A stretch of DNA of 64,000 bases from an uncultured Candidatus Binatia bacterium. GTDB lineage: Bacteria > Desulfobacterota > Binatia > UBA9968 > CAXXLF01. A model generated the notes under the pieces. That model saw only the letters and a program-made list of their open reading frames with translations, was not told where the DNA came from and ran no database searches. The stretch covers positions 235,316 to 299,315 of the forward strand of contig CBDCDW010000005.1 in assembly GCA_965215595.1 (NCBI GenBank), in the 5' to 3' direction. Below, in pieces: positions 1-64,000 of the stretch; positions within the stretch are counted from its first letter, which is position 1; each line of letters opens with the position of its first letter. The position numbers were made by a program, and so were the translations under genes.

Positions 1-651
1 CAGATCCTGTTTGAACAACTGCCGAATGAAGTCTTTGCCCAAATCGGGATGCAAATAAAAGAACCCAAAGCTGGCCGAACCTGGCCCTGGCTTGAGCGGA
101 TCGTCAACGATAATCTTTCCTTTCCACTTGGCCTTCAGGAGATCTTTGTATGATGTAAAATCCGATTCGCTCGCGAGTTTCGTGTTAATGAACAATTGAC
201 CGCGCGTGTACGGGGACATGACCATGGCCGTCCGTCCAGCATCTAGGAACTCGAATTCCCCGTTGCGCCAGTTCTTCAGATTCTTCACTTCCGGTAGGAT
301 CATGGCCGGCTCCAGGGGAGCCAAGACTTTCATTGGGACAATCAGGGCTTCCAAGGCGCCTGCGACTATAAGATCCCACCCATAATGGCCTGCGCCGCGC
401 TCGGCGGCTATTCTAGGTGGAAAAGTTGTTACCCGTCCGCCCAAGAACTCCACAGAGATCCCGAACTTCTTCTCGAACGGCCGCACAAGACCATCCCGCC
501 GGTCCGTGCCTGTGGGCCCAAACATAGAGACCTTGCCTTCCTTCTTTGCCGCCGCAATGGTGCGCTTCCATTCGTCCTGCCAGGAAGCCCCGGATTCCAC
601 AGAAAAAATGAGGTTTACTAACATTAGGGTTACAAAGATCGAATACCTCAT
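1..651 (-). CDS. Periplasmic ABC-type substrate-binding protein (family-1/Fe3+-like SBP), N-terminal part only; 3' end lies beyond the left window edge
   Basis: Minus-strand translation from ATG (complement of 649-651) gives MRYSIFVTLMLVNLIFSVESGASWQDEWKRTIAAAKKEGKVSMFGPTG..., a signal-peptide-like N-terminus then an SBP core. It is clearly paralogous to the SBP at 52705-53814 (ASDWEQVVAAAKKEGRVVIIGPQGTW...). The frame stays open to position 1, so the ORF is missing from the supplied track. Confidence 0.5.
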   Translation of the reverse strand, partial: MRYSIFVTLMLVNLIFSVESGASWQDEWKRTIAAAKKEGKVSMFGPTGTDRRDGLVRPFEKKFGISVEFLGGRVTTFPPRIAAERGAGHYGWDLIVAGALEALIVPMKVLAPLEPAMILPEVKNLKNWRNGEFEFLDAGRTAMVMSPYTRGQLFINTKLASESDFTSYKDLLKAKWKGKIIVDDPLKPGPGSASFGFFYLHPDLGKDFIRQLFKQDL

Positions 652-755
652 ACCTTCAATCTCCTTTCTGCTAAAATTTTTTCAGTTCCACATTTAGATT
701 GATTGACTCAACTTGGAAATCAGATTTTGCCGGGGGCTTTAAGATTGAGACACAA

Positions 756-2207
756 TCATTTAGATATGCCTGCCAACTCCTTTGCCAACCGAACACAGGT
801 ACTCAGATCATAGGATTGTAAAAGTCTCATTTTGATTTGAGCAGGAGCTCCGGAGTTGTACATTTCAAAAAGCAGTTGGCGGGATCCAAAGGATTCGCAG
901 GTATACTCCCAGGCGAGACGAAGCATACGAAAACGATCAGGTGCACCCTCGTCTTTACCTACAAAATAGCGGAAAATTTCAGGACTGAGTTCCGGATTGG
1001 CCATCTCAAGCTGACCTGGGGCCATGAGCGGTCCAGAACCACACACCTCGCGCAAAATTTGCAGGACTCGAGGGTGACGATCCACTGAATAAGTATGGGC
1101 CACCAGCAACTGAGTGAGGTTAGGCTCAGTCAATCCAGATCTGGATGGAGTAAGATTGGTCTCCGCGGCTTGAATCAGGGCCCGGAGGGTTTCAATATCG
1201 ACTACTATATCGGAGAGCGCAAATTGTACCTGGGCCTGTCCTGCACTGCCGAGATAATCCGCCATTGATTTGCAGATCCCCGCCAACACCTCTAGCTTAA
1301 CCACCTTACGAATTTGAGTATGATAGAAGGTCCATGTGAGGGTCCACAGAAAGATTTGAACCAAAAATGGGATATTTTCAGGAGTAACTCGCCGGTAATA
1401 GAATACCCGATCATTGGGAACGAACACATTGTCGAAAAGAAGGGAAGCATCCATTTCGTCCCAGAACGCGCTCAGGGGATGGTTTTGGGGATCTTCCGGC
1501 GCCAACGGTTGGCGGCAAACGACTTTTACACCCTTGGTATTCAATGGAACGGCAAAGTAGAGAACCTCATCGGCTCCATGGCCCGGTCGCGCAACCAGTC
1601 CTAAAAACTCATCGGCATAAGGCGCTAGGGTCGCCACAGGCTTGCAACCGCTTATGACAATACCATCAGGCCTACGCTCCACTACTTTTAAGAACTCGAA
1701 GTCAGTTGAGGGTCGGTTTTGCGGTCGCTGGGGATCGCCGAAGGCGACGGTTAAGCACAGGTCATTTTCACGGCAGTACTCAAAAAACCGAGATATATTA
1801 TTCGCGAAGGCAGGATCTTCCTGGCCTAGGACTTCCCGCATATCGTACAAGGCCACTAGCATCGTGGCCATAAAATGGGGAAGTCTGGCGGCAACACCTC
1901 CGCACCTGCGTTGCAAGAACTCGGTCATGTGGCGCACTCGTATAAGGTCTTCGGTGGAATTGGGCAGCAGATATCCCAGGCTTACAACGTCTCCCGTAGT
2001 GGGCGACTTCATTGTCAATTGTTCTTGATGGGCAGGGTCATGCTGGAGATCGTAAATCTCCGCCAAAGACTTTGCGAATCCCGACAGGGCGGGATGAGTC
2101 GTGACATCGTCTACTTTTTCACCACGCAACCAAACCTGGCGACCATCCCTGAGGCCGGCGAGATACTCCTCCCCCTGTCTTATTGGCATGACACCTTCTC
2201 CTCCCAA
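756..2207 (-). CDS. HpaB/PvcC-family flavin-dependent aromatic hydroxylase (4-hydroxyphenylacetate 3-monooxygenase oxygenase-component family; 4-hydroxybutyryl-CoA dehydratase superfamily)
   Basis: 483-aa ORF. N-terminus MPIRQGEEYLAGLRDGRQVWLRGEKVDDVTTHPAL and the overall length and composition are typical of the HpaB/AbfD fold. No 4Fe-4S Cys cluster typical of AbfD is seen. Confidence 0.55.
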   Translation of the reverse strand: MGGEGVMPIRQGEEYLAGLRDGRQVWLRGEKVDDVTTHPALSGFAKSLAEIYDLQHDPAHQEQLTMKSPTTGDVVSLGYLLPNSTEDLIRVRHMTEFLQRRCGGVAARLPHFMATMLVALYDMREVLGQEDPAFANNISRFFEYCRENDLCLTVAFGDPQRPQNRPSTDFEFLKVVERRPDGIVISGCKPVATLAPYADEFLGLVARPGHGADEVLYFAVPLNTKGVKVVCRQPLAPEDPQNHPLSAFWDEMDASLLFDNVFVPNDRVFYYRRVTPENIPFLVQIFLWTLTWTFYHTQIRKVVKLEVLAGICKSMADYLGSAGQAQVQFALSDIVVDIETLRALIQAAETNLTPSRSGLTEPNLTQLLVAHTYSVDRHPRVLQILREVCGSGPLMAPGQLEMANPELSPEIFRYFVGKDEGAPDRFRMLRLAWEYTCESFGSRQLLFEMYNSGAPAQIKMRLLQSYDLSTCVRLAKELAGISK

Positions 2208-2273
2208 ATAGCTAAGAAAAATCGCATACTTCGTCCCATCGGGCCGTAAAACACCAGTATTAATTTAGTCAAA

Positions 2274-2293
2274 AACTAGTAATTTTACTAGTT
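2274..2293. promoter_or_regulatory. Near-perfect palindrome aactagtaattttactagtt in the divergent intergenic region between the HpaB-like gene and the LysR fragment; candidate LysR-type box
   Basis: The sequence reads the same on both strands except the centre. Its position between divergently oriented genes, one with a LysR HTH, fits the usual LTTR autoregulatory layout. Confidence 0.25.
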
Positions 2294-2349
2294 CTCAAGG
2301 CACCTATTTTGTTGGTAGTCTCGGGTGGATTACTATTGGCACAGAGAGG

Positions 2350-2640
2350 ATGGAGCAGTCAATGACCCTGCACCAGCTTGAAATCTGGACCACCGTTGCA
2401 AAACGCCAGAGCATGACAAAAGCGGCAAAGGAACTCCGCATCAGGCAACCATCGGTAACCCAACAGATCAAGCTTTTAGAGAGAGAATTCGGGATACAGC
2501 TCTACAAGGTTAATGGGCGAGGGATTGAGCTTACCCCGGCAGGGAAACGTCTACTTACCTATGCTAAAAAGATACTCCTGCATATCGATAAACTTGAAAA
2601 AACATTTAAAAGTCTAAAACGAATTCACCGACGTCGTTGA
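2350..2640 (+). pseudogene. LysR-family regulator, N-terminal HTH domain only (truncated remnant)
   Basis: The 96-aa ORF (LHQLEIWTTVAKRQSMTKAAKELRIRQPSVTQQIKLLEREFGIQLY) is a typical LysR winged-HTH, but it stops after ~90 aa. The ~200-aa effector-binding domain is absent. Confidence 0.45.
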
Positions 2641-2764
2641 CCTCCCCTAGACCCAACTTCCCCTCACTCAATTTTGGAATCCATTTTTGTAACATGTGGA
2701 TTCACCTTGTATTATAAATTCATTTGGAATATTTGTTGATTCTGCCGGTAACAACCAGGTCATT

Positions 2765-3439
2765 ATGGGCAAAAGAATAACCATCACAGGAAAAGACGGA
2801 TTTCATTTTGGCGCCTTTTTGGACGAACCTGACGGCAAACCAAAGGGCGGAGTAGTTGTCTGCCAGGAAATCTTCGGTGTCAATCAATATTTGGAAAACG
2901 TTTGCGACTTTTACACCAAGGCAGGTTACTTGACCATCGCACCAGCGCTCTTTGACCGAATAGAACGCGATCTGGATATAAAATATTCACCAGAAGGCGT
3001 CCAGCGAGGCATACAGATTTCGTCTAAAGTTGACTGGGACCAAGCGCTGGACGACGTAGAGTCGTCACTGGCCACGGTTCGTACGGCGGGAGCTCAAAAG
3101 TTTGGCGCCATCGGATTTTGTTGGGGTGGTACGCTCGCCTGGCTCCTCGCATGCCGCCGTGAAGTTGACTGTGCAGTGGCCTATTACGGCGCGGAGATAG
3201 AGCAATTTCCCAATGAGCATGCCCGTCATCCCGTGATAATGCACATCGGGGAAGAGGACCCTATCATATCGCCAGAGAAACTTGAGAGTATAAAGAAGGC
3301 CCAGGCCGGCACGCCGATTTTCACTTATCCAAAGGCGTCCCACGGTTTTGACAACGAAGCCCGGCCGAAATACGACTCTGCCACGGTAAAGCTCGCTCGC
3401 GAACGCACCCTCGAATTTCTCGCTAAGCACGTACGGTAG
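2765..3439 (+). CDS. Dienelactone hydrolase family protein (carboxymethylenebutenolidase-like)
   Basis: MGKRITITGKDGFHFGAFLDEPDGKPKGGVVVCQEIFGVNQYLENVCDFYTKAGYLTIAPALFDR..., then a GxxG nucleophile elbow region (GFCWGG) and the C-terminal HGFDNE motif. The ORF track starts at 2696, but the internal Met at 2765 gives the canonical DLH length (~225 aa). Confidence 0.75.
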   Translation: MGKRITITGKDGFHFGAFLDEPDGKPKGGVVVCQEIFGVNQYLENVCDFYTKAGYLTIAPALFDRIERDLDIKYSPEGVQRGIQISSKVDWDQALDDVESSLATVRTAGAQKFGAIGFCWGGTLAWLLACRREVDCAVAYYGAEIEQFPNEHARHPVIMHIGEEDPIISPEKLESIKKAQAGTPIFTYPKASHGFDNEARPKYDSATVKLARERTLEFLAKHVR

Positions 3440-3455
3440 GCAAACAACACTCCTC
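3336..3455. repeat. Direct repeat copy 1 (3' end of the DLH gene plus ~15 bp downstream), ~92% identical to 9188-9300
   Basis: cgtcccacggttttgacaacgaagcccggccgaaatacgactctgccacggtaaagctcgctcgcgaacgcaccctcgaatttctcgctaagcacgta... is repeated at 9188 with a few substitutions. The spurious antisense ORFs at 3065..3430 and 8641..9282 share the N-terminus MLSEKFEGAFASELYRGRVVFRPGFVV for the same reason. Confidence 0.85.
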
Positions 3456-3896
3456 TACTGCGCTATGTTCAGTTCGAGGATTTGTCATCTTGGGATTCAC
3501 AATCGTTCTCAATCTCTTCTCGGTTTACGCTGCGGTTGTTCAATGGTAATGGACACTAGTGGCTAATCACGCGAGTTCGGAATCTGTAGGTTCCGTTTAA
3601 GTATAGATGAAACAGCTTGTTCTGTGAAATTTTAGCTACCTTACTTTTAGTTTGATTGAAATGGGCTAGTACAGGCAAGTTCATTTATAGATAAAAATCT
3701 AACTTTAAATAGCAAGCCAGGCTTGACAAGGTTGGCATTCCTAGAATAAGAGTAAAAGAGTTGAAGATCTCCTGGCGAACCCCGGAGAGATAACTACTTT
3801 GAATCGCAGTTCACAACGTCCAACCGGGTTCTTGCCAGCCCATGTGTTTCTCAATGGTTCCAAGCCGAGATTGAATAGAGGAAGGAGCTTTTCATT

Positions 3897-4475
3897 ATGG
3901 CTTTAGTGAGAATTCCAGAGGGTCTTAATCATGCTCACTTTGATAAAATAAGAGAAATACAGGAAAACATTTTATCGGATATAAAAGGTGCAAGGCGGGT
4001 AGGTATTCGGCTTAATAAAACAGACACAACATATCCATCCCCTGTTTTTGTTGGAATTCTTGAGGATGCTACCATGAGGACCGATAGAGTAAGACGGGGT
4101 GGGGTGGATCCGGGACACGAACGGTTTAGGAATGAGGACTTCTCAGTGATTTACAATCAAACTGTTTCTGACCCTCAAGGCAAATATTGGGAGCGAGATT
4201 GGAATGAAGATAATGATTGTTATGAAAAAACCCTAGGGGGATTAAGGAAGCAAGGCAATAATGATAAGGGAGGCGTAAGATATCAAATCTTCATTGCAAT
4301 TAGAATTGCTGACGGGGCTTGTAAGCGTTCTATAGGGATTTTGGGAATAGGACTTGATGAAAAGCCGCAAGATATGAGGGACGTTGGGGCTGCAATGATA
4401 CGCTGGGCCCAAAGCAACTCTGAGCTCGTTCAACATATCACAAATACATACAAGCTTGGGGGGCCACTGTTTTAA
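3897..4475 (+). CDS. Hypothetical 192-aa cytoplasmic protein, translationally coupled to the downstream histidine kinase
   Basis: A good RBS (ggaaggag) precedes the ATG. The stop (4473-4475) lies 3 bp before the HK start. The region is AT-rich relative to its neighbours, no TM segment is present, and I recognise no motif. Confidence 0.5.
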   Translation: MALVRIPEGLNHAHFDKIREIQENILSDIKGARRVGIRLNKTDTTYPSPVFVGILEDATMRTDRVRRGGVDPGHERFRNEDFSVIYNQTVSDPQGKYWERDWNEDNDCYEKTLGGLRKQGNNDKGGVRYQIFIAIRIADGACKRSIGILGIGLDEKPQDMRDVGAAMIRWAQSNSELVQHITNTYKLGGPLF

Positions 4476-4478
4476 GCT

Positions 4479-6173
4479 ATGCCGCGACCGAAACGCAAAG
4501 CCGCGAACAAAAAAAAGGGCTCCTTGTTAAGAATCTCTCCTACCAACGAAAATTTACTCTCTCGGGCTACGGACCTCTCAGCCCTGCTCACACTGGTAGA
4601 AACGGCGACCCAATCGCTCGATACCGACAAGATCTTGAACGACACGCTGGATAAATCGTTGGAGGTCCTGCGTTTTGATGTGGGCTATATTCGAATTTTG
4701 GACCCGGAAACAAGAACTATGGTGGTCCGCGTGGGCAAAGGCTCAAGATTGCCTGAGATTCAGTACAGCACCGTTCCTATAGATTCGCCTCGTCGTCATT
4801 TAGCAAGCATTATCTTCAAAACTCGCGAGCCCTATATCTGCCTCGATGTTCGGAAAGATAAAAAGTTCAACAACCGAAGCATGGAGCGAGAGGGGGCCAT
4901 TTCAGCAGCTTTTATTCCTATTATGTCTAAGACTCGTATATTAGGAATCATAACGTTAGGAAGTCGCAAGTTTCATAAGTTTACCAAAAGAGAGATTAAT
5001 CTCCTCAAGGCCTTTGGCTCCCAGCTTGGCGCTGCGCTGAAAAATGCTCAACTCTACGACGAGGTGAATAATGGCAAGGCCTATATCGAAAATCTCGTGG
5101 AAAATGCGGGCGACGCTATCATCTCCACGGATCTGGAGGACCAGATCCTCACCTGGAACCGTGGCGCAGAGGTCATATTTGGCTACAGTAAAGAAGAGGT
5201 AGTAAGTAAAAATCTGACTATTCTTCTGCTTCCAAGCGATCATAGGGAACTTGAGGGGATGCGTAACAAAGTCAAGCTGACTGGTGTGATTCGTGACCTT
5301 GAGGTGCGACGAAAGAGAAAGGATGGGCGAATCATTAATGTGACCGTGGCAGTTTCACCCATTAAAGACAATAACGGCAATGTTATCGGGTTTCTCCGGT
5401 TAGCCAAAGACATCACTGAGAAAAAACGTTTTGAGGAAAGGCTCAAAGAACTCGATAGGATGAAATCGGACTTTGTTTCCAACGTCTCCCACGAATTAAG
5501 GACACCGCTTACCTCAATTAAAGGCTCGGTGGACAATATGCTTGACGGTATAACGGGCCCATTGAACGAAAAACAAAACCGCTATCTTACGCGCATCAAG
5601 TCGAATTCGGATCGTCTCTCGCGGCTCATCAATGACATCTTGGACCTCTCAAAATCCGAATCGGGGCGATTCGACCTTACGCCGACGGATCTTCCTCTTG
5701 TCACTCTAACGCAGGAGGTCGCAGAGAGCATTAGGCCAGTGGCAACGGAAAAGCTTATTAGTCTTGAGGTTGCCTCTCCTGATATTAATCTGACTGCTTG
5801 GGCAGATCTAGATAAGGTCACGCAGGTGCTGTTGAACCTCATTGGCAATGCAGTCAAGTTCACTCCGCCCTATGGCAAAGTAGGCGTAGCTATTCAAAGA
5901 AATGGGAATGAGTGGGTGCAGATATCCGTTACAGACACAGGACCAGGTATTCAGACGGACCAGGTAGATAAGATCTTCGATAAGTTTTACCAAGTTGCCC
6001 AAGCAACAAAACAAATAGCCAAAGGCACCGGACTGGGACTCGCTATTTGTAAAGCCATTGTGGAAATGCACGGGGGACGTATCTGGGTAGAAAGTAAATT
6101 AGGCAAAGGAAGCACCTTTTCCTTCACTCTACCTGCGCAGCAGCCGTTTAAGTTTGAACTACCTGCCAGATAG
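4479..6173 (+). CDS. Cytoplasmic sensor histidine kinase (GAF - PAS - HisKA - HATPase_c)
   Basis: A GAF-like N-terminal region is followed by a PAS block (ENLVENAGDAIISTDLEDQILTWNRGAEVIFGY), the H-box SHELRTPLTSIKGS, and N/G boxes (NLIGNAVKFT, DTGPGI, GTGLGLAICKAIVEMHGGRIWVES). No TM helices are present. Confidence 0.85.
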   Translation: MPRPKRKAANKKKGSLLRISPTNENLLSRATDLSALLTLVETATQSLDTDKILNDTLDKSLEVLRFDVGYIRILDPETRTMVVRVGKGSRLPEIQYSTVPIDSPRRHLASIIFKTREPYICLDVRKDKKFNNRSMEREGAISAAFIPIMSKTRILGIITLGSRKFHKFTKREINLLKAFGSQLGAALKNAQLYDEVNNGKAYIENLVENAGDAIISTDLEDQILTWNRGAEVIFGYSKEEVVSKNLTILLLPSDHRELEGMRNKVKLTGVIRDLEVRRKRKDGRIINVTVAVSPIKDNNGNVIGFLRLAKDITEKKRFEERLKELDRMKSDFVSNVSHELRTPLTSIKGSVDNMLDGITGPLNEKQNRYLTRIKSNSDRLSRLINDILDLSKSESGRFDLTPTDLPLVTLTQEVAESIRPVATEKLISLEVASPDINLTAWADLDKVTQVLLNLIGNAVKFTPPYGKVGVAIQRNGNEWVQISVTDTGPGIQTDQVDKIFDKFYQVAQATKQIAKGTGLGLAICKAIVEMHGGRIWVESKLGKGSTFSFTLPAQQPFKFELPAR

Positions 6174-6184
6174 TGAGGTGGGTT

Positions 6185-6553
6185 ATGGGGCTCAAAGTCC
6201 TTGTTGTGGATGATGAGGAAGACATTGTCGAGGTGATCAAGGATCGCCTGGAAGCCTATGGGTTCACGATTTCGACAGCGGGAACCGGTCTGCAGGCTTT
6301 GAAAAAGCTTTCCATGGAAAAATTTGACGGTATTTTCCTGGACATTAAGATGCCAGAGATGGGCGGCATGGAAGCCTTGGAGGAGATCCGCAAGAATGGA
6401 TTGACAATCCCTGTGATTATTCTCACCTCATCTTCCACTAAAGATGTACCCTTGGAGGCTATGGCCAAGGGAGCCGATGATTACCTCCTTAAGCCCTTCG
6501 AGTGGGAAGAGCTGAAGGCCAAAATCGAAAAGGTCTACAACATCTCCCTATAG
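6185..6553 (+). CDS. Single-domain response regulator (CheY-like receiver)
   Basis: KVLVVDDEEDIVEVIKDRLEAYGF...FLDIKMPEMGGMEAL...KPF is a REC domain with no output domain. The start overlaps the HK stop (GTG at 6173 or ATG at 6185). Confidence 0.75.
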   Translation: MGLKVLVVDDEEDIVEVIKDRLEAYGFTISTAGTGLQALKKLSMEKFDGIFLDIKMPEMGGMEALEEIRKNGLTIPVIILTSSSTKDVPLEAMAKGADDYLLKPFEWEELKAKIEKVYNISL

Positions 6554-6589
6554 CGATAGCCATGGAAGGTTTTACCCGGGACCATCCTA

Positions 6590-7915
6590 GTGGTCGATGA
6601 TGACCAGAATATCCAGGAGGTGATCAAAGACCGCCTGGAATCCCTGAATTGCCGGGTATTGCTAGCCTCCAATGGGAAAGAGTGCTTGGAAGTTCTCGAG
6701 CACCAGAGCCCGCAGATGGTCCTTCTTGACATCGAGATGCCCGGTGTCAACGGGCTCGAAGTTCTAAAAGAAATTCGTAAGAGAGAGTACGATGTGAGCG
6801 TGGTAATGATCACAGCTCACGGCACCATTGATCGTGCAGTGCAGGCGATCAAGGGAGGGGCCTATGATTTTATTCAGAAGCCTTTTGAGCCTGACCATAT
6901 TGCCTTAATTGTGGAGCGGACCCTGGAGAGGGAAAGGCTTAAAAGAGACGTAGAGATCTTCTCCGAAGAGATAGGCAAACGTTATAACCTGATTGTGGGT
7001 AAGAGTGCCAAGATGAACCGGGCAGTTGAATTGGCTAAGAAGTCGAGCGCAAGTCGGTCCACTGTGTTGCTTTTAGGAGAAAGTGGAACCGGCAAAGAGA
7101 TATTTGCTCGGGCGATCCACAATTGGAGTGAGCGTTATGGCAAGCCCTTTATTGCCATTAACTGCGTTGGCCTTTCACGGGAACTCTTGGAAAGCGAGCT
7201 TTTCGGCCATGAAAAAGGAGCTTTTACGGGGGCCCATCAGCTTAAAAAAGGCAAGATGGAACTGGCCCATGGTGGGACCATCTTTCTTGATGAAGTTGGC
7301 GATATTTCTCAAGAACTCCAAACCAAACTCCTCAGATTTCTCCAAGAGCGGGAATTTGAGCGGGTCGGAGGGACAAAATCTATCATTGTGGATGTGAGAA
7401 TCATAGCCGCCACGAATCGCGATCTGGATCGGGCGGTCAAAGAAAATAAATTCCGTGAGGATCTCTATTATCGCCTCAACGTCATTCCCATTGTTCTTCC
7501 TCCTTTAAGAGAACGAAGAGAAGACATTCCTACCCTGGCCTACTATTTTTTGCGGCGGTTTTCCTCGGAAACCAAGAAAAGCTTCACCGAGATAACCCTA
7601 GAAGCCTCCGAGAAACTCCAAGCCTATGACTGGCCGGGAAATGTCCGCGAGCTAGGAAATGTCATGGAGCGGGCCGTTGTTTTGGGCCAGGCTCCAAAAG
7701 TTCAACTGGAAGACCTGGCACCCAGTATCGCTTTCTCACAGCCCGTGAACCGCGAAGAAGACTATTCGTATCATGAGGCCACGGATAGCTACAAACGGCA
7801 GCTAATCATTCGGGCCCTAACACAGGCACAGGGAAATCGCGCCGCGGCTGCAAGGGCCCTCGGTCTTCAGCGGACCTATCTTTCCCGATTGATAAAAACT
7901 CTTCGTATTGGCTGA
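6590..7915 (+). CDS. Sigma-54-dependent response regulator (NtrC family: REC - AAA+ - Fis-type HTH)
   Basis: REC (VVDDDQNIQEVIKDRLE...LLDIEMP), Walker A GESGTGKE, a canonical GAFTGA (ESELFGHEKGAFTGA), an R-finger region, and a C-terminal HTH (NRAAAARALGLQRTYLSRLIK). The start is GTG. The REC domain is paralogous to that of the preceding CheY-like gene. Confidence 0.85.
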   Translation: MVDDDQNIQEVIKDRLESLNCRVLLASNGKECLEVLEHQSPQMVLLDIEMPGVNGLEVLKEIRKREYDVSVVMITAHGTIDRAVQAIKGGAYDFIQKPFEPDHIALIVERTLERERLKRDVEIFSEEIGKRYNLIVGKSAKMNRAVELAKKSSASRSTVLLLGESGTGKEIFARAIHNWSERYGKPFIAINCVGLSRELLESELFGHEKGAFTGAHQLKKGKMELAHGGTIFLDEVGDISQELQTKLLRFLQEREFERVGGTKSIIVDVRIIAATNRDLDRAVKENKFREDLYYRLNVIPIVLPPLRERREDIPTLAYYFLRRFSSETKKSFTEITLEASEKLQAYDWPGNVRELGNVMERAVVLGQAPKVQLEDLAPSIAFSQPVNREEDYSYHEATDSYKRQLIIRALTQAQGNRAAAARALGLQRTYLSRLIKTLRIG

Positions 7916-8014
7916 GTCATTTTGGATCGCTGACTCCGCTAAGACTTTCCATATCGCCGTCGAATCTCTCACCAAAGAGACTTTCCCTATGGGCTGAATC
8001 CTTTTCTTCACATG

Positions 8015-8034
8015 CCGTATCCACAAGGATACGG
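8015..8034 (+). promoter_or_regulatory. Perfect 8-4-8 palindrome ccgtatcc-acaa-ggatacgg, ~100 bp upstream of the sigma-54 promoter; candidate enhancer (UAS) for the adjacent NtrC-type activator
   Basis: Dyad symmetry is visible directly. The distance to the -24/-12 element is typical for bEBP enhancers. Confidence 0.35.
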
Positions 8035-8118
8035 GTCTCTCTATCGCTCCATCAGATGACTCAACCGATTTCCCTTTGATTCAGTAGCTTATCCAATTTT
8101 GTCGCTACTGCCGCTGAT

Positions 8119-8133
8119 TGGCACAGCCTTTGC
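8119..8133 (+). promoter_or_regulatory. Sigma-54 (RpoN) -24/-12 promoter TGGCAC-N5-TTGC, ~36 bp upstream of the cyclase start
   Basis: ttGGcacagcctttGCg matches the consensus YTGGCACG-N4-TTGCW, with the GG and GC doublets correctly spaced. It sits immediately downstream of a sigma-54 activator gene. Confidence 0.6.
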
Positions 8134-8169
8134 GCTACTGTTTAAACGTACCTTGAAGAAGAATATCAA

Positions 8170-9186
8170 ATGGGGGAAATGATGGCTGAAGAGATTCTGG
8201 TCCCAACCAAAGGTCTAAATGGCATTGAGGAAATCATCCCTCACCTCGAGCATATTGCCAATCCAGCAATGAGCGTCATTTTGCTGGTTCCCTACCGAAC
8301 GGAGCTTCTCCGCAGCCTTTTGCATCAGTGGATTCCAGCAGAGTCGAGGGAGGAAGATTTACCACAGGGTATAGAGACCACGGAAGGGCTCTCACTGGAG
8401 CCACAAAACAGGTTGGCTGATCAGAATAGCGCTCCCGCTCGTGAGAGTTTAATGAAATTTGACCCCCGTAACGTAAGCCTTTACTATCTTGGCTCCAATG
8501 GAGTAGAGCACGACGTTCCTAAAGGAAAGATGGCCATGGAGCTCATAGGACTCGAACGTAAGCTCACCGCCATCCTTAGCGCCGATGTGGTTGGCTATAG
8601 CCGCCTGATGGGCGAGGATGAAGCGGGCACAATCCATACCTTAACGGCCTACCGCGAAGTGATGACCACCCTTATCCAGCAACACCGTGGCAGAGTCGTG
8701 GACGCACCGGGTGACAATCTCTTGGCGGAGTTTGCCAGCGCAGTGGGCGCGGTGGAGAGCGCGCTCGCTATTCAGCAAGAGTTGAAGACGAGGAACGCCG
8801 AACTGCCTGCTGACCGCCAGATGGTCTATCGTATCGGAATTAACGTTGGCGAGGTCGTGGTCGAGGGCGAGCGGATTTATGGTGACGGTGTCAATATTGC
8901 CTCCCGTTTGGAGAGCTTGGCCGAGAGCGGAGGCATCTGCCTCTCGGGGAATGCTTTTGAACTGGTTCGTGATAAGCTGGCGGTCGGCTTTAAAAACCTC
9001 GGTGATCGAAGGGTCAAGAATATCAACAGACCGATTTCTGCCTATAGCGTGCTCACCGATCCTGACTTCGTTGGAAAGGTGAAAAACGCGCCCGCGAAGG
9101 GGTTTGCTCGTTGGAAATGGCCAGCCGTCACCACCACCGTCATGTTCATTCTTATCGCAGCAAGCATTGGAGTGTGGTGGCCCTAA
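8170..9186 (+). CDS. Class III adenylate/guanylate cyclase with an unknown ~120-aa N-terminal region and a C-terminal single TM anchor
   Basis: Cyclase homology domain: LERKLTAILSADVVGYSRLMGEDEAGTI...VDAPGDNLLAEF...YRIGINVGEVVVEGERIYGDGVNIASRL. A C-terminal hydrophobic helix (WPAVTTTVMFILIAASIGVWWP) closes the protein. The N-terminal 120 aa have no recognisable motif. Confidence 0.8.
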   Translation: MGEMMAEEILVPTKGLNGIEEIIPHLEHIANPAMSVILLVPYRTELLRSLLHQWIPAESREEDLPQGIETTEGLSLEPQNRLADQNSAPARESLMKFDPRNVSLYYLGSNGVEHDVPKGKMAMELIGLERKLTAILSADVVGYSRLMGEDEAGTIHTLTAYREVMTTLIQQHRGRVVDAPGDNLLAEFASAVGAVESALAIQQELKTRNAELPADRQMVYRIGINVGEVVVEGERIYGDGVNIASRLESLAESGGICLSGNAFELVRDKLAVGFKNLGDRRVKNINRPISAYSVLTDPDFVGKVKNAPAKGFARWKWPAVTTTVMFILIAASIGVWWP

Positions 9187-9187
9187 A

Positions 9188-9300
9188 CGTCCCATGGCAT
9201 TGACAACGAAGCCCGGCCGAAATACGACTCTGCCACGGTAAAGCTCGCTCGCGAACGCACCCTCGAATTTCTCGCTAAGCACGTAGGATAATCAAACAAG
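9188..9300. repeat. Direct repeat copy 2, starting 2 bp after the cyclase stop codon
   Basis: See copy 1. It encodes a gene-less ...HGIDNEARPKYDSATVKLARERTLEFLAKHVG* tail. Confidence 0.85.
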
Positions 9301-9430
9301 CTTCCAGAATTGTCCTTCACTACGAAACCAACGGGTAGGAGGTTTTACGAAATCTTTAGGCCTATTTAAGGAACATTCTTGGCTAGAAATAACAACGAAC
9401 AGCACAGGCCGGGAGCGCACACCCTATCTT

Positions 9431-11446
9431 CTAGTGCGTCCGCTCCCCGACGAAGTCCGCCAACTCACGGAGTACGTGCGCATCGTTACCGAAGGCGATG
9501 ATCGCCTCTTTCGCCTCGTGGATGAGCTGCTTGGTTCGCTCGCGGGAGTTTTCAACGCCGAGGACCGAAGCGAATGTCGCTTTGCGGTGGCGCGCGTCGC
9601 TGCCTTGCGGCTTACCGAGCTGCTCGGTGGAGGAGGTGACGTCGAGGATGTCATCGACGATCTGAAACGCGAGGCCGACACGCTCACCGTAAATCGCTAG
9701 CTGCTCGATCTGCTCGTCCGTTGCACCGCCCGCAATACCACCCGCCACAATAGACGTGCGCAGGAGCGCTGCCGTCTTCATTCGGTGCAAGCGTATGAGG
9801 GCGTCGGTGTCGAGCTGTTGTCCGTCGGAGAGAATGTCGATGACCTGCCCACCTACCATTCCGTGGGCTCCAACGGCAGACGAAATCTCATGAACGAGAC
9901 GAATGGCGCGAGAGGCTCCGATACGCTCTGTGAGCGTCGGATCTGCCAGTAACTCAAAGGCGCGGGTCAGCAACGCATCCCCAACCAAAATCGCCATCGC
10001 TTCGCCATAGACCTTGTGTGTCGTGGGCTTGCCCCGGCGCAAATCGTCGTTGTCCAAGGCCGGCAGGTCGTCGTGCACCAGCGAGTAGGTGTGGATGAGC
10101 TCGACTGCTAGCGCTGGCATTATCGCGTCGCTCGCCGCGGCTCCCACCGACTCCGCAGCCGCCAGTGCCAGGATCGGGCGAAGTCGCTTTCCCCCTGCGA
10201 ACACCGGGTAGCGGACCGCGTCCGCAAGTTGGTCGGGTGTCGACCCATTCGGGAGCGATCCGTCTAGAGCAATTTCAACAAGCTCCCGCCTGGAAGCCAT
10301 ATAGCCGCTCAAAACATCGGCCGACGTCCCAGCCACTAGCGTGCTCCGGGGTTGCGGCGAGATGGTCACGGGTCCTAGGCTCAGGCGGCAGAAACTGGTG
10401 CGCAGTGCTTCGTCGTCCTCCACATGCTCGACGCAATCCTGGATCAGCTTTTCGACCTCTCCATGGGAGATCTTCACCGGCTCGCCGGGGATGAGCTGGG
10501 CGTCGTTTCTCCGGGCATAGGCAAGGGTGCGCACCGCCATCCACAACGGTAAGAGACAGAAAAGGCGTATGTCTCGTTCGTTCGGCGGGATCGCCAAGCA
10601 ATAGGTGAATGCATGCTCGAACCCGCGCTGAGCACGCTTGAATAGCGGCGCCAGCGCCGTGTGAGCGCGCTCTCGCGCCTCGGGTTGCAACAGCTCGGCT
10701 ACCTCCAGGCCAGCATCCTGGCAGACCGTGCGCGGGACATAGCAAACGCCGCGCTCCCAGTCGTTAGTGATATCCTTGAGGATGTTGGTCATCTGCAGGC
10801 CGACGCCAAACTCCTCCGCGTTGGTGCGCAGGGCATGAGTGCGCGGGGCATCGAGATCGCAGGTATCCGTGAATAGGTCGGTGAGCATGTGCGCGACCGT
10901 CCCTGCGACGAAGTAGCAGTACCGTTCGAGATCCGCAAGTGTTGTCAACGCCACGATGCCATCCTCGCCAGTTGGGCGCCGACTGTATATGGCCATCCCG
11001 CGCGCCATCTCGCATACACCCCGTCGTATCGCTCGCTGCGAGGAGTCGTTGAGCTCCGCGAAGACGCCGAGAACGCGCGGCAGGTTTTTCACTAGCCGAC
11101 GCTCCGCGCTCGCCGGTCTTTCACCGTTGTCAGGGAACCGGCTCGCGAAGTCCGAAGCCGAAGCATCCTGCTCCAAACATTCGAGGAAAGATAAATAGAG
11201 GCCGTCCCGCTCTGCCAGTGTGAGGTTTGACTCATCCTCGATCGTATCGGCAATCCGGCATAGCAAGTAGCCGCAGGTGACCGCACGCTCCAGCGGATCG
11301 CGCAACATCGCGATTGGCAAACTGAAGGTCCGCGAGACCTCCTTCAGCGACTGCTGACAGAAACGCCAATCGCTGGAATTCATAGCGCCATCGGTTAGCA
11401 TAACTTTGTCACAGAATGTAACCCGTTTATTCGGTTTGGAAACCAC
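9431..11446 (-). CDS. Bifunctional fusion: squalene/phytoene synthase-like domain (N) + trans-polyprenyl diphosphate synthase (FPP/GGPP synthase) domain (C)
   Basis: N-terminal half: RIADTIEDE and LQMTNILKDITNDWERGVCYVP, the two Asp-rich SQS/PSY motifs, plus YCYFVAGTVAHM. C-terminal half: GKRLRP, the first DDxxD-type motif LVHDDLPALDNDDLRRGKPTTH and the second FQIVDDILD. The gene is high-GC. Confidence 0.75.
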   Translation of the reverse strand: MVSKPNKRVTFCDKVMLTDGAMNSSDWRFCQQSLKEVSRTFSLPIAMLRDPLERAVTCGYLLCRIADTIEDESNLTLAERDGLYLSFLECLEQDASASDFASRFPDNGERPASAERRLVKNLPRVLGVFAELNDSSQRAIRRGVCEMARGMAIYSRRPTGEDGIVALTTLADLERYCYFVAGTVAHMLTDLFTDTCDLDAPRTHALRTNAEEFGVGLQMTNILKDITNDWERGVCYVPRTVCQDAGLEVAELLQPEARERAHTALAPLFKRAQRGFEHAFTYCLAIPPNERDIRLFCLLPLWMAVRTLAYARRNDAQLIPGEPVKISHGEVEKLIQDCVEHVEDDEALRTSFCRLSLGPVTISPQPRSTLVAGTSADVLSGYMASRRELVEIALDGSLPNGSTPDQLADAVRYPVFAGGKRLRPILALAAAESVGAAASDAIMPALAVELIHTYSLVHDDLPALDNDDLRRGKPTTHKVYGEAMAILVGDALLTRAFELLADPTLTERIGASRAIRLVHEISSAVGAHGMVGGQVIDILSDGQQLDTDALIRLHRMKTAALLRTSIVAGGIAGGATDEQIEQLAIYGERVGLAFQIVDDILDVTSSTEQLGKPQGSDARHRKATFASVLGVENSRERTKQLIHEAKEAIIAFGNDAHVLRELADFVGERTH

Positions 11447-12292
11447 CTAGACAACAATAAGAACATGGTTTTTACCTATTGCCAACAAAAATCTAACAAT
11501 TTCTAACCCACTCGCCTGTATTTTCGCCTTGGATGGGTTCAAGCGAGAGTCGAAGGGTCAAACTAGCTAGCTGGCCATCCCTCGTCAAAGGTAGTGCATG
11601 ACCTTATTCTACCTATTATATTTCAACTTGGCGTCGGCTTCCAGAAAATAATGAGAAGTCGCTTGTTAAATTTAAACACCGCAAACTCTAAAGTTATCCA
11701 CAAGCGACTCTGTGCCAGCTCGCGTTTGAGAACCCCCAGCAGACGTCAGAGAAAGCTGGCTGGCTCCGTACACTGGTTTTTTGTGAGACAAGATCCGATA
11801 TCGGGCTACTATGTCTACGTTAGGTCGAATTGCAGGCAGAGCTGGACGCTGCCTCAATCTGGAAAAGGGTGAGAGTTTTTACATTAACTAGCTATTAGTG
11901 TTAAGGATACAAGATGCAAGGCAATGACGCTTCAAATGCGCTGCAGCAGCATGTTGTCCTGATCAAAGTTTCTCTTCGTACATGAGGACTTTAAGGGCAT
12001 CCAGATATGGTGACACGTCAGATGCGATAGAATCCACCTGCTGTTGAAACTCCACTGTTTTAAAGAGACTATCAGCATCGTCCGCTGACGAAAGAATACC
12101 ACTGGAAACTGAGAATGGTAATAATTGCACAAGCACTACACCTAGCCGGCATAGGTCAATCCCATAGCTAGAATGGGGTGCAAGCAGTGTTTAACACGCA
12201 ATTCAACAACGTTTTAGTTGCATCCCAGTGGTATATAATTAATCAAATTTTATACAGTGCCTCTCCTTGGTGTTCTGCGAGTTCTTAAACTC

Positions 12293-13338
12293 CTATTTCA
12301 GCCCCAAGACTCGTCTCGCTCTTTCTACCACATCTGGCTTAAGGTCCGTTTTCGTCTTTCGAATAAACCCTTCAAGCCATTCAGCACTCTTGGGTGCGAT
12401 ATCCACCTTCAATCGTTTAGCATCCTTATGAAATGCTGGATCTTTCATAATGTCGGCGAGCCCCTTCCGTAGAATTTTTACCCGATCCTTAGGAGTTCCG
12501 GGAACGGTTGCCCAAGGCCGCACCATTGTGGCAGGCATCGTCAATAATTTTAAAAAAGCTTTATCCTCAGCTTCCCGCACATATTCATTCAGAAACGGCA
12601 CCTTACGCTCGTCTAGCTCAGGATGTCGCTCCTCACGATATATGCCAATAGTTTAATGTCTCCCGCTTCTATCATAGGGAGCCCAGTGGCTTTTACTGAA
12701 TCCCAGGTCCATCCAGTTAATGCATCCACCTCCTTGCGCATTAATGCCGCCCGAATGGGAGCTGTGCCGCCATATCCCGGGACAATCGTGGAAATGGGAC
12801 CAAAAATACTGTTCAAGGCCAATGGAAGAGAACATGTGAGAGTGCCTCTGCTAACACAGCCAAATATTAATTTAGGCGTTTTTGGATTTAGCCATTCTTC
12901 GACACTTTGTGCCGGTGCATCAGCACGAATTGCGACGGTTATAACGCTTGAATTGGCGAGTGCTAGCCACTCGAAATCCAGTGACCGATACTTAACGGCT
13001 GGAATCCCCAGAAATTCCATCTGGGGTATCGTCCATAGTATATGTCCAATGGTTAAGCCATCCGGCTTAGACACATTAAACATATAATTAGCCGCGATCA
13101 GGCCTCCGCCACCCGGCATATTCTCCACGATTACGCTGGGTTTCCCGGGAATATGTTTAGGCAAATGCCGCGCAATTAGCCTGGCATAGGTATCAAAACC
13201 ACCGCCGGGAGAAGCTCCCACGTTGATACGTATAGTTTTGCCTTCATAAAACCCCGCACCGGACACTGGTGTCGAAACTCCTGCAACGTAGGCAAGCCCA
13301 GCGGCAAGATAAATCACGAATAAAAATTTCCTGTTCAT
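12293..13338 (-). pseudogene. TctC-family (Bug) tripartite tricarboxylate transporter substrate-binding protein, disrupted by a frameshift near 12600-12615
   Basis: ORF 12613..13338 (signal peptide; GGFDTYARLIARHL; PGGGGLIAANY) and ORF 12293..12601 (C-terminal Bug-domain region; KDPAFHKDAKRLKVDIAPKS) are consecutive parts of one TctC-like protein in different frames. Confidence 0.55.
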
Positions 13339-13515
13339 AAAACCCTCCTGCTGTTTTGGATTAGGAATTTAGTAGAACAGAACGTAAGCCCCCAGGAAAG
13401 AATTGCAGAGGCGGCCGGTCCTAAATATTTCATATTCTCCTTCCGAGAAACGTTCCCGTGCCCCGTGGACTTCACTACGAGGTAATGATGGGGGAGACAA
13501 TTACGCTGGCACTAA

Positions 13516-13590
13516 TATCACAGAGAAGACAGGTGTCAAGGAGATCCTTTTTGATCCTAAGATGTGGTTCAATGACGCTTTAGTCGCATC
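13516..13590. repeat. Short dispersed repeat, copy A (core ...gtcaaggaga-N-aagatgtNNttNaaNgacgctttaNtNg...)
   Basis: Alignable by eye with 13765-13830, 19625-19690 (and its duplicate 20572-20637), and more weakly with 25897-25925 and 19285-19330. Confidence 0.5.
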
Positions 13591-13696
13591 TCACGTGGGA
13601 CACAGTTCATGAGCTACTTAAACCCATCCTAGTATTTATCCACTTGGCGTATTGAAATTTCATTTTCCTAGCGTTTCACCCATTGATCCGTGTTTC

Positions 13697-13735
13697 GTAA
13701 CTAAGAATGGCATTGAGTTTGCGTTCCATATTTTG
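13697..13735 (-). other. Orphan 5' fragment (promoter/5'UTR + first ~10 codons, MERKLNAILS...) homologous to the start of the 1139-aa cyclase-STAND gene
   Basis: The complement reads atggaacgcaaactcaatgccattcttagt (MERKLNAILS), versus atggaacgcaaactcactgccattcttagt at 19249. About 55 bp of upstream sequence are also alignable (catattt-g...tgaaacttaga...). The frame then diverges. Confidence 0.45.
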
Positions 13736-13764
13736 TAATCAATGGGCTTGAAACTTAGAGACCA

Positions 13765-13830
13765 ATATCACAGGGGAAAAGTCTGTCAAGGAGACCAAGA
13801 TGTAATTAAACGACGCTTTAATTGAGCGTT
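13765..13830. repeat. Short dispersed repeat, copy B
   Basis: atatcacaggggaaaagtctgtcaaggagaccaagatgtaattaaacgacgctttaattgagcg versus copy A atcacagagaagacaggtgtcaaggagatcc...aagatgtggttcaatgacgctttagtcg. Confidence 0.5.
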
Positions 13831-13932
13831 ACCCGGGACGAAGTAAGGGGATTGACAACTTCCCGGTCCAGCGATATTGCTCGGGCCAGATAAAAGGTGG
13901 TTTAAATTTCTATAAAGATGTAAGGAGGATTC

Positions 13933-14859
13933 ATGCGCATCGACGTTCATGCCCACTACTACCCGCCGGAACTAGTTGACGCCTACTCAAGGCTCAAGCG
14001 CATGTCCGGTAACCCGCAGATGGCACCCGCTGGACGTGTGCCCCTGGATGAGCGCCTCGACTTGCTCGCCGAGGCGGGAATCGACCTCCAGATCCTCTGC
14101 TCAGGTGCGAACCAGCCTTACGTCGACAACCGGGAGGAAGCTGTTGCCGTAGCGCGATTTGCGAACGACCTCTACGCCGATGTCTGCAAAGCCCACGGAC
14201 GATTTGCGGCCTTTGCCACGCTCCCGTTGCCGCACGTTGATGCCGCGATTGACGAGATGGGCCGCTGCCTGGACACCCTTGGCATGCTGGGGGTCAACAT
14301 TGGCACCTCAGTGGCAGGCCGTCCACTGGATGATCCCATGTTCGGACCGGTGTTTGCCGAGCTCGAGCGTCGGCGTGCGGTGCTTTTCCTCCATCCCCAA
14401 GGGGCGGGTGCCGGTCCCATGGCCGACGCCTTTGGCATGACCTTCATGATCGGAGCATGCTTCGAGGACACCATCACCTCGATCCGTCTCGTCATGTCGG
14501 GAATCACTGCCCGGTATCCCAACATTCGGATCATCGTGCCGCACCTAGGTGGTACTCTGCCCTTCTTGATGCAGCGAATCGAGGACCACACCCGGCGCAT
14601 GGCCCTCAGCGGACAGCCGCTCCCCGTCGCTAAGCCGATCGAGGCGATCCGGAGTATGTACTTCGACACGGTGAACAACTACCCCGCGGCGCTGCGCTGC
14701 TCCTGCGAGGCATTCGGAGTTGACCACATCATGCTTGGCTCAGACTTCCCTTTTCTCTTTGTGAAACCGTGCGTGGAATACATCGAGCGATCTGGCCTCC
14801 CCGCCGAGGACATCGACACGATCCTAAACCACTCGGCGCAACGACTCCTGAAGCTGTAA
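13933..14859 (+). CDS. Amidohydrolase-2 family protein (ACMSD/2-pyrone-4,6-dicarboxylate hydrolase-like metal-dependent hydrolase)
   Basis: MRIDVHAHYYPPELVD... matches the HxH metal-binding start of the amidohydrolase-2 TIM barrel, followed by internal His and Asp ligands (HPQG, HLGG, GSDFPF). The gene is high-GC. Confidence 0.7.
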   Translation: MRIDVHAHYYPPELVDAYSRLKRMSGNPQMAPAGRVPLDERLDLLAEAGIDLQILCSGANQPYVDNREEAVAVARFANDLYADVCKAHGRFAAFATLPLPHVDAAIDEMGRCLDTLGMLGVNIGTSVAGRPLDDPMFGPVFAELERRRAVLFLHPQGAGAGPMADAFGMTFMIGACFEDTITSIRLVMSGITARYPNIRIIVPHLGGTLPFLMQRIEDHTRRMALSGQPLPVAKPIEAIRSMYFDTVNNYPAALRCSCEAFGVDHIMLGSDFPFLFVKPCVEYIERSGLPAEDIDTILNHSAQRLLKL

Positions 14860-15055
14860 ACCGAAGAGAAGGCGCTGCCCATAATATTTGTTTGAGATCA
14901 CTGAAGGTGCCATTCCGTACTCGTACCTCTGGTTAGAGAATAGCACTGGCTTATTTTTCATCGTCTCGGTGATCTAAAACCTGGAACCAACCTTCTGACA
15001 CGAACTGGCGACTTATGAAATTGCGATTGCCTAGAGACCGACTTATAATATTTAC

Positions 15056-15679
15056 ATGCAACCAATAGAGGATATCAAGGAACGCCATGTCTTAAAGATT
15101 GGGCCTCCCGAGATGCCCAATGGCGATCTTTGCTTCTTTCGTAATTTCCTTGATCCGTCCCAGAGCGACGATTTTTTTCAGACGTTGCTAGCATTGGGTC
15201 AATGGCGGCAGGACGCCATCAAACGCGGCCGCAAAGAGACAAAATTGCCTCGACTCACCTTGTGGTACGGCAATTCAGGCAAAAACTATTCTTATTCTGG
15301 AATTCGCATGAAACCTCATCCCTGGAACGCTCCTCTTTTAACGATTAAACAGGCCGTTGATGCTGAAGCCGGAGTTAAATTTAATAGCGTTTTATTGAAT
15401 TTATATCGCAATGAACGTGATTCGGTAGCGTGGCATAGCGATGACGAACCGGAACTGGGTAAGAATCCGATCATCGCTTCGGTCAGTTTAGGAGCAACAC
15501 GTCGGTTTGTCTTGAAGCACAAAAGCGAAAAACGTCTCCCAAAAGTCGAGCTGGAATTGTCCCATGGAAGTCTGCTTCTGATGCGAGGTCCTACGCAACA
15601 TTATTGGATTCATGCGATTCCTAAATCCAAAACTACTGTGGGCCCGCGTCTAAATTTAACTTTTCGGATTATTCATTAG
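15056..15679 (+). CDS. alkB: AlkB-like Fe(II)/2-oxoglutarate-dependent dioxygenase (alkylated DNA/RNA repair)
   Basis: VAWHSDDE...IASVSLGATRRFVLKHK...HGSLLLMRG..QHYWIHAIPK contains the HxD...H facial triad and the RxxxxxR motif typical of AlkB. Confidence 0.7.
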   Translation: MQPIEDIKERHVLKIGPPEMPNGDLCFFRNFLDPSQSDDFFQTLLALGQWRQDAIKRGRKETKLPRLTLWYGNSGKNYSYSGIRMKPHPWNAPLLTIKQAVDAEAGVKFNSVLLNLYRNERDSVAWHSDDEPELGKNPIIASVSLGATRRFVLKHKSEKRLPKVELELSHGSLLLMRGPTQHYWIHAIPKSKTTVGPRLNLTFRIIH

Positions 15680-15829
15680 AATCGGATAGGCTGTAAACCA
15701 ACTGAATTAAATCTGGGGGAAACGGCGCGCCGACGTCTCTTATGCCTTAAGCACCTGCTTCCGGGCCAGAACTTTTTCTCCTCTGAGAAAAGAATGTTAC
15801 TTATATGCACCGAAAGCATAAGCCCTCTT

Positions 15830-18800
15830 TCATGCTGACAGTACGTTTTTATGACGTAGCGCCCGCTCAAGCGCGGGTTTCATCTTCATCTCACGGAACT
15901 CGCTGATGGCGAAGTCCAGGTGCTCTCGCGCCTGAGCTTTTTCCTCTGATGTCCCCTGGAGAAGTAACTCGGCGAGTTGAAGCCGAGTGAGGGCGATCTC
16001 GGGACGATATTGGATGGACGTGGCCCAGGCGAGCGCACGCTCATACTCCGCTTGCGCGTCCTCGCGATCCCCCAGCAGCGCCGCGGCCCCACCAAGCTGC
16101 CGCGCGACATTGAAGACTACGAGGTCGTGTAGCCCGATGGCTACGAGCCCCTGGAGCTGCTCCCTGGCGAACGTTGCGGTTTCTCTGTCGCCGACCACCA
16201 CGGCGACTTCTAAGAGGGTAGCCAGGTGGAAGGTACCTGCCTCCCCCGCTGCCGCCTGCGGTCGCAAATTGGCCAAGCTCCTCTGCGCCCCCATCAAGGC
16301 TTCCGCGCTCCGACCTTGGTGGGCGTCTTTAAGGATTTGCACCACCGCAAATGCCCCTCTTGCGGCTAAAACTCTTTCCCTGATGGGGCTTGCATCCTCG
16401 TGTCCGAGATAAAGCAGCGGCTGGAAACTCAACCATTCAGCCGAAAGCTCTCCAGCTCTCGGGATTCCCAGCTCGATCGCCTGGCTTTTGAGCCGTGCAG
16501 CGACCTCGACGCTACTTTCTAGTTCCCCGCTCAGGGTGGCTCGAACCGCTTCGAGCTGGAGCGGCCAGAGTAGAGCAACCACGTCACGAGTATGATTGGC
16601 CAGCTCGCTCAGCTCCCGCCAGACCTGCTCTGTTCGAGCTCGGTCCCCGGCTGCTAAGAATAGCGTCTGAGCCCGCTGCAACACCAGAGCCAGCGTGGTC
16701 GTTCGAACCCGGTGACGGGGCCGGTCGGTGATCTCGTATGCCATGTGCCGCTGCTCCTGCTGATACTGCGGAGGCCAACCCATAAACATCATCGAGGCGG
16801 CCGCCCGGAAAAGCACCTCCGGATCGTCGAGCCGCCGCGCCAGCTCCAGAGCCCGGAGTACCAGTGCATTTGCAACGCCGTGCTTCCCTCGAGGACGGCG
16901 CACTGACGCTAAGATACAGTCGGCGTAAACGCGGGAGCGTGAGTTGGGTGCCGCGTACCGGTCCAAGCTCTCTGCCCAGTTCAGATAGATATCTGTTAAG
17001 ACCATGTAGGGCCCACCGTGACGGTGGAGCGCATCGACCGCCAGCTCGCAAGCCCGGCTAGCCCGAATGTCGTCGCCGAGGAATTCAGCCAGCCGTAGCG
17101 CCTCCGTGGCAACCTGTTCAGCTGCCCTTTGGGGCTCGCCGGCAGGACCAATGGCCTCCCCTAGCGCCAGCAAGAGGTCGCAACGCTTCGCCTTGTTATC
17201 CGGGTCGAGGACTTCCTGAGTGCGGAGTGCTTGCTCAAGGCGTCGCGCCGCCTCGCCATAGGCAAAGACCTGCATGGCTTGTTTCGCCGCCATCTCCGAG
17301 TAACTCAGAGCCTTTTCCAAGTCGCCGCGCTCCGTGCTCTGGATGAAATGCTCCGTCAGCTCCGCCGCGTGCTCGTCCAATCGCTGACTATAGACCTCCT
17401 CCAGGGTCTTGCCCACTTGTTGATGGAGGCGAATCCGCCGTGGGACAAAGATCTCTTCGTAGAGAGTTTGGCGAAAAAACGCATGGGTGAAACGAAATCC
17501 CACCGTCCCCACAGCCTGGCGTTGCTCGATCACAGCTCGCCCAGTCGCCTCCTCCAATGCCCCGTACAGCTCCTCTTCCGGCAAACCGGCCACTTGTTCG
17601 AGAACGTCCAGGCGGAACTCCCGCCCGATGACCGCCGCAACAGACAGAATCTGGTTGGCCTTCTCGGTGAGTCGACTCAGGCGCTTGCCGACCACATCTC
17701 GCAGACCCTCGGGAATCCCCGCTTCCGAGTCGGCGAGCAAGTACCGCCCGCTCTCACGGACGACAATCCCTTCCTCCACCAGGTAGCGTAGCACCTCATG
17801 GACGAACAAAGGATTGCCCTCCGTCTGGCGGTGGATCGCCTCTGCCCCACTCCAGGGCACGTCCTGCCCACGGACGATGGACATCATCCGCTGCACTTCC
17901 TCAACCGTGAGGCCGCGCGGTGATACGCGCAGGAAGCTCCCCGCCCGCCGCAACTCGGCGAGGGCACTGGACAGCGGATGGGCGCGATCTACCTCGACGT
18001 CTCGGTAGGTGCCAACGATGAGCAGATGGGTCCCCTGGAGATTGTGGGAGATGTGGAGGAGGAGGTCGAGGGTGCCACGGTCGGCATCGTGCAAATCCTC
18101 GAGAACAACCAGCAACGGTTGAACCATCGACGCATTGCGTAGGAATTCACTCACAGCTTGCAAAAGTCGCCAGCGGTCGTCCTCAGGATCGCCCGGCGGT
18201 CGCACTTCGACCCGCAAACGGTCTTGGATCTCCGAGACTAGCCGCGCCACGTCGGCGGCCCCGCTGCCCAGATCCCGGCGCAGGTCATCTGACTCTTGCG
18301 TGAGGACGTACGAACGCATTGCCTCCACGAAGGGCAGATAGGGCAAAGATAGTGAGCCTTCCTCATAGCAGTGTCCAACGAGAGCCATGCCACCCCGTTG
18401 CGTGACGTAGGTGACGAGCTGCTCGCAGAGCGAAGTCTTGCCGATGCCAGGTTCGCCGACGACCATCGCCAGCGATCCCTGATAGGACAGGGTAGCATCA
18501 AAGGCCCCCTGGAGCTGACGTAGTTCCCGCTCGCGCCCGACGAACGTACGGCCGTAGAGCGAGTCGTTCACGCCTAACCTTGCGGTCTCCTTCCCCGCGA
18601 CGGAGAGCGGAGTCGGCTCAACAGTACCGGCATTGAGCTTCTCTTCCGGTAGCGTGACTTTTTCCGGCAGCTCCACTGTTGGCGGCTGCCGCCTTGGAAC
18701 TTCGACTTTCTTCTGTGGCTTGGCCAATGCCGTCCCCTGATCCAAAACCGCCCGATAGGCACGAATTGGCTCCGCAATGTTCTTGACCTGCTGCGGGCCA

Positions 18801-19249
18801 AGGTCCTCAAAGTTAACAGATACCTTTCCCTTGATATGCTCAAATACCGTCCCCGATATGCATATGCCACCAGGTTCCGCTAATCCCTCCATCCGTGCTG
18901 CGATGTTCACCCCATCACCGTAAATCCGCTCCCCTTCCACGATCACATCACCAAGGTTAATCCCTATACGAAACTCCATGCTGCGGTTCTCTGGCAAATT
19001 GGCGTTCTCTGCCCTGAGCGTAGATTGGACTACGGCGGCACATTTCACCGCATCTACCACGCTGCCAAACTCCGCCAACAGGTTATCTCCAGGGGAGTCC
19101 ACTACTCTGCCCCGATTGCGCGGGATGAGAAACGTCATCACTTGTCGGTGAGAGGTCAATGTGCGAATGGTCGCCTCCTCATCCTCCCCCATTAGTCGAC
19201 TGTAACCTTCGACATCCGCACTAAGAATGGCAGTGAGTTTGCGTTCCAT
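15830..19249 (-). CDS. Large tripartite signalling protein: N-terminal class III nucleotidyl cyclase domain - central P-loop NTPase (AAA/NB-ARC-like, GEPGIGKTSL) - C-terminal TPR-like helical repeats; no HTH
   Basis: N-terminus MERKLTAILSADVEGYSRLMGEDEEATI...SPGDNLLAEF...FRIGINLGDVIVEGERIYGDGVNIAARM is paralogous to the cyclase at 8170. Walker A VGEPGIGKTSLCEQL and a Walker B-like LLVVLEDLHDAD follow. About 600 aa of Ala/Leu-rich repeats make up the C-terminal half. The gene is high-GC. Confidence 0.8.
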   Translation of the reverse strand: MERKLTAILSADVEGYSRLMGEDEEATIRTLTSHRQVMTFLIPRNRGRVVDSPGDNLLAEFGSVVDAVKCAAVVQSTLRAENANLPENRSMEFRIGINLGDVIVEGERIYGDGVNIAARMEGLAEPGGICISGTVFEHIKGKVSVNFEDLGPQQVKNIAEPIRAYRAVLDQGTALAKPQKKVEVPRRQPPTVELPEKVTLPEEKLNAGTVEPTPLSVAGKETARLGVNDSLYGRTFVGRERELRQLQGAFDATLSYQGSLAMVVGEPGIGKTSLCEQLVTYVTQRGGMALVGHCYEEGSLSLPYLPFVEAMRSYVLTQESDDLRRDLGSGAADVARLVSEIQDRLRVEVRPPGDPEDDRWRLLQAVSEFLRNASMVQPLLVVLEDLHDADRGTLDLLLHISHNLQGTHLLIVGTYRDVEVDRAHPLSSALAELRRAGSFLRVSPRGLTVEEVQRMMSIVRGQDVPWSGAEAIHRQTEGNPLFVHEVLRYLVEEGIVVRESGRYLLADSEAGIPEGLRDVVGKRLSRLTEKANQILSVAAVIGREFRLDVLEQVAGLPEEELYGALEEATGRAVIEQRQAVGTVGFRFTHAFFRQTLYEEIFVPRRIRLHQQVGKTLEEVYSQRLDEHAAELTEHFIQSTERGDLEKALSYSEMAAKQAMQVFAYGEAARRLEQALRTQEVLDPDNKAKRCDLLLALGEAIGPAGEPQRAAEQVATEALRLAEFLGDDIRASRACELAVDALHRHGGPYMVLTDIYLNWAESLDRYAAPNSRSRVYADCILASVRRPRGKHGVANALVLRALELARRLDDPEVLFRAAASMMFMGWPPQYQQEQRHMAYEITDRPRHRVRTTTLALVLQRAQTLFLAAGDRARTEQVWRELSELANHTRDVVALLWPLQLEAVRATLSGELESSVEVAARLKSQAIELGIPRAGELSAEWLSFQPLLYLGHEDASPIRERVLAARGAFAVVQILKDAHQGRSAEALMGAQRSLANLRPQAAAGEAGTFHLATLLEVAVVVGDRETATFAREQLQGLVAIGLHDLVVFNVARQLGGAAALLGDREDAQAEYERALAWATSIQYRPEIALTRLQLAELLLQGTSEEKAQAREHLDFAISEFREMKMKPALERALRHKNVLSA

Positions 19250-19555
19250 ATTTGGGACTCAATCGGACTGAAACTAAGAAAACAAAATTACGGAGAAACA
19301 GGATTTCTCAACGCAAAAAGTAAGTCAGTTTTTCCGTTAAGTAGAAATGATGATATGATTTGTCTTTTCAGCATAGCTTTATCCTCCTCTATATTTGTTG
19401 ATCAGCGGAGATCTAAACGCTAGTTATTTATCCTTTGCCCGCTCTCCCAAAGCGTCGTTGATCACTCAAACGTATGGCTTAAGCTCCCTGCCATCCGGGT
19501 CAAATTTTTAAGCTGGCTATTCTGCAACCGATATCCAGCACTTGTCAAGGTTCGG

Positions 19556-19810
19556 ATGGAGCCGCCGCTGCTTGCGCGCACAGTAGCCTGCTACTTTTGG
19601 TCCAGAGACTATCGGTGTACCTTGGCGGGAGATCCTATTCCACCTTAAGATACAATTCAACGCCGCTTTAATTGAGTCTTACGGCCGTTGGAAAAGAAAA
19701 GGCGGCCCGATATGGACCGCCTTTTCTTTAGGGAGTAAGGATTGTGTCTGGATGGCTTTAGCTTACAAGATTACTGATGTTCTTTTGTTCGGCAACAACT
19801 CCAATGCCCG
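19556..19810. repeat. Tandem duplication, first copy of the ~250-bp overlap (unit length 947 bp; second partial unit at 20503-20750)
   Basis: ggagccgccgctgcttgcgcgcaca...ggcggcccgatatggaccgccttttcttta...atggctttagcttacaagattactgatgt is repeated 947 bp downstream with ~95% identity. It includes the start of the transposase ORF. Confidence 0.85.
19625..19690. repeat. Short dispersed repeat, copy C (again at 20572-20637 inside the tandem duplication)
   Basis: gggagatcctattccaccttaagatacaattcaacgccgctttaattgagtcttac shares the aagat...ttNaacgNcgctttaattgag core. Confidence 0.45.
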
Positions 19811-20507
19811 GGATCTGGATAAAGAGGTTAAGTTTTACCATAGACGTCCCCTGCAGTACCGCTATCAGTTCTTTGATGGGGTGGTGTTAAAGAGCAAGGG
19901 GGTTACAGAAAAAGATATTACTTTGTGCCTTCGGGATCCTGATGGGAAGGGGATCGATTTCTATGCGGCCCCAACTGAATCTGAAGCCTGCTCGTTGTTA
20001 AGGGACCTGTATCTAGAGGGGGGGTGTTGTGAGCTGATTGTGACCGATGGGGGAACGGGGCTGCATGGAGCCTTACAGATTGTCTATCCTAAGATCCTCG
20101 CCCAACGCTGCTGGGCCCATAAGACAAGAAACGTGTTGGACAAGGTAAAAAGGGCCGATCAACCAGCGGTCAAAAAAGCTCTAAATCGTATCAGTCATGC
20201 CCCTAATTATAGAAAAGCTACGGAAGCTTACTGGCGGTTTGGTTCACGCTGGAGGAAGGCTTATCCAAGGGCTGTGGCCTGTTTGGAAAAGGATCTCGAT
20301 CAAACTTCTTTCAGATCAAGCGGCCTGAAGCCGCTTGGAACCACCAACCTCATAGAAAGATCGTTCCGGGAAGTCAGGCGCAGGACTCGCCCTATGGGGG
20401 TGATGGCAAATACCCAAAGCATACAAAGAATCGTTTTTTCTGTCTTTCATCACTTGAACCAAAATTGGAGTGAGAATGCCCCTAAGAAATTTACACACAA
20501 GTCTTGA
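19752..20507 (+). CDS. IS256 (Mutator)-family transposase, C-terminal ~250 aa only (N-terminal ~120-150 aa missing)
   Basis: QRCWAHKTRNVLDKVKRADQPAVKKAL is the IS256-family C-terminal signature. FFDGVVLKSKG and LIVTDGGTGL match the DDE-region blocks of IS256 transposases. The ORF is too short for an intact enzyme. Confidence 0.6.
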   Translation: MALAYKITDVLLFGNNSNARDLDKEVKFYHRRPLQYRYQFFDGVVLKSKGVTEKDITLCLRDPDGKGIDFYAAPTESEACSLLRDLYLEGGCCELIVTDGGTGLHGALQIVYPKILAQRCWAHKTRNVLDKVKRADQPAVKKALNRISHAPNYRKATEAYWRFGSRWRKAYPRAVACLEKDLDQTSFRSSGLKPLGTTNLIERSFREVRRRTRPMGVMANTQSIQRIVFSVFHHLNQNWSENAPKKFTHKS

Positions 20508-20750
20508 CGATGGAGCCGCCGCTGCTTGCGCGCACATAGCCTGCTACTTTTGGTCCAGAGACTATCGGGTACCTTGGCGGGAGATCCTATTCCACCTTAA
20601 GATACAATTCAACGCCGCTTTAATTGAGTCTTACGGCCGTTGGAAAAGAAAAGGCGGCCCGATATGGACCGCCTTTTCTTTAAGTAAGGATTGTGTCTAT
20701 GGCTTTAGCTTACAAGATTACTGATGTCTTTTGTTGCAACAACTAATCCG
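20503..20750. repeat. Tandem duplication, second (partial) unit; truncated where the IS3 element begins
   Basis: See 19556-19810. Confidence 0.85.
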
Positions 20751-20806
20751 TGCCTGGACTGACCCCCTGCAGTTGGACAGTTTGAGGGAGCAGGTTAGAA
20801 TGCCTG

Positions 20807-21223
20807 ATGGGAAGGGGAAAGGATCTCATCATGGCAGAGAGAAGAAGGTTTACAGCGAATTTCAAGCGGCAGGTAGTGGAGGAACTCCTCAGTGAGAGCT
20901 CCACGTTGGCCCAACTGAGCCGCCGCTACGACATCTCCTCAGGCTCCACGTTGGCCCAACTGAGCCGCCGCTACGACATCTCCTCAGGACTTATTCGACA
21001 TTGGACGAAGCGCTACGAACAAGGGGGCCTGGTGGAGGGCCCCTCTCTGCCAGAGAAGGAACTTCGAGCGCGCAATGCGGAGTTGGAGCGGATGGTGGGC
21101 AGACTCACCATGGAGAATGATCTTTTAAAAAAAGCCGTAGAGTACACACTGCGGCGGAGAAAAGAGAATTCGTCACCCATCACGGCCAAGAGTTTGGCAG
21201 CATCCATAGGGGGTGTGAAGTGA
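20807..21223 (+). CDS. IS3-family transposase OrfA (HTH + leucine zipper)
   Basis: See the element entry. It contains a 45-bp in-frame tandem duplication (SSTLAQLSRRYDISSG twice). Confidence 0.7.
   Translation: MGRGKDLIMAERRRFTANFKRQVVEELLSESSTLAQLSRRYDISSGSTLAQLSRRYDISSGLIRHWTKRYEQGGLVEGPSLPEKELRARNAELERMVGRLTMENDLLKKAVEYTLRRRKENSSPITAKSLAASIGGVK
20899..20988. repeat. Perfect 45-bp tandem duplication inside IS3 orfA
   Basis: ctccacgttggcccaactgagccgccgctacgacatctcctcagg occurs twice, back to back. Confidence 0.85.
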
Positions 21224-22038
21224 TGGGGATAGCGCGCAGCACTTTTTATTACCGAACCCGGGAGCCTTCTATGCTCCACGAGATTGAGGAGGCGGACTTA
21301 CGGGACCGGATTGAGCAGGTAGTGGAGGAGTATCTGCGTTACGGCTACCGGCGAGTCACCCATCATCTGAGGCGCGAGGGCTTTAAGGTTAATCACAAGC
21401 GGGTGTCGAGAATCATGCGGGAGGAATCATTGCAATGCCAGGTCAAGCGGCACTGGGTGAAGACCACTGACAGTGATCATCCCTACCGGGTCTATCCGAA
21501 CCTCCTTAAGGGACTAAGGGCCACAAGACCTAACCAGGCATGGGTGGCCGATATCACCTACATCCGGATCCTCACGGGGTTTTTGTACTTGGCGGTGATC
21601 TTGGATCTGTTCTCACGTAAGGTTATTGGGTGGGCGCTTTCTAAATCGATCGATACCGAGATGACTTTAATGGCTCTGCGGATGGCTTTAGTGGAGAGAA
21701 GGCCGCCCTGGGGTTGTATCCATCATTCAGATCGCGGAGTGCAGTACGCCGCCCATGCTTATGTGGAGGAGTTGCGGGCAGCGGGGATCTTAATCAGCAT
21801 GGCCCGCAAGGGCAATCCCTATGACAATGCGACAGCGGAGAGCTTCATGAAGACGCTCAAGCATGAAGAAGTCTACCTGTGGGAGTACAGGACGGCGCAG
21901 GATGTGAAGCAAAGGGTTCCTTATTTTCTGGAGGAAGTCTATAACCAGAAGCGGTTGCACTCGGCTTTGGGGTACTGTCCACCGAATGAGTTTGAGCAGG
22001 CCTGGCAGATGAAAGCCGAGGTGGTGTGTGAGGCCTGA
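21220..22038 (+). CDS. IS3-family transposase OrfB (DDE integrase core)
   Basis: rve-domain motifs: WVADITYI, HSDRGVQY, NPYDNATAESFMKTLKHE. Confidence 0.75.
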   Translation: MMGIARSTFYYRTREPSMLHEIEEADLRDRIEQVVEEYLRYGYRRVTHHLRREGFKVNHKRVSRIMREESLQCQVKRHWVKTTDSDHPYRVYPNLLKGLRATRPNQAWVADITYIRILTGFLYLAVILDLFSRKVIGWALSKSIDTEMTLMALRMALVERRPPWGCIHHSDRGVQYAAHAYVEELRAAGILISMARKGNPYDNATAESFMKTLKHEEVYLWEYRTAQDVKQRVPYFLEEVYNQKRLHSALGYCPPNEFEQAWQMKAEVVCEA

Positions 22039-22326
22039 AGGGGGGGGGTACTGAGATATCTACCCGGTGTGAGATCGTCGTTTCTAGGGCAATTGTGAAA
22101 GCCGTTTTGACCGGCCACCAAGACAAGAGGCATAGGGAAGGGCATAGATCACAGAACTCACAATGTGGACTCTTGCAAACAGGAAGGGAACAGCATAATT
22201 AATTCAACCACCCTGGAGGGCATTCTAATTTCAGCCCAGTGACTGTCCAACCAATGGGGTTCACTCCATTGATCGTGTTTGGGACCATGAGATGTACTTC
22301 TGCTGCATACTTCCAGTAGATCGATC

Positions 22327-23346
22327 TCACTTGATCACCCGATCCGCCCGCGCAAGAAACTGGGGCGAGAAGGTAAGGCCGATCTTCTTGGCTGTCTTTA
22401 GATTGATCACTAGATTGAACTTGGTGGGTTGCTCGATGGGAAGATCTGCCGGCTTCGCGCCCCTGAGTATTTTGTCTACGTAAGTGGCTACTCTGCGGTA
22501 CAAGTCAGGACGGTTCGTCCCGTAGGACATTAGCCCACCAGCCTTCACATTTCGACTCCGAGTGTATATCGTAGGCAGCCGTTTCTTGGTTGTGAACTCA
22601 ATGAACCGAGCTCGATGACGTATCATGAGACCGGCTGTTGTAACTAAAAGTCCATCAAGGCCCTCTCGCCTGATTGTAGAGAAGGCGCTCTCCAGCTCGT
22701 CCAAACGTGTTCCGACATCCAGCAATTGGACCTGGATGCCCAAAGATCGTCCCACAGCTTCGGTTTCTTTTACCCAAGGTTCCGGTTGGGTTCTATGCCT
22801 ATGCCAGAGGATTGCCACACGGGAGGTTCGCGGGAACGCCTCCTTGAGTAGCTCCAGCCTTTTTGGGTGTAACTTCGTAGAAAGGTTAGTCATCCCCGTA
22901 ATGTTGCCACCTGGCCTAGCGAGGCTGACAACAAATCCAGCCTTAACAGGATCAGCACTGACGCCTGCCATGACGATGGGGATTGTACTGGTTGAGTGTT
23001 ACGCAGCACGGATCGCTGGCCGCGCTGACGAGGTGACAATGACATCCACCTTTCGCCGTACAAATTCGGCAGCTATGTGGGGGAGCCGTTCGCGCTTACC
23101 TTCTGCCCAACGGTACTGAAGAACAAGGTTCTGTCCTTCAACATACCCGAGCTCTCGCAGCCGTTGCCGGAAGGCAATGAATTGTGGCGAGGGTTTCAAT
23201 TTGTTCTTACGCTGGCTTCCAGGTCCACCTATACCTAGCCATCCTACCCGATAGACCTTTTCCGCCTGCTGCGCCTCGACTAGGGAAACAGTAAGCAGAA
23301 GGACAATAAGCAGTAGGCAGAAAAAGACGAAGATTCTTCTGATCAT
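22327..23346 (-). pseudogene. PF04392-type ABC-transporter-associated substrate-binding protein, paralogue 1, interrupted by an in-frame TAA (complement of 22999-23001)
   Basis: ORF 22999..23346 (signal peptide; KVYRVGWLGIG...VDVIVTSSARPAIRAA*) and ORF 22327..22971 (HSTSTIPIVM-AGVSADPVKAGFVVSLARPGGNITG...) are in the same frame. The TAA sits where the paralogues have K/E (AAKRATSTIPIVM; AKEATSTIPIVM). Confidence 0.55.
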
Positions 23347-23398
23347 GCGCCTTCCTCCCGGTCTTTTCTGACCTCTGATTTCTGATCTCTGACCTCTA

Positions 23399-24421
23399 TC
23401 ATCTTATGACCTTGTCCGCCCGGTACAGAATGGACGGTGGTATCGTAAGGCCAAGTTGCATCGCCGTCTTGAGGTTGATGATCAAGTCGAACTTTGTGGG
23501 TCGTTCCACAGGCAACTCTGCGGGCTTAGCACCTTTCAGGATCTTGTCTACGTATGTGGCGGCGCGCCAAGTTGCATCGCCGTCCAGGTTGTTGATCAAG
23601 TCGAACTTTGTGGGTCGTTCCACAGGCAACTCCGGGCTTAGCACCTTTAGGATCTTGTCTACGTAAGCGGCCGCCGTCCATGCTGAAGTTCGTACATAAT
23701 CTATTGGCTTGTTGTATATCACCGGGAGCCGGCTTTTTACCGCGAGTTCTGCAACCTGTGTTCGGTTAGAATTGTAGTTGGGGTTCGGCACCAGCCAGAG
23801 TGCTGCCTCCGCATACCTCTTGCTTGCCTCACGGAATGCTGGCTCTATATCCATGGGACCTTGCACGTCGAGGAATTGAAGCTTTAGCCCCAACGCCCCT
23901 GCGGCGAGTTTGATCTCTTTTCTCATACTCGCGCTCGTCCGGCTGGTTGAAGACCAGAAGGCGGCCACGCGGGAGAGCCTGGGAACGATCTCCTTCAGAA
24001 GCTCCAATTGTTTTGTGCTTAGCTCCGGGGCAAGTCTGGACAGTCCCGTAATGTTCCCGCCAGGCCGTGCAAGGCTGGCGACGTGTCCGTTTCCAACAGG
24101 GTCGCGATCCTGGGTCATCACAATGGGAATCGTAGAAGTTGCTTCCTTGGCATGACGGGTCGCTCCCCCGCCCCCTGTGACGATGACGTCTACCTTGAGA
24201 CGCACTAACTCGGCCGCGACCACGCGGTAGTGACTGCGTTTCGCCTTACGACCGCGTTTTACCCTGCCAGATCGCAACTCAATGACAATGTTTTTTCCCT
24301 CGACGTAGCCGAGGTCGCGCATAGCTTGGCGGAATGCCTCGATGCGGTGCGGGATACGGGCAACGTTACTGCTTAAGTACACTATCCTGGGGACTTTCCC
24401 AGTCTGCTGAGCCATAGCCAC
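23399..24421 (-). CDS. PF04392-type substrate-binding protein, paralogue 2 (internal ~117-bp tandem duplication; N-terminal signal peptide encoded in a different frame upstream)
   Basis: ASLARPGGNITG, TIPIVMTQDRDPV. The C-terminus has the duplicated block YVDKILK..PELPVERPTKFDLI.NL twice. Upstream of 24421 the hydrophobic h-region (WTGIVAFVVTFTLCGAVAMAQQ) is in-frame, but the positively charged n-region (MENTMRNKSLSENNLK...) lies in another frame, implying a frameshift around the A-runs at ~24465-24490. Confidence 0.5.
   Translation of the reverse strand: MAMAQQTGKVPRIVYLSSNVARIPHRIEAFRQAMRDLGYVEGKNIVIELRSGRVKRGRKAKRSHYRVVAAELVRLKVDVIVTGGGGATRHAKEATSTIPIVMTQDRDPVGNGHVASLARPGGNITGLSRLAPELSTKQLELLKEIVPRLSRVAAFWSSTSRTSASMRKEIKLAAGALGLKLQFLDVQGPMDIEPAFREASKRYAEAALWLVPNPNYNSNRTQVAELAVKSRLPVIYNKPIDYVRTSAWTAAAYVDKILKVLSPELPVERPTKFDLINNLDGDATWRAATYVDKILKGAKPAELPVERPTKFDLIINLKTAMQLGLTIPPSILYRADKVIR
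23451..23684. repeat. ~117-bp in-frame tandem duplication within paralogue 2
   Basis: ccaagttgcatcgccgtc..gttgatcaagtcgaactttgtgggtcgttccacaggcaactc...cttagcacctttcaggatcttgtctacgta appears twice in succession (23451 and 23566). Confidence 0.7.
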
Positions 24422-24586
24422 AGCCCCACACAGTGTGAATGTAACAACGAAGGCGACAATCCCCGTCCATTTTGGTCCGCGGGGCCGCTTTTTGATTTTA
24501 GATTATTCTCGGACAGAGACTTGTTGCGCATTGTGTTCTCCATTTTTCTTCTCCTTAATCAAAAATCCAAAATCGCCAATCCAAAA

Positions 24587-25678
24587 TCATTTTATGACCT
24601 TTGTCGCTTGCAGGAGAAGGGACGGTGGGATCGTCACACCGAGAGCCTTCGCTGTCTTGAGATTTATCCTGAGTTCGAATTTCTTTGGCCGCTCTATGGG
24701 AAGGTTCCATGGATTCGCGCCCTTGAGGATCTTGGCTACGTGGGTAGCAGCCTGGCGGTATAAATCTAGGATGTCTGTGCCGTAGGACATGAGTCCACCT
24801 GCATTCACAAATCGGATTCGATCGTAGATCGCCGGTAACTGCCTCTCCCTCGCAAATTTTATGATCCGTGCTCGATTTGCTACGCTCGCACCCCCGGCTG
24901 CAGTAACCGATAGCCCTTCCGCTTTCCGGCTAATTTCGGATAAGGTTGTCTCAATGTCATTACGGTGAACAATCACGGATTGGACCTGCATACCCAAAGC
25001 CTTTCCTTCGGCTTTGATTTCTTCTTCCCAACGTTCCTTTTGGTCCTCACTCAAGAGCATGGTCACACGGGAAATGTGGGGGAACACCTCTTTGAGTAGT
25101 TCTAGTCGCTTTCCATATAACTCTGCTCTTAGGTCAGCTATCCCTGTCATATTGCCGCCGGGCCTTGCGAGGCTGACAACATAACCAGCCTCAACTGGAT
25201 CAACTCGACTCCCTGACATAACAATAGGGATCGTGCTGGTTGCCCGCTTCGCAGCGCGAGTCGGATTCCTACCCGGCGAGGTGAGAATGACATCAACCTT
25301 GAGCCGAACCAGCTCAGCCGCAACCTCCTGGAGCCGTTCCTTGTCACCTTTTCCGTTACGGTACTCGATAACGTAGTTTTGTCCGTGAACAAACCCGAGC
25401 TCCCGCATTCCTTGCTTGAAAGAAGCGAGTTGGCCAATCTGTGCTTTAGTCCAGCGGTAGGACAGATAACCTATGCGGTAGACTTTCTTTGGCTGCTGCG
25501 CCTGAATTTGGGAGACAGTTAGCAGAAGGACAGCAAGCAGTAGGCAGAAAGAAACAAAGATACTTCTGGTCACCCGTTTTTCTCCCTTCTTTTGCTGCTG
25601 TTTGCATTCTGCTCGCTCCCAACCGTTCTGATTGGTTACCATCGAATCCTCCTTGTCATCTAATCGCCTGCCGGTCAT
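24587..25678 (-). CDS. PF04392-type substrate-binding protein, paralogue 3 (apparently intact)
   Basis: Signal/TM SIFVSFCLLLAVLLLTVSQIQAQQ, then KVYRIGYLS...TIPIVMSGSRVDPVEAGYVVSLARPGGNMTG...NLPIERPKKFELRINLKTAKALGVTIPPSLLLQATKVIK. Confidence 0.65.
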   Translation of the reverse strand: MTGRRLDDKEDSMVTNQNGWERAECKQQQKKGEKRVTRSIFVSFCLLLAVLLLTVSQIQAQQPKKVYRIGYLSYRWTKAQIGQLASFKQGMRELGFVHGQNYVIEYRNGKGDKERLQEVAAELVRLKVDVILTSPGRNPTRAAKRATSTIPIVMSGSRVDPVEAGYVVSLARPGGNMTGIADLRAELYGKRLELLKEVFPHISRVTMLLSEDQKERWEEEIKAEGKALGMQVQSVIVHRNDIETTLSEISRKAEGLSVTAAGGASVANRARIIKFARERQLPAIYDRIRFVNAGGLMSYGTDILDLYRQAATHVAKILKGANPWNLPIERPKKFELRINLKTAKALGVTIPPSLLLQATKVIK

Positions 25679-25860
25679 ATCACTAACTCAACTCATTGAG
25701 CAATGCGCGTGCCTAGCCTATGGGATTGCTCTGAATTTAGATAAGGTGCTGAATTGGTACGAGAATTTTCGTGCGGGGATTTTAGAAGATGCTGGAACAA
25801 GAAGGAAAAGTGTAGCTTTTTTGCTACACCTGTGTAGCATAAATGCATCACCGGAAATTC

Positions 25861-26331
25861 TTAGGGCAGCGTAATATGAGGTCGCTTTTCAGCTGAAGGA
25901 GAATTTAAACGACGCTTAATTTGCATCACAAGGGCAAAAAAGCCCGTTAGTATAGCCAACACTAATGTCCAAAGGACCGAAGTCCTTTTTTGCCTCGAAT
26001 CTTCCAATGAGGGTACGGCATCAAATCTTAGGCGATTCGTTACGTTAGGGTCGTCGATACCTCTCCATTGAATTTTATTTGCATCGATTCCATCGACTCG
26101 CACGAAGGAAGAATCGCTCTCCCCCTGATCAGCATTACTTTTCCTATTAATGACTTGCTTGATTTTATCAGGAAGCCTTTTAATCGTCTGGACGACCACT
26201 TTAGTTTCCTTTAATACAAAAGTCGGCTCCGGACGATCCAGATCCCAGACATCCTCTTGCTGCGCTCTGGCAGTAGAGCGAATCGCCAACAGCAAAGCGC
26301 ACAGTGCAAAACAAAATAATTTCATAGGCAT
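25861..26331 (-). CDS. Hypothetical protein with N-terminal signal peptide and C-terminal hydrophobic segment
   Basis: MPMKLFCFALCALLLAIRSTARAQQ... then ...VLWTLVLAILTGFFALVMQI. No recognisable domain. The 3' end overlaps a weak copy of the dispersed repeat. Confidence 0.35.
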   Translation of the reverse strand: MPMKLFCFALCALLLAIRSTARAQQEDVWDLDRPEPTFVLKETKVVVQTIKRLPDKIKQVINRKSNADQGESDSSFVRVDGIDANKIQWRGIDDPNVTNRLRFDAVPSLEDSRQKRTSVLWTLVLAILTGFFALVMQIKRRLNSPSAEKRPHITLP

Positions 26332-26349
26332 TCAATTTCCCCCCAAGGT

Positions 26350-27145
26350 GGGTAGAGTAGAGGACAGGCTTAGCTTGCTTTAGGCCGCACCTTGGCTGTA
26401 TCCGCCGTTTCCAGCTTCGTGCCCGTTTAGGCACTTCCGTAACAAGCGTTCCTGTCCCCCCTCATCAAACCGTACTTGCAGTTTTCCCGCATACGGCTTT
26501 CCGATCATCTTCATCTCAAGGCATGCGAGGCCGCCTATTGAGCTCCCTCTTGGCCTTGAGATACAGTCTCCGCTAGAGGTCTCGAATCTTGTTAGGTGTT
26601 TGTAGCCTCACGGCAATCACCTCTCCTTCCCTCTTTAAGAGACACAATGAAAGTAGGGCGCCTTCCCTCAGCCGGCATTACCCAGCCTCCTCGGTAATAC
26701 TCGCCCCTCCGACTTCTCGCCCGCCTGACCCTGACTTCGGTTTCCCTTATACCGAGCCATTGCGGCTATCACCCGCGACAAACGAGATCTCCCGCGTTAC
26801 CCATCACAACTTCCCCCACATGCCGTCCCGACGACCCCGGAGAGCCCATCTGCTTCTGTCTCGGTTATTTCCACAGATGGCACCGGCCTTCCCCATCTGA
26901 CCACAGGGTCGGCACTCTCAATCAGCAAGTTACGAGGCTCTATGGGTTCCCTAGTAGTACGGCCTGCGAGTTTGCGATCCTCTCCTTTTGGAAAGTTTTC
27001 TCGATCCACTTAGCCCTGAGAGTCACCCCTCAAAACCGGATCTTCGCTAGCGGGGTGAACCGTTAATTCCCCGCACCGGACTTTAACCGGCAAGTTGCAC
27101 TGCTTCCGCGGCATACGGTCAGGTCTTGACGGGCTGTTGCCCAAA
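26350..27145. repeat. ~796-bp repeat, copy 1 (>99% identical to 28697-29492)
   Basis: Direct comparison shows only two mismatches, both near the right end. The identical spurious ORFs 26589..26900 and 28936..29247 in the track reflect this. Confidence 0.9.
26439..27076 (-). ncRNA. Putative ORF-less group II intron (ribozyme only), copy 1
   Basis: On the minus strand the element starts GTGCG (complement of 27072-27076) and contains a textbook domain V near its 3' end: aAGCcgtatgcggGAAAActgcAAgtacggttt. That is a 9-bp lower stem beginning with the AGC triad, an AA bulge, a 4-bp upper stem and a GNRA-like loop (complement of 26467-26499). A hairpin region follows and ends ...gttac. There is no room for an intron-encoded protein. 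Confidence 0.55.
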
Positions 27146-27160
27146 CGTCGGTTAAATATC
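27130..27160. mobile_element. Solo ~31-bp terminal fragment of the IS1182-family element (matches its right inverted repeat), abutting intron copy 1
   Basis: cgggctgttgcccaaacgtcggttaaata versus the IS end cgggctgttgcccaaacctcggttaaata (33289-33317). The sequences diverge after that. Confidence 0.6.
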
Positions 27161-27394
27161 TCAGGGGACTTCTCAGGGGACATTGCGACTCTTGTGGCTT
27201 TTTATAAATAATTTCTCATGCCTCCTGGTCCCTGCTTGAGCAGGGGGGGTACGCTGGCCTAATTGTTATTCGAGAATTACCAGTGCTGTGCGAGGTCGTA
27301 ATCGAAATCCTTGATAGGCTTAATGTTGAACTAATTCCTATTTGCTGACCTTCACGAACCTCCTCCCTTGATAAGCTTTTAATGAATAACCCCA

Positions 27395-27690
27395 TGACCA
27401 CATTTCCGGGTCGGACCAAGGTAACTGATTGATATAGAATGTGAAGATTGTAAAAACGAGGCAAATTTAGTGCTTAAAATGGAAGTTTCGATAACAAAAA
27501 TGCAGGGCTAAGGAAAGATTGGGTTGATGAATTTGTGAGAGGTGGTAAACGGTGGAAACAAACTTCCGGAACCAGCCATTCCTTGCAATAGGGATTTCGA
27601 CTCTAAAAATTCGATTTTAAGCGAGAACAGCACTTACTTTTAGAGTGAACCCATTAAGATTTCAACCTGAAAGCTTGGTCCGACCCGGCT
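27395..27690. repeat. MITE-like element: ~290-bp AT-rich segment bounded by imperfect ~30-bp inverted repeats (ccgggtcggaccaag... / ...cttggtccgacccgg), with an internal 8-bp-stem hairpin ctctaaaa/ttttagag
   Basis: 27402-27417 ccgggtcggaccaagg is the reverse complement of 27668-27683, and similarity continues for ~15 bp more. There is no coding potential. Confidence 0.35.
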
Positions 27691-28075
27691 AGCGGCTAGC
27701 AGTGTCCCGCTCTGTCCGAAAAACCAACTTCAGGTTGACATAACAGCTCGCGATTGGATATTGCCGGCTCAGAAGCACAAAGCTTGGGCGGTTTGCCGCT
27801 CCAGTCGTCGCTGGGAGCCCTCGAAGGCGGGCACGAGGAGGCTACTCGCGGCAATTTTCGACTTTTTCACGGCCATTCCCGAAAAGCGACTTCCTATCAG
27901 TTTAAATTTCCTATATGTATTGGTTGCTCGCATAAAGTTAGACCAGCTGGAAACGGACGACGTGCTCGATCGGGCGATCGACTATCGCGCCGTGATTGCC
28001 ACGGCAGCAATCGAGGTCATGGTCGAGCTGCGGTAAATAGGGCTGCTAGGCAGTATAGATACAGGGAGATATACA

Positions 28076-28621
28076 ATGACACGCATTAGCATTCTGACGC
28101 CCGACGAGATGAACGATGAACAGCGCGCAGTGATCGACGCGTCCAAGGCCAACGGCAAGCCGCATGGCGGGCCATTCTGGGCCTATATCCGCAATCCCAA
28201 ACTAATGCAGAACGTCCAGGACACAGGAGCCTGTATCGCCGACAGCACCCTGTCCGCCCGCGAATCACAGATCGCCATCTTGACCGTGGCGCGGTTCTGG
28301 GGCGCCAAATACCCGTGGGCGGTTCAATGCCGCAACGCTCTTAAAGTTGGACTCACGCAGGAAGAGATCGACGCCATCAACGCCCGCGGCGCGCCGCCAA
28401 CCGATGACAAGCGTGAATTGCTCGCGCATCAGGTCGCCAATGAACTGCTCGCCGACAAGGGTTTAAGCGATGCCACCTACGCATCCGCCGAATCATCCTT
28501 TAGCACCGAAGAGCTGGTGGCTCTAGTTGCCCGCGTCGGCTCGTTCTCGATGACGTGTTGCACCGCCAACGCATTTGATATCACGCCGCCCGATGAGGTA
28601 CCTGCGCGCCTTAAGGCATAG
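28076..28621 (+). CDS. Carboxymuconolactone decarboxylase (AhpD-like) family protein
   Basis: 181 aa; ...ESQIAILTVARFWGAKYPWAVQCRNALKVGLTQEEID... is typical of the CMD/AhpD helical fold. A conserved Cys is present (not a CxxC pair). The gene is high-GC and lies between the two intron-like repeat copies. Confidence 0.65.
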   Translation: MTRISILTPDEMNDEQRAVIDASKANGKPHGGPFWAYIRNPKLMQNVQDTGACIADSTLSARESQIAILTVARFWGAKYPWAVQCRNALKVGLTQEEIDAINARGAPPTDDKRELLAHQVANELLADKGLSDATYASAESSFSTEELVALVARVGSFSMTCCTANAFDITPPDEVPARLKA

Positions 28622-28696
28622 CAAACGCGTTGGAGCTCAATTGACAGCGCCAAATCCGACGAATGGTCTGCACAGGATCTATTAGGGGTCATATTA

Positions 28697-29492
28697 GGGT
28701 AGAGTAGAGGACAGGCTTAGCTTGCTTTAGGCCGCACCTTGGCTGTATCCGCCGTTTCCAGCTTCGTGCCCGTTTAGGCACTTCCGTAACAAGCGTTCCT
28801 GTCCCCCCTCATCAAACCGTACTTGCAGTTTTCCCGCATACGGCTTTCCGATCATCTTCATCTCAAGGCATGCGAGGCCGCCTATTGAGCTCCCTCTTGG
28901 CCTTGAGATACAGTCTCCGCTAGAGGTCTCGAATCTTGTTAGGTGTTTGTAGCCTCACGGCAATCACCTCTCCTTCCCTCTTTAAGAGACACAATGAAAG
29001 TAGGGCGCCTTCCCTCAGCCGGCATTACCCAGCCTCCTCGGTAATACTCGCCCCTCCGACTTCTCGCCCGCCTGACCCTGACTTCGGTTTCCCTTATACC
29101 GAGCCATTGCGGCTATCACCCGCGACAAACGAGATCTCCCGCGTTACCCATCACAACTTCCCCCACATGCCGTCCCGACGACCCCGGAGAGCCCATCTGC
29201 TTCTGTCTCGGTTATTTCCACAGATGGCACCGGCCTTCCCCATCTGACCACAGGGTCGGCACTCTCAATCAGCAAGTTACGAGGCTCTATGGGTTCCCTA
29301 GTAGTACGGCCTGCGAGTTTGCGATCCTCTCCTTTTGGAAAGTTTTCTCGATCCACTTAGCCCTGAGAGTCACCCCTCAAAACCGGATCTTCGCTAGCGG
29401 GGTGAACCGTTAATTCCCCGCACCGGACTTTAACCGGCAAGTTGCACTGCTTCCGCGGCATACGTTCAGGTCTTGTCGGGCTGTTGCCCAAA
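28697..29492. repeat. ~796-bp repeat, copy 2; ends in the left inverted repeat of the IS1182-family element
   Basis: See copy 1. The offset is 2347 bp. Confidence 0.9.
28786..29423 (-). ncRNA. Putative ORF-less group II intron, copy 2
   Basis: Identical to copy 1 (offset 2347 bp). Confidence 0.55.
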
Positions 29493-31108
29493 TCAATAAT
29501 TTCAGTGCGTTAACAGAACTCTCTGGTTATAATGCTCTCAGTTATTCTCAATTATTATAGGGAGCAAAGCCATGATGGGTCATCAGCCACCCTCTCAGCC
29601 TGCACTATTCTACACAGGATTTAATTTGGAAAAACGGATTCGTGCGGACCACATGTTGCGCAAAGTAGCACGGATGGTGGATTTTGATTTTGTGTACCAA
29701 GAAGTCAAGGATCGATATGGATACAACGGCAACGTATCGGTTGCACCGCCAATGATAATAAAGCTGATGATGCTTTTGGTGCTCTACAACGTTCGTAGCG
29801 AGCGAGAGTTGATGGCAACGTTGCCGGAGCGGCTAGACTGGTTGTGGTTTTTGGGATTGGAGTTGGATTCGGAGATACCGCACCATAGCGTGCTGAGCAA
29901 GGCGAGGAGGCGTTGGGGTGTAGAGTTGTTTCGATCCTTTTTCGAGCGAGTCGTGTGGCAGTGTGTGGAGAGCGGGTTAGTGGACGGGAGTAAGCTTTTT
30001 TGCGACTCCAGTTTGATTGAAGCGGATGCTTCACGCAACTCGGTTATAGACACCCAGGGGCTTAGACGTTACCTGAGCCCAGCATACAAGGAGTTGGAGG
30101 CACGATTAGAGGAGCGGGAAGAGGCAAGAGAGGACAACCATGAGGATCCACCCGAGAACCCTCCCCGGCGTAACGTTGTCAACCAGCGCTACGTGTCGGC
30201 AACCGATCCAGATGCCTCGGTGGTACGCAAGGGAAAGAAGGGGGACTCTAAGCTGCGTTATCAGACCCACCGTGGGATCGACGGGGCGTATGGGGTAATT
30301 ACCGCGACGGTGGTTGGCCCTGGGGACGAGAACGAAGCACATCGCATGACAGAGCTTCTCCAGGATCATCAGGCCCATACCCAACGAAGTGCCCAGGTGG
30401 TGGTAGCCGATAGCAAGTACGGGACAACAGCTAATTTCTTAGATTGCTACGACCGTGGGATATTGGCACACATTCCGGTGTTGAAACAGACCCAGGATAA
30501 GCAGGAGCGTCGGAGCAAGATATTTCCTGAAAGTATGTTTGTTTATGACCCAGAAACCGACACTTATACATGTCCTGCCGGGCAACCGCTTAGGCGGCGT
30601 AAGCACTGGGTGGAGCGCAAGGCGTTTGAGTACGTGACGAGCCGCGGGGTGTGCCAGCAGTGTACCTTGCGGCTTCAATGCACTCGTTCTCAAAGTGCGG
30701 GGCGAACCATCAAACGCCATGAGCGCCAGGAGATATTGGATAGCGTGCGTATGCGAGCACAGAGCCCATGGGCAAGAAGAGATATCAAGGTCCGTCAGCA
30801 TTTCATGGAACGATCGTTTGCTCAAGGGAGACGATATGGACTGAAACGAGCGCGGTGGCGTGGTCGTTGGCGGGTGCAGATTCAAGATTACTTGATAGCG
30901 ATTGTGCAGAACATCGAGCTATTGATTAATCATGCACGGCCAAAACCAAGAGCGGTTTTGGCTGCAGCAACGAAGGTGGCCATTCGCTTTGCGACCCACC
31001 ATCCCACGGCCTTGCAGCAAGCCGTGGTGGTTTGAGCAAACAAACACCGCACGTTATAGCTCGGTTGGATCTATTGCGCTATTTAACCGAGGTTTGGGCA
31101 ACAGCCCG
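29477..31108 (+). mobile_element. IS1182/IS5-family insertion sequence, copy 1 (1632 bp; 16-bp terminal IRs cgggctgttgcccaaa / tttgggcaacagcccg)
   Basis: Perfect terminal inverted repeats. It carries a single transposase ORF at 29572..31035 and is identical in length and nearly identical in sequence to the inverted copy at 33289-34920. Confidence 0.8.
29572..31035 (+). CDS. IS1182/IS5-family DDE transposase (DUF772 N-terminal domain + DDE_Tnp_1)
   Basis: PALFYTGFNLEKRIRADHMLRKVARMVDFDFVYQEV...YGYNGNVSVAPPMIIKLMMLLVLYNVRSEREL is the characteristic IS5-group N-terminus. A C-terminal Cys-rich region follows (CPAGQPL...CQQCTLRLQC). Confidence 0.8.
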   Translation: MMGHQPPSQPALFYTGFNLEKRIRADHMLRKVARMVDFDFVYQEVKDRYGYNGNVSVAPPMIIKLMMLLVLYNVRSERELMATLPERLDWLWFLGLELDSEIPHHSVLSKARRRWGVELFRSFFERVVWQCVESGLVDGSKLFCDSSLIEADASRNSVIDTQGLRRYLSPAYKELEARLEEREEAREDNHEDPPENPPRRNVVNQRYVSATDPDASVVRKGKKGDSKLRYQTHRGIDGAYGVITATVVGPGDENEAHRMTELLQDHQAHTQRSAQVVVADSKYGTTANFLDCYDRGILAHIPVLKQTQDKQERRSKIFPESMFVYDPETDTYTCPAGQPLRRRKHWVERKAFEYVTSRGVCQQCTLRLQCTRSQSAGRTIKRHERQEILDSVRMRAQSPWARRDIKVRQHFMERSFAQGRRYGLKRARWRGRWRVQIQDYLIAIVQNIELLINHARPKPRAVLAAATKVAIRFATHHPTALQQAVVV

Positions 31109-31411
31109 TTGAATCTTGGCATAAGCCTTTCATGGCCGACTCAATTGAAGGAGCAATGAGCGTGCCGATCCAACACGACTACCCGGACTTAAGCCAGGTG
31201 CTGAATTGGTGAGGGAAATTTTTAGCAGATAAATTTAACGGAGCTTGCCGGGAAAGGCGTAAGTGTAGCTTCCTTGCTACACCCCTGTAACAAAAATGCT
31301 CCAGCAGAATTCGGAATCTTTAGGCCCTATTTCCACACCAGATGCTATTAATCGAGAATTAATTGCATCTCATGCACGACTCAAAGTACTGAGTGCCGTG
31401 AACACTCTGGG

Positions 31412-31798
31412 TTAGAGGGCCGCAACACAGGCGATCTCGATCAGGTAGTCCGGATTTGCCAGGCCTTTTACCACCACAAGGGTACTCGTAGGCGGAGTTC
31501 CTTTATAATATTGACTACGAACCCGACCATAACCCTCGCGATATTTTATGTCGGTGATGTAGGTCGTGGTCATCACCAGGTTTTCCGTGGTCGCGCCGAC
31601 CTCCTTGAGTACGGCCTCTATATTCTGAAAGACCTGCTTCGCCTGAGCTTCAATATCGCCTTTGCCAACGACGTTGCCGTTTTTGTCGCTGGCCGTTTGG
31701 CCAGCAATAAAAAGCAATTTGCCCGGCTGTGTGACGATACCCTGCGAATAGCGTGGTCTGGGATCTGACAAACCTTGCGGCTGAATAACTTCTTTCAT
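31412..31798 (-). CDS. ridA: RidA/YjgF/UK114-family enamine/imine deaminase
   Basis: 128 aa; ...QAKQVFQNIEAVLKEVGATTENLVMTTTYITDIKYREGYGRVRSQYYKG..PPTSTLVVVKGLANPDYLIEIACVAAL is a typical RidA C-terminus. Confidence 0.75.
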   Translation of the reverse strand: MKEVIQPQGLSDPRPRYSQGIVTQPGKLLFIAGQTASDKNGNVVGKGDIEAQAKQVFQNIEAVLKEVGATTENLVMTTTYITDIKYREGYGRVRSQYYKGTPPTSTLVVVKGLANPDYLIEIACVAAL

Positions 31799-31881
31799 GG
31801 TCTCCCCCTTTGTCTTGTTGCACTCACATCCTAAATCAAAATTATCTGCCTTTAAAATATTGGTCAGGTCTTGAATCTTGG

Positions 31882-32592
31882 CTACGCCATAATTTTACTA
31901 ATCGTTGAGTAATGCATCTTAAGATATTCTGCAACCTCCCGTTGGTTGTATCCATAACTTTTGACCGCCTCTTTGATCAACCTGTCTCTTGCTCCCTTAT
32001 CCTTCCGTCCCTTTCCATGGAACAACCTCTCTAGCGATGGACGGCTTATATATCTCTCTGCTTTCGGTATCTCACGAAGCTCTTCATAACCCTTTACGTA
32101 ACCAATGAGCTTGTCAACAAAATCCTCCTCCCTTAATATTTGCCCTCTAACTTGGCTATAGATACGCTGCCCACCTACTCCCTCCTTCACAAACTTTTCA
32201 TATAACTTTTGTGCTCTTTTGCGTCTGTTTCCAAAATGAGCTAGCACCCAATCTGTTGTTAGGCATCCATGAGGCGCTCCTCTCCCCGTCGTCCCACGGT
32301 AACTACTCCATTTCCACTTGCCAGCCTCTGAAACCACCGCAGCTCGAACAGGGTTTAGTACAACGTATCGACAAACTTCTAAACAATGGCTTTCCTTTTC
32401 CACCAATATGGACTTATATCGACCTTCAAATATGTGGCCTGTCCTATGGTGCTTACGGTTGTGATCTTGCGTATAGACACCGTTCAGTTGCCTCATGCCA
32501 CTAGCCAAATTCCCATCCGGCGTTTCTATCACCAAATGATAATGATTGTTCATTAGGCAGTAACTGTGACATAGCCAGTGGTAGCGATCCAC
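31882..32592 (-). CDS. HuH Y1 (IS200-like/REP-associated-type) tyrosine transposase with C-terminal HTH-like extension
   Basis: HuH motif NNHYHLVIETPDGNL, downstream Tyr-containing block (RYKSILVEKE...RYVVLNPVRAA), and C-terminal ...NQREVAEYLKMHYSTISKIMA. 236 aa. Confidence 0.55.
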   Translation of the reverse strand: MDRYHWLCHSYCLMNNHYHLVIETPDGNLASGMRQLNGVYTQDHNRKHHRTGHIFEGRYKSILVEKESHCLEVCRYVVLNPVRAAVVSEAGKWKWSSYRGTTGRGAPHGCLTTDWVLAHFGNRRKRAQKLYEKFVKEGVGGQRIYSQVRGQILREEDFVDKLIGYVKGYEELREIPKAERYISRPSLERLFHGKGRKDKGARDRLIKEAVKSYGYNQREVAEYLKMHYSTISKIMA

Positions 32593-32728
32593 GACCTCTT
32601 TGAGTCGGTTTAAAAACTGATGCCTTTCCTGCTCGTCTCTAAAGATGGATTGGCGAGCATTACCGCGGGAGGTAATGTGGTACAGGGCCCCTGGATAATG
32701 AAGAACCCCGTGGCAAGACCACGGGGTA

Positions 32729-33169
32729 TCAGAAGAGGCTCAGCTGACGAAGTTCTCCCACACCTTTGCCTTGGCTCTCCACATAGTTCTCTACAGCCCT
32801 CCAGTTGCCCCGCTCTCCGACTGTCCCCACGTAGTAACCGTCTGTCCAAAACTCCCCACCCCAAAGCTCCTGTCTTACCTCCGGCTTCCTACGAAAGATC
32901 TCCCTCGCCGTAATGCTCTTGAATACTCGTACAATCTGCCCCGGCGAGATCTTCGGATGCGCCGTGCATAGAAGATGAATATGCTCTCTGTCGCACCCTA
33001 TCGTTTCCATCTCTATATCATAGCGCTCGCTGATCCCCTTGGCTGTTTCCACGATGATCCCTACCACTTCCTCGCTCAAAAGAGCCTTCCTATATTTCAC
33101 CGGAAACACAATATGATAGTGAATCTGCCACGCACAATGACTACCTTTCTCAACCTCGCCTGCTCCCAT
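32729..33169 (-). CDS. tnpA: IS200/IS605-family transposase TnpA (HuH Y1)
   Basis: IHYHIVFPVKYRKALL (HuH), HIHLLCTAHPKISPGQIVRVFKSITAREIFRR, and catalytic Tyr region ...GYYVGTVGE. 146 aa. Confidence 0.75.
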   Translation of the reverse strand: MGAGEVEKGSHCAWQIHYHIVFPVKYRKALLSEEVVGIIVETAKGISERYDIEMETIGCDREHIHLLCTAHPKISPGQIVRVFKSITAREIFRRKPEVRQELWGGEFWTDGYYVGTVGERGNWRAVENYVESQGKGVGELRQLSLF

Positions 33170-33288
33170 CCACCCATGCTACTATAAGGTGTCCCCGTGG
33201 CAAGACCACGGGGAATTACAAGTTCAATTCGAAGTGGTCGTGCCATTAATCGTTTCTACCGTGAAGAGAGACCATATTCAATAATCAA

Positions 33289-34920
33289 CGGGCTGTTGCC
33301 CAAACCTCGGTTAAATAGCGCAATAGATCCAACCGAGCTATAACGTGCGGTGTTTGTTTGCTCAAACCACCACGGCTTGCTGCAAGGCCGTGGGATGGTG
33401 GGTCGCAAAGCGAATGGCCACCTTCGTTGCTGCAGCCAAAACCGCTCTTGGTTTTGGCCGTGCATGATTAATCAATAGCTCGATGTTCTGCACAATCGCT
33501 ATCAAGTAATCTTGAATCTGCACCCGCCAACGACCACGCCACCGCGCTCGTTTCAGTCCATATCGTCTCCCTTGAGCAAACGATCGTTCCATGAAATGCT
33601 GACGGACCTTGATATCTCTTCTTGCCCATGGGCTCTGTGCTCGCATACGCACGCTATCCAATATCTCCTGGCGCTCATGGCGTTTGATGGTTCGCCCCGC
33701 ACTTTGAGAACGAGTGCATTGAAGCCGCAAGGTACACTGCTGGCACACCCCGCGGCTCGTCACGTACTCAAACGCCTTGCGCTCCACCCAGTGCTTACGC
33801 CGCCTAAGCGGTTGCCCGGCAGGACATGTATAAGTGTCGGTTTCTGGGTCATAAACAAACATACTTTCAGGAAATATCTTGCTCCGACGCTCCTGCTTAT
33901 CCTGGGTCTGTTTCAACACCGGAATGTGTGCCAATATCCCACGGTCGTAGCAATCTAAGAAATTAGCTGTTGTCCCGTACTTGCTATCGGCTACCACCAC
34001 CTGGGCACTTCGTTGGGTATGGGCCTGATGATCCTGGAGAAGCTCTGTCATGCGATGTGCTTCGTTCTCGTCCCCAGGGCCAACCACCGTCGCGGTAATT
34101 ACCCCATACGCCCCGTCGATCCCACGGTGGGTCTGATAACGCAGCTTAGAGTCCCCCTTCTTTCCCTTGCGTACCACCGAGGCATCTGGATCGGTTGCCG
34201 ACACGTAGCGCTGGTTGACAACGTTACGCCGGGGAGGGTTCTCGGGTGGATCCTCATGGTTGTCCTCTCTTGCCTCTTCCCGCTCCTCTAATCGTGCCTC
34301 CAACTCCTTGTATGCTGGGCTCAGGTAACGTCTAAGCCCCTGGGTGTCTATAACCGAGTTGCGTGAAGCATCCGCTTCAATCAAACTGGAGTCGCAAAAA
34401 AGCTTACTCCCGTCCACTAACCCGCTCTCCACACACTGCCACACTACTCGCTCGAAAAAGGATCGAAACAACTCTACACCCCAACGCCTCCTCGCCTTGC
34501 TCAGCACGCTATGGTGCGGTATCTCCGAATCCAACTCCAATCCCAAAAACCACAACCAGTCTAGCCGCTCCGGCAACGTTGCCATCAACTCTCGCTCGCT
34601 ACGAACGTTGTAGAGCACCAAAAGCATCATCAGCTTTATTATCATTGGCGGTGCAACCGATACGTTGCCGTTGTATCCATATCGATCCTTGACTTCTTGG
34701 TACACAAAATCAAAATCCACCATCCGTGCTACTTTGCGCAACATGTGGTCCGCACGAATCCGTTTTTCCAAATTAAATCCTGTGTAGAATAGTGCAGGCT
34801 GAGGGGGTGGCTGATGACCCATCATGGCTTTGCTCCCTATAATAATTGAGAATAACTGAGAGCATTATAACCAGAGAGTTCTGTTAACGCACTCAAATTA
34901 TTGATTTGGGCAACAGCCCG
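33289..34920 (-). mobile_element. IS1182/IS5-family insertion sequence, copy 2 (inverted relative to copy 1)
   Basis: Same IRs as copy 1. The transposase at 33362..34825 differs from copy 1 by ~2 aa. Confidence 0.8.
33362..34825 (-). CDS. IS1182/IS5-family DDE transposase (copy 2)
   Basis: 487 aa, essentially identical to 29572..31035. Confidence 0.8.
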   Translation of the reverse strand: MMGHQPPPQPALFYTGFNLEKRIRADHMLRKVARMVDFDFVYQEVKDRYGYNGNVSVAPPMIIKLMMLLVLYNVRSERELMATLPERLDWLWFLGLELDSEIPHHSVLSKARRRWGVELFRSFFERVVWQCVESGLVDGSKLFCDSSLIEADASRNSVIDTQGLRRYLSPAYKELEARLEEREEAREDNHEDPPENPPRRNVVNQRYVSATDPDASVVRKGKKGDSKLRYQTHRGIDGAYGVITATVVGPGDENEAHRMTELLQDHQAHTQRSAQVVVADSKYGTTANFLDCYDRGILAHIPVLKQTQDKQERRSKIFPESMFVYDPETDTYTCPAGQPLRRRKHWVERKAFEYVTSRGVCQQCTLRLQCTRSQSAGRTIKRHERQEILDSVRMRAQSPWARRDIKVRQHFMERSFAQGRRYGLKRARWRGRWRVQIQDYLIAIVQNIELLINHARPKPRAVLAAATKVAIRFATHHPTALQQAVVV

Positions 34921-34973
34921 GATAGACCTGACCCCACCCTAGAGGGAGGTGGGATCGGCATGAAATGATAGGA

Positions 34974-36134
34974 TTAATCCCTGAGGATGCTGCCTGCGGT
35001 TGTGGCTATGCACTTGGCATTATCAGGGTCCCGCTTGATTCCTTTTGGATCTCTACCTTCTTTAACTGTGTCTATGGCTTCGCGCAAAATCTTTCGGAAC
35101 ATGAGCACGCCTTGGTCAGAAGTCACGTGGTGTTCTAGCGCATGGATCGCAATTGGGCCTTGCCCTTCCATGGCCTCCTTGTCATCAGGAAATCTCTGGG
35201 TGTGTTCATAGCTTCTATCCTGTCTGCTGGCGGGAGCCAGTTTTTCACGTCCAGACATTTCTTGTGGGTCTACATCTGCCGGAATCCACCGAATCGAGGC
35301 TCCAAGTTGGTGCGTGTCATCTACCGGTATGCAATAAGATACAGCGCGGATTTTCTCCGTCTTGGGTTCATCAGTGTAAGTTAAATGTATGTTCAGGGGC
35401 ATAATCATTTCCCAAATGACATCCCACCATCGACCATCAGCAAGCTTCCGAGTCATAACAAATCGCATGCCCATATCGGTCTCTTCGTATTTGATTTCTT
35501 GCGGCATGGAAACATACGAATCAGACGGAAATTGTGGACCGCTATGGGCCGTGTGAAGCCATTGAGTATGGAGCGCATCCATGAGATTTTCTTCGCTCTG
35601 CAACCAATTACAGTTTATTGCTCCGCCTATTCGGGGACCCATTCTGACTCTCAATTTGCCGCCTTCCTTCATCCAGACATCGTATTTCGGTAGTTGAGGT
35701 ATTTTCTCCAGGGGTCCCATATACGCGAAAACCATGCCTCCAAATTCCTGGACGGGATAACATGGATGTTTGATTTGTTCCTTAAAGGCGCTGCCAGGAG
35801 GCTCCAGGGGCATATCCAGAATGTTGCCCTCAACGTCGTAAAGCCATCCGTGGTAACAGCAACGAAGTCCTTGATCTTCAATGCGGCCGTACTCTAAAGA
35901 AGTGCCGCGGTGGCTGCAACGGAGGAACAGCAGACCCGGTCGACCCCCTGCATCACGAAAGGCCACAAGATTTTCACCCAGGATCCGGACACGTTTGGGC
36001 AGGTCTTTCAAATCCTGCGAAAGACAAACAGGTTGCCAGTATCGTCGCATGAGCTCTCCGCAAGGAGTCTCAGAGCCCACATGGGTTAATTCTGGATCTT
36101 CTCTGGGAATCCGAAAACGGTAGGCGCTTCTCAT
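34974..36134 (-). CDS. Rieske non-haem iron ring-hydroxylating oxygenase, alpha (large) subunit
   Basis: Rieske motif CSHRGTSL...CCYHGW (CxH-N17-CxxH) in the N-terminal third. The C-terminal catalytic domain has conserved His/Asp (DALHTQWLHTAH). Confidence 0.8.
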   Translation of the reverse strand: MRSAYRFRIPREDPELTHVGSETPCGELMRRYWQPVCLSQDLKDLPKRVRILGENLVAFRDAGGRPGLLFLRCSHRGTSLEYGRIEDQGLRCCYHGWLYDVEGNILDMPLEPPGSAFKEQIKHPCYPVQEFGGMVFAYMGPLEKIPQLPKYDVWMKEGGKLRVRMGPRIGGAINCNWLQSEENLMDALHTQWLHTAHSGPQFPSDSYVSMPQEIKYEETDMGMRFVMTRKLADGRWWDVIWEMIMPLNIHLTYTDEPKTEKIRAVSYCIPVDDTHQLGASIRWIPADVDPQEMSGREKLAPASRQDRSYEHTQRFPDDKEAMEGQGPIAIHALEHHVTSDQGVLMFRKILREAIDTVKEGRDPKGIKRDPDNAKCIATTAGSILRD

Positions 36135-36236
36135 GGCGAATCCTCCTCGTGCTTACTTTTGGAAAATCGCCACTCATTGACGATTCCGTCTTGGAAGGCT
36201 CCTCGACACGGAACAGCCTCGGCAAATAAGAGGGCG

Positions 36237-37022
36237 TTATATCTGAGGATAACTCACACAAAAACGATCGTAGAGAACATCCCGCCAGTTGATCTGGCCT
36301 GCCGGGTTGGCCAGCCCGACATGTCTCTCAACCTGCATTGCCATTCCGCGGTGATCCTCTTCCACTACCAGACCTAGCTTGTATAATCTTGCCAGCAGCA
36401 TTTCTCCCATTGGACCATGCTCTTCCAGATCCGCCTGCACATGGATATCGTAATATTCTAATGCCTCGTCAGGTACGTCGTATTTCTCATGCAAAGTATC
36501 CCGCCAAAACTTCAAATGATAGCCGGCGAAACCCTCTAGCATCCACCGCACCGCCATCTGTACCGGTGTTGAACGATAGGAGCTTACCGTTGTGTTGATC
36601 CGGGATTCCATCTCGGGGATTGGCTTGGCATATATCAGATCCTCATCCTTTAGCCCAAGATAACGAGCATACTTAATATAGGTCCGACCGTGACCCCCTG
36701 GCCCAGGATCGGCTAGTTCTTCTCCTATCTTGGCCGCCACGACGTCGTAAAGGTCAGGATTTTGTCGCCACAAATCCAAAAAGTTCACCAGCGTCCAAGT
36801 TAGATGAACGTTCGTCAACTGGGCAAATACATAAAATTGCTGCGCGTACTCTCGTAAAAATCCTAAGGGAACCTTCCCGCTGGCAAAATCCTGGTAAAAC
36901 CGACCTAGTTTGCCCGTCTTGGCCTCAGTAAAGACCATCTTTGAAGGATGTTCTCTTGTCTTTTCATCAAACCAAACCTTGAACGAATCAAAATTAGGAA
37001 AAGTAAACTCTGCTGATTCCAT
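36237..37022 (-). CDS. Hypothetical protein (possibly haem-oxygenase-like/TenA-PqqC-type helical iron enzyme); co-oriented with the Rieske oxygenase
   Basis: 261 aa, all-helical composition with several His/Glu pairs (HLKFWRDTLHEKYD, EEHGPMGEM). Assignment is weak. Confidence 0.3.
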   Translation of the reverse strand: MESAEFTFPNFDSFKVWFDEKTREHPSKMVFTEAKTGKLGRFYQDFASGKVPLGFLREYAQQFYVFAQLTNVHLTWTLVNFLDLWRQNPDLYDVVAAKIGEELADPGPGGHGRTYIKYARYLGLKDEDLIYAKPIPEMESRINTTVSSYRSTPVQMAVRWMLEGFAGYHLKFWRDTLHEKYDVPDEALEYYDIHVQADLEEHGPMGEMLLARLYKLGLVVEEDHRGMAMQVERHVGLANPAGQINWRDVLYDRFCVSYPQI

Positions 37023-37380
37023 AGGTCACCCGTCTCAAAGCAAACGATTAAAACTTATTTTTAAGATTGCTTCCTTTTTTATATGTTTGCAACTCACCTT
37101 TTTTCCTCAGTGGCTTCTTATGCAGGCACTCATATCACATAGAAAAATGTTGTAAAAGTAGGTGCAATTTCACGCTGCAGGCAATAAGACCACACTTTAA
37201 TGAAGTTCTAGCGCTGCCGGAAACTCAGCGTCTTGTGGCCATGTCTCATGAGTTTTCTTATAAAAGTCAGGGGGTTGAACCCATGTTAACCTTGTTGACA
37301 GTTGTCTTGTTGGTGTGTTAATCCAGCTTCAAGTCGGAACTGTGACCGACGGCTAACATTGCCACGGAAAGGCAAGAAAG

Positions 37381-38937
37381 ATGGATTCTGTCAAGTCGCC
37401 AATTTCTCCTGAGAAAAACGGGCATAGCAAAAAAGTCGATGCCCTTCTGACAATCTGCCAGAAAATCAATTCGGAGCGAGACCTCGGGGTGGTCTTGGAT
37501 CTAATCGCTCGAGAAGCCACAAATCTCATGGAAGCAGATCGGTCGAGCATTTTCCTACTCGATCGGGAAAAACGGATGCTTTGGTCGCAAGTGACTCAAG
37601 ATGGCGAGACCATCCAGTTTGATGCACGCCTGGGAATCGCCGGAGCCGTAGTCACGTCAGGTCAAGCAATAAACGTAGCAGACGCTTATAACGACCCACG
37701 CTTTAATAAGGACATCGATGTCAAAACCGGGTTTAAGACCAGGAGCGTACTGGCCGTGCCGCTGAGAAATCACGAGGGGGAGGTCATTGGCGCCTTTGAG
37801 GCAATGAATAAAAAACAAGGATTATTTTCGCCTGAAGATCAGGAGTTCCTGGTGGCCTTGGCGGCTCAGGCGGCAGTTGCAATTGAAACGGCAAGAATGT
37901 TTCACGAGCTGAAGCAGCACCGAGATCAACTCCTGGTTGAAAGTAACCAGTTATGGAAAGAGCTGAAGGGTTCACTCTCGACGCAGAACATCATTGGCAC
38001 CAGCGGGAAGATTCAACAGGTGATACGGCAAATAGATCAGATGAGTCACAGTGCGGTGGATACCCTGATCACGGGAGAAAGCGGAACGGGGAAAGAACTG
38101 GTAGCCAAGGCGATCCACTACAATAGTCCCAGGGGCCGAAAGCCACTGGTTGCCCTGAACTGCGCCGCTCTTCCTGAAAGTTTGGTAGAAAGTGAGCTGT
38201 TAGGCATCGAAAAGGGAGTAGCCACCGGCGTTGAGCAACGCATCGGCAAGTTCGAAGAGGCACACGGCGGGACACTATTCCTCGATGAGATTGGCGACCT
38301 GAGTCTCACCGCCCAGGCCAAGATCCTGCGAGTCTTACAGGAACGGGTGGTCCAGCATGTCGGCGGGAGGAGAACGATCCCGGTGGATGTGCGGATACTG
38401 GCGGCAACGAATAAGGACCTGGAAGTTGAAATGAAGAACGGGAACTTTCGCCAGGACCTCTTCTACCGCCTGAGGGTGGCTCATATCCAGTTACCCGCGC
38501 TTCGAGAGGTACCGCAGGATATCCCGCTATTGGCGAAAAGCTTCCTGACTAAATATTGTCAAGAGATGAAAAGAGAACCCATGACACTGTCTGAATCTGC
38601 ACTGAAAAGTCTAGGGTCCTATTCCTGGCCTGGAAACGCGCGGGAACTAGAGAATGAGATGAAGCGAGTGGTGGTTTCGGTTCCGCGCGGGTTAGTCACG
38701 GAAGAGGATCTAACAGAAACCATTCGAAGCGAGGGCAGCGAGTCGGTTGGTGCAGGAACTATGCGGGGAGGCTCGTTGAAAGAAACTGTAGAGAGCCTGG
38801 AAAGGGACCTGATTCGTAATGCGTTACAAACCTCTCAGCAAAATCAGCTGAGAGCAGCGTCTGCATTGGGTTTGAGCCGCCAAGGATTAATCAAGAAAAT
38901 GAAACGCTATGGCATAAAAACTCAGAAAGATTCTTAA
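37381..38937 (+). CDS. GAF-domain sigma-54-type enhancer-binding protein (GAF - AAA+ - Fis HTH) with non-canonical GVATGV in place of GAFTGA
   Basis: N-terminal GAF region (LDLIAREATNLMEADRSSIFLLDREKRMLW...). Walker A GESGTGKE, ESELLGIEKGVATGVEQRIGKFEEAHGGTLFLDEIGDL, arginine finger block, and C-terminal HTH (QNQLRAASALGLSRQGLIKKMKRYGI). Confidence 0.8.
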   Translation: MDSVKSPISPEKNGHSKKVDALLTICQKINSERDLGVVLDLIAREATNLMEADRSSIFLLDREKRMLWSQVTQDGETIQFDARLGIAGAVVTSGQAINVADAYNDPRFNKDIDVKTGFKTRSVLAVPLRNHEGEVIGAFEAMNKKQGLFSPEDQEFLVALAAQAAVAIETARMFHELKQHRDQLLVESNQLWKELKGSLSTQNIIGTSGKIQQVIRQIDQMSHSAVDTLITGESGTGKELVAKAIHYNSPRGRKPLVALNCAALPESLVESELLGIEKGVATGVEQRIGKFEEAHGGTLFLDEIGDLSLTAQAKILRVLQERVVQHVGGRRTIPVDVRILAATNKDLEVEMKNGNFRQDLFYRLRVAHIQLPALREVPQDIPLLAKSFLTKYCQEMKREPMTLSESALKSLGSYSWPGNARELENEMKRVVVSVPRGLVTEEDLTETIRSEGSESVGAGTMRGGSLKETVESLERDLIRNALQTSQQNQLRAASALGLSRQGLIKKMKRYGIKTQKDS

Positions 38938-39045
38938 AGGGGGATATGCAATCCTTCCAAACAAGCAACCCACTACCCCAGAATCACTACGACCAGGAAT
39001 CGAAATGTAAACTTTTAAGCCAAAGTCTCCCGACCGAATTTTCTA

Positions 39046-39822
39046 TCAAACTCCATCCACTGCCGAGTATTGCACAGTTTGCGAGGAAGGGACAAGATGG
39101 ATGACCTTGAGTCTGGCTAGAAGCTTGATGACCGGATAGGCGGGGTCGACTTCGAACCATCGGACCGCGAAGTTAGGTGAAGTGAAGTACTTGTGGTGGT
39201 TATTCTGAAACAGCTCACCGCCAGTCACGAAGTCAATAATCAGTGTGTTCTTGGAATTATCCTTCCTAGTGGTTTCAAAGTTGCGGTAACCGTATTTGTG
39301 ACCACACCAGTTGACGATAGCACCGTGAATTGGTCCCATCATGTAGTGAACGGGGAGCAGCAGATAAAACACCCAGTGTGGAGCGAAGAGAAGATAAAAC
39401 AACGTGTAAAATATCACAAAGAGAAATTTGGAGAACCAACCTCGACCGAAATTATCGATCAAGGGCCAATCCGGGGGGGGAGGGTTTAATAATTTCGCAT
39501 CCGGCTGGATGCCGCGACGGTTAAAGTCCTCGTAACGCTCCCTGGTTGCCAGCATTAGTGTGACGGGGTTTTTATGGATCAGTGGCGAGTGCGGGTCGCG
39601 CTCGGTCTCGCTATAGGCGTGATGTTCGCGGTGAAGGAAAGCATAGGCTCGCGGCTTCAAGTATGAGGTACCCTGAGATAGATACGTTAAAAGATGGAAA
39701 GCCCGCTCCCATCGCCGGCTCATGGTGAACATTGAATGCGCGCCATAACGGTGAAGGAAAAAGGTCTGGCAGAAGATGCACAGCACCCAGTGGGCCACAA
39801 AGAAGATGATAATTGGAATCAT
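39046..39822 (-). CDS. Membrane fatty-acid desaturase (acyl-CoA/acyl-lipid delta-9 desaturase family)
   Basis: Three His boxes HRYGAH, HREHHAY and NNHHKYF, and four hydrophobic segments. Confidence 0.7.
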   Translation of the reverse strand: MIPIIIFFVAHWVLCIFCQTFFLHRYGAHSMFTMSRRWERAFHLLTYLSQGTSYLKPRAYAFLHREHHAYSETERDPHSPLIHKNPVTLMLATRERYEDFNRRGIQPDAKLLNPPPPDWPLIDNFGRGWFSKFLFVIFYTLFYLLFAPHWVFYLLLPVHYMMGPIHGAIVNWCGHKYGYRNFETTRKDNSKNTLIIDFVTGGELFQNNHHKYFTSPNFAVRWFEVDPAYPVIKLLARLKVIHLVPSSQTVQYSAVDGV

Positions 39823-40184
39823 AAGATATTAGTTAGGATGCGAGTTTCCATGCATCGATCTGATGCCCTGCACATCACAGTATATTACCCCGGTTGGTTA
39901 TAAAAATCCAGACAACTTGGGTCTAAAATGCATTCCAGAGAAAAAATTCGAACCCATGGGCGCTGAGGCAAAGGTGGCGAGGATAGCGAAACGAAGGGAC
40001 CCCGAGTCGACTCTACCGCTACGAGGGAGGCCGAAGAGGCATTGCGAAGAAAAGTAAAAGACTACCGATCCATTTTTTTCCACCGAGTTAAAAAAGCATA
40101 AGCCTCCCTTTTTATTGGACTTTGATTACTACCACGTTGAGACCCTCGGGTTGTTCCAGGTCGCCCACGAAGAATTATCGGCTC

Positions 40185-40379
40185 TCATAGCCCGAAGGGG
40201 CAATCAGATTCGAAATCGTCTATGGCGTCTATAGGAACCGCCAGGTAAACGTAACCGTCTATGCCGACTTCCACAGGCATGGTTGGATTGGATTTCGCGA
40301 AATACGCCCCGACTCCTGCCGTGCTTCCGAGGATCAGAGCCATCGCTACCACCATAACCTTGATTCTATTAGTCTTCAT
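40185..40379 (-). CDS. Small secreted/exported peptide (~64 aa) of unknown function
   Basis: MKTNRIKVMVVAMALILGSTAGVGAYFA is signal-peptide-like. The track ORF starts further upstream at 40472. Low support. Confidence 0.25.
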   Translation of the reverse strand: MKTNRIKVMVVAMALILGSTAGVGAYFAKSNPTMPVEVGIDGYVYLAVPIDAIDDFESDCPFGL

Positions 40380-40754
40380 ATTGCTTCTCCTTTCGGATTT
40401 TGAGTTTTCTGAAACTCTCGCAGTCTTTTTTTTGTCCTGCATGCAATACCTTGTTTGCAACCGCTGTGCCAAACCAGCCAGGCATGGATAACTCCCTGAG
40501 TTTTAAGGATTTTTTGAAAAATCAGGTTCGAAAGTGTTTGCCTAGCGAGTCAACTCCGTTGACATCCATTTCCCGGAAAATGCCCCAATTATCAACAAAG
40601 ACAAAGCTTTCGCTTGTCAGTAAACCGGGTTACGGTGCAGTAAACTTTGTTAACAGGATAGTTGACTGTCATCGAGGAACGATGGTTACAACGATAAATC
40701 TGATCCCAGATTGCAGCCCCCCGAGCAATTTGACAACCGATTGACCTCGGAGTT

Positions 40755-41810
40755 ATGAAGGCTTGGACCTTTGGGAAATTTCTCTCAAGAAAACTGGATA
40801 AGTCAGCCGCTAGAATAGAAAGGGAATCAACAATGGAAGCACAAAAAGAACGAGCCTTTGCGATTCCGGTAACCACACGATCCCTGGTGGTCCTTGAGGT
40901 GGCCTCGGAACTTGTGTCACGCAAAAGATCAGAATGGCGCTACCCGCAGGCAAAGGTGAGCCTCCGGAATCAAGGTGATGAGGATTGGAAAGTCTGCTTT
41001 TTTGGCAGCGATACTCCTGGCGCCATTGATTCGGTTGCTAGTGGTGAAGTTCAAGTGGCCATCATCAACCCGGCGGAGCCGTTGAACCTCGCCGTGCGCG
41101 GCACCGGCCCATACAAAGAACCCATCCCGCTCAGGATAATTTCAGTTATTCCATCCTTCGATCAATTGGGTTTTGCCGTCACTGAAAAGACTGGTTTGAC
41201 ATCACTGGCGCAAATTCGCGAACGGCGATTTCCGCTCAAGGTCTCATTGCGCGGGCAGAAGGATCATTCACTTCACTTTATGGTGCGACACGTGCTATCC
41301 GCCTATGATTTCACACTGGAGGACATTGTCTCCTGGGGAGGAGAGGTGCGGTACGATCCTGGTTTACCAGACGAAGGTTCCGGCCGTCTTGGCGCCGTGG
41401 CGCGTGGGGAAATCGACGCCATATTTGACGAAGCCATTAACGTGTGGCTGGACCAGGGATTGGACCTGGGAATGCGATTCTTGGAGTTGGAGGAGCCTTA
41501 CCTTCAAAAACTCGAAAAGATGGGCTATCACCGGGCGCCCATCACCAAGGCGGAGTTTCCGAGGTTAGGCCGGGATATTATGAGTATCGATTTTAGCGGT
41601 TGGCCTATCTTTACTCATGCCAATGTCGCTGATGACGTGATCACTTCTTTCTGTTCAGCTCTGGAGGCACGCAAGGACCGTATTCCATGGCAGGGAGAAG
41701 GTCCCCTACCCATAGAACGGATGTGCAAAGACAGTCCCGACTCGCCCTTGGACATCCCGCTGCACCCGGCGGCCGAGCGATATTGGCGTGGGCGTGGTTA
41801 CCTGCCGTAA
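40755..41810 (+). CDS. Hypothetical protein, possibly periplasmic-binding-protein-like fold (NMT1/PhnD/SsuA-like) but without a signal peptide
   Basis: 351 aa. The weak resemblance to type-2 PBP folds is an impression only. No motifs were recognised with confidence. Confidence 0.3.
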   Translation: MKAWTFGKFLSRKLDKSAARIERESTMEAQKERAFAIPVTTRSLVVLEVASELVSRKRSEWRYPQAKVSLRNQGDEDWKVCFFGSDTPGAIDSVASGEVQVAIINPAEPLNLAVRGTGPYKEPIPLRIISVIPSFDQLGFAVTEKTGLTSLAQIRERRFPLKVSLRGQKDHSLHFMVRHVLSAYDFTLEDIVSWGGEVRYDPGLPDEGSGRLGAVARGEIDAIFDEAINVWLDQGLDLGMRFLELEEPYLQKLEKMGYHRAPITKAEFPRLGRDIMSIDFSGWPIFTHANVADDVITSFCSALEARKDRIPWQGEGPLPIERMCKDSPDSPLDIPLHPAAERYWRGRGYLP

Positions 41811-41892
41811 GCAGTTCTCAACATTCTGCCAAAGGCTGATGAGGTTCAATTTGAATCACCAGGTGTAACGATGAAACTACAACAGAGGGCGT

Positions 41893-42105
41893 TTACAGAT
41901 CCTCTGGCTTGAGTCCTGTTCTTTTGGCGATTCTGGCAAGCATCCGCGGGCCAAGCTCTTCTTGGTCGTGAAAGGCAAATACGAAGTCGGGCCACCCAGG
42001 TCGAGATAGAATACGGTGAGACCCTACCTGTCGTTTAAGGCTCCACCCAATTCGAAGAAGTGCAGCGAACGCACGTCTGGCGCGAGTACTCGGCCACTGA
42101 CTCAT
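41893..42105 (-). CDS. hicA: HicA-family toxin (mRNA interferase)
   Basis: 70 aa; ...GWSLKRQVGSHRILSRPGW... matches the HicA dsRBD-like core. It overlaps the upstream hicB-like gene by 4 bp. Confidence 0.65.
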   Translation of the reverse strand: MSQWPSTRARRAFAALLRIGWSLKRQVGSHRILSRPGWPDFVFAFHDQEELGPRMLARIAKRTGLKPEDL

Positions 42106-42311
42106 GCTGCGGCAGAAAAGGAAATACTCAGAAGATCGGGACCGGCTTCACCGTGTTCTAGACGGTCCGCAATTACACGGAGAGCGAGGGCTTGGACCTT
42201 CGCCTTGGCTTCATCTGGGGTCTTTCCATATGCGAGAACCCCAGCCAGATCGACGACTTCCGCGATCCAGCGACCGTCTTCTTCCTGCTCAATTTCAACT
42301 TTAAACGTCAT
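42102..42311 (-). CDS. hicB: HicB-family antitoxin (UPF0150)
   Basis: 69 aa; MTFKVEIEQEEDGRWIAEVVDLAGVLAYGKTPDEAKAKVQALALRVI is a typical HicB RNaseH-like N-terminal domain. Confidence 0.6.
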   Translation of the reverse strand: MTFKVEIEQEEDGRWIAEVVDLAGVLAYGKTPDEAKAKVQALALRVIADRLEHGEAGPDLLSISFSAAA

Positions 42312-42433
42312 GGAACTTTCACTTCCAATATAGTAAGGCTAATTTTACGCTTTTTAGCCAGCCATGGGAAGACGACCTAGATGATCCATTAATCTATATA
42401 ATTCATTTTGAATGTTAATAAAAGGAGCAAACC

Positions 42434-44089
42434 ATGCAGGTTATTGATGCCATTTCACAGGTGATGAAACGGGAGGGGATTGAGTTCGTAAGTTGCTATC
42501 CCACTAGCCCTATCATCGAAGCCGTTGCCGTTGCCGGTATTCGGCCCATTGTCTGCCGCCAGGAGAGGGTTGGGGTGGGTTTCGCCGACGGTTTCAGTCG
42601 AGTCACCAACGGAAACCGCATAGGCGCGTTCACGATGCAGGCCGGCCCCGGGGCCGAGAACGCCTATTCCGGCATTACCACAGCCTATTCCGATTCTGTG
42701 CCGATCCTCGTTTTGGCGTCCGGATATCCCAGAGATACGGCGCAGGTCTTTCACTTTTTCAATTCTTCCAGGGCGTATTCATCGGTGTGTAAATGGGCAG
42801 AGGAAATCAACGTAGCCGATCAGGCCCTGGATGTCATGCGTCGTGCGTTTAGTTTGTTAAAGATGGGCAGGCCGGGTCCAGTCATTGTTGAAATTCCCCG
42901 CGATGTCCAAACTCAAGAATTCGGTGGGGACCCTTCCAAGTACAAACCAGTAAAGTCCACGCGGGCGGGCGCTAACGCTCAAGACGTTGCAGAAGCGGCC
43001 CGTGTTCTATTGGAAGCTCGCAACCCCGTGATATATGCAGGACAGGGCGTCCTATATGCGGAGGCGACCGATAAACTGGTTGCCCTTGCAGAGCTTTTGC
43101 AGGTACCGGTGCTGACCACCCTTGAGGGCAAGAGTGCTTTCCCCGAGGACCACCCCCTGGCACTGGGAACCGCCGCTTCGGGTATCACCCGAGCCGCCTA
43201 CCAATTCCTACAGAAAGCCGATGTCGTTCTTGCCATGGGAACCAGCCTGACGCGTCATGGCATTACTGCAGCACCCGTGCCGCCTGGCAAAGTTATCATT
43301 CAATGCACCCATGACGAGAGAGAAATTAACAAACAGTATGTAGTTGACTATCCCATATTAGGCGATGTGGATCTCGTATTGGCCCAATTCCTTGAAGCGG
43401 CAAAGGATCTGCTGGGCAATCGTAAGCGAGATTCGGACGGTGCAGTGGTTGGAGAAATCAAGAAAACAAAGGAAGAGTGGCTCGCTCAGTGGATGCCTAA
43501 ACTAACCTCGAATGAAGTTCCCATGACCCCCTATCGAGTCATCTGGGAATTCATCCAAGCGGTGGATCCGAAAAATACCATTGTTACACACGACTCGGGG
43601 AGTCCGAGAAACCAGCTCGTTCCTTTTTACCCGGCAACTACACCTCGTGGTTACCTGGGATGGGGGAAATCCCATGCCCTAGGCTGCGGGTTGGGTCTTA
43701 TCATCGGCGCAAAGCTTGCCGCCCCGGAAAAGTTCTGCGTCAACTTCATGGGCGATAGCGCCTTTGGTATGACTGGTCTAGACTTTGAAACGGCAGCACG
43801 CTGCAACATACCCATTTTGACTATTGTCTTAAACAACTTTTCAATGGCCGTAGAAACCCAGAGCATGACCAAGTCTCACGAACTGTTCAAGACACGCGAC
43901 GTGACGGGAAACTACGCTGAGATCGGTCGGGCCCTAGGCGGTTATGCCGAAAGGATCGAAAAGCCAGAAGAAATAGGGGCAGCCATTAGGCGGGCGAAGA
44001 AGGCAAACGAGGAAGGCAAGGCTGCCCTTCTGGAATTCATCACTAGCCAGGAGATCTCTTATTCCAACCTGCCAGCAATGGAGAGGTAA
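42434..44089 (+). CDS. Thiamine-diphosphate-dependent enzyme (acetolactate synthase large subunit / benzoylformate decarboxylase / sulfoacetaldehyde acetyltransferase family)
   Basis: N-terminal Pyr domain (EFVSCYPTSPIIEAV...GPGAENAYSGITTAYSDSVPILVL), central domain, and C-terminal PP domain with GDSAFGMTGLDFETAARCNIPILTIVLNN (a GDG-x24-NN-like Mg-TPP motif). Confidence 0.8.
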   Translation: MQVIDAISQVMKREGIEFVSCYPTSPIIEAVAVAGIRPIVCRQERVGVGFADGFSRVTNGNRIGAFTMQAGPGAENAYSGITTAYSDSVPILVLASGYPRDTAQVFHFFNSSRAYSSVCKWAEEINVADQALDVMRRAFSLLKMGRPGPVIVEIPRDVQTQEFGGDPSKYKPVKSTRAGANAQDVAEAARVLLEARNPVIYAGQGVLYAEATDKLVALAELLQVPVLTTLEGKSAFPEDHPLALGTAASGITRAAYQFLQKADVVLAMGTSLTRHGITAAPVPPGKVIIQCTHDEREINKQYVVDYPILGDVDLVLAQFLEAAKDLLGNRKRDSDGAVVGEIKKTKEEWLAQWMPKLTSNEVPMTPYRVIWEFIQAVDPKNTIVTHDSGSPRNQLVPFYPATTPRGYLGWGKSHALGCGLGLIIGAKLAAPEKFCVNFMGDSAFGMTGLDFETAARCNIPILTIVLNNFSMAVETQSMTKSHELFKTRDVTGNYAEIGRALGGYAERIEKPEEIGAAIRRAKKANEEGKAALLEFITSQEISYSNLPAMER

Positions 44090-44124
44090 TGGTAAGGTGC
44101 GAGGCCAGGAATATAGAATTTTAA

Positions 44125-44982
44125 ATGGAAAAGGATGAGTCACAAACCATGATTGCCAAAATTAGACACTGTGCAGTTTGGAGTGATGACTGTGCGGCCT
44201 CAGCCAGGTTTTATAAGACGATTTTTGGAATGAAACAGTACACGCGTGCGCAGCCTGGTGGTGAACTTCCAAATAGCGAAGATGACCAACCCAATCGACC
44301 GCGCGGGCAGATTAGCGATGGAGTCATTGGCTTCGCCCTCAACCCCAAGCCACCCGGATTCCGGTCGGGGCTTGATCATTTTGGATTTCAACTACAGGAT
44401 GTTGACACGGTTGTGAGCAGGATCAAGCAGTATTATCCCGATACGATATTAACAAGCGGTCTCGAAGGCGTCGCTTTTGTTGCAATGAGGGTTCATGACC
44501 CTGTAGGTACCCATATCGATATCGCTCAAGCCGGGGGCGGCAATCTAAGAGACGGATACAGCAGAGGTGAGAGTTGGGAACACCCACGACACCTGCATCA
44601 CATAGCGATCCGAGCCAGACAACCCGACCGGCTTGCTGAGTTCTATCAAAAAGTCTTTGAACTCATCGAGGTGAAAAAATTGTCCAGTGAGAAAGGTATT
44701 TGTCTCACAGACGGAACCTCCTATCTCCTCATACGTCCTTGCGACAACAACTATTACAGGAGCATGAGTCAGGGCTTGGATCACATCGGCTTTATGGTAG
44801 AGAGCATAGAAGCTGTCAAAAAGGAACTAGACGAAATTCGTAAAACCTTCCCAGACTCAGCGCCTAGAAAAATTAATATCGGTAGAAACGGACGATTTAT
44901 TCAGAGGGACATGGACGACTGCCCGCTGGGCCAATACGCACTTTCTGATCCTGAGGGTGTGTTAATTGACCTCGCAGCATAA
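44125..44982 (+). CDS. Two-domain VOC (glyoxalase/bleomycin-resistance/extradiol-dioxygenase) family protein
   Basis: Two repeats of the beta-alpha-beta-beta-beta module, each with a His (HCAVWSDD..., HHIAIRARQ...) and Glu ligand. Confidence 0.6.
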   Translation: MEKDESQTMIAKIRHCAVWSDDCAASARFYKTIFGMKQYTRAQPGGELPNSEDDQPNRPRGQISDGVIGFALNPKPPGFRSGLDHFGFQLQDVDTVVSRIKQYYPDTILTSGLEGVAFVAMRVHDPVGTHIDIAQAGGGNLRDGYSRGESWEHPRHLHHIAIRARQPDRLAEFYQKVFELIEVKKLSSEKGICLTDGTSYLLIRPCDNNYYRSMSQGLDHIGFMVESIEAVKKELDEIRKTFPDSAPRKINIGRNGRFIQRDMDDCPLGQYALSDPEGVLIDLAA

Positions 44983-45049
44983 TGGGAATTTCTGCTTCTT
45001 CGGGCGGAATTGGAGAAAGTGCGATTATTCTTCTTCATGGAGGTGAAAA

Positions 45050-45862
45050 ATGGATAAGTTTATTAACGTCGATGGCCTGAAAACTCGCTATTTAGAGGAA
45101 GGAACAGGTCCCGCTGTTGTCCTGCTGCATGGAGCTTCATTGGGCTCCTCTGCCGAAGTGTACCAGGATACATTGGAGCGGTTGGCCAAGGGAGGGTATC
45201 GCGCCATTGCTTTTGACCAGCCCGGCTATGGCCACACGGAAAACCCGAGTGACTACAGAGCTTCATACCGGATGAGGTTTATTCCCAAATTCCTTGACGC
45301 GATGGGTCTTGGCAATGCCTGCGTTGGGGGCCATTCTCAAGCGGGAAACATGGCGACACAGTTGGCTTTGGACGGAAGCCCTCAAGTAAGTAGGGTTATC
45401 ATCATCGGGACGGGTCCGCTTCTCCCCCCGCTGCCAGACCAAGGTGGCGCGGGAAGGGCGGGTGGTGGTGACGAAGGGGAAGCATCCGAACCCACTCTAG
45501 AGTCCACCAAAAAGGACCTTGAAGCCAACACCTTTCATCAAGAGCTAATCACCCCTGAGGTCGTGCAAAAGAGACACCAGTTGAGCATCGGGAAAAACTT
45601 TGAGGCCGCAAAACAGCGAGCGAAAGCCCGTGAGCGGTCGACAAGTGATGTACCCCTGTGGAAACGGTTGAAAGAGCTACCCGTACCCCTTTTGATGATT
45701 TACGGAAAGCAGGATCGTGGTCAGGCGGGGAAAAGAGCCGCCCTATTCATGGAAATGGAACCGGGTATCAGACTGGAATTGATCGACAACGCACGTCACA
45801 TGGTCATGTGGGATGCCAAGGAACTGTTTGCCCAAAAAATCCTGGATTTTCTTTCTAAATGA
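45050..45862 (+). CDS. Alpha/beta-fold hydrolase (meta-cleavage-product hydrolase/haloalkane-dehalogenase-like)
   Basis: HG oxyanion motif (VVLLHGASLGSS), nucleophile elbow GGHSQAG, and C-terminal His (NARHMVMWD). Confidence 0.75.
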   Translation: MDKFINVDGLKTRYLEEGTGPAVVLLHGASLGSSAEVYQDTLERLAKGGYRAIAFDQPGYGHTENPSDYRASYRMRFIPKFLDAMGLGNACVGGHSQAGNMATQLALDGSPQVSRVIIIGTGPLLPPLPDQGGAGRAGGGDEGEASEPTLESTKKDLEANTFHQELITPEVVQKRHQLSIGKNFEAAKQRAKARERSTSDVPLWKRLKELPVPLLMIYGKQDRGQAGKRAALFMEMEPGIRLELIDNARHMVMWDAKELFAQKILDFLSK

Positions 45863-46288
45863 CTGATCGGAGTCAACCAGGAAACAGCAAGGAGACAATG
45901 GACAACCTGAGAAATGTCAGAGATAGAGACAGGACAGAGTAAGATAAGAGAATAGCGCCAAAGGCATAGAATCCGTGTAGTTTCAGGACCACTGACTACC
46001 GACCTTCGACCCGGATCCGGGGATTAATGAGCGTGAGTCTGTAGTCCATTGTCTTTATTCTGTTGTCTCTCTAGGTTTCTCGCTCAGCACTCAGCACTCG
46101 TTTCTCAGTACTATTAAGAAACGCTTTGCGCCACGCACCATGCGCTCTGCGCTTTGCTGTCCCTTAGTCTACTAAAATCCGCGATTAGAATATCTTCTCC
46201 GAACTTGGCCACCTTCGCGCCTTTGCGAGAGGATCTTTTCTTAGAATTTGGGACTAAAAGCTCTTGACGCTTAGCGCTATGCGCTTTG

Positions 46289-47413
46289 CTATTTATTGCC
46301 CATGGCATGGAGCTTGGGAATAACTTCCTTGCCAAACAAGCGCACATTGTTGAGCACCATTTCCTGGGGCATCGCACCCATGCGCACTATGGCCATGAAT
46401 GTGCCGAACCCGCCGAGCTCCTCATACTGCGACTTGAGGTCGCTCAAGACTCGATCCGGTGTTCCCACTAACACAAACCCATCGTCGCGCATTTTTTCCA
46501 TGGGGGTTGTATCAAAGGGGTATGGGGTTTTCACCTGGTCTCTGGTCAGGTCGGGATTCTGTTCCAGTAACTTACCGATGGCTGCGTTATTGATCTCTCC
46601 CAACAGTTTCTGGAAATAGTACTCAAAGTGTTTTTTGCACTGCTTCTCCGCCTCCTTTTGACTTTCTGCAACGAAGACATGGCGTGCAAGCAGGATGTCC
46701 TTTTCGGTAACCTTGCGGCCCTCCTCCGCACACGCCTCACGGAAAAAATCCAACTGCTTTTTGATGAATGCCGTGGGTGTAAAGGTCACACAAAGGGTTA
46801 CTCCGGGTCTCTTAGCTACGTTCCTGGTTGGTTCCGGGCCGATGGCGCCGACCCACACCGGCGGGTGGGGTTTCTGATAGGGGCGTGGCCACATGTCAAC
46901 ATCCTTGTATTGGTAGTATTGTCCTTTGTGGGAAAATAGATCGCTGGTCCAGGCATTGATAATCACATCCAGGGCTTCTTCAAATCGGGGCCGCCCCTCT
47001 TTCACTGGGATACAATAGGGCAGGTACTCCCTGGGGATGCCACGCACGAATCCAGCGATCACTCGACCATGGGACAGGTTGTCCAACATGGCCAATTCCT
47101 CGGCAACGCGCAGGGGATGGCCATGGAGAGGGAGCAAATTGCCCGCCATGGCAAGCTTGAGGGTTTTGGTCTTGGCGGCGATGTAGGATAAAAACACATT
47201 GGGCGAGTTATCCAGGCTGTAGGGGCTCCCGTGGTGCTCGTTGAGGCAGACCCCGTCAAAGCCCATCTCTTCCATGAGTAGAAACTGTTCGACGTGGTTC
47301 TCATAGGTTTTGACGGCCATTTCAGGTTCGTAATTTTTGATCCCCACCGGATAGCCCAAACGTCCCGTTAAGTCTTTCATGTAAGGAACAAAATCAAAGG
47401 TAAAAACTTGCAT
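46289..47413 (-). CDS. LLM-class (luciferase-like) flavin-dependent monooxygenase/oxidoreductase
   Basis: ...EEMGFDGVCLNEHHGSPYSLDNSPNVFLSYIAAKTKTLKLAMAGNLLPLHGHPLRVAEELAMLDNLSHGRVIAGFVRG is the hallmark LLM TIM-barrel region. Confidence 0.8.
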   Translation of the reverse strand: MQVFTFDFVPYMKDLTGRLGYPVGIKNYEPEMAVKTYENHVEQFLLMEEMGFDGVCLNEHHGSPYSLDNSPNVFLSYIAAKTKTLKLAMAGNLLPLHGHPLRVAEELAMLDNLSHGRVIAGFVRGIPREYLPYCIPVKEGRPRFEEALDVIINAWTSDLFSHKGQYYQYKDVDMWPRPYQKPHPPVWVGAIGPEPTRNVAKRPGVTLCVTFTPTAFIKKQLDFFREACAEEGRKVTEKDILLARHVFVAESQKEAEKQCKKHFEYYFQKLLGEINNAAIGKLLEQNPDLTRDQVKTPYPFDTTPMEKMRDDGFVLVGTPDRVLSDLKSQYEELGGFGTFMAIVRMGAMPQEMVLNNVRLFGKEVIPKLHAMGNK

Positions 47414-47587
47414 GTACTTTTTCCTCCCTAGTTAACTTATTTCATCATAGAGTCACACTATTAAACGTATAACAGATTGATTTTAATTATATTTATCGCG
47501 CTAAGGCACCGCTGAGCTAAAAATCCGAAATCCCAAACTCGAAATCTCAAACAAACCAAAAAACTCAAATCCAAAAAACTAAATTCA

Positions 47588-47601
47588 AAACGAATTCGTT
47601 T
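47588..47601. promoter_or_regulatory. Perfect 14-bp palindrome aaacgaattcgttt, ~115 bp upstream of the LLM gene and ~120 bp downstream of the TetR gene; candidate TetR-family operator
   Basis: Dyad symmetry is visible directly. It is embedded in an A-rich low-complexity tract (47521-47590). Confidence 0.3.
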
Positions 47602-47723
47602 GGAATTCAATTTATTTTATCATTTAGAATTGTTTCGAATTTCAAGTTTGTAATTCTAGTTATACTTGGCGTCCTTTGCGTCTTTGCGCGAGTCATCCTT
47701 TTCTGGATCCTGTAGACCCTCAA

Positions 47724-48392
47724 TTACTCCGAACGTACTTTCGTTGTCATAGATTGATTCTTCATCGCGGATAGTGAAAATTGGGTGATGTGTTGAGCCA
47801 GCTTTTCAATATTCTCCACAGAAAATTTCTGCATGGAGTACAACCGGCTGATTACCGCCCTGGAATGGTGATAGAAGCCGCATTGACTCACCACGCTCAA
47901 CATGTTCAGACGAACCGATTCATCATCAGCTTCAGGCCCAAGAAGCTCCCGCACAATGGACTCCAGTTCCTGACTCAGCGGTCGAATGGCTTCTTCCACA
48001 ATCACATCAAGGGCGGGTGATGGTTCGATCAACTCTCGTGCCGCCAACTTCATATGCCAGTTTGGACGTCCCTCACTCAAGAGTCGATTTAGCAACGATC
48101 GAATGAAGGCATGAAGCCTATCGTCCGCGCTGGCCCCGCGTTTCAAACCGAGACTTGGGGGATACAGATCCGTAGCGGTGGAATGCAGGTAGCGCATCAC
48201 CGCAAGGTACAGGCCGTCCTTGTCCCTAAAGTAGTAATTCACCGCGGCAAGGTTCGCCCTGGCCTTTTCGCAGATTTGCCGTACCGTCGCGCCGCGATAA
48301 CCATACTCGGCAAAGATTTCACCCGCCGCCTCCAGAAGACGTTCCTCTGTTCCTAAACTATTGGCAGAATCTGTCCGTGCTTCCTTAATCAT
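47724..48392 (-). CDS. TetR/AcrR-family transcriptional regulator
   Basis: N-terminal HTH LLEAAGEIFAEYGYRGATVRQICEKARANLAAVNYYFRDKDGLY, then a ~150-aa helical ligand-binding domain. Confidence 0.8.
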   Translation of the reverse strand: MIKEARTDSANSLGTEERLLEAAGEIFAEYGYRGATVRQICEKARANLAAVNYYFRDKDGLYLAVMRYLHSTATDLYPPSLGLKRGASADDRLHAFIRSLLNRLLSEGRPNWHMKLAARELIEPSPALDVIVEEAIRPLSQELESIVRELLGPEADDESVRLNMLSVVSQCGFYHHSRAVISRLYSMQKFSVENIEKLAQHITQFSLSAMKNQSMTTKVRSE

Positions 48393-48509
48393 GGTATTAA
48401 AACGCTTGTATTAAACAACTGTATCATTGTCAACTACTTTCTTGTCAGAGGCAGGCGCTACAAATGTAAGTAGCTAATTCTACTGGACTAATTATGAGAG
48501 CAACTGGCA

Positions 48510-48551
48510 GAAAATTAAACGAGACCGGGGGTGGGGAAAAATCCCCCGGTC
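48510..48551 (-). terminator. Rho-independent-terminator-like hairpin (9-bp GC stem gaccggggg/cccccggtc) followed on the minus strand by a T-rich run, just downstream of the bicupin gene
   Basis: gaccgggggtggggaaaaatcccccggtc. The minus-strand continuation is tcgtttaatttt. Confidence 0.4.
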
Positions 48552-48591
48552 AATTGATTGGAAGTTGACGACAAGCCTTTGTTGGCGACTC

Positions 48592-49731
48592 CTAAGGAAT
48601 GACCGTACTCTTTTGCTGTGTTGATTGACGATAATTTATGGGGGCCATTCCAATCTGGATTCCTTCCTTTGCCAATTCCGCTTCGTATATGGATCGGACT
48701 TCGCGCGGTTCATCCTCATGCTCCATAATGTGACCACCTTCCAGTTCGCTGGTGGTGGGCAGCCAGGTGGTTCCCACACCGCGGAGGCCGCTACGAAGCG
48801 CGAGATGTCGGGCCGGTTCCTTGCTGGTAGTGAAATGGGAATGGTACCACCCTTCGGGAGGAACCAGCAGACTACCCTTGCGCCAGTCAACTTTAACGAA
48901 CTCTCCGCCCGGCGGCCACATGAGACTGTATCCCTTACCACCCAAAACGACCACTTGGGCCCCCGGGCCATGTCGGTGAGGTTTTCTGTACGTCCCGCTT
49001 TCGATTTGCATGATATGGCCAATCATCGCAGTGTTATTGGAACCACTGATTCCGAGGCGACTGAAACCTGCACCGCGGGTGGGATATTTAGTCAGTTGTA
49101 CCGCCTCAGCGTCAGGAATAAAGTTGACCGATGTGTCTTCCAAAATTCCAGGTTTCATTTCGGCACTAAAATAATCGCTCTCTCCTGAAAATCGATCGGC
49201 AAATTCATAGGGTGCATTAAATATAAAATCGGCCGAGCCGTAAACGTTGAAGATCATCGGCGCGTTGTTGGCCGCCACAAACCGCACTGCCTCCGATGCC
49301 GAGCCATTGAAGTGCTGAAATTTGGTGTTCAGAGGCGGGGAGAAGATGCTACCGGGTTGCCACTCCACGGTGGTCGCTTGATTGGTCCTGTCACACCAGA
49401 TCTGGGTGGCCCCATGACCTTCTAGAATGAGAATCAATTCCTCATACATATGACGCATGGGCTGTAGGCTCTGCCCTGGGGGAATCTCCGCCACCAGGGA
49501 ACCCACCATTCCCTGAGATCCCGCGAGATGACAGTAGGCAGCAGGACCTCCAAGCCGGTCCCAGGGTTTCAATGGCGCGGTGCGCAGATCCTCCACCCCG
49601 TATCCAGTGATTACGGAAAGTCCCTCGTCCTCACAAAACTTTAAAAATTGAGACTTTACCAGGAACCTGCTTTTCGCCTCCGCCTCTAGATCCGCTAATG
49701 ATCGGTTACTCGTCTTTGAAACAACTGCCAT
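48592..49731 (-). CDS. Bicupin-like protein (gentisate/1-hydroxy-2-naphthoate-dioxygenase-like fold), assignment tentative
   Basis: Two cupin-like blocks (…HMYEELILILEGHGATQIW… and …GWYHSHFT…). Its length is ~380 aa, typical of bicupin dioxygenases. Confidence 0.45.
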   Translation of the reverse strand: MAVVSKTSNRSLADLEAEAKSRFLVKSQFLKFCEDEGLSVITGYGVEDLRTAPLKPWDRLGGPAAYCHLAGSQGMVGSLVAEIPPGQSLQPMRHMYEELILILEGHGATQIWCDRTNQATTVEWQPGSIFSPPLNTKFQHFNGSASEAVRFVAANNAPMIFNVYGSADFIFNAPYEFADRFSGESDYFSAEMKPGILEDTSVNFIPDAEAVQLTKYPTRGAGFSRLGISGSNNTAMIGHIMQIESGTYRKPHRHGPGAQVVVLGGKGYSLMWPPGGEFVKVDWRKGSLLVPPEGWYHSHFTTSKEPARHLALRSGLRGVGTTWLPTTSELEGGHIMEHEDEPREVRSIYEAELAKEGIQIGMAPINYRQSTQQKSTVIP

Positions 49732-49926
49732 TTAATCCTCCTCCTTCCTAAACAAAACATTCCAACGGGTTCAAACGTTAAAGGTTCATTTTTCAACTAG
49801 AAGAAATCGACCAAATCTTAGTAGTACCTTCTTACTTTTTACCCCGAACCACGGAACGCACCGTCAGTAAGCGCTGGGATGAATGTTCCGGCCTCCCTGC
49901 AAGGACTGGCCCCGACACCCTGGGCG

Positions 49927-50523
49927 TTATCCGGTGGTACGGGGTTTACCCCAGTAATCGGGATGCTGAAGCACTGCATTGACAAAGGCCTCTTTCATGG
50001 GCCGGCCAGAGGTAACACGCGGATCCCTTTTAATCCGTACTGTCTCTGCGTCAACCTTGACTACCAAGAAATGCGGCCCTGGTTCCTTTACCGCCGGCTG
50101 TACGATCCTGATGAACTCGTCCAAGGTCCGGATAGTTGCGGTCTTTTGGATTCCCGCACCTTGGGCCATCTTTTCCAGGTCCGTCCGCCGGGAGGTGAAC
50201 GTGGGCCCCATCCGCGCATAGGATTCATTGTCAAATACAAGGACCATCAAGTTGGTCGGATTGGCATCCGCCATGGTGATCAGAGCGCTGGTATCGATCA
50301 TCAGGCTTCCATCGGAGTCCAGGGCAATAACTTTTCGCTTGGGAAAGGCAAAACTAAGCCCCACAGAAAACCCGACGGTGAGTCCCATGTTCCAGGCATA
50401 GAAGTTTACCCCCTTTTCTCGCAGGTTGGGCCATATGGCCGAGTTGGATGATAGGCTGGTTACCACAGGGTCGTTCACATCGACCCATTTAACAAGATGT
50501 TCGAGGCATTCAAGGCGATTCAC
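49927..50523 (-). CDS. TPP-dependent decarboxylase, beta subunit (sulfopyruvate/phosphonopyruvate decarboxylase ComE-like; PP-binding domain)
   Basis: ...NPTNLMVLVFDNESYARMG... is a TPP/Mg-binding GDG-N-type region. It overlaps the alpha-subunit gene by 4 bp. Confidence 0.65.
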   Translation of the reverse strand: MNRLECLEHLVKWVDVNDPVVTSLSSNSAIWPNLREKGVNFYAWNMGLTVGFSVGLSFAFPKRKVIALDSDGSLMIDTSALITMADANPTNLMVLVFDNESYARMGPTFTSRRTDLEKMAQGAGIQKTATIRTLDEFIRIVQPAVKEPGPHFLVVKVDAETVRIKRDPRVTSGRPMKEAFVNAVLQHPDYWGKPRTTG

Positions 50524-51035
50524 CAGAGCACCTCCCCCGTTAAAAGCACCACCACTGGCGAGTGATAATCATGGGCGGCAAAATTGGCATCCCGAAGGGT
50601 ACGCTGCAGATCGCTTTTTTTGTTCACCACCCGATATGGGAGCTGGAGAGCATTCAAGAGCGGCTCAGCCACCTGTTTGAAAAGTAGAAGCTGGGAACCG
50701 GGAACACCGCTGTGATCACCCATATCCCCCCGGTATGAGGCCAAAATCAAAAACGGAATTCCGTAGCTGATTGCAGTTGACTGTGCTAGCGCCCAGGTAC
50801 CCACCATAAGGCCGGCGATGCCAGTAACAAAAACAACCTTTCGTCCCCCCAGTGCAGCCCCCGCACAGAGGGCTATGCCGTTTCCTTCCGCGGCCACCGT
50901 AAGGGAAGTAAAACTCGAATCCTTGCGTATGGCCTCAGTTAGGGAGGAAGTAGGCTCCTCCGGCAGGGTCACAACCATATCGATCCCTTCTTCCTTGAAG
51001 GTCTCGATAATCAACTCACCTGAATCTTGATGCAT
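50520..51035 (-). CDS. TPP-dependent decarboxylase, alpha subunit (ComD-like; Pyr domain)
   Basis: ...AAEGNGIALCAGAALGGRKVVFVTGIAGLMVGTWALAQSTAISYGIPFLILASYRG is a typical pyrimidine-binding domain of two-subunit TPP decarboxylases. Confidence 0.65.
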   Translation of the reverse strand: MHQDSGELIIETFKEEGIDMVVTLPEEPTSSLTEAIRKDSSFTSLTVAAEGNGIALCAGAALGGRKVVFVTGIAGLMVGTWALAQSTAISYGIPFLILASYRGDMGDHSGVPGSQLLLFKQVAEPLLNALQLPYRVVNKKSDLQRTLRDANFAAHDYHSPVVVLLTGEVLW

Positions 51036-51257
51036 AGTGTTTTTATCCTCACTTTGGTAAATAAAATTAGTAAAGTTTCTGAGTCATTTCTAACAAAATC
51101 TTTTAAAAGATTCCGTGGTTTCTGGATCACAGAATTCTGAGAAAGACTACTCGCGCAAAGGACGCCAAGTTTAAAGAAAACATTATCTTTGCGAGCTTTG
51201 CGTCTTGGCGCGAAAATCTTTATTAAAGTCGTTTTGTTCGTATTTTACAATATAGAT

Positions 51258-52667
51258 CTAACGTCCCTTTCCTGTGGAAGGCCCCAGAGAAATTCCATAA
51301 CGATCCCATTCACGGCTCACCTTTTCCACGGCCTCCGGAGCCGGCTGACACACGGCGGGAAAATCTTTGGCGTTGTATCGAGTCGCGTCGATGATCATCT
51401 TGGAGCAACGTGCCGGCCCTGCCTGTTCTTCAGGCGGTAGGGACGGATCCAAAAAGATACCCGTCACCTCGCGCAGGATCTCCACATCCCGATGGGCCTG
51501 AACACGTGTGGACACCGCCCACTCCACTGCCAGCGAGTCAGTTGGGTCCACGTCATGGTCCACCACGGTCACATGTTTAATGTGGCGGCCACTGGGTGAG
51601 CCCAGCACGGCCATGCCAACCATCTTGCCGTATCCCTCGAACAGTTTTTCCACAGAGATTACGGCATGAAAGACACCACATCCACCTTCCGGGAGATGGA
51701 TCCCTTTGACTCCCGGCAGCTTGATGGCGCGCAGGATCTCCGATTCCTTTCCCACTGCTGTTAGCACATCCGTCTCATGGGGAGGCGCCCCCTGATACGC
51801 CAGGTGCTGGATGAAGTTCTTGCGATGCGTGATTGCAGTAACGTGAATGGTCGAGCGTGGCAGTCTCGGCCCGCCGTAGTGACCGGTAAACTCGCCGAAG
51901 GGGCCCTCCTCCCGCTTTTCAGCCGGCCTTACCTCTCCTTCGATCACCACCTCGGCATCGGCAGGCACCTCCAGGGGGACCGTCTTGCAAGGTACAATTT
52001 CGATGGGCTTGCCACGCAGGGCACCTGCCATGGCAAGCTCGTCGGCTTCAAAGGGAAAGGGGGAGCATGCAGCCATGACTACCCTTGGATCAGCTCCCAT
52101 GACGATGGCCACTGGGAACGGTTCGTTGGGCGCGGTACGGTGCTGCAGCATAATATGAGTGTAAGGACCGGAAAGGAGGCCCAAAGTGTGCTTGTCATGA
52201 ACCATGTTGCGATAGACCCCCACATTGCGCTCACCGGTGGTCAAGTCCCTGGTGATGTGACAAGAAAGGGTAAGGTAGGGACCGCCGTCACGGGCGTTCA
52301 GTATGGGCGCGATGAGCCGGTTCAGGTCCGCCTCCTCCCCCAGCCAAACCTCTTCCTGACATTTCCCGCTCTCAACCATTATAGGAGGCAAAGGGTTACT
52401 TGCCCGGCGGTTCCACTCCGCGTGCATCTCTTCCTGCTTGCACTGCATGGCCATTGCGTAGCGGCGCCGGGTTGCCAACAGGTTGATGACCACCGGGATA
52501 TCCCTTCCTCCCGGTTTTTCGAAAAGCAATGCCGGACCGTAATTCTTCAGGCTTTTGACGCAAACAGCACCAAACTCCTGGTTCAGATCCACAGGTATCT
52601 TCACCCGTGCAAGCTCTCCTTCTTTTTCCAGCAAGTCTATGAACTCACGCAAACCATTAAAAGGCAT
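51258..52667 (-). CDS. UbiD-family (prFMN-dependent) reversible aromatic-acid decarboxylase/carboxylase, paralogue 1
   Basis: MPFNGLREFIDLLEKEGELARVKIPVDLNQEFGAVCVKSLKNYGPALLFEKP has the same N-terminal architecture as E. coli UbiD. A UbiD-typical Gly-rich loop with Glu follows (...EGPFGEFTGHYGG...). 469 aa. Confidence 0.8.
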   Translation of the reverse strand: MPFNGLREFIDLLEKEGELARVKIPVDLNQEFGAVCVKSLKNYGPALLFEKPGGRDIPVVINLLATRRRYAMAMQCKQEEMHAEWNRRASNPLPPIMVESGKCQEEVWLGEEADLNRLIAPILNARDGGPYLTLSCHITRDLTTGERNVGVYRNMVHDKHTLGLLSGPYTHIMLQHRTAPNEPFPVAIVMGADPRVVMAACSPFPFEADELAMAGALRGKPIEIVPCKTVPLEVPADAEVVIEGEVRPAEKREEGPFGEFTGHYGGPRLPRSTIHVTAITHRKNFIQHLAYQGAPPHETDVLTAVGKESEILRAIKLPGVKGIHLPEGGCGVFHAVISVEKLFEGYGKMVGMAVLGSPSGRHIKHVTVVDHDVDPTDSLAVEWAVSTRVQAHRDVEILREVTGIFLDPSLPPEEQAGPARCSKMIIDATRYNAKDFPAVCQPAPEAVEKVSREWDRYGISLGPSTGKGR

Positions 52668-52704
52668 AGATTCCTCTCCCTAATCCTCGTTATGCGCGCC
52701 GAGT

Positions 52705-53814
52705 CTAACGAGGCATGACTTTTTTCAGCAGACCAACCACCTGTTTCCGCCGTTTTACAAAGGACTCATCGGAAGTCACCGGGAACTGGTTGTTCTCCTT
52801 GGGCACCAAGATGTTCAACACATGTTTAGTTGATACATCCTTTCGCATGGATGGAACACCGGCACCCTTACTCCAGCTGAGTTGACCCTCGCGGGAAAGC
52901 ACAAAGTCGAGGTAGACCCTGGTGGCGTTAGGATGGGGAGCATTCTTTACCACCGAAATGTTGCCGGCCCCCGCGGTAATGTAGGTGCCTTCTTTTATGG
53001 TATTTGGATCCGCCTGCTGGAGTGGTATTCCCTTGCCAACCATTTCCGTGGTCAAGACATCGCTGGGGCCAATGGCAATGGGATATTTTCCCTTTCCCAC
53101 AAAGTCCAAAATCTGGCGGTCGTTCCTAGAAACGACCAGGTTTTTTGCTAATTTCCGAATAAAGTTCGCACCCAGTTCATCATTAAAATACCAGAAGGTG
53201 GCCGTGCCGAGGCCTCCACCTGGTCTTGTGGGATCGCGAATAACGATTTTTCCTTTCCACTTGGGATCCAGCAAATCCTTCCATGAGGTTATTTCACCTG
53301 CGGACACCATCGTCGGATTGAACACGAAAGGCGCCTTTACATAAGCGCTCATCACCAGCGTGTATTTCCGGGCAGTGTCCGAGAATTTCATCTCTCCTCC
53401 ACGCCATTTCGACGGGTCCTTTGTATTGGGTCCACTGAGATAAGGTGTGATTGGCACGATGGCACCCACCGGCAATAGTCCCGTAAGTGCCGTGGTGGAG
53501 CCTCCGATAAAGATGTCCGTCAGGAATTTCCTCGCCCCATGTTCGTTTAGCATCTTGGGTAGAACTCGTGAGCCTCTCATACCGCTGAATTCCACCTGAA
53601 TTTCTGGATACTTTTTATTAAATTCCAGGGTCAGAGCATCCTTGGTCCAGGTACCCTGGGGCCCAATAATCACCACCCGTCCTTCTTTTTTCGCTGCTGC
53701 CACCACTTGCTCCCAATCGGAAGCAGCCTGTGCTGTGGTGGCAACAAACGAAACAATAGTTGCCGCAAACAATATTGCCGCCACCAGAATGATTGGGAGA
53801 ATGTTCTTCTTCAT
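52705..53814 (-). CDS. Periplasmic family-1 (Fe3+/polyamine-type) ABC substrate-binding protein, orphan (no permease/ATPase nearby), embedded between two UbiD genes
   Basis: Signal peptide MKKNILPIILVAAILFAATIVSFVATTAQA, then an SBP core. It is paralogous to the partial gene at 1-651. Confidence 0.6.
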   Translation of the reverse strand: MKKNILPIILVAAILFAATIVSFVATTAQAASDWEQVVAAAKKEGRVVIIGPQGTWTKDALTLEFNKKYPEIQVEFSGMRGSRVLPKMLNEHGARKFLTDIFIGGSTTALTGLLPVGAIVPITPYLSGPNTKDPSKWRGGEMKFSDTARKYTLVMSAYVKAPFVFNPTMVSAGEITSWKDLLDPKWKGKIVIRDPTRPGGGLGTATFWYFNDELGANFIRKLAKNLVVSRNDRQILDFVGKGKYPIAIGPSDVLTTEMVGKGIPLQQADPNTIKEGTYITAGAGNISVVKNAPHPNATRVYLDFVLSREGQLSWSKGAGVPSMRKDVSTKHVLNILVPKENNQFPVTSDESFVKRRKQVVGLLKKVMPR

Positions 53815-53896
53815 GTTCATGCCTCCTAACCATAGATTAATAACCGATGATATTCGAATTCGGGTTTCCATCTTCAATTGGATCTAAATTTCATCA

Positions 53897-55543
53897 TCAA
53901 CGTCCGATGACGATATTTTTCTTTTCAGTTTCAGCTGTAACCTTCTTCTGACGCTTCGCCGTTGTCTCCCCAACTTCCCGATACTTTCCTTCCACAATGA
54001 GCTTGGCAAATACATCGTTATCCTTGGTCCAGTTTCCTAGACTGTACCCATGCCATGGCTCCCGCAGCCTTGGTTGCGGCAGTTCGCTATGTTCGGCCCA
54101 CATGGCCATGGCTCGCTCCATGTATTGCTTGTCCGGCAAACCTACCGGAGGGTAAGCCCACTTTCGCGTTGCATTAAATAACAACCGGCTGTGGTGGTAG
54201 TTCTGCAGCAACGAAGAGCCATAAACCATCTCACCGTGTCCTGAACCCGGCGGTGTCCCCGACGGATCCAATGCCGGATTGCGACCATGAACCACCTCCA
54301 CATCGAGCTCAGGACGGCACCGGTAGGCCATGGCCCAAAGCATCGCATCCTTGTCCCGAACGTCGATATCATTGTCCACGAGGACGATGTACTTTGATCC
54401 CCCCATCAACCCCGCTGCGGCATGGAGAACCGTCCAGGGGTCCACTCCCCTCTGGCTCCGCAAGCGAATGAGACACCACTCGCGTCCACCGGCGCTATCG
54501 GGAAAGTGGATGTCTTCGATGGGATAGCCCGCCCCGTAGTAGAGGTGATCGTACAGCATGGTTGCGTAGGTATAGCTCAAGATTGTGTTGGAGTCGCTAG
54601 GATACATTCCCACCGTTATGGGTGTAAATATTGCGTTATTGCGGTGAGTAATTGCGGTCACCTGGATCACCGGAAAGTAGGTAGATTCAGTTGACATATA
54701 ACCCGGATACTCGCCAAAGGGTGTCAACTCTTCTGTGGTCTCGGTGGACATGAGCCCTTCGATAACGATCTCAGCCGATGCCGGTACCTCCAGGGGGATC
54801 GTCTTGCACTTTACCAACTCCACCGGCTCACCCATGATTCCACCGGCCACTGCTAGTTCGTCGTATCTCCCATAGGGGATCGGTGCCGAAGCTACGATCA
54901 TGACAACGGGAGTGGATCCTACGATGATGGCCACTGGCAATGGCTCCTTACGCTGTCTCGCCTTTGGCCAGTGATAGGCCATGGCATCGTGAAAAACCGC
55001 AGAGCCCGATACGATCCGATCTCGGTCGCGGAAAAACCCGTTATAGGCTCCCAGATTGCGCATGCCCGTCTCGGGATCTTTCGTGAGCATGGAGGTGCCG
55101 GTACGAATCATGCAGCTAAATCCGGGTTCTTCCACCGGAGCCGGCAATTCATCCAAGCCCAATTCCTTAAGCTCTTTGCCGGTATGCACTTCTTCGTGTA
55201 CGGGACCATCTTTGACAATCACCGGATCAATGGGATGCGCCATGCCCTCATGCCAACGGTCCATAGCTTCCCGAATGGACTCGCAACCCAAACCCCACGC
55301 AACAAAATCCGTCGCGGCACCGTAAACTCCTGCCGCAACTCTCATTGGAAAACGTTTGCCGTTGGCTCCCCGCACGTTTTCGAACAGCAGGATCTTCCGC
55401 TCTTCTTCAGGGAGGCCACGCATCTCAACCCGGAACAGCGGCATCAACTCCGTTTCTTTATTGACTGGTTCCGTGAACGTATGAAGCCGACCTCGGCGTT
55501 GTACTTCGGCCATGAACTCCCGAAGATCCTTGAAGTACGCCAT
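53897..55543 (-). CDS. UbiD-family decarboxylase/carboxylase, paralogue 2 (divergent, ~549 aa)
   Basis: MAYFKDLREFMAEVQRRGRLHTFTEPVNKETELMPL..., ...EELTPFGEYPGYMS... and GGSKYIVLVDNDIDV. The track ORF begins 22 codons further upstream. Confidence 0.75.
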   Translation of the reverse strand: MAYFKDLREFMAEVQRRGRLHTFTEPVNKETELMPLFRVEMRGLPEEERKILLFENVRGANGKRFPMRVAAGVYGAATDFVAWGLGCESIREAMDRWHEGMAHPIDPVIVKDGPVHEEVHTGKELKELGLDELPAPVEEPGFSCMIRTGTSMLTKDPETGMRNLGAYNGFFRDRDRIVSGSAVFHDAMAYHWPKARQRKEPLPVAIIVGSTPVVMIVASAPIPYGRYDELAVAGGIMGEPVELVKCKTIPLEVPASAEIVIEGLMSTETTEELTPFGEYPGYMSTESTYFPVIQVTAITHRNNAIFTPITVGMYPSDSNTILSYTYATMLYDHLYYGAGYPIEDIHFPDSAGGREWCLIRLRSQRGVDPWTVLHAAAGLMGGSKYIVLVDNDIDVRDKDAMLWAMAYRCRPELDVEVVHGRNPALDPSGTPPGSGHGEMVYGSSLLQNYHHSRLLFNATRKWAYPPVGLPDKQYMERAMAMWAEHSELPQPRLREPWHGYSLGNWTKDNDVFAKLIVEGKYREVGETTAKRQKKVTAETEKKNIVIGR

Positions 55544-56029
55544 GGTTTCCCCTTCCTTGCAGTTTAAGTGATACTTTCCACAAACCCGCGTGAACCACCT
55601 ACGACACAAAAAATTACCGTAAGAATTTCCCAGGACGGGTTCTCAACTTAGGTATGCTCAAAAGGTCATAATATAGTTGCCCAGGTGTGTCAAACTGACA
55701 AGCTAGTACAAGTGGTGTTCGATACATGTTACATCAATAACTGCGAAGATTGCTTCCTCTTGACAAATGGAGCCTCGTCCTCGTAGTTTCTGTAATGACG
55801 AAACACCCAAAGGGTTCATGATCATGGATGACTACGGTTTATTGACCCGCACGGGACGGGGACTCCTTGTGGCAACCAACGGTATAATCCCGAGCTCTCT
55901 GGACTGGAGGGAGTATTGTCGCATTCTGGTTGCCGAAGACCGAGATTAGGTTGGTAGACCAGCCATTACGAGAACCGCAAGCTAAATCATTCAGAGACAG
56001 CAGGTGAGCAATGCGGAAGGAGTTTTAGC

Positions 56030-57256
56030 ATGGCAGATGTTTTAAGGTTAGGTATCGTGGGCTTGGGAATGGGAGCTGGTCGGGTCATACCAGAGATCGC
56101 TCATCTACCCTACATCAAATTGACTGCGGGTGCCGACCTTCGTCCACACGCGCTTAAACAGTTCCGCGAAGAGTTCGGCGCACAGGGGTATCAGAGTGTG
56201 GAAGAAATGTGCCAGAGCCCGGATGTCGACGCAGTTTATGTTTGCACGCCACATAATTACCACTGTGAGCATACGATCACCGCACTGAAAAACAAAAAAC
56301 ACGTCATTGTGGAAAAGCCCATGGCCCTATCCATTGAAGAATGTGAAGCCATGAACCAGGCAGCCGAGGCAAATGGGGTCAAACTCCTATGCGGTCATAC
56401 CCACAGCTTCGATCCGCCAATTCAAAAGATGGCGGAAGTAATTCGCAGCGGCCAGTTGGGTCGAACACTGATGATCAACAGTTCCTACTACAAAAACTTT
56501 ATTTACCGACCGTTTTCAGATCAGGATGTGGGCATGAGCCGGGGTGTAGTCTTGAACCAGGGGCCCCACCAGGTGGACATCGTACGTCTGTTAGGCGGTG
56601 GCATGGTCCGAAGCGTTCGGGCCATGGCTGGAGTCGGTGATCCTACGCGAGGAGAACCCAGACCGGCAGAGGGGCACTATATTTGTTATCTCGAGTTTGA
56701 AAATGGAGTGCCAGCAAGTTTGGTATTTAGCGGGTATGCCTACCTGGACACTGCCGAACTCGTCTGGGGCATCGGTGAGGGAGGACAGCCGGTTGATCCC
56801 CAGTCCTTCGTCAATGCCCATCAGTTTTTCAAGGAAGTCGGCACCGGATCGGAACGCAAAAAGAAAATGGAGCAGCTCCTGGAATCATGGCGGTATGGGG
56901 GAACTAACGTTGGCGAGTGGTTCCGTAGCGGCAGTTCGGGTCAGCTACCAGGGAAGCGACATCAACCCTTCTTTGGGCTTAACATTGTGACCTGCGAGAA
57001 AGGCGATATTCGTCAATCGCCGGATGGAATTTACCTATACACCGACCAGGGACGGAGCGAGGTCCCCATACCTGCGGGCGCCCATGGCCGGGAGGCTGAA
57101 ATACGTGAGCTTTACGAAGGAGTAGTGAACGGCCACCCTGTGTTCCATGATGGCCGGTGGGGTGAGGCCACACTGGAGGTTAGTTTGGCCATTCTCCAGT
57201 CAGCAGAGGAAAGACGAGAGATTTCGATGTCTCATCAAGTGGCAGTACCGAACTAG
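56030..57256 (+). CDS. Gfo/Idh/MocA-family NAD(P)-dependent oxidoreductase
   Basis: Rossmann start LRLGIVGLGMGAGRV, then ...AVYVCTPHNYHCEHTITALKNKKHVIVEKPMALSIEECEAM is the family signature (EKP motif). Confidence 0.8.
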   Translation: MADVLRLGIVGLGMGAGRVIPEIAHLPYIKLTAGADLRPHALKQFREEFGAQGYQSVEEMCQSPDVDAVYVCTPHNYHCEHTITALKNKKHVIVEKPMALSIEECEAMNQAAEANGVKLLCGHTHSFDPPIQKMAEVIRSGQLGRTLMINSSYYKNFIYRPFSDQDVGMSRGVVLNQGPHQVDIVRLLGGGMVRSVRAMAGVGDPTRGEPRPAEGHYICYLEFENGVPASLVFSGYAYLDTAELVWGIGEGGQPVDPQSFVNAHQFFKEVGTGSERKKKMEQLLESWRYGGTNVGEWFRSGSSGQLPGKRHQPFFGLNIVTCEKGDIRQSPDGIYLYTDQGRSEVPIPAGAHGREAEIRELYEGVVNGHPVFHDGRWGEATLEVSLAILQSAEERREISMSHQVAVPN

Positions 57257-57297
57257 AAAGAACCTGAACACTAGCCATTCAAAAGAGGAGCATTTGA

Positions 57298-58740
57298 ATG
57301 ATTCCTGACCTGAGGAAGTTCCTTGAGAAACTTGAAGCTATAGGAGAACTGAAGCGAATCAGTGGCGCAGACCTGAAATTTGAAATCGGCGCCATTTCAG
57401 AACTCGCCTTTCAGAACCACGGACCGGCCCTTCTGTTTGACCGCATCAATCAGTATCCGCCCAACTACCGAATCGCATCGAACGTTTGCAGCACAAAGAA
57501 GAGATCGTTGCTGGCCATAGGCATGGACCCTGAGTTAACCGAGGACGAGGCAATGACGCGGTTCAAGCGGAGATGGGATGACTACAAGCCCATTCCCCCG
57601 GTGAAAGTCCATAGCGGCTCAATGATGGAAAACATTCAAAATGGCGAAGAAGTGGACCTCATGAAGATCCCGGTGCCCGTCTGGCACGAACTGGATGGCG
57701 GTCCTTATATTGGTACAGGATTAGCCGTCATTCTGAAGGACCCGGATATAGGCTGGGTCAATCTGGGGAGCTACAGGCTTCAACGTCATGACCGTTACAC
57801 AACGGGTGTTTTCAGTGAGCCGGCCAACGATGGAACCAAAATAATGCAGAAATACTGGGCTCAGGGTAAAGCCTGTCCCGTGGCTGTTTCCCTGGGTCCG
57901 GAGCCGATCATTTTTTTGACGGCTTCAGGCAGTACCGGATGCCCCAAAGGCGTTCCGGAGTATGACTATGCAGGCTTTCTCCTGGGAGAACCCATCCCTA
58001 TTGTCGAAGGACCTTTGACTGGCCTGCCCATTTCTGCGAATTCTGAGATCGCAATTGAGGGAGAGATACCACCACCGCAAGCTGAGTCGAGACCTGAAGG
58101 TCCATTTGGTGAATGGACTGGTTACTACATGGGTGGCTCTGTACCTGAGCCGGTCATTCGGGTAAAGGCACTGTACCATCGAACTGATCCCATTCTTTTC
58201 GGCGCCTCACCATTGAAGCCCAATGAAGAAGCCTATTCCTTCTCTCTTCCGATGATCTTAGTCACCGGGATCTTGAGTCGTTTACAGAAACAGGGAATAC
58301 CCGTCCGCCGCGTTTCCAATCCGGTGAAGATGGGGGTAACTGTAATTACGATTCAGCAACAAGAAAAAGACGACGTGGAGCGGGCCATGAAAGCCATCGA
58401 TAAAATTCCGGGACCTCAGCGGCTTTTTATCCTCGTGGACGACGACGTTGATCTTGAGGACCCTCGGGACGTCTTGTGGGCCGTCACCACGCGCTATGAT
58501 CCCACGACGGGGGCTCGGGTCAGTACGATAGAAAGTGAATGGCTATTGGATCCATTACGTAAGGTAGAAGAGAGAGCACAGCGACCGTCTCTTCCTTACA
58601 AGCGACTCATCTTGAATGGCTGTCGTCCTTTCGATCGCATAAAAGATTTCTCCGCGGTAAACCTGCTAAGTAAGACGAGGCGCGATGAGACGTGGAGCAA
58701 GTGGCAGATGGAAAAGTGGGCCTCTCGTCCAGTGAAGTAA
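57298..58740 (+). CDS. UbiD-family decarboxylase/carboxylase, paralogue 3 (480 aa)
   Basis: MIPDLRKFLEKLEAIGELKRISGADLKFEIGAISELAFQNHGPALLFDRI, ...EGPFGEWTGYYMGGS... and ...LFILVDDDVDLEDPRDVLWAV. Confidence 0.8.
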   Translation: MIPDLRKFLEKLEAIGELKRISGADLKFEIGAISELAFQNHGPALLFDRINQYPPNYRIASNVCSTKKRSLLAIGMDPELTEDEAMTRFKRRWDDYKPIPPVKVHSGSMMENIQNGEEVDLMKIPVPVWHELDGGPYIGTGLAVILKDPDIGWVNLGSYRLQRHDRYTTGVFSEPANDGTKIMQKYWAQGKACPVAVSLGPEPIIFLTASGSTGCPKGVPEYDYAGFLLGEPIPIVEGPLTGLPISANSEIAIEGEIPPPQAESRPEGPFGEWTGYYMGGSVPEPVIRVKALYHRTDPILFGASPLKPNEEAYSFSLPMILVTGILSRLQKQGIPVRRVSNPVKMGVTVITIQQQEKDDVERAMKAIDKIPGPQRLFILVDDDVDLEDPRDVLWAVTTRYDPTTGARVSTIESEWLLDPLRKVEERAQRPSLPYKRLILNGCRPFDRIKDFSAVNLLSKTRRDETWSKWQMEKWASRPVK

Positions 58741-58757
58741 TATGAAGGGAGTTAATC

Positions 58758-60206
58758 ATGGGGCACAAGTCTTTAGGCGAGTTTATTGAAGCGGCTCGGG
58801 CCATTGGCGAGGTGAAAAATGTACACGGTGCCGCTCTTGAAATGGAGGTCGGCTGCTTGACTGAACTGTCAGCCGAACAAAATGGGCCAATGCTGCTTTT
58901 CGACCAATTTAAGGGTTATCCAGATGACTTCCGTGTGGCCAGCAACGTCGTTCGAAACAGTCGACGCCGATATGCGTTGGCCATGGGTCTCCCGGTAGAT
59001 GCCCATGCCATCGAAATGGTCAAGCAGCTAAGAGAACGGCGAAAGAGGAAAGAGCCAACACCTCCAGTTCTGGTAAAAGATGGACCCATCCTGGAAAATA
59101 TACTTTCCGGTCAAGATGCGGATGTCGGGAAATTCCCCGCACCTAAGTGGCACTCAGAGGACGGCGGGCACTACATTGGGACGGGGGACATTGTTCTCAT
59201 GCGTGACCCGGATACTGGGTGGGTTAATTTTGGCACCTATCGCGCATGCGTGCAGGGACAGAATCTAATAAGCATCTGGATCATCAAGCATAAACGGGGC
59301 CGCATCATAGCTGAAAAGTACTGGGCCCAGGGTAAGGCATGTCCCGTGGCTGTGGTCCTTGGATGTGACCCGTTAACCTTTATGGCTGGAACAAGCCGTT
59401 TGAAATACGAAGAGGCAGGGGCCCTTCACGGTGCACCGGTTGAAGTTGTAAAGGGGCCACTCACAGGTCTTCCCATCCCTGCCCATGCAGAGATCGTCCT
59501 TGAAGGGGAAATTCCTTCGCCCGACGAGGAGACTGCGGTGGAAGGACCCTTTGGTGAATGGCCAGGGTACTACTCCCACACCGGGCCGGAATGCGTGGTC
59601 CGAATAAAGCAGATCGCGCACCGTAGCTCTCCGATTATTAACGGCAACCCACCATTGAGACCCTTGCTCGGATTACGTGACGATCTGCCGTCAACTGCTG
59701 TAAATATGTGGGATCACCTGGAAAACTCTGGTATCTCTGATGTCGTCGGAGTCTGGGGGTTTTGTAACTCACTTATGATAGTTATCTCGTTGAAACAGCG
59801 CTACGCGGGCCACGCACAGCAGGCACTCCTGGCCGCGGCTGGTTTGCGCAGCTCGGCCAGTATGAATACTTACTTTGTGGCAGTGGACGAGGATATTGAC
59901 CCCTCCGCGTTGAACGATGTCGTTTGGGCGCTATGCACACGAGTGAATCCTGCCACCGCCCTGGACGTACTCCATAATGCATGGACAAGCGACCTGGACC
60001 CCAGATTGACTCCGGAGCAAAAGTCCTCGGGTGACTACACCATGGGGCGTTTATTGATCAATGCTTGCAAGCCTTTTTCGTGGAAGGATTCCTTCCCCAA
60101 GACAAATATTTTCTCCACCGAGGAACGCCGGCAAGTCGCAGAACGATGGGGTAGTTTATTAAGTGAAATCACAAGTTTATCAAAACGATCCACACCCCTT
60201 GGATGA
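58758..60206 (+). CDS. UbiD-family decarboxylase/carboxylase, paralogue 4 (482 aa), 18 bp downstream of paralogue 3
   Basis: MGHKSLGEFIEAARAIGEVKNVHGAALEMEVGCLTELSAEQNGPMLLFDQF, ...EGPFGEWPGYYSH... and ...YFVAVDEDIDPSALNDVVWAL. Confidence 0.8.
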   Translation: MGHKSLGEFIEAARAIGEVKNVHGAALEMEVGCLTELSAEQNGPMLLFDQFKGYPDDFRVASNVVRNSRRRYALAMGLPVDAHAIEMVKQLRERRKRKEPTPPVLVKDGPILENILSGQDADVGKFPAPKWHSEDGGHYIGTGDIVLMRDPDTGWVNFGTYRACVQGQNLISIWIIKHKRGRIIAEKYWAQGKACPVAVVLGCDPLTFMAGTSRLKYEEAGALHGAPVEVVKGPLTGLPIPAHAEIVLEGEIPSPDEETAVEGPFGEWPGYYSHTGPECVVRIKQIAHRSSPIINGNPPLRPLLGLRDDLPSTAVNMWDHLENSGISDVVGVWGFCNSLMIVISLKQRYAGHAQQALLAAAGLRSSASMNTYFVAVDEDIDPSALNDVVWALCTRVNPATALDVLHNAWTSDLDPRLTPEQKSSGDYTMGRLLINACKPFSWKDSFPKTNIFSTEERRQVAERWGSLLSEITSLSKRSTPLG

Positions 60207-60325
60207 GCGGCCCTACCTTAGGATGAAATGTTCAACACCTCTTGACTAGCTTCTAAAAGCCACATAGGATGCCACCTTTCTCGGCGAAGAATTGGGTGTG
60301 GAGGAAACTACACTAAGGGGGGCCT

Positions 60326-61375
60326 ATGAGATTATATAAAGCAAGCACGATATGCGCCTTGGCGATTTTTCTTGCGATGGTATTCGCAATGATATCGCAG
60401 CCTGCGGTATCAAATGCCTTCACCGAAGGCAAAACTGTTCGCCTTCTGGTCTTTGCCACTCCGGGTGGTGGCTACGACTATTACTCTAGGTTAGTCATGC
60501 GTTACATCCCAAAGTATCTTCCTGGCAATCCAAAAATCCTCGTTCAGAACATGCCCATAGGATATTTGGCCGCCAACACCCTTTGGCGATCCAAACCCGA
60601 TGGCATTACGTGGGGCGTATTGGGCCAGGAAGGCTAACTAAACAATATTGCAGGTGAGAAAGCGCAAAAGTACGATTTCAGTAAAGGCATTTCCATTGGC
60701 AGTATTGCAGATGAAAATACGCTAATCTATATCCGTACCGACAGCTGGATATCTTCTTTGAAAGATCTGGCCGCCGCGATTAAGGCGGGAAAGAAGCGTC
60801 CCATTATGGGTGGCACCACCCGGTCAGGTTCGAGTTATGTTATGGGGGAGGTCTTGGAGTATTTGTCACCGAATATGAAGTTTAAACAGGTCCTGGGTTA
60901 TCCTGGCGGTTCTGAGGTGGACCTGGCGATCCGAAGGGGGGAAGCCCAGGCGGCCGGGCGTAGTAAGAACTCCTTCTTTTCGCGCATGAGCGATATCTAC
61001 AAATCGGGCGAAATCGTAGTCATCTTGCAAACCGGCACTGTCGACGGAAAACGCGACCCAACTTTCGAGAATGTGCCCACCCTTGGAGAGTTCGCCGACA
61101 GCAGTGACGATAAGGCACTCCTAAATCTGGTGCTCCTTAACCAGATTGTTGCAAGACCGTTCTGGCTGCCACCAGGAGTACCCCAGGATAGGGTGAAGTT
61201 AATCCGGGAGGCCTTCCGTAGGACGGTCAATGATCCCAAGCTAGTTGCGCAGGCCAAGAGGTCCCGGCGTCATATTGGACCCGTATACGGTGACCAAGTG
61301 GCCAAGCTGTACGCAGAAGCCTTCGCTGCGCCCGAGAGTGTTAAGGAGCGCATAAGAAAGATCCTCGGAAAATAG
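60326..61375 (+). pseudogene. TctC-family (Bug) substrate-binding protein interrupted by an in-frame TAA at 60635-60637
   Basis: ORF 60326..60637 (signal peptide; FATPGGGYDYYSRLVMRYIPKY) and ORF 60758..61375 are in the same frame. The intervening 120 bp is open in that frame (LNNIAGEKAQKYDFSKGISIGSIADENTLIYIRTDSW...). A single TAA stop separates them. Confidence 0.6.
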
Positions 61376-61405
61376 CGTGGTTATCAGGCAACCAAAGTTG
61401 CATCC

Positions 61406-63434
61406 ATGTCTATTTTTGATGCCTCTACCGCTGGTCTAATCGCCGTCTTTCAGTATCCCGCGTTTCCCCTGATGCTCCTGGGGATCGTGATCGGATTTAT
61501 AGTGGGGTTATTGCCGGGATTAGGGGGAGCGACAACCCTCGCCTTGATGCTCCCCTTTATCTACGATATGCCACCCATCGCCGCATTTGCCTTTCTCTTA
61601 GGGATGCATTCGGTCACGTCGACTACCGGAGATATCACCTCGGTCCTCTTTGGGAGAGGGAACGGCGGCAGCTACCATCGTTGACGGTCACCCCATGGCC
61701 AAAAAGGGAGAGGCTGGTAGGGCCCTTGGGGCCGCCCTCTTCAGTTCTTTGGTTGGAGCGGTGATCGGTGCCTTTGTTCTAGCCGCCTCCATTCCCATCA
61801 TTACGCCACTGGTGCTTGCCCTGGGTTCGCCTGAATTCTTCATGTTGGCCATACTCGGCATAAGCTTTATTGCCGCTCTAAGCGGAGGTTCGTTGACTCG
61901 TGGGCTGATCGCTGGCTGCACGGGATTGCTGTTGGCCACCATCGGTCTGGATCCACGAACCGGTGCCATGCGGGTTGGTTTCGATATGCCTTACATGATG
62001 AGTGGCATCAGCCTGGTGCCGGTGGGTATCGGGTTGTTTGCTATTCCTGAGATTATCGACCTGGCCGTGCGAGGAACAAGTATCGCCGAGACCAACGTGG
62101 GCAAGCTTGGTGGGGTATGGGAGGGGGTCAAGGATACCTTCCGGCATTGGGGCGTCACTCTTCGATGCAGCCTTCTTGGCACATTCATCGGTATCATCCC
62201 GGGGTTGGGAGGCGGCGTGGCGCAGTGGATCGCTTACGGACATGCGGTGCAGAGTGCAGACGACAAGAGTCAGTTCGGGAGAGGCGATGTGCGCGGCGTG
62301 CTGGGACCGGGGGCAGCGAATAACTCCAAAGAGGGTGGGAGCTTGATCCCCACCATAGCCTTTGCCGTACCGGGAAGCTTGAGCATGGCCATCCTCCTCG
62401 GTGCCTTCTTGATCTTGGGTCTAAATCCCGGTCCGGAGATGCTAACAAAGGACCTGAATATTACCCTCTCCATGGTTTGGGTGATCGTCATCTCCAACAT
62501 CATTACCGTCCTCATCAGCCTGGCCTTCCTGGATCAGCTGGCGAAGATCACCACCGTACGGGGTGTTCTATTGATTCCCTTCCTCCTGATGCTGATCTAT
62601 CTCGGCGCCTTTGCGACCAACAACCACATTGGCGATATGATCATGATGGTCCTGTTCGGCCTCTTAGGTTACATCATGGTCTTGTTTCACTGGCCTCGTC
62701 CACCGCTGGTTTTGGGATTGGTATTGGGCCACCTGGCGGAGAACTATCTCTTTATATCTGCCAATATTTACGGCGCTAGAATGATGATACAACCGGGGGT
62801 TATTATCATTTCGATTTTGATCATAGCCGCCATTGTTTATCCGCTCTATCAGAACCGGCGCGATAAACGTGCGGAGGATGCCAGCCAAACCTTAACCCCG
62901 GAATCCGAGCAGACCTCATCTGCCAAGCCCAAAAGCAGTGTGAATTTTCACTTCCAACCAAAACTGGTGGTCAGCCTTGCGTTTGCTACATTTACAGCTT
63001 TCTTCTTATGGGCAGGAAGGGATTGGCCCTTCGAGGCACGACTTTTTCCTTGGTTTGTTGCCATTCCGGCCCTTGCGTTGTCGTTGTTGGAGTTCGGCCG
63101 TGACTTAACAACCGCATCAGGAAAAGCAAGGGGCCAAATTCTCGATTTTCAGTTTGCCGAGGGTATTGACCCCGCTGTGGCCCGTCCACGAATGCTCAAC
63201 ATCCTGTCTTGGACCCTGGGCATACTTGCCGCGGTGTGGCTGGTGGGAGTCGAAATTACCATGACCGGTATGACCTTTGCCTATCTAAAATTCCAGGGCG
63301 GAGAGCGCTGGGTCATTACTCTCGTTCTGACCCTCATCGCCTGGTTGTTCGTACGTCTCCTCTTTATTGAATTTATGCATCTCCCCTTCCCCGAGGGAAT
63401 CATCATTGAAGGCATCCGCAGCCTATTTGAATAA
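61406..63434 (+). pseudogene. TctA-family large permease with C-terminal TctB-like extension; frameshift around 61650-61684
   Basis: ORF 61406..61684 (MSIFDASTAGLIAVFQYPAFPLMLLGIVIGFIVGLLPGLGGATTLALMLPF... is the TctA N-terminus) and ORF 61650..63434 (...TAAATIVDGHPMAKKGEAGRALGAALFSS... continues TctA) overlap in different frames. The C-terminal ~150 aa after the TctA core are hydrophobic and TctB-like. Confidence 0.6.
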
Positions 63435-63630
63435 CCTTTCCGCCTTCCTGTTGCTCAAATTCTTATAACTAACCCGACTTAGCGGATTCGACCCCCTCGA
63501 TAACTTTTTTCGCGTTTTAAGTAGCCAATTTCCAAGGCGAGGTGAGCCCGAAATGGGCCTAAACAGCCTGTAGTGAAGACCTACCCCCTTTTCAGGGTTG
63601 CCCAACACGCAGTATTCTACGTGCGCTATG

Positions 63631-64000
63631 TTCTTACGTTGCACGAAACGCAACAAAGATGGCAAGGAACACCGTTACTGGAATGTGGTGGAGAACCGCC
63701 GGGTAACAGGTGGACGAGTCGTTCAGCGCCAGGTGCTCTATCTCGGTGAGATCAACGACTCTCAGCATCAGGCGTGGCGTAAGACCATCGAGGTCTTCGA
63801 GGATGGAGCCGTATTGCCGCGTACGATAGCACTGTTTGCCGAGGATCGGCCTGTAGAAATTGATGACGACGAAGTGGTGCAGATCCGGCTGAAGGATCTG
63901 GAACTGCACCGGCCCAGACAGTGGGGCGCATGCTGGCTGGCCTGTCACCTGTACGAGCAGTTGGGGCTCGATGAGTTCTGGGCGACACGGTTGGAGCCGA
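63631..64000 (+). CDS. IS1634 (IS4-superfamily) transposase, N-terminal ~123 aa; continues beyond the right window edge
   Basis: MFLRCTKRNKDGKEHRYWNVVENRRVTGGRVVQRQVLYLGEINDSQHQAWRKTIEVFEDG is the highly characteristic IS1634-family N-terminus. The frame is open to the window end. Confidence 0.6.

Follow-up and report, generated by a model that had tools for sequence, protein, structure and literature searches.

Four UbiD-family proteins in a partly decayed, probably O2-dependent aromatic-acid island of an uncultured Candidatus Binatia bacterium

Introduction

Are four neighbouring UbiD-family genes the blueprint of one multi-subunit carboxylase, as in anaerobic degraders of aromatic compounds, or do they encode separate enzymes? 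The question is raised by a 64-kb stretch of DNA, here called the window, of an uncultured Candidatus Binatia bacterium from soil. An earlier note, made from the letters of the window, had proposed a multi-subunit system as a candidate. The four genes are there: the ORFs, here named U1 to U4, are full-length, and each matches UbiD_N, UbiD and UbiD_C of Pfam above the curated cutoffs. The region consists of two divergently transcribed gene rows, and insertion sequences are abundant in the window. A sister genome, L002, has the identical gene order at 95% amino acid identity.

By their phylogeny, U1 to U4 are paralogues of four different subfamilies. They look like separate enzymes rather than the subunits that make up a carboxylase of anaerobes. 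Two of them come from subfamilies that have not been studied and whose cofactor or catalytic sites are rewired. On balance we favour, with some reserve, the view that the region is part of an O2-dependent catabolic island for aromatic acids, that U1 to U4 are separate enzymes and that the plus-strand pathway is probably incomplete here. The interpretation of the earlier note is partly supported.

Family assignment

None of the four proteins reaches a family-specific (equivalog) cutoff of NCBIfam. The model for the E. coli-type UbiD yields 119-236 bits (cutoff 788), that for the menaquinone decarboxylase 145-268 bits (cutoff 496), and the identity to E. coli UbiD amounts to 25-34%. The idea that U1 to U4 are housekeeping decarboxylases of quinone biosynthesis, i.e., paralogues of UbiD or MqnL, may draw on the IMG database, where several cluster mates are named '4-hydroxy-3-polyprenylbenzoate decarboxylase'. 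It is effectively refuted by these scores, by the low identity and by the placement of the genes among catabolic and transport genes. The earlier note had itself named a housekeeping nature of all four as one outcome that would speak against it; the scores lie far under both cutoffs.

As the note had stated, typical companions are missing. In the whole 64-kb window tblastn detected no homologue of UbiX/VdcB, PpcD, PpcG, phenylphosphate synthase, VdcD or CoA-transferase (all E > 0.1), and neither small gamma/delta carboxylase subunits nor a CoA ligase were found there. UbiX is also absent from every environmental relative locus except L034. Presumably, the genome has a ubiX gene outside the window that serves all four.

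The minus-strand row

The minus-strand row reads U2, a solute-binding protein (SBP), U1, a split ThDP-dependent 2-oxoacid decarboxylase, a bicupin and a TetR-type regulator. U1 (51258-52667, 469 aa) is the canonical UbiD-family decarboxylase of the set. It passes TIGR00148 of NCBIfam with 352 bits (cutoff 245), and its metal and E-R-E positions are all canonical (predicted site residues N148, R153, H171, E210, E254 and E259). Its best match in the PDB is HmfF, the 2,5-furandicarboxylate decarboxylase (6H6V), with 244 bits; HmfF is also the best solved match of U2, with 140 bits. Both scores are well below orthologue level, compared with 520 bits for U4 and PhdA (see below), and the locus contains neither an hmfG/ubiX partner nor a furan-pathway gene.

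U2 (53897-55543, minus strand; 548 aa) is UbiD-like but divergent, and it carries about 80 additional aa at its C-terminus. The mechanical ORF extends to a TTG at 55609; 548-aa homologues back the ATG at 55543. With 214 bits it stays under the TIGR00148 cutoff of 245. The metal ligands and E278 are retained, but Asn168 occupies the position of the catalytic Arg and Leu273 that of the first Glu. These exchanges are shared by the family: the Arg is replaced by N, S or T in 115/115 aligned homologues, and none of the commonest motif variants listed for that alignment has the first Glu. Lacking both residues, U2 may be something other than a conventional decarboxylase. The catalytic residues on which the earlier note wanted its proposal checked are kept in U1, U3 and U4 and partly lost in U2.

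The U2 family groups weakly with Pcd, the phthaloyl-CoA decarboxylase of Aromatoleum aromaticum EbN1 plasmid 2 (NJ tree, bootstrap 76). Neither has an intact EGPFGE motif, the first Glu of which is missing in Pcd as well. One could thus think of an anaerobic, CoA-dependent route, known from phthalate degraders that denitrify or reduce sulfate, with U2 (as an enzyme resembling phthaloyl-CoA decarboxylase) or the others acting on aryl-CoA thioesters. We consider this very improbable. U2 shares only 25% identity with Pcd, which has kept the catalytic Arg, and the neighbouring genes encode O2-dependent enzymes. Pcd clusters have UbiX and a CoA transferase; the window has neither, nor a CoA ligase, whereas UbiX is present in every known anaerobic phthalate cluster (PMC13040137).

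Between U2 and U1 lies the gene of the periplasmic SBP (52705-53814, minus strand; Pfam SBP_bac_1/6/8/11), as assigned earlier; the protein has a signal peptide. Among solved structures it comes nearest to binders of Fe3+, PLP and 2-AEP, but matches them only weakly. The window has no gene for an ABC permease or ATPase; related loci carry a matching ABC ATPase and a fused permease. The SBP had been taken for an orphan inserted between UbiD genes. It is not a stray gene: in every locus examined (L002, L039, L047, L048, L052) a U2-type gene is followed by an SBP of the same family.

Downstream of U1, the split ThDP enzyme is encoded by an alpha half with the N domain (50520-51035, minus strand; Pfam TPP_enzyme_N) and a beta half with the ThDP-binding C domain (49927-50523, minus strand; TPP_enzyme_C), the genes of which overlap by 4 nt. 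Against the sulfopyruvate decarboxylase models of NCBIfam they score 84 bits (alpha, cutoff 148) and 90 bits (beta, cutoff 221). Then follows a bicupin metalloprotein of 379 aa (48592-49731, minus strand; Cupin_2 and Cupin_1) without a match among PDB sequences. Its AF2 model has a pLDDT of 91, and the protein is assigned as a generic bicupin only, because the best folds (MncA, oxalate decarboxylase, vicilins) reach a TM of about 0.47. Conserved His residues are confined to the C-terminal cupin. In many loci the bicupin recurs beside UbiD, Rieske and MocA genes; its homologues in loci L006-L048 are 31-41% identical. The row ends with a TetR/CecR-type regulator (47724-48392, minus strand; TetR_N, CecR_C); in the relative L052, too, a TetR gene adjoins the TPP genes. 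Taken together, the minus-strand row looks like a further module, one in which uptake receptors are combined with decarboxylases.

U3 and U4

U3 (57298-58740, plus strand, 480 aa) and U4 (58758-60206, plus strand, 482 aa) are separated by 17 nt. In the tree, U4 falls into the clade of PhdA (bootstrap 100) and U3 into a separate one (bootstrap 100) of the same superclade. PhdA, the phenazine-1-carboxylic acid decarboxylase of Mycobacterium fortuitum (PDB 7PDA), is the nearest characterised relative: U4 matches it with 520 bits and about 50% identity, and the AF2 model of U4 (pLDDT 87) superimposes on it with a TM of 0.86; the identity of U3 to PhdA is 36%. The catalytic residues are complete in U3 (R160, E267, E272) as well as in U4 (R162, E262, E267); those of U4 include the Arg and the Glu that corresponds to E269 in PhdA.

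The metal site, however, is altered. It is canonical in U1, and U2 has kept its ligands, whereas in U3 Asp178 occupies the position of the His ligand. In U4 two Mn2+ ligands are exchanged, His for Arg180 and Glu for Lys216, and 5-7 residues of the adjoining loop are deleted just before Lys216. These exchanges mark a subclade, here called K-type, and distinguish it from PhdA with its canonical His and Glu. Without the two metal ligands, U4 may not be a conventional decarboxylase. U4 further differs from PhdA in having no adjacent UbiX gene and in its context of Rieske and dihydrodiol-dehydrogenase genes.

The earlier note had compared the adjacent pair with PpcA and PpcB of phenylphosphate carboxylase (PpcABCD; Thauera, Azoarcus) and with benzene and naphthalene carboxylases. 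The likeness is confined to adjacent UbiD genes, proteins of about 53 kDa and a His ligand position that varies in PpcA and PpcB too. Measured by the equivalog models for PpcA and PpcB, U3 and U4 stay far under the cutoffs, and in a tree with the Azoarcus proteins both Ppc subunits branch outside the PhdA superclade, to which U3 and U4 belong. Gamma and delta subunits, phenylphosphate synthase and a linked UbiX are missing, and the setting is aerobic. The comparison is not supported.

Of course, a hetero-oligomeric UbiD-type (de)carboxylase could have U3 and U4 as its two large subunits without these being Ppc homologues. Their close spacing on a common strand is compatible with this, and each has its own conserved change at the metal site. 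U3-type and K-type U4 orthologues occur together in 6/8 loci, with U3 remnants in one more, and their identities to the window proteins drop in parallel (U3/U4, in %: 94/95, 87/89, 76/77, 68/64, 61/68, 61/64, 60/62). Co-occurrence and parallel divergence would also fit a physical partnership and thus weigh against separate enzymes. Yet the orthologues are 4-8 kb apart in L040, L041, L043 and L046, with transporter and hydrolase genes in between, and at the P0170 locus a K-type U4 lacks a companion within +/-10 kb. Moreover, both proteins have the full catalytic set R, E, E, neither groups with PpcA or PpcB, small subunits are absent, and PhdA is a homohexamer. The pairings vary: U3 with U4 here, a U3-like gene beside U2 in L047, a U4-like beside a U1-like one in other Binatia. 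A hetero-oligomer of U3 and U4 therefore appears doubtful, and with the O2-requiring neighbours little speaks for the Ppc-like system proposed earlier. More likely, each UbiD protein is a homo-oligomer, like PhdA and HmfF.

The proposed pathway

More than 20 loci from Binatia, Chloroflexota and 'Deltaproteobacteria' MAGs share a common gene set around U3-, U4- and U2-type genes. It comprises a LigXa_C Rieske oxygenase, a MocA dehydrogenase, the bicupin, an SBP with an ABC importer, an alpha/beta hydrolase, a LigB or extradiol dioxygenase and DmpFG. Conserved neighbours that require O2 are the Rieske oxygenase, the extradiol dioxygenase and monooxygenases. The order in the relatives is Rieske oxygenase, a dehydrogenase resembling phthalate cis-dihydrodiol dehydrogenase, U3 and U4; the full operon with an intact Rieske gene is found in L002, L039 and L052. 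U3 lies directly 3' of Rieske-MocA(-bicupin) in L002, L039, L040, L052 and L055.

In the window, the dehydrogenase is encoded at 56030-57256 (plus strand), a GFO/IDH/MocA oxidoreductase according to Pfam, in line with the earlier note. It matches the Comamonas enzyme 7WZD over residues 4-399, i.e., full length, with 266 bits, and IMG names its cluster mates 'phthalate 4,5-cis-dihydrodiol dehydrogenase'. In 11 other loci, copies with 49-60% identity have Rieske and UbiD genes as neighbours.

The canonical aerobic phthalate route proceeds via a Rieske dioxygenase, a dihydrodiol dehydrogenase and a decarboxylase (PMC13040137). In the phthalate 4,5-dioxygenase pathway these are phthalate dioxygenase, cis-4,5-dihydrodiol dehydrogenase and 4,5-dihydroxyphthalate decarboxylase, and the relatives of our locus show the same order with an alpha-only Rieske oxygenase, the MocA-family dehydrogenase and the decarboxylase(s). 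The intact plus-strand row, completed by a TctC/TctA importer, would follow the aerobic logic of dihydroxylation, re-aromatisation and decarboxylation, a reaction order that we infer from gene order and homology only. An aromatic carboxylate or dicarboxylate would be imported and dihydroxylated by the Rieske enzyme, and the dehydrogenase would re-aromatise the product, yielding a dihydroxy-aromatic acid. Two separate prFMN enzymes, U3 and U4, would then remove the carboxyl group(s), either in succession or acting on alternative substrates. The bicupin, or a nearby extradiol dioxygenase plus hydrolase, might finally cleave the ring of the product. A phthalate-type aromatic (di)carboxylate, as suggested in the earlier note, fits this gene context. 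Since O-demethylases and monooxygenases are also found among the LigXa_C-type Rieske enzymes, dihydroxylation is not certain.

The differences from the phthalate 4,5-dioxygenase pathway are that decarboxylation is here assigned to prFMN/UbiD enzymes, that there are two decarboxylases instead of one, and that the Rieske protein is of the LigXa_C type and deleted in this genome. A 2026 review mentions UbiD-like enzymes for the anaerobic CoA route only (PMC13040137). As the earlier note had stated, the cluster matches no characterised one; the closest known systems are PhdA, the phthalate 4,5-dioxygenase pathway, PpcABCD, HmfF and Pcd.

Decay and selection

The copy in this genome is partly decayed, and the loss of the oxygenase gene is one point against the proposed role of U3 and U4 in this strain. 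In the 420-nt spacer between U2 and MocA, a remnant of 41 codons (55824-55949, plus strand), identified by alignment to L002, is left of a LigXa_C-type Rieske gene. The intact gene (433-436 aa) occupies the corresponding spot in L002, L039 and L052. The gene has lost about 1.13 kb from its interior, in frame: window 55400-55876 aligns with L002 5502-5976 and window 55867-56200 with L002 7106-7438, and the remnant fuses the N-terminal MDDY.. with the C-terminal ..VATNGIIPSSLDWRE.

The TctC/TctA uptake genes noted earlier are present, but disrupted. The TctC-like binding-protein gene (60326-61375, plus strand) of the tripartite tricarboxylate transporter type is inactivated by an in-frame TAA at 60635-60637, both halves being in one frame. 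In L002 this codon is TAT (Tyr), and a frameshift follows a few codons later. Neither ORF half matches a Pfam model; the gene is identified by its sequence character and by tblastn matches of 34-44% to TctC-region genes in L018 and L048. The TctA gene with a C-terminal membrane extension (61406-63434, plus strand) is split by a frameshift around 61650-61684 into the ORFs 61406-61684 (92 aa; Pfam TctA positions 3-64) and 61650-63434 (594 aa; positions 67-423). In L002 it is a single intact ORF of 678 aa. With the oxygenase lost and TctC and TctA broken, the original pathway is probably incomplete in this genome.

Is the locus then a relic in decay, with a pathway that no longer works in this strain and UbiD genes devoid of a current role? 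The three lesions and the wealth of insertion sequences point in this direction, as do the different lesions of L002, a nonsense codon in the SBP gene and the TctC frameshift. We nevertheless consider a relic unlikely. U1 to U4, MocA, the SBP and the ThDP genes are all intact ORFs. The dehydrogenase gene and the UbiD genes measured are under strong purifying selection, with dN/dS values against L002 of 0.05 (U2), 0.06 (U3), 0.05 (U4) and 0.04 (MocA) at a dS of 0.4-0.5, which are averages across the whole divergence and leave room for a very recent relaxation. Finally, the genome contains further Rieske genes, at 34974-36134 and past the end of the window.

The gene cluster

The four full-length UbiD-family genes claimed in the earlier note are borne out by the ORF listing and by Pfam. 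U1 (51258-52667, 469 aa) and U2 (53897-55543, 548 aa) lie on the minus strand, U3 (57298-58740, 480 aa) and U4 (58758-60206, 482 aa) on the plus strand. All four proteins consist of UbiD_N, UbiD (Rift-related) and UbiD_C and pass the Pfam gathering cutoffs for each of these domains. Their pairwise identity is only 25-38%, which implies old paralogues, not recent duplicates.

The accompanying genes had also been named correctly: a MocA-family oxidoreductase (56030-57256; Pfam) and, between U2 and U1, a periplasmic solute-binding protein (SBP) with a signal peptide (52705-53814). The minus-strand row reads U2, SBP, U1, a split ThDP 2-oxoacid decarboxylase (50520-51035 and 49927-50523, minus), a bicupin (48592-49731, minus) and TetR (47724-48392, minus). 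The plus-strand row consists of MocA, U3, U4, TctC and TctA, the last two being genes of a tripartite tricarboxylate transporter. The bicupin was considered as a gentisate dioxygenase, a candidacy that found no support; it has no PDB sequence match, and its confident AF2 model matches only generic bicupins (MncA, OxdC and vicilins; TM about 0.47).

UbiX, phenylphosphate synthase and small subunits are absent from the window, as had been stated. The Pfam scan of window ORFs of at least 150 aa revealed no member of the UbiX/flavoprotein family, and tblastn yielded no match in the window (E > 0.1) to UbiX, VdcB, VdcD, PpcD, PpcG, phenylphosphate synthase or CoA transferase. Scans for sigma-70 promoters and terminators between 47.5 and 63.6 kb gave counts at or below shuffle expectation; the sigma-54 consensus had 22 matches versus 18.8 expected, none of them in the intergenic regions of the cluster.

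O2-dependent catabolic genes are numerous in the window, and insertion sequences are abundant. Pfam matches elsewhere in the window comprise an HpaB-like and a luciferase-like monooxygenase, two further oxygenases (Rieske/VanA_C and 2OG), a dienelactone hydrolase, Amidohydro_2, and a dioxygenase of extradiol type with a glyoxalase fold, accompanied by an alpha/beta hydrolase. The closest named genome record is the Candidatus Binatia MAG chromosome OZ244621.1 (the sister genome, locus L002), with 95% protein identity and the same gene order. Exact or near-exact copies of the window proteins also occur on long metagenome-assembled contigs.

Relationship to characterised UbiD enzymes

The cluster had been said to match none that is characterised, and the family models agree: no equivalog NCBIfam cutoff (PpcA, PpcB, VdcC, E. 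coli-type UbiD, menaquinone decarboxylase, BagN) is reached by any of the four proteins, and the generic TIGR00148 subfamily model is passed by U1 only. With the VdcC model of hydroxyarylic acid decarboxylase (VdcBCD) the four reach 195-314 bits, the cutoff being 650, and homologues of VdcB (UbiX) or VdcD were not found in the window. Nor does any of the four pass as a housekeeping UbiD (all four doing so would have counted against the idea): NF008175 gives 119-236 bits (cutoff 788) and the MqnL-type menaquinone model TIGR03701 145-268 bits (cutoff 496), so that both are missed by all.

The nearest solved structure of U1 and U2 is HmfF (244 and 140 bits, respectively). U4 scores 520 bits with PhdA, the phenazine-1-carboxylate decarboxylase of M. 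fortuitum (7PDA; about 50% identity), U3 317 bits; the AF2 model of U4 (pLDDT 87) superimposes on 7PDA with a TM of 0.86. The references for a neighbour-joining tree with 100 bootstraps were taken from annotated records and comprised PpcA, PpcB, PpcD, PpcG and UbiX of Azoarcus sp. KH32C, phthaloyl-CoA decarboxylase (Pcd) of A. aromaticum EbN1, VdcBCD of Pantoea, and UbiD and UbiX of E. coli. In this tree PhdA groups with U4 and the close homologues of U4 in one clade (bootstrap 100), and U3 with its orthologues forms a separate one (bootstrap 100) inside the PhdA superclade. Only U4 can be called PhdA-type, by its clade (bootstrap 100) and by R162 and E267, which correspond to PhdA R159 and E269. 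Phenazine-1-carboxylate, however, is not transferable as a substrate from PhdA to U4, because the identity is about 50%, the cofactor site is remodelled and the gene context differs.

U2 and its homologues make up a clade of their own (bootstrap 100), weakly attached to Pcd (bootstrap 76, 25% identity). To deduce a function of U2 from this link was rejected, since the identity is 25%, the status of the catalytic Arg differs and CoA genes are missing.

The proposal of a multi-subunit carboxylase resembling phenylphosphate carboxylase (Ppc) finds no support. The best score with the PpcB (beta) equivalog TIGR02724 is that of U4, 261 bits against a cutoff of 469; with the PpcA (alpha) equivalog TIGR02723 all four stay at or below 178 bits (cutoff 565). 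Neither PpcA nor PpcB branches within the PhdA superclade to which U3 and U4 belong; identities are 29-36%. Small subunits are lacking as well: besides gamma (PpcG/PpcC) and delta (PpcD) subunits, the annotated Azoarcus Ppc cluster includes phenylphosphate synthase and has UbiX linked to it, whereas tblastn detected none of these in the window. Among the 40-odd environmental relative loci, too, gamma/delta subunits, phenylphosphate synthase and UbiX were absent, except for UbiX in L034. For annotation, adjacent UbiD genes alone are no evidence for a Ppc-like multi-subunit carboxylase.

Active sites and metal sites

In UbiD enzymes the prFMN phosphate is held by Mn2+, liganded by Asn, His and Glu (AnFdc1 N168, H191, E233), together with a monovalent cation. 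The AnFdc1 reference residues are N168, R173, H191, E233, E277 and E282 (PMC4947166); E277, R173 and E282 form the E(D)-R-E triad that is described as conserved family-wide (PMC8988006, PMC4947166). Sites were mapped onto AnFdc1, PhdA (R159, E269) and E. coli UbiD, with the motifs NxGxYR and EGPFGE as anchors and with fixed spacings.

All four had been taken for prFMN-type enzymes. U3 and U4 keep the catalytic Arg and both Glu but have changed metal position(s); U2 lacks the Arg and the first Glu. U1 is fully canonical, with the Asn, His and Glu ligands N148, H171 and E210, the Arg R153, the first Glu E254 and the second Glu E259. U3 has N155, R160, E221, E267 and E272, with D178 at the His position. 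This Asp is common to all U3 orthologues and is not unusual, because D, Q or N recurs there in several lineages (50%-identity representatives) and the His is missing from PpcA and PpcB too; the idea of a defect in U3 was dropped on these grounds.

U4 deviates further. N157, R162, E262 and E267 are in place; R180 occupies the His position and K216 the Glu-ligand position, directly preceded by a deletion of 5-7 residues. The remodelled segments are modelled with a pLDDT of 85-91 (AF2). The 121 homologues of U4 fall into 57 with Lys like U4 (K-type, sharing at least about 62% identity with U4) and 64, including PhdA, with Glu (E-type). Lys is found in 57/57 of the K-type, with His at the ligand column in 5/57; in the E-type, Glu and His are each present in 64/64. 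The EGPFGEW motif is unchanged in 119/119 U4 homologues. In the K-type, cationic side chains occupy precisely two of the metal-ligand positions, Arg for His and Lys for Glu; the loop ahead of the Glu position is missing, and the catalytic Arg and both Glu are retained. The clade, U4 included, may dispense with Mn2+ and K+/Na+ in binding the prFMN phosphate. If true, this would give biocatalysis a simpler holoenzyme and would serve as a natural experiment on cofactor binding.

U2 keeps the metal ligands N163, H185 (D186 at the column) and E229 as well as the second Glu, E278; Asn168 replaces the Arg and Leu273 the first Glu. The catalytic Arg is missing in 115/115 aligned U2 homologues, which have N, S or T there, and the first Glu from every one of the commonest motif variants listed among them. 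In most family members the lost Glu is preceded, two residues upstream, by an 'EPR' motif. The U2 family (about 540 residues), which retains the metal site, may carry out another kind of prFMN-dependent reaction or may have relocated its Arg (to 'EPR'); it invites a test of whether prFMN enzymes can do without the E(D)-R-E network.

Tentatively, and with considerable doubt, two of the four genes could represent uncharacterised UbiD subfamilies that break rules held universal for prFMN enzymes. In a literature search of incomplete coverage, no paper was found on K-type or Arg-less UbiD proteins, and nothing on UbiD/prFMN sequence similarity networks or on UbiD in Binatia. UbiD/prFMN enzymes are sought as catalysts of reversible (de)carboxylation and, to our knowledge, only a handful have been characterised. 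Either reading, that of the U4 type or that of the U2 type, would, if true, widen the chemistry or the cofactor-binding modes of the family.

U3 and U4: one complex or two enzymes

Could U3 and U4 form a physical heteromeric complex? Their identities to the window proteins drop in parallel across loci, and an intact U3 orthologue is present in six of the eight loci with a K-type U4 orthologue, with U3 remnants in one more, as counted from the U4 side; the U3 metagenome scan comprised four loci only, and L053 and L055 end before any U4 gene could appear. Yet the adjacency of the two genes is limited to Binatia: in L040, L041, L043 and L046 a gap of 4-8 kb, filled with hydrolase and transporter genes, separates them, and one locus has the U4 type alone. 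Partners are also exchanged, a U3-like gene standing beside U2 in L047 and a U4-like beside a U1-like gene in other Binatia. Moreover, U3 and U4 each possess the full set of catalytic residues (R160, E267, E272 and R162, E262, E267, as in U1 R153, E254, E259), PhdA is a homohexamer, and small subunits are absent. A complex is therefore improbable; we read U3 and U4 as two putative enzymes of one pathway.

A probable aerobic setting

According to a 2026 review, the canonical aerobic phthalate route leads from a Rieske dioxygenase via a cis-dihydrodiol dehydrogenase to a decarboxylase, and UbiD-like enzymes are named only for the anaerobic CoA route (PMC13040137). In relatives of the window, a Rieske oxygenase gene and a MocA-type dehydrogenase gene precede genes for putative decarboxylases of UbiD type. 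In L002, L039 and L052 (loci with 77-95% identity) an intact Rieske/LigXa_C oxygenase gene (433-436 aa) lies between U2 and MocA, and the operon reads Rieske, MocA, U3, U4, TctC, TctA. The window MocA scores 266 bits with the dihydrodiol dehydrogenase 7WZD. The adjoining oxygenase is a remnant here: about 1.13 kb has been lost internally relative to L002, leaving an in-frame ORF of 41 codons (55824-55949).

Distant loci in Binatia, Chloroflexota and soil 'Deltaproteobacteria' MAGs display one recurring gene set around U3-, U4- and U2-type genes. It comprises LigXa_C Rieske oxygenases, the MocA dehydrogenase (49-60% identity) and the bicupin; for transport, SBPs of the window SBP's family together with an ABC importer (ATPase and fused permease); further, alpha/beta hydrolases, LigB or extradiol dioxygenases, and DmpFG. 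The most constant core is Rieske, MocA, (bicupin) and U3, as in L040, L055, L039 and L052. From this core and the recurring set we infer a pathway in which an aromatic acid would be imported, putatively dihydroxylated by the Rieske oxygenase, re-aromatised, decarboxylated with the help of prFMN and finally subjected to ring cleavage. The suggestion of a new decarboxylase system for a phthalate-type acid is consistent with this, but the system would be aerobic and made of separate paralogous enzymes, and its oxygenase is lost in this copy.

What is new, as judged from gene content, is that predicted prFMN decarboxylases are combined with a front end of Rieske oxygenase and dihydrodiol dehydrogenase; the locus and its relatives would present UbiD enzymes wired into such aerobic pathways, a new setting for the family. 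Also new are the two candidate subfamilies, both uncharacterised, in which the metal site (U4) or the catalytic network (U2) is rewired. The UbiD radiations in soil Binatia, Chloroflexota and 'Deltaproteobacteria' are large and unstudied.

Solute-binding proteins

The SBP had been called an orphan. In the window it is, as there is no ABC permease or ATPase for it; in evolutionary terms it is not, since a gene of its family follows the U2-type gene without exception in the loci inspected (L002, L039, L047, L048, L052). In related clusters up to 12 such SBPs form an array that shares one ABC importer. Taken together, the arrays and the position after U2-type genes suggest receptor-enzyme modules that would be tuned to different aromatic acids.

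In L012-L014, L019-L021, L024, L031, L033 and L035 (e.g., L020:1-21407), PhdA-clade UbiD genes lie within arrays of 5-12 paralogous SBP_bac_1/8/11 genes, whose products are 30-38% identical to the window SBP. They belong to soil MAGs that carry the labels delta proteobacterium, Syntrophobacter, Chloroflexota or Thermoleophilaceae, and they are joined by several Rieske oxygenases of the LigXa_C type, a MocA dehydrogenase, bicupins and a single fused ABC permease. A further gene of the SBP family (window 7-651, minus; 36-45% identical) is cut by the window start and adjoins the HpaB-like flavin monooxygenase gene (756-2207).

Gene decay, selection and mobile elements

The enzymes appear well preserved: U2, U3, U4 and MocA show dN/dS values of 0.04-0.06 at a dS of 0.4-0.5 versus L002. 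Window TctC has TAA where L002 has TAT, and window TctA is frameshifted, in contrast to the single intact 678-aa ORF of L002. L002 has lesions of its own, TGG to TAG in the SBP gene and a frameshift in TctC. The transport genes have thus been hit independently in two closely related genomes, with the neighbouring enzyme genes intact (window 60326-63434; L002 2808-3917 and 11537-12621).

Apparently fragmentary binding-protein genes lie at window 12613-13338 (minus), a TctC piece of 241 aa that matches only part of the profile, and at 22327-25678 (minus), three ABC_sub_bind ORFs, one of which spans profile positions 90-292 only. They fit a presumed widespread pseudogenisation in an IS-rich region. 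A 487-aa DDE transposase (DUF772/DDE_Tnp_1_6) is present in two inverted copies with near-identical Pfam scores (29572-31035, plus; 33362-34825, minus), with an IS200-like/HTH ORF between them (31882-32592); the Rieske/VanA_C oxygenase gene (34974-36134) abuts one copy.

Past the window end, about 7-11 kb downstream of U4 on the source contig, a fifth UbiD copy is split into pieces of 160 and 336 aa, and both a luciferase-like monooxygenase and a Rieske/LigXa_C gene adjoin it. UbiD genes also follow at L002 15771-21390, and this locus carries six of them within 21 kb. This accumulation looks like a lineage-specific family expansion. In a sister assembly (6.17-Mb contig) with identical U1-U4, U4 (equivalent of window 60206) is directly followed not by TctC/TctA but by two uncharacterised genes and, after them, a block of integrase, AlpA and Toprim/primase, probably an integrated mobile element. 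Finally, a single 671-aa ORF at window 9431-11446 (minus) is a fusion of a squalene/phytoene synthase and a polyprenyl synthetase domain.
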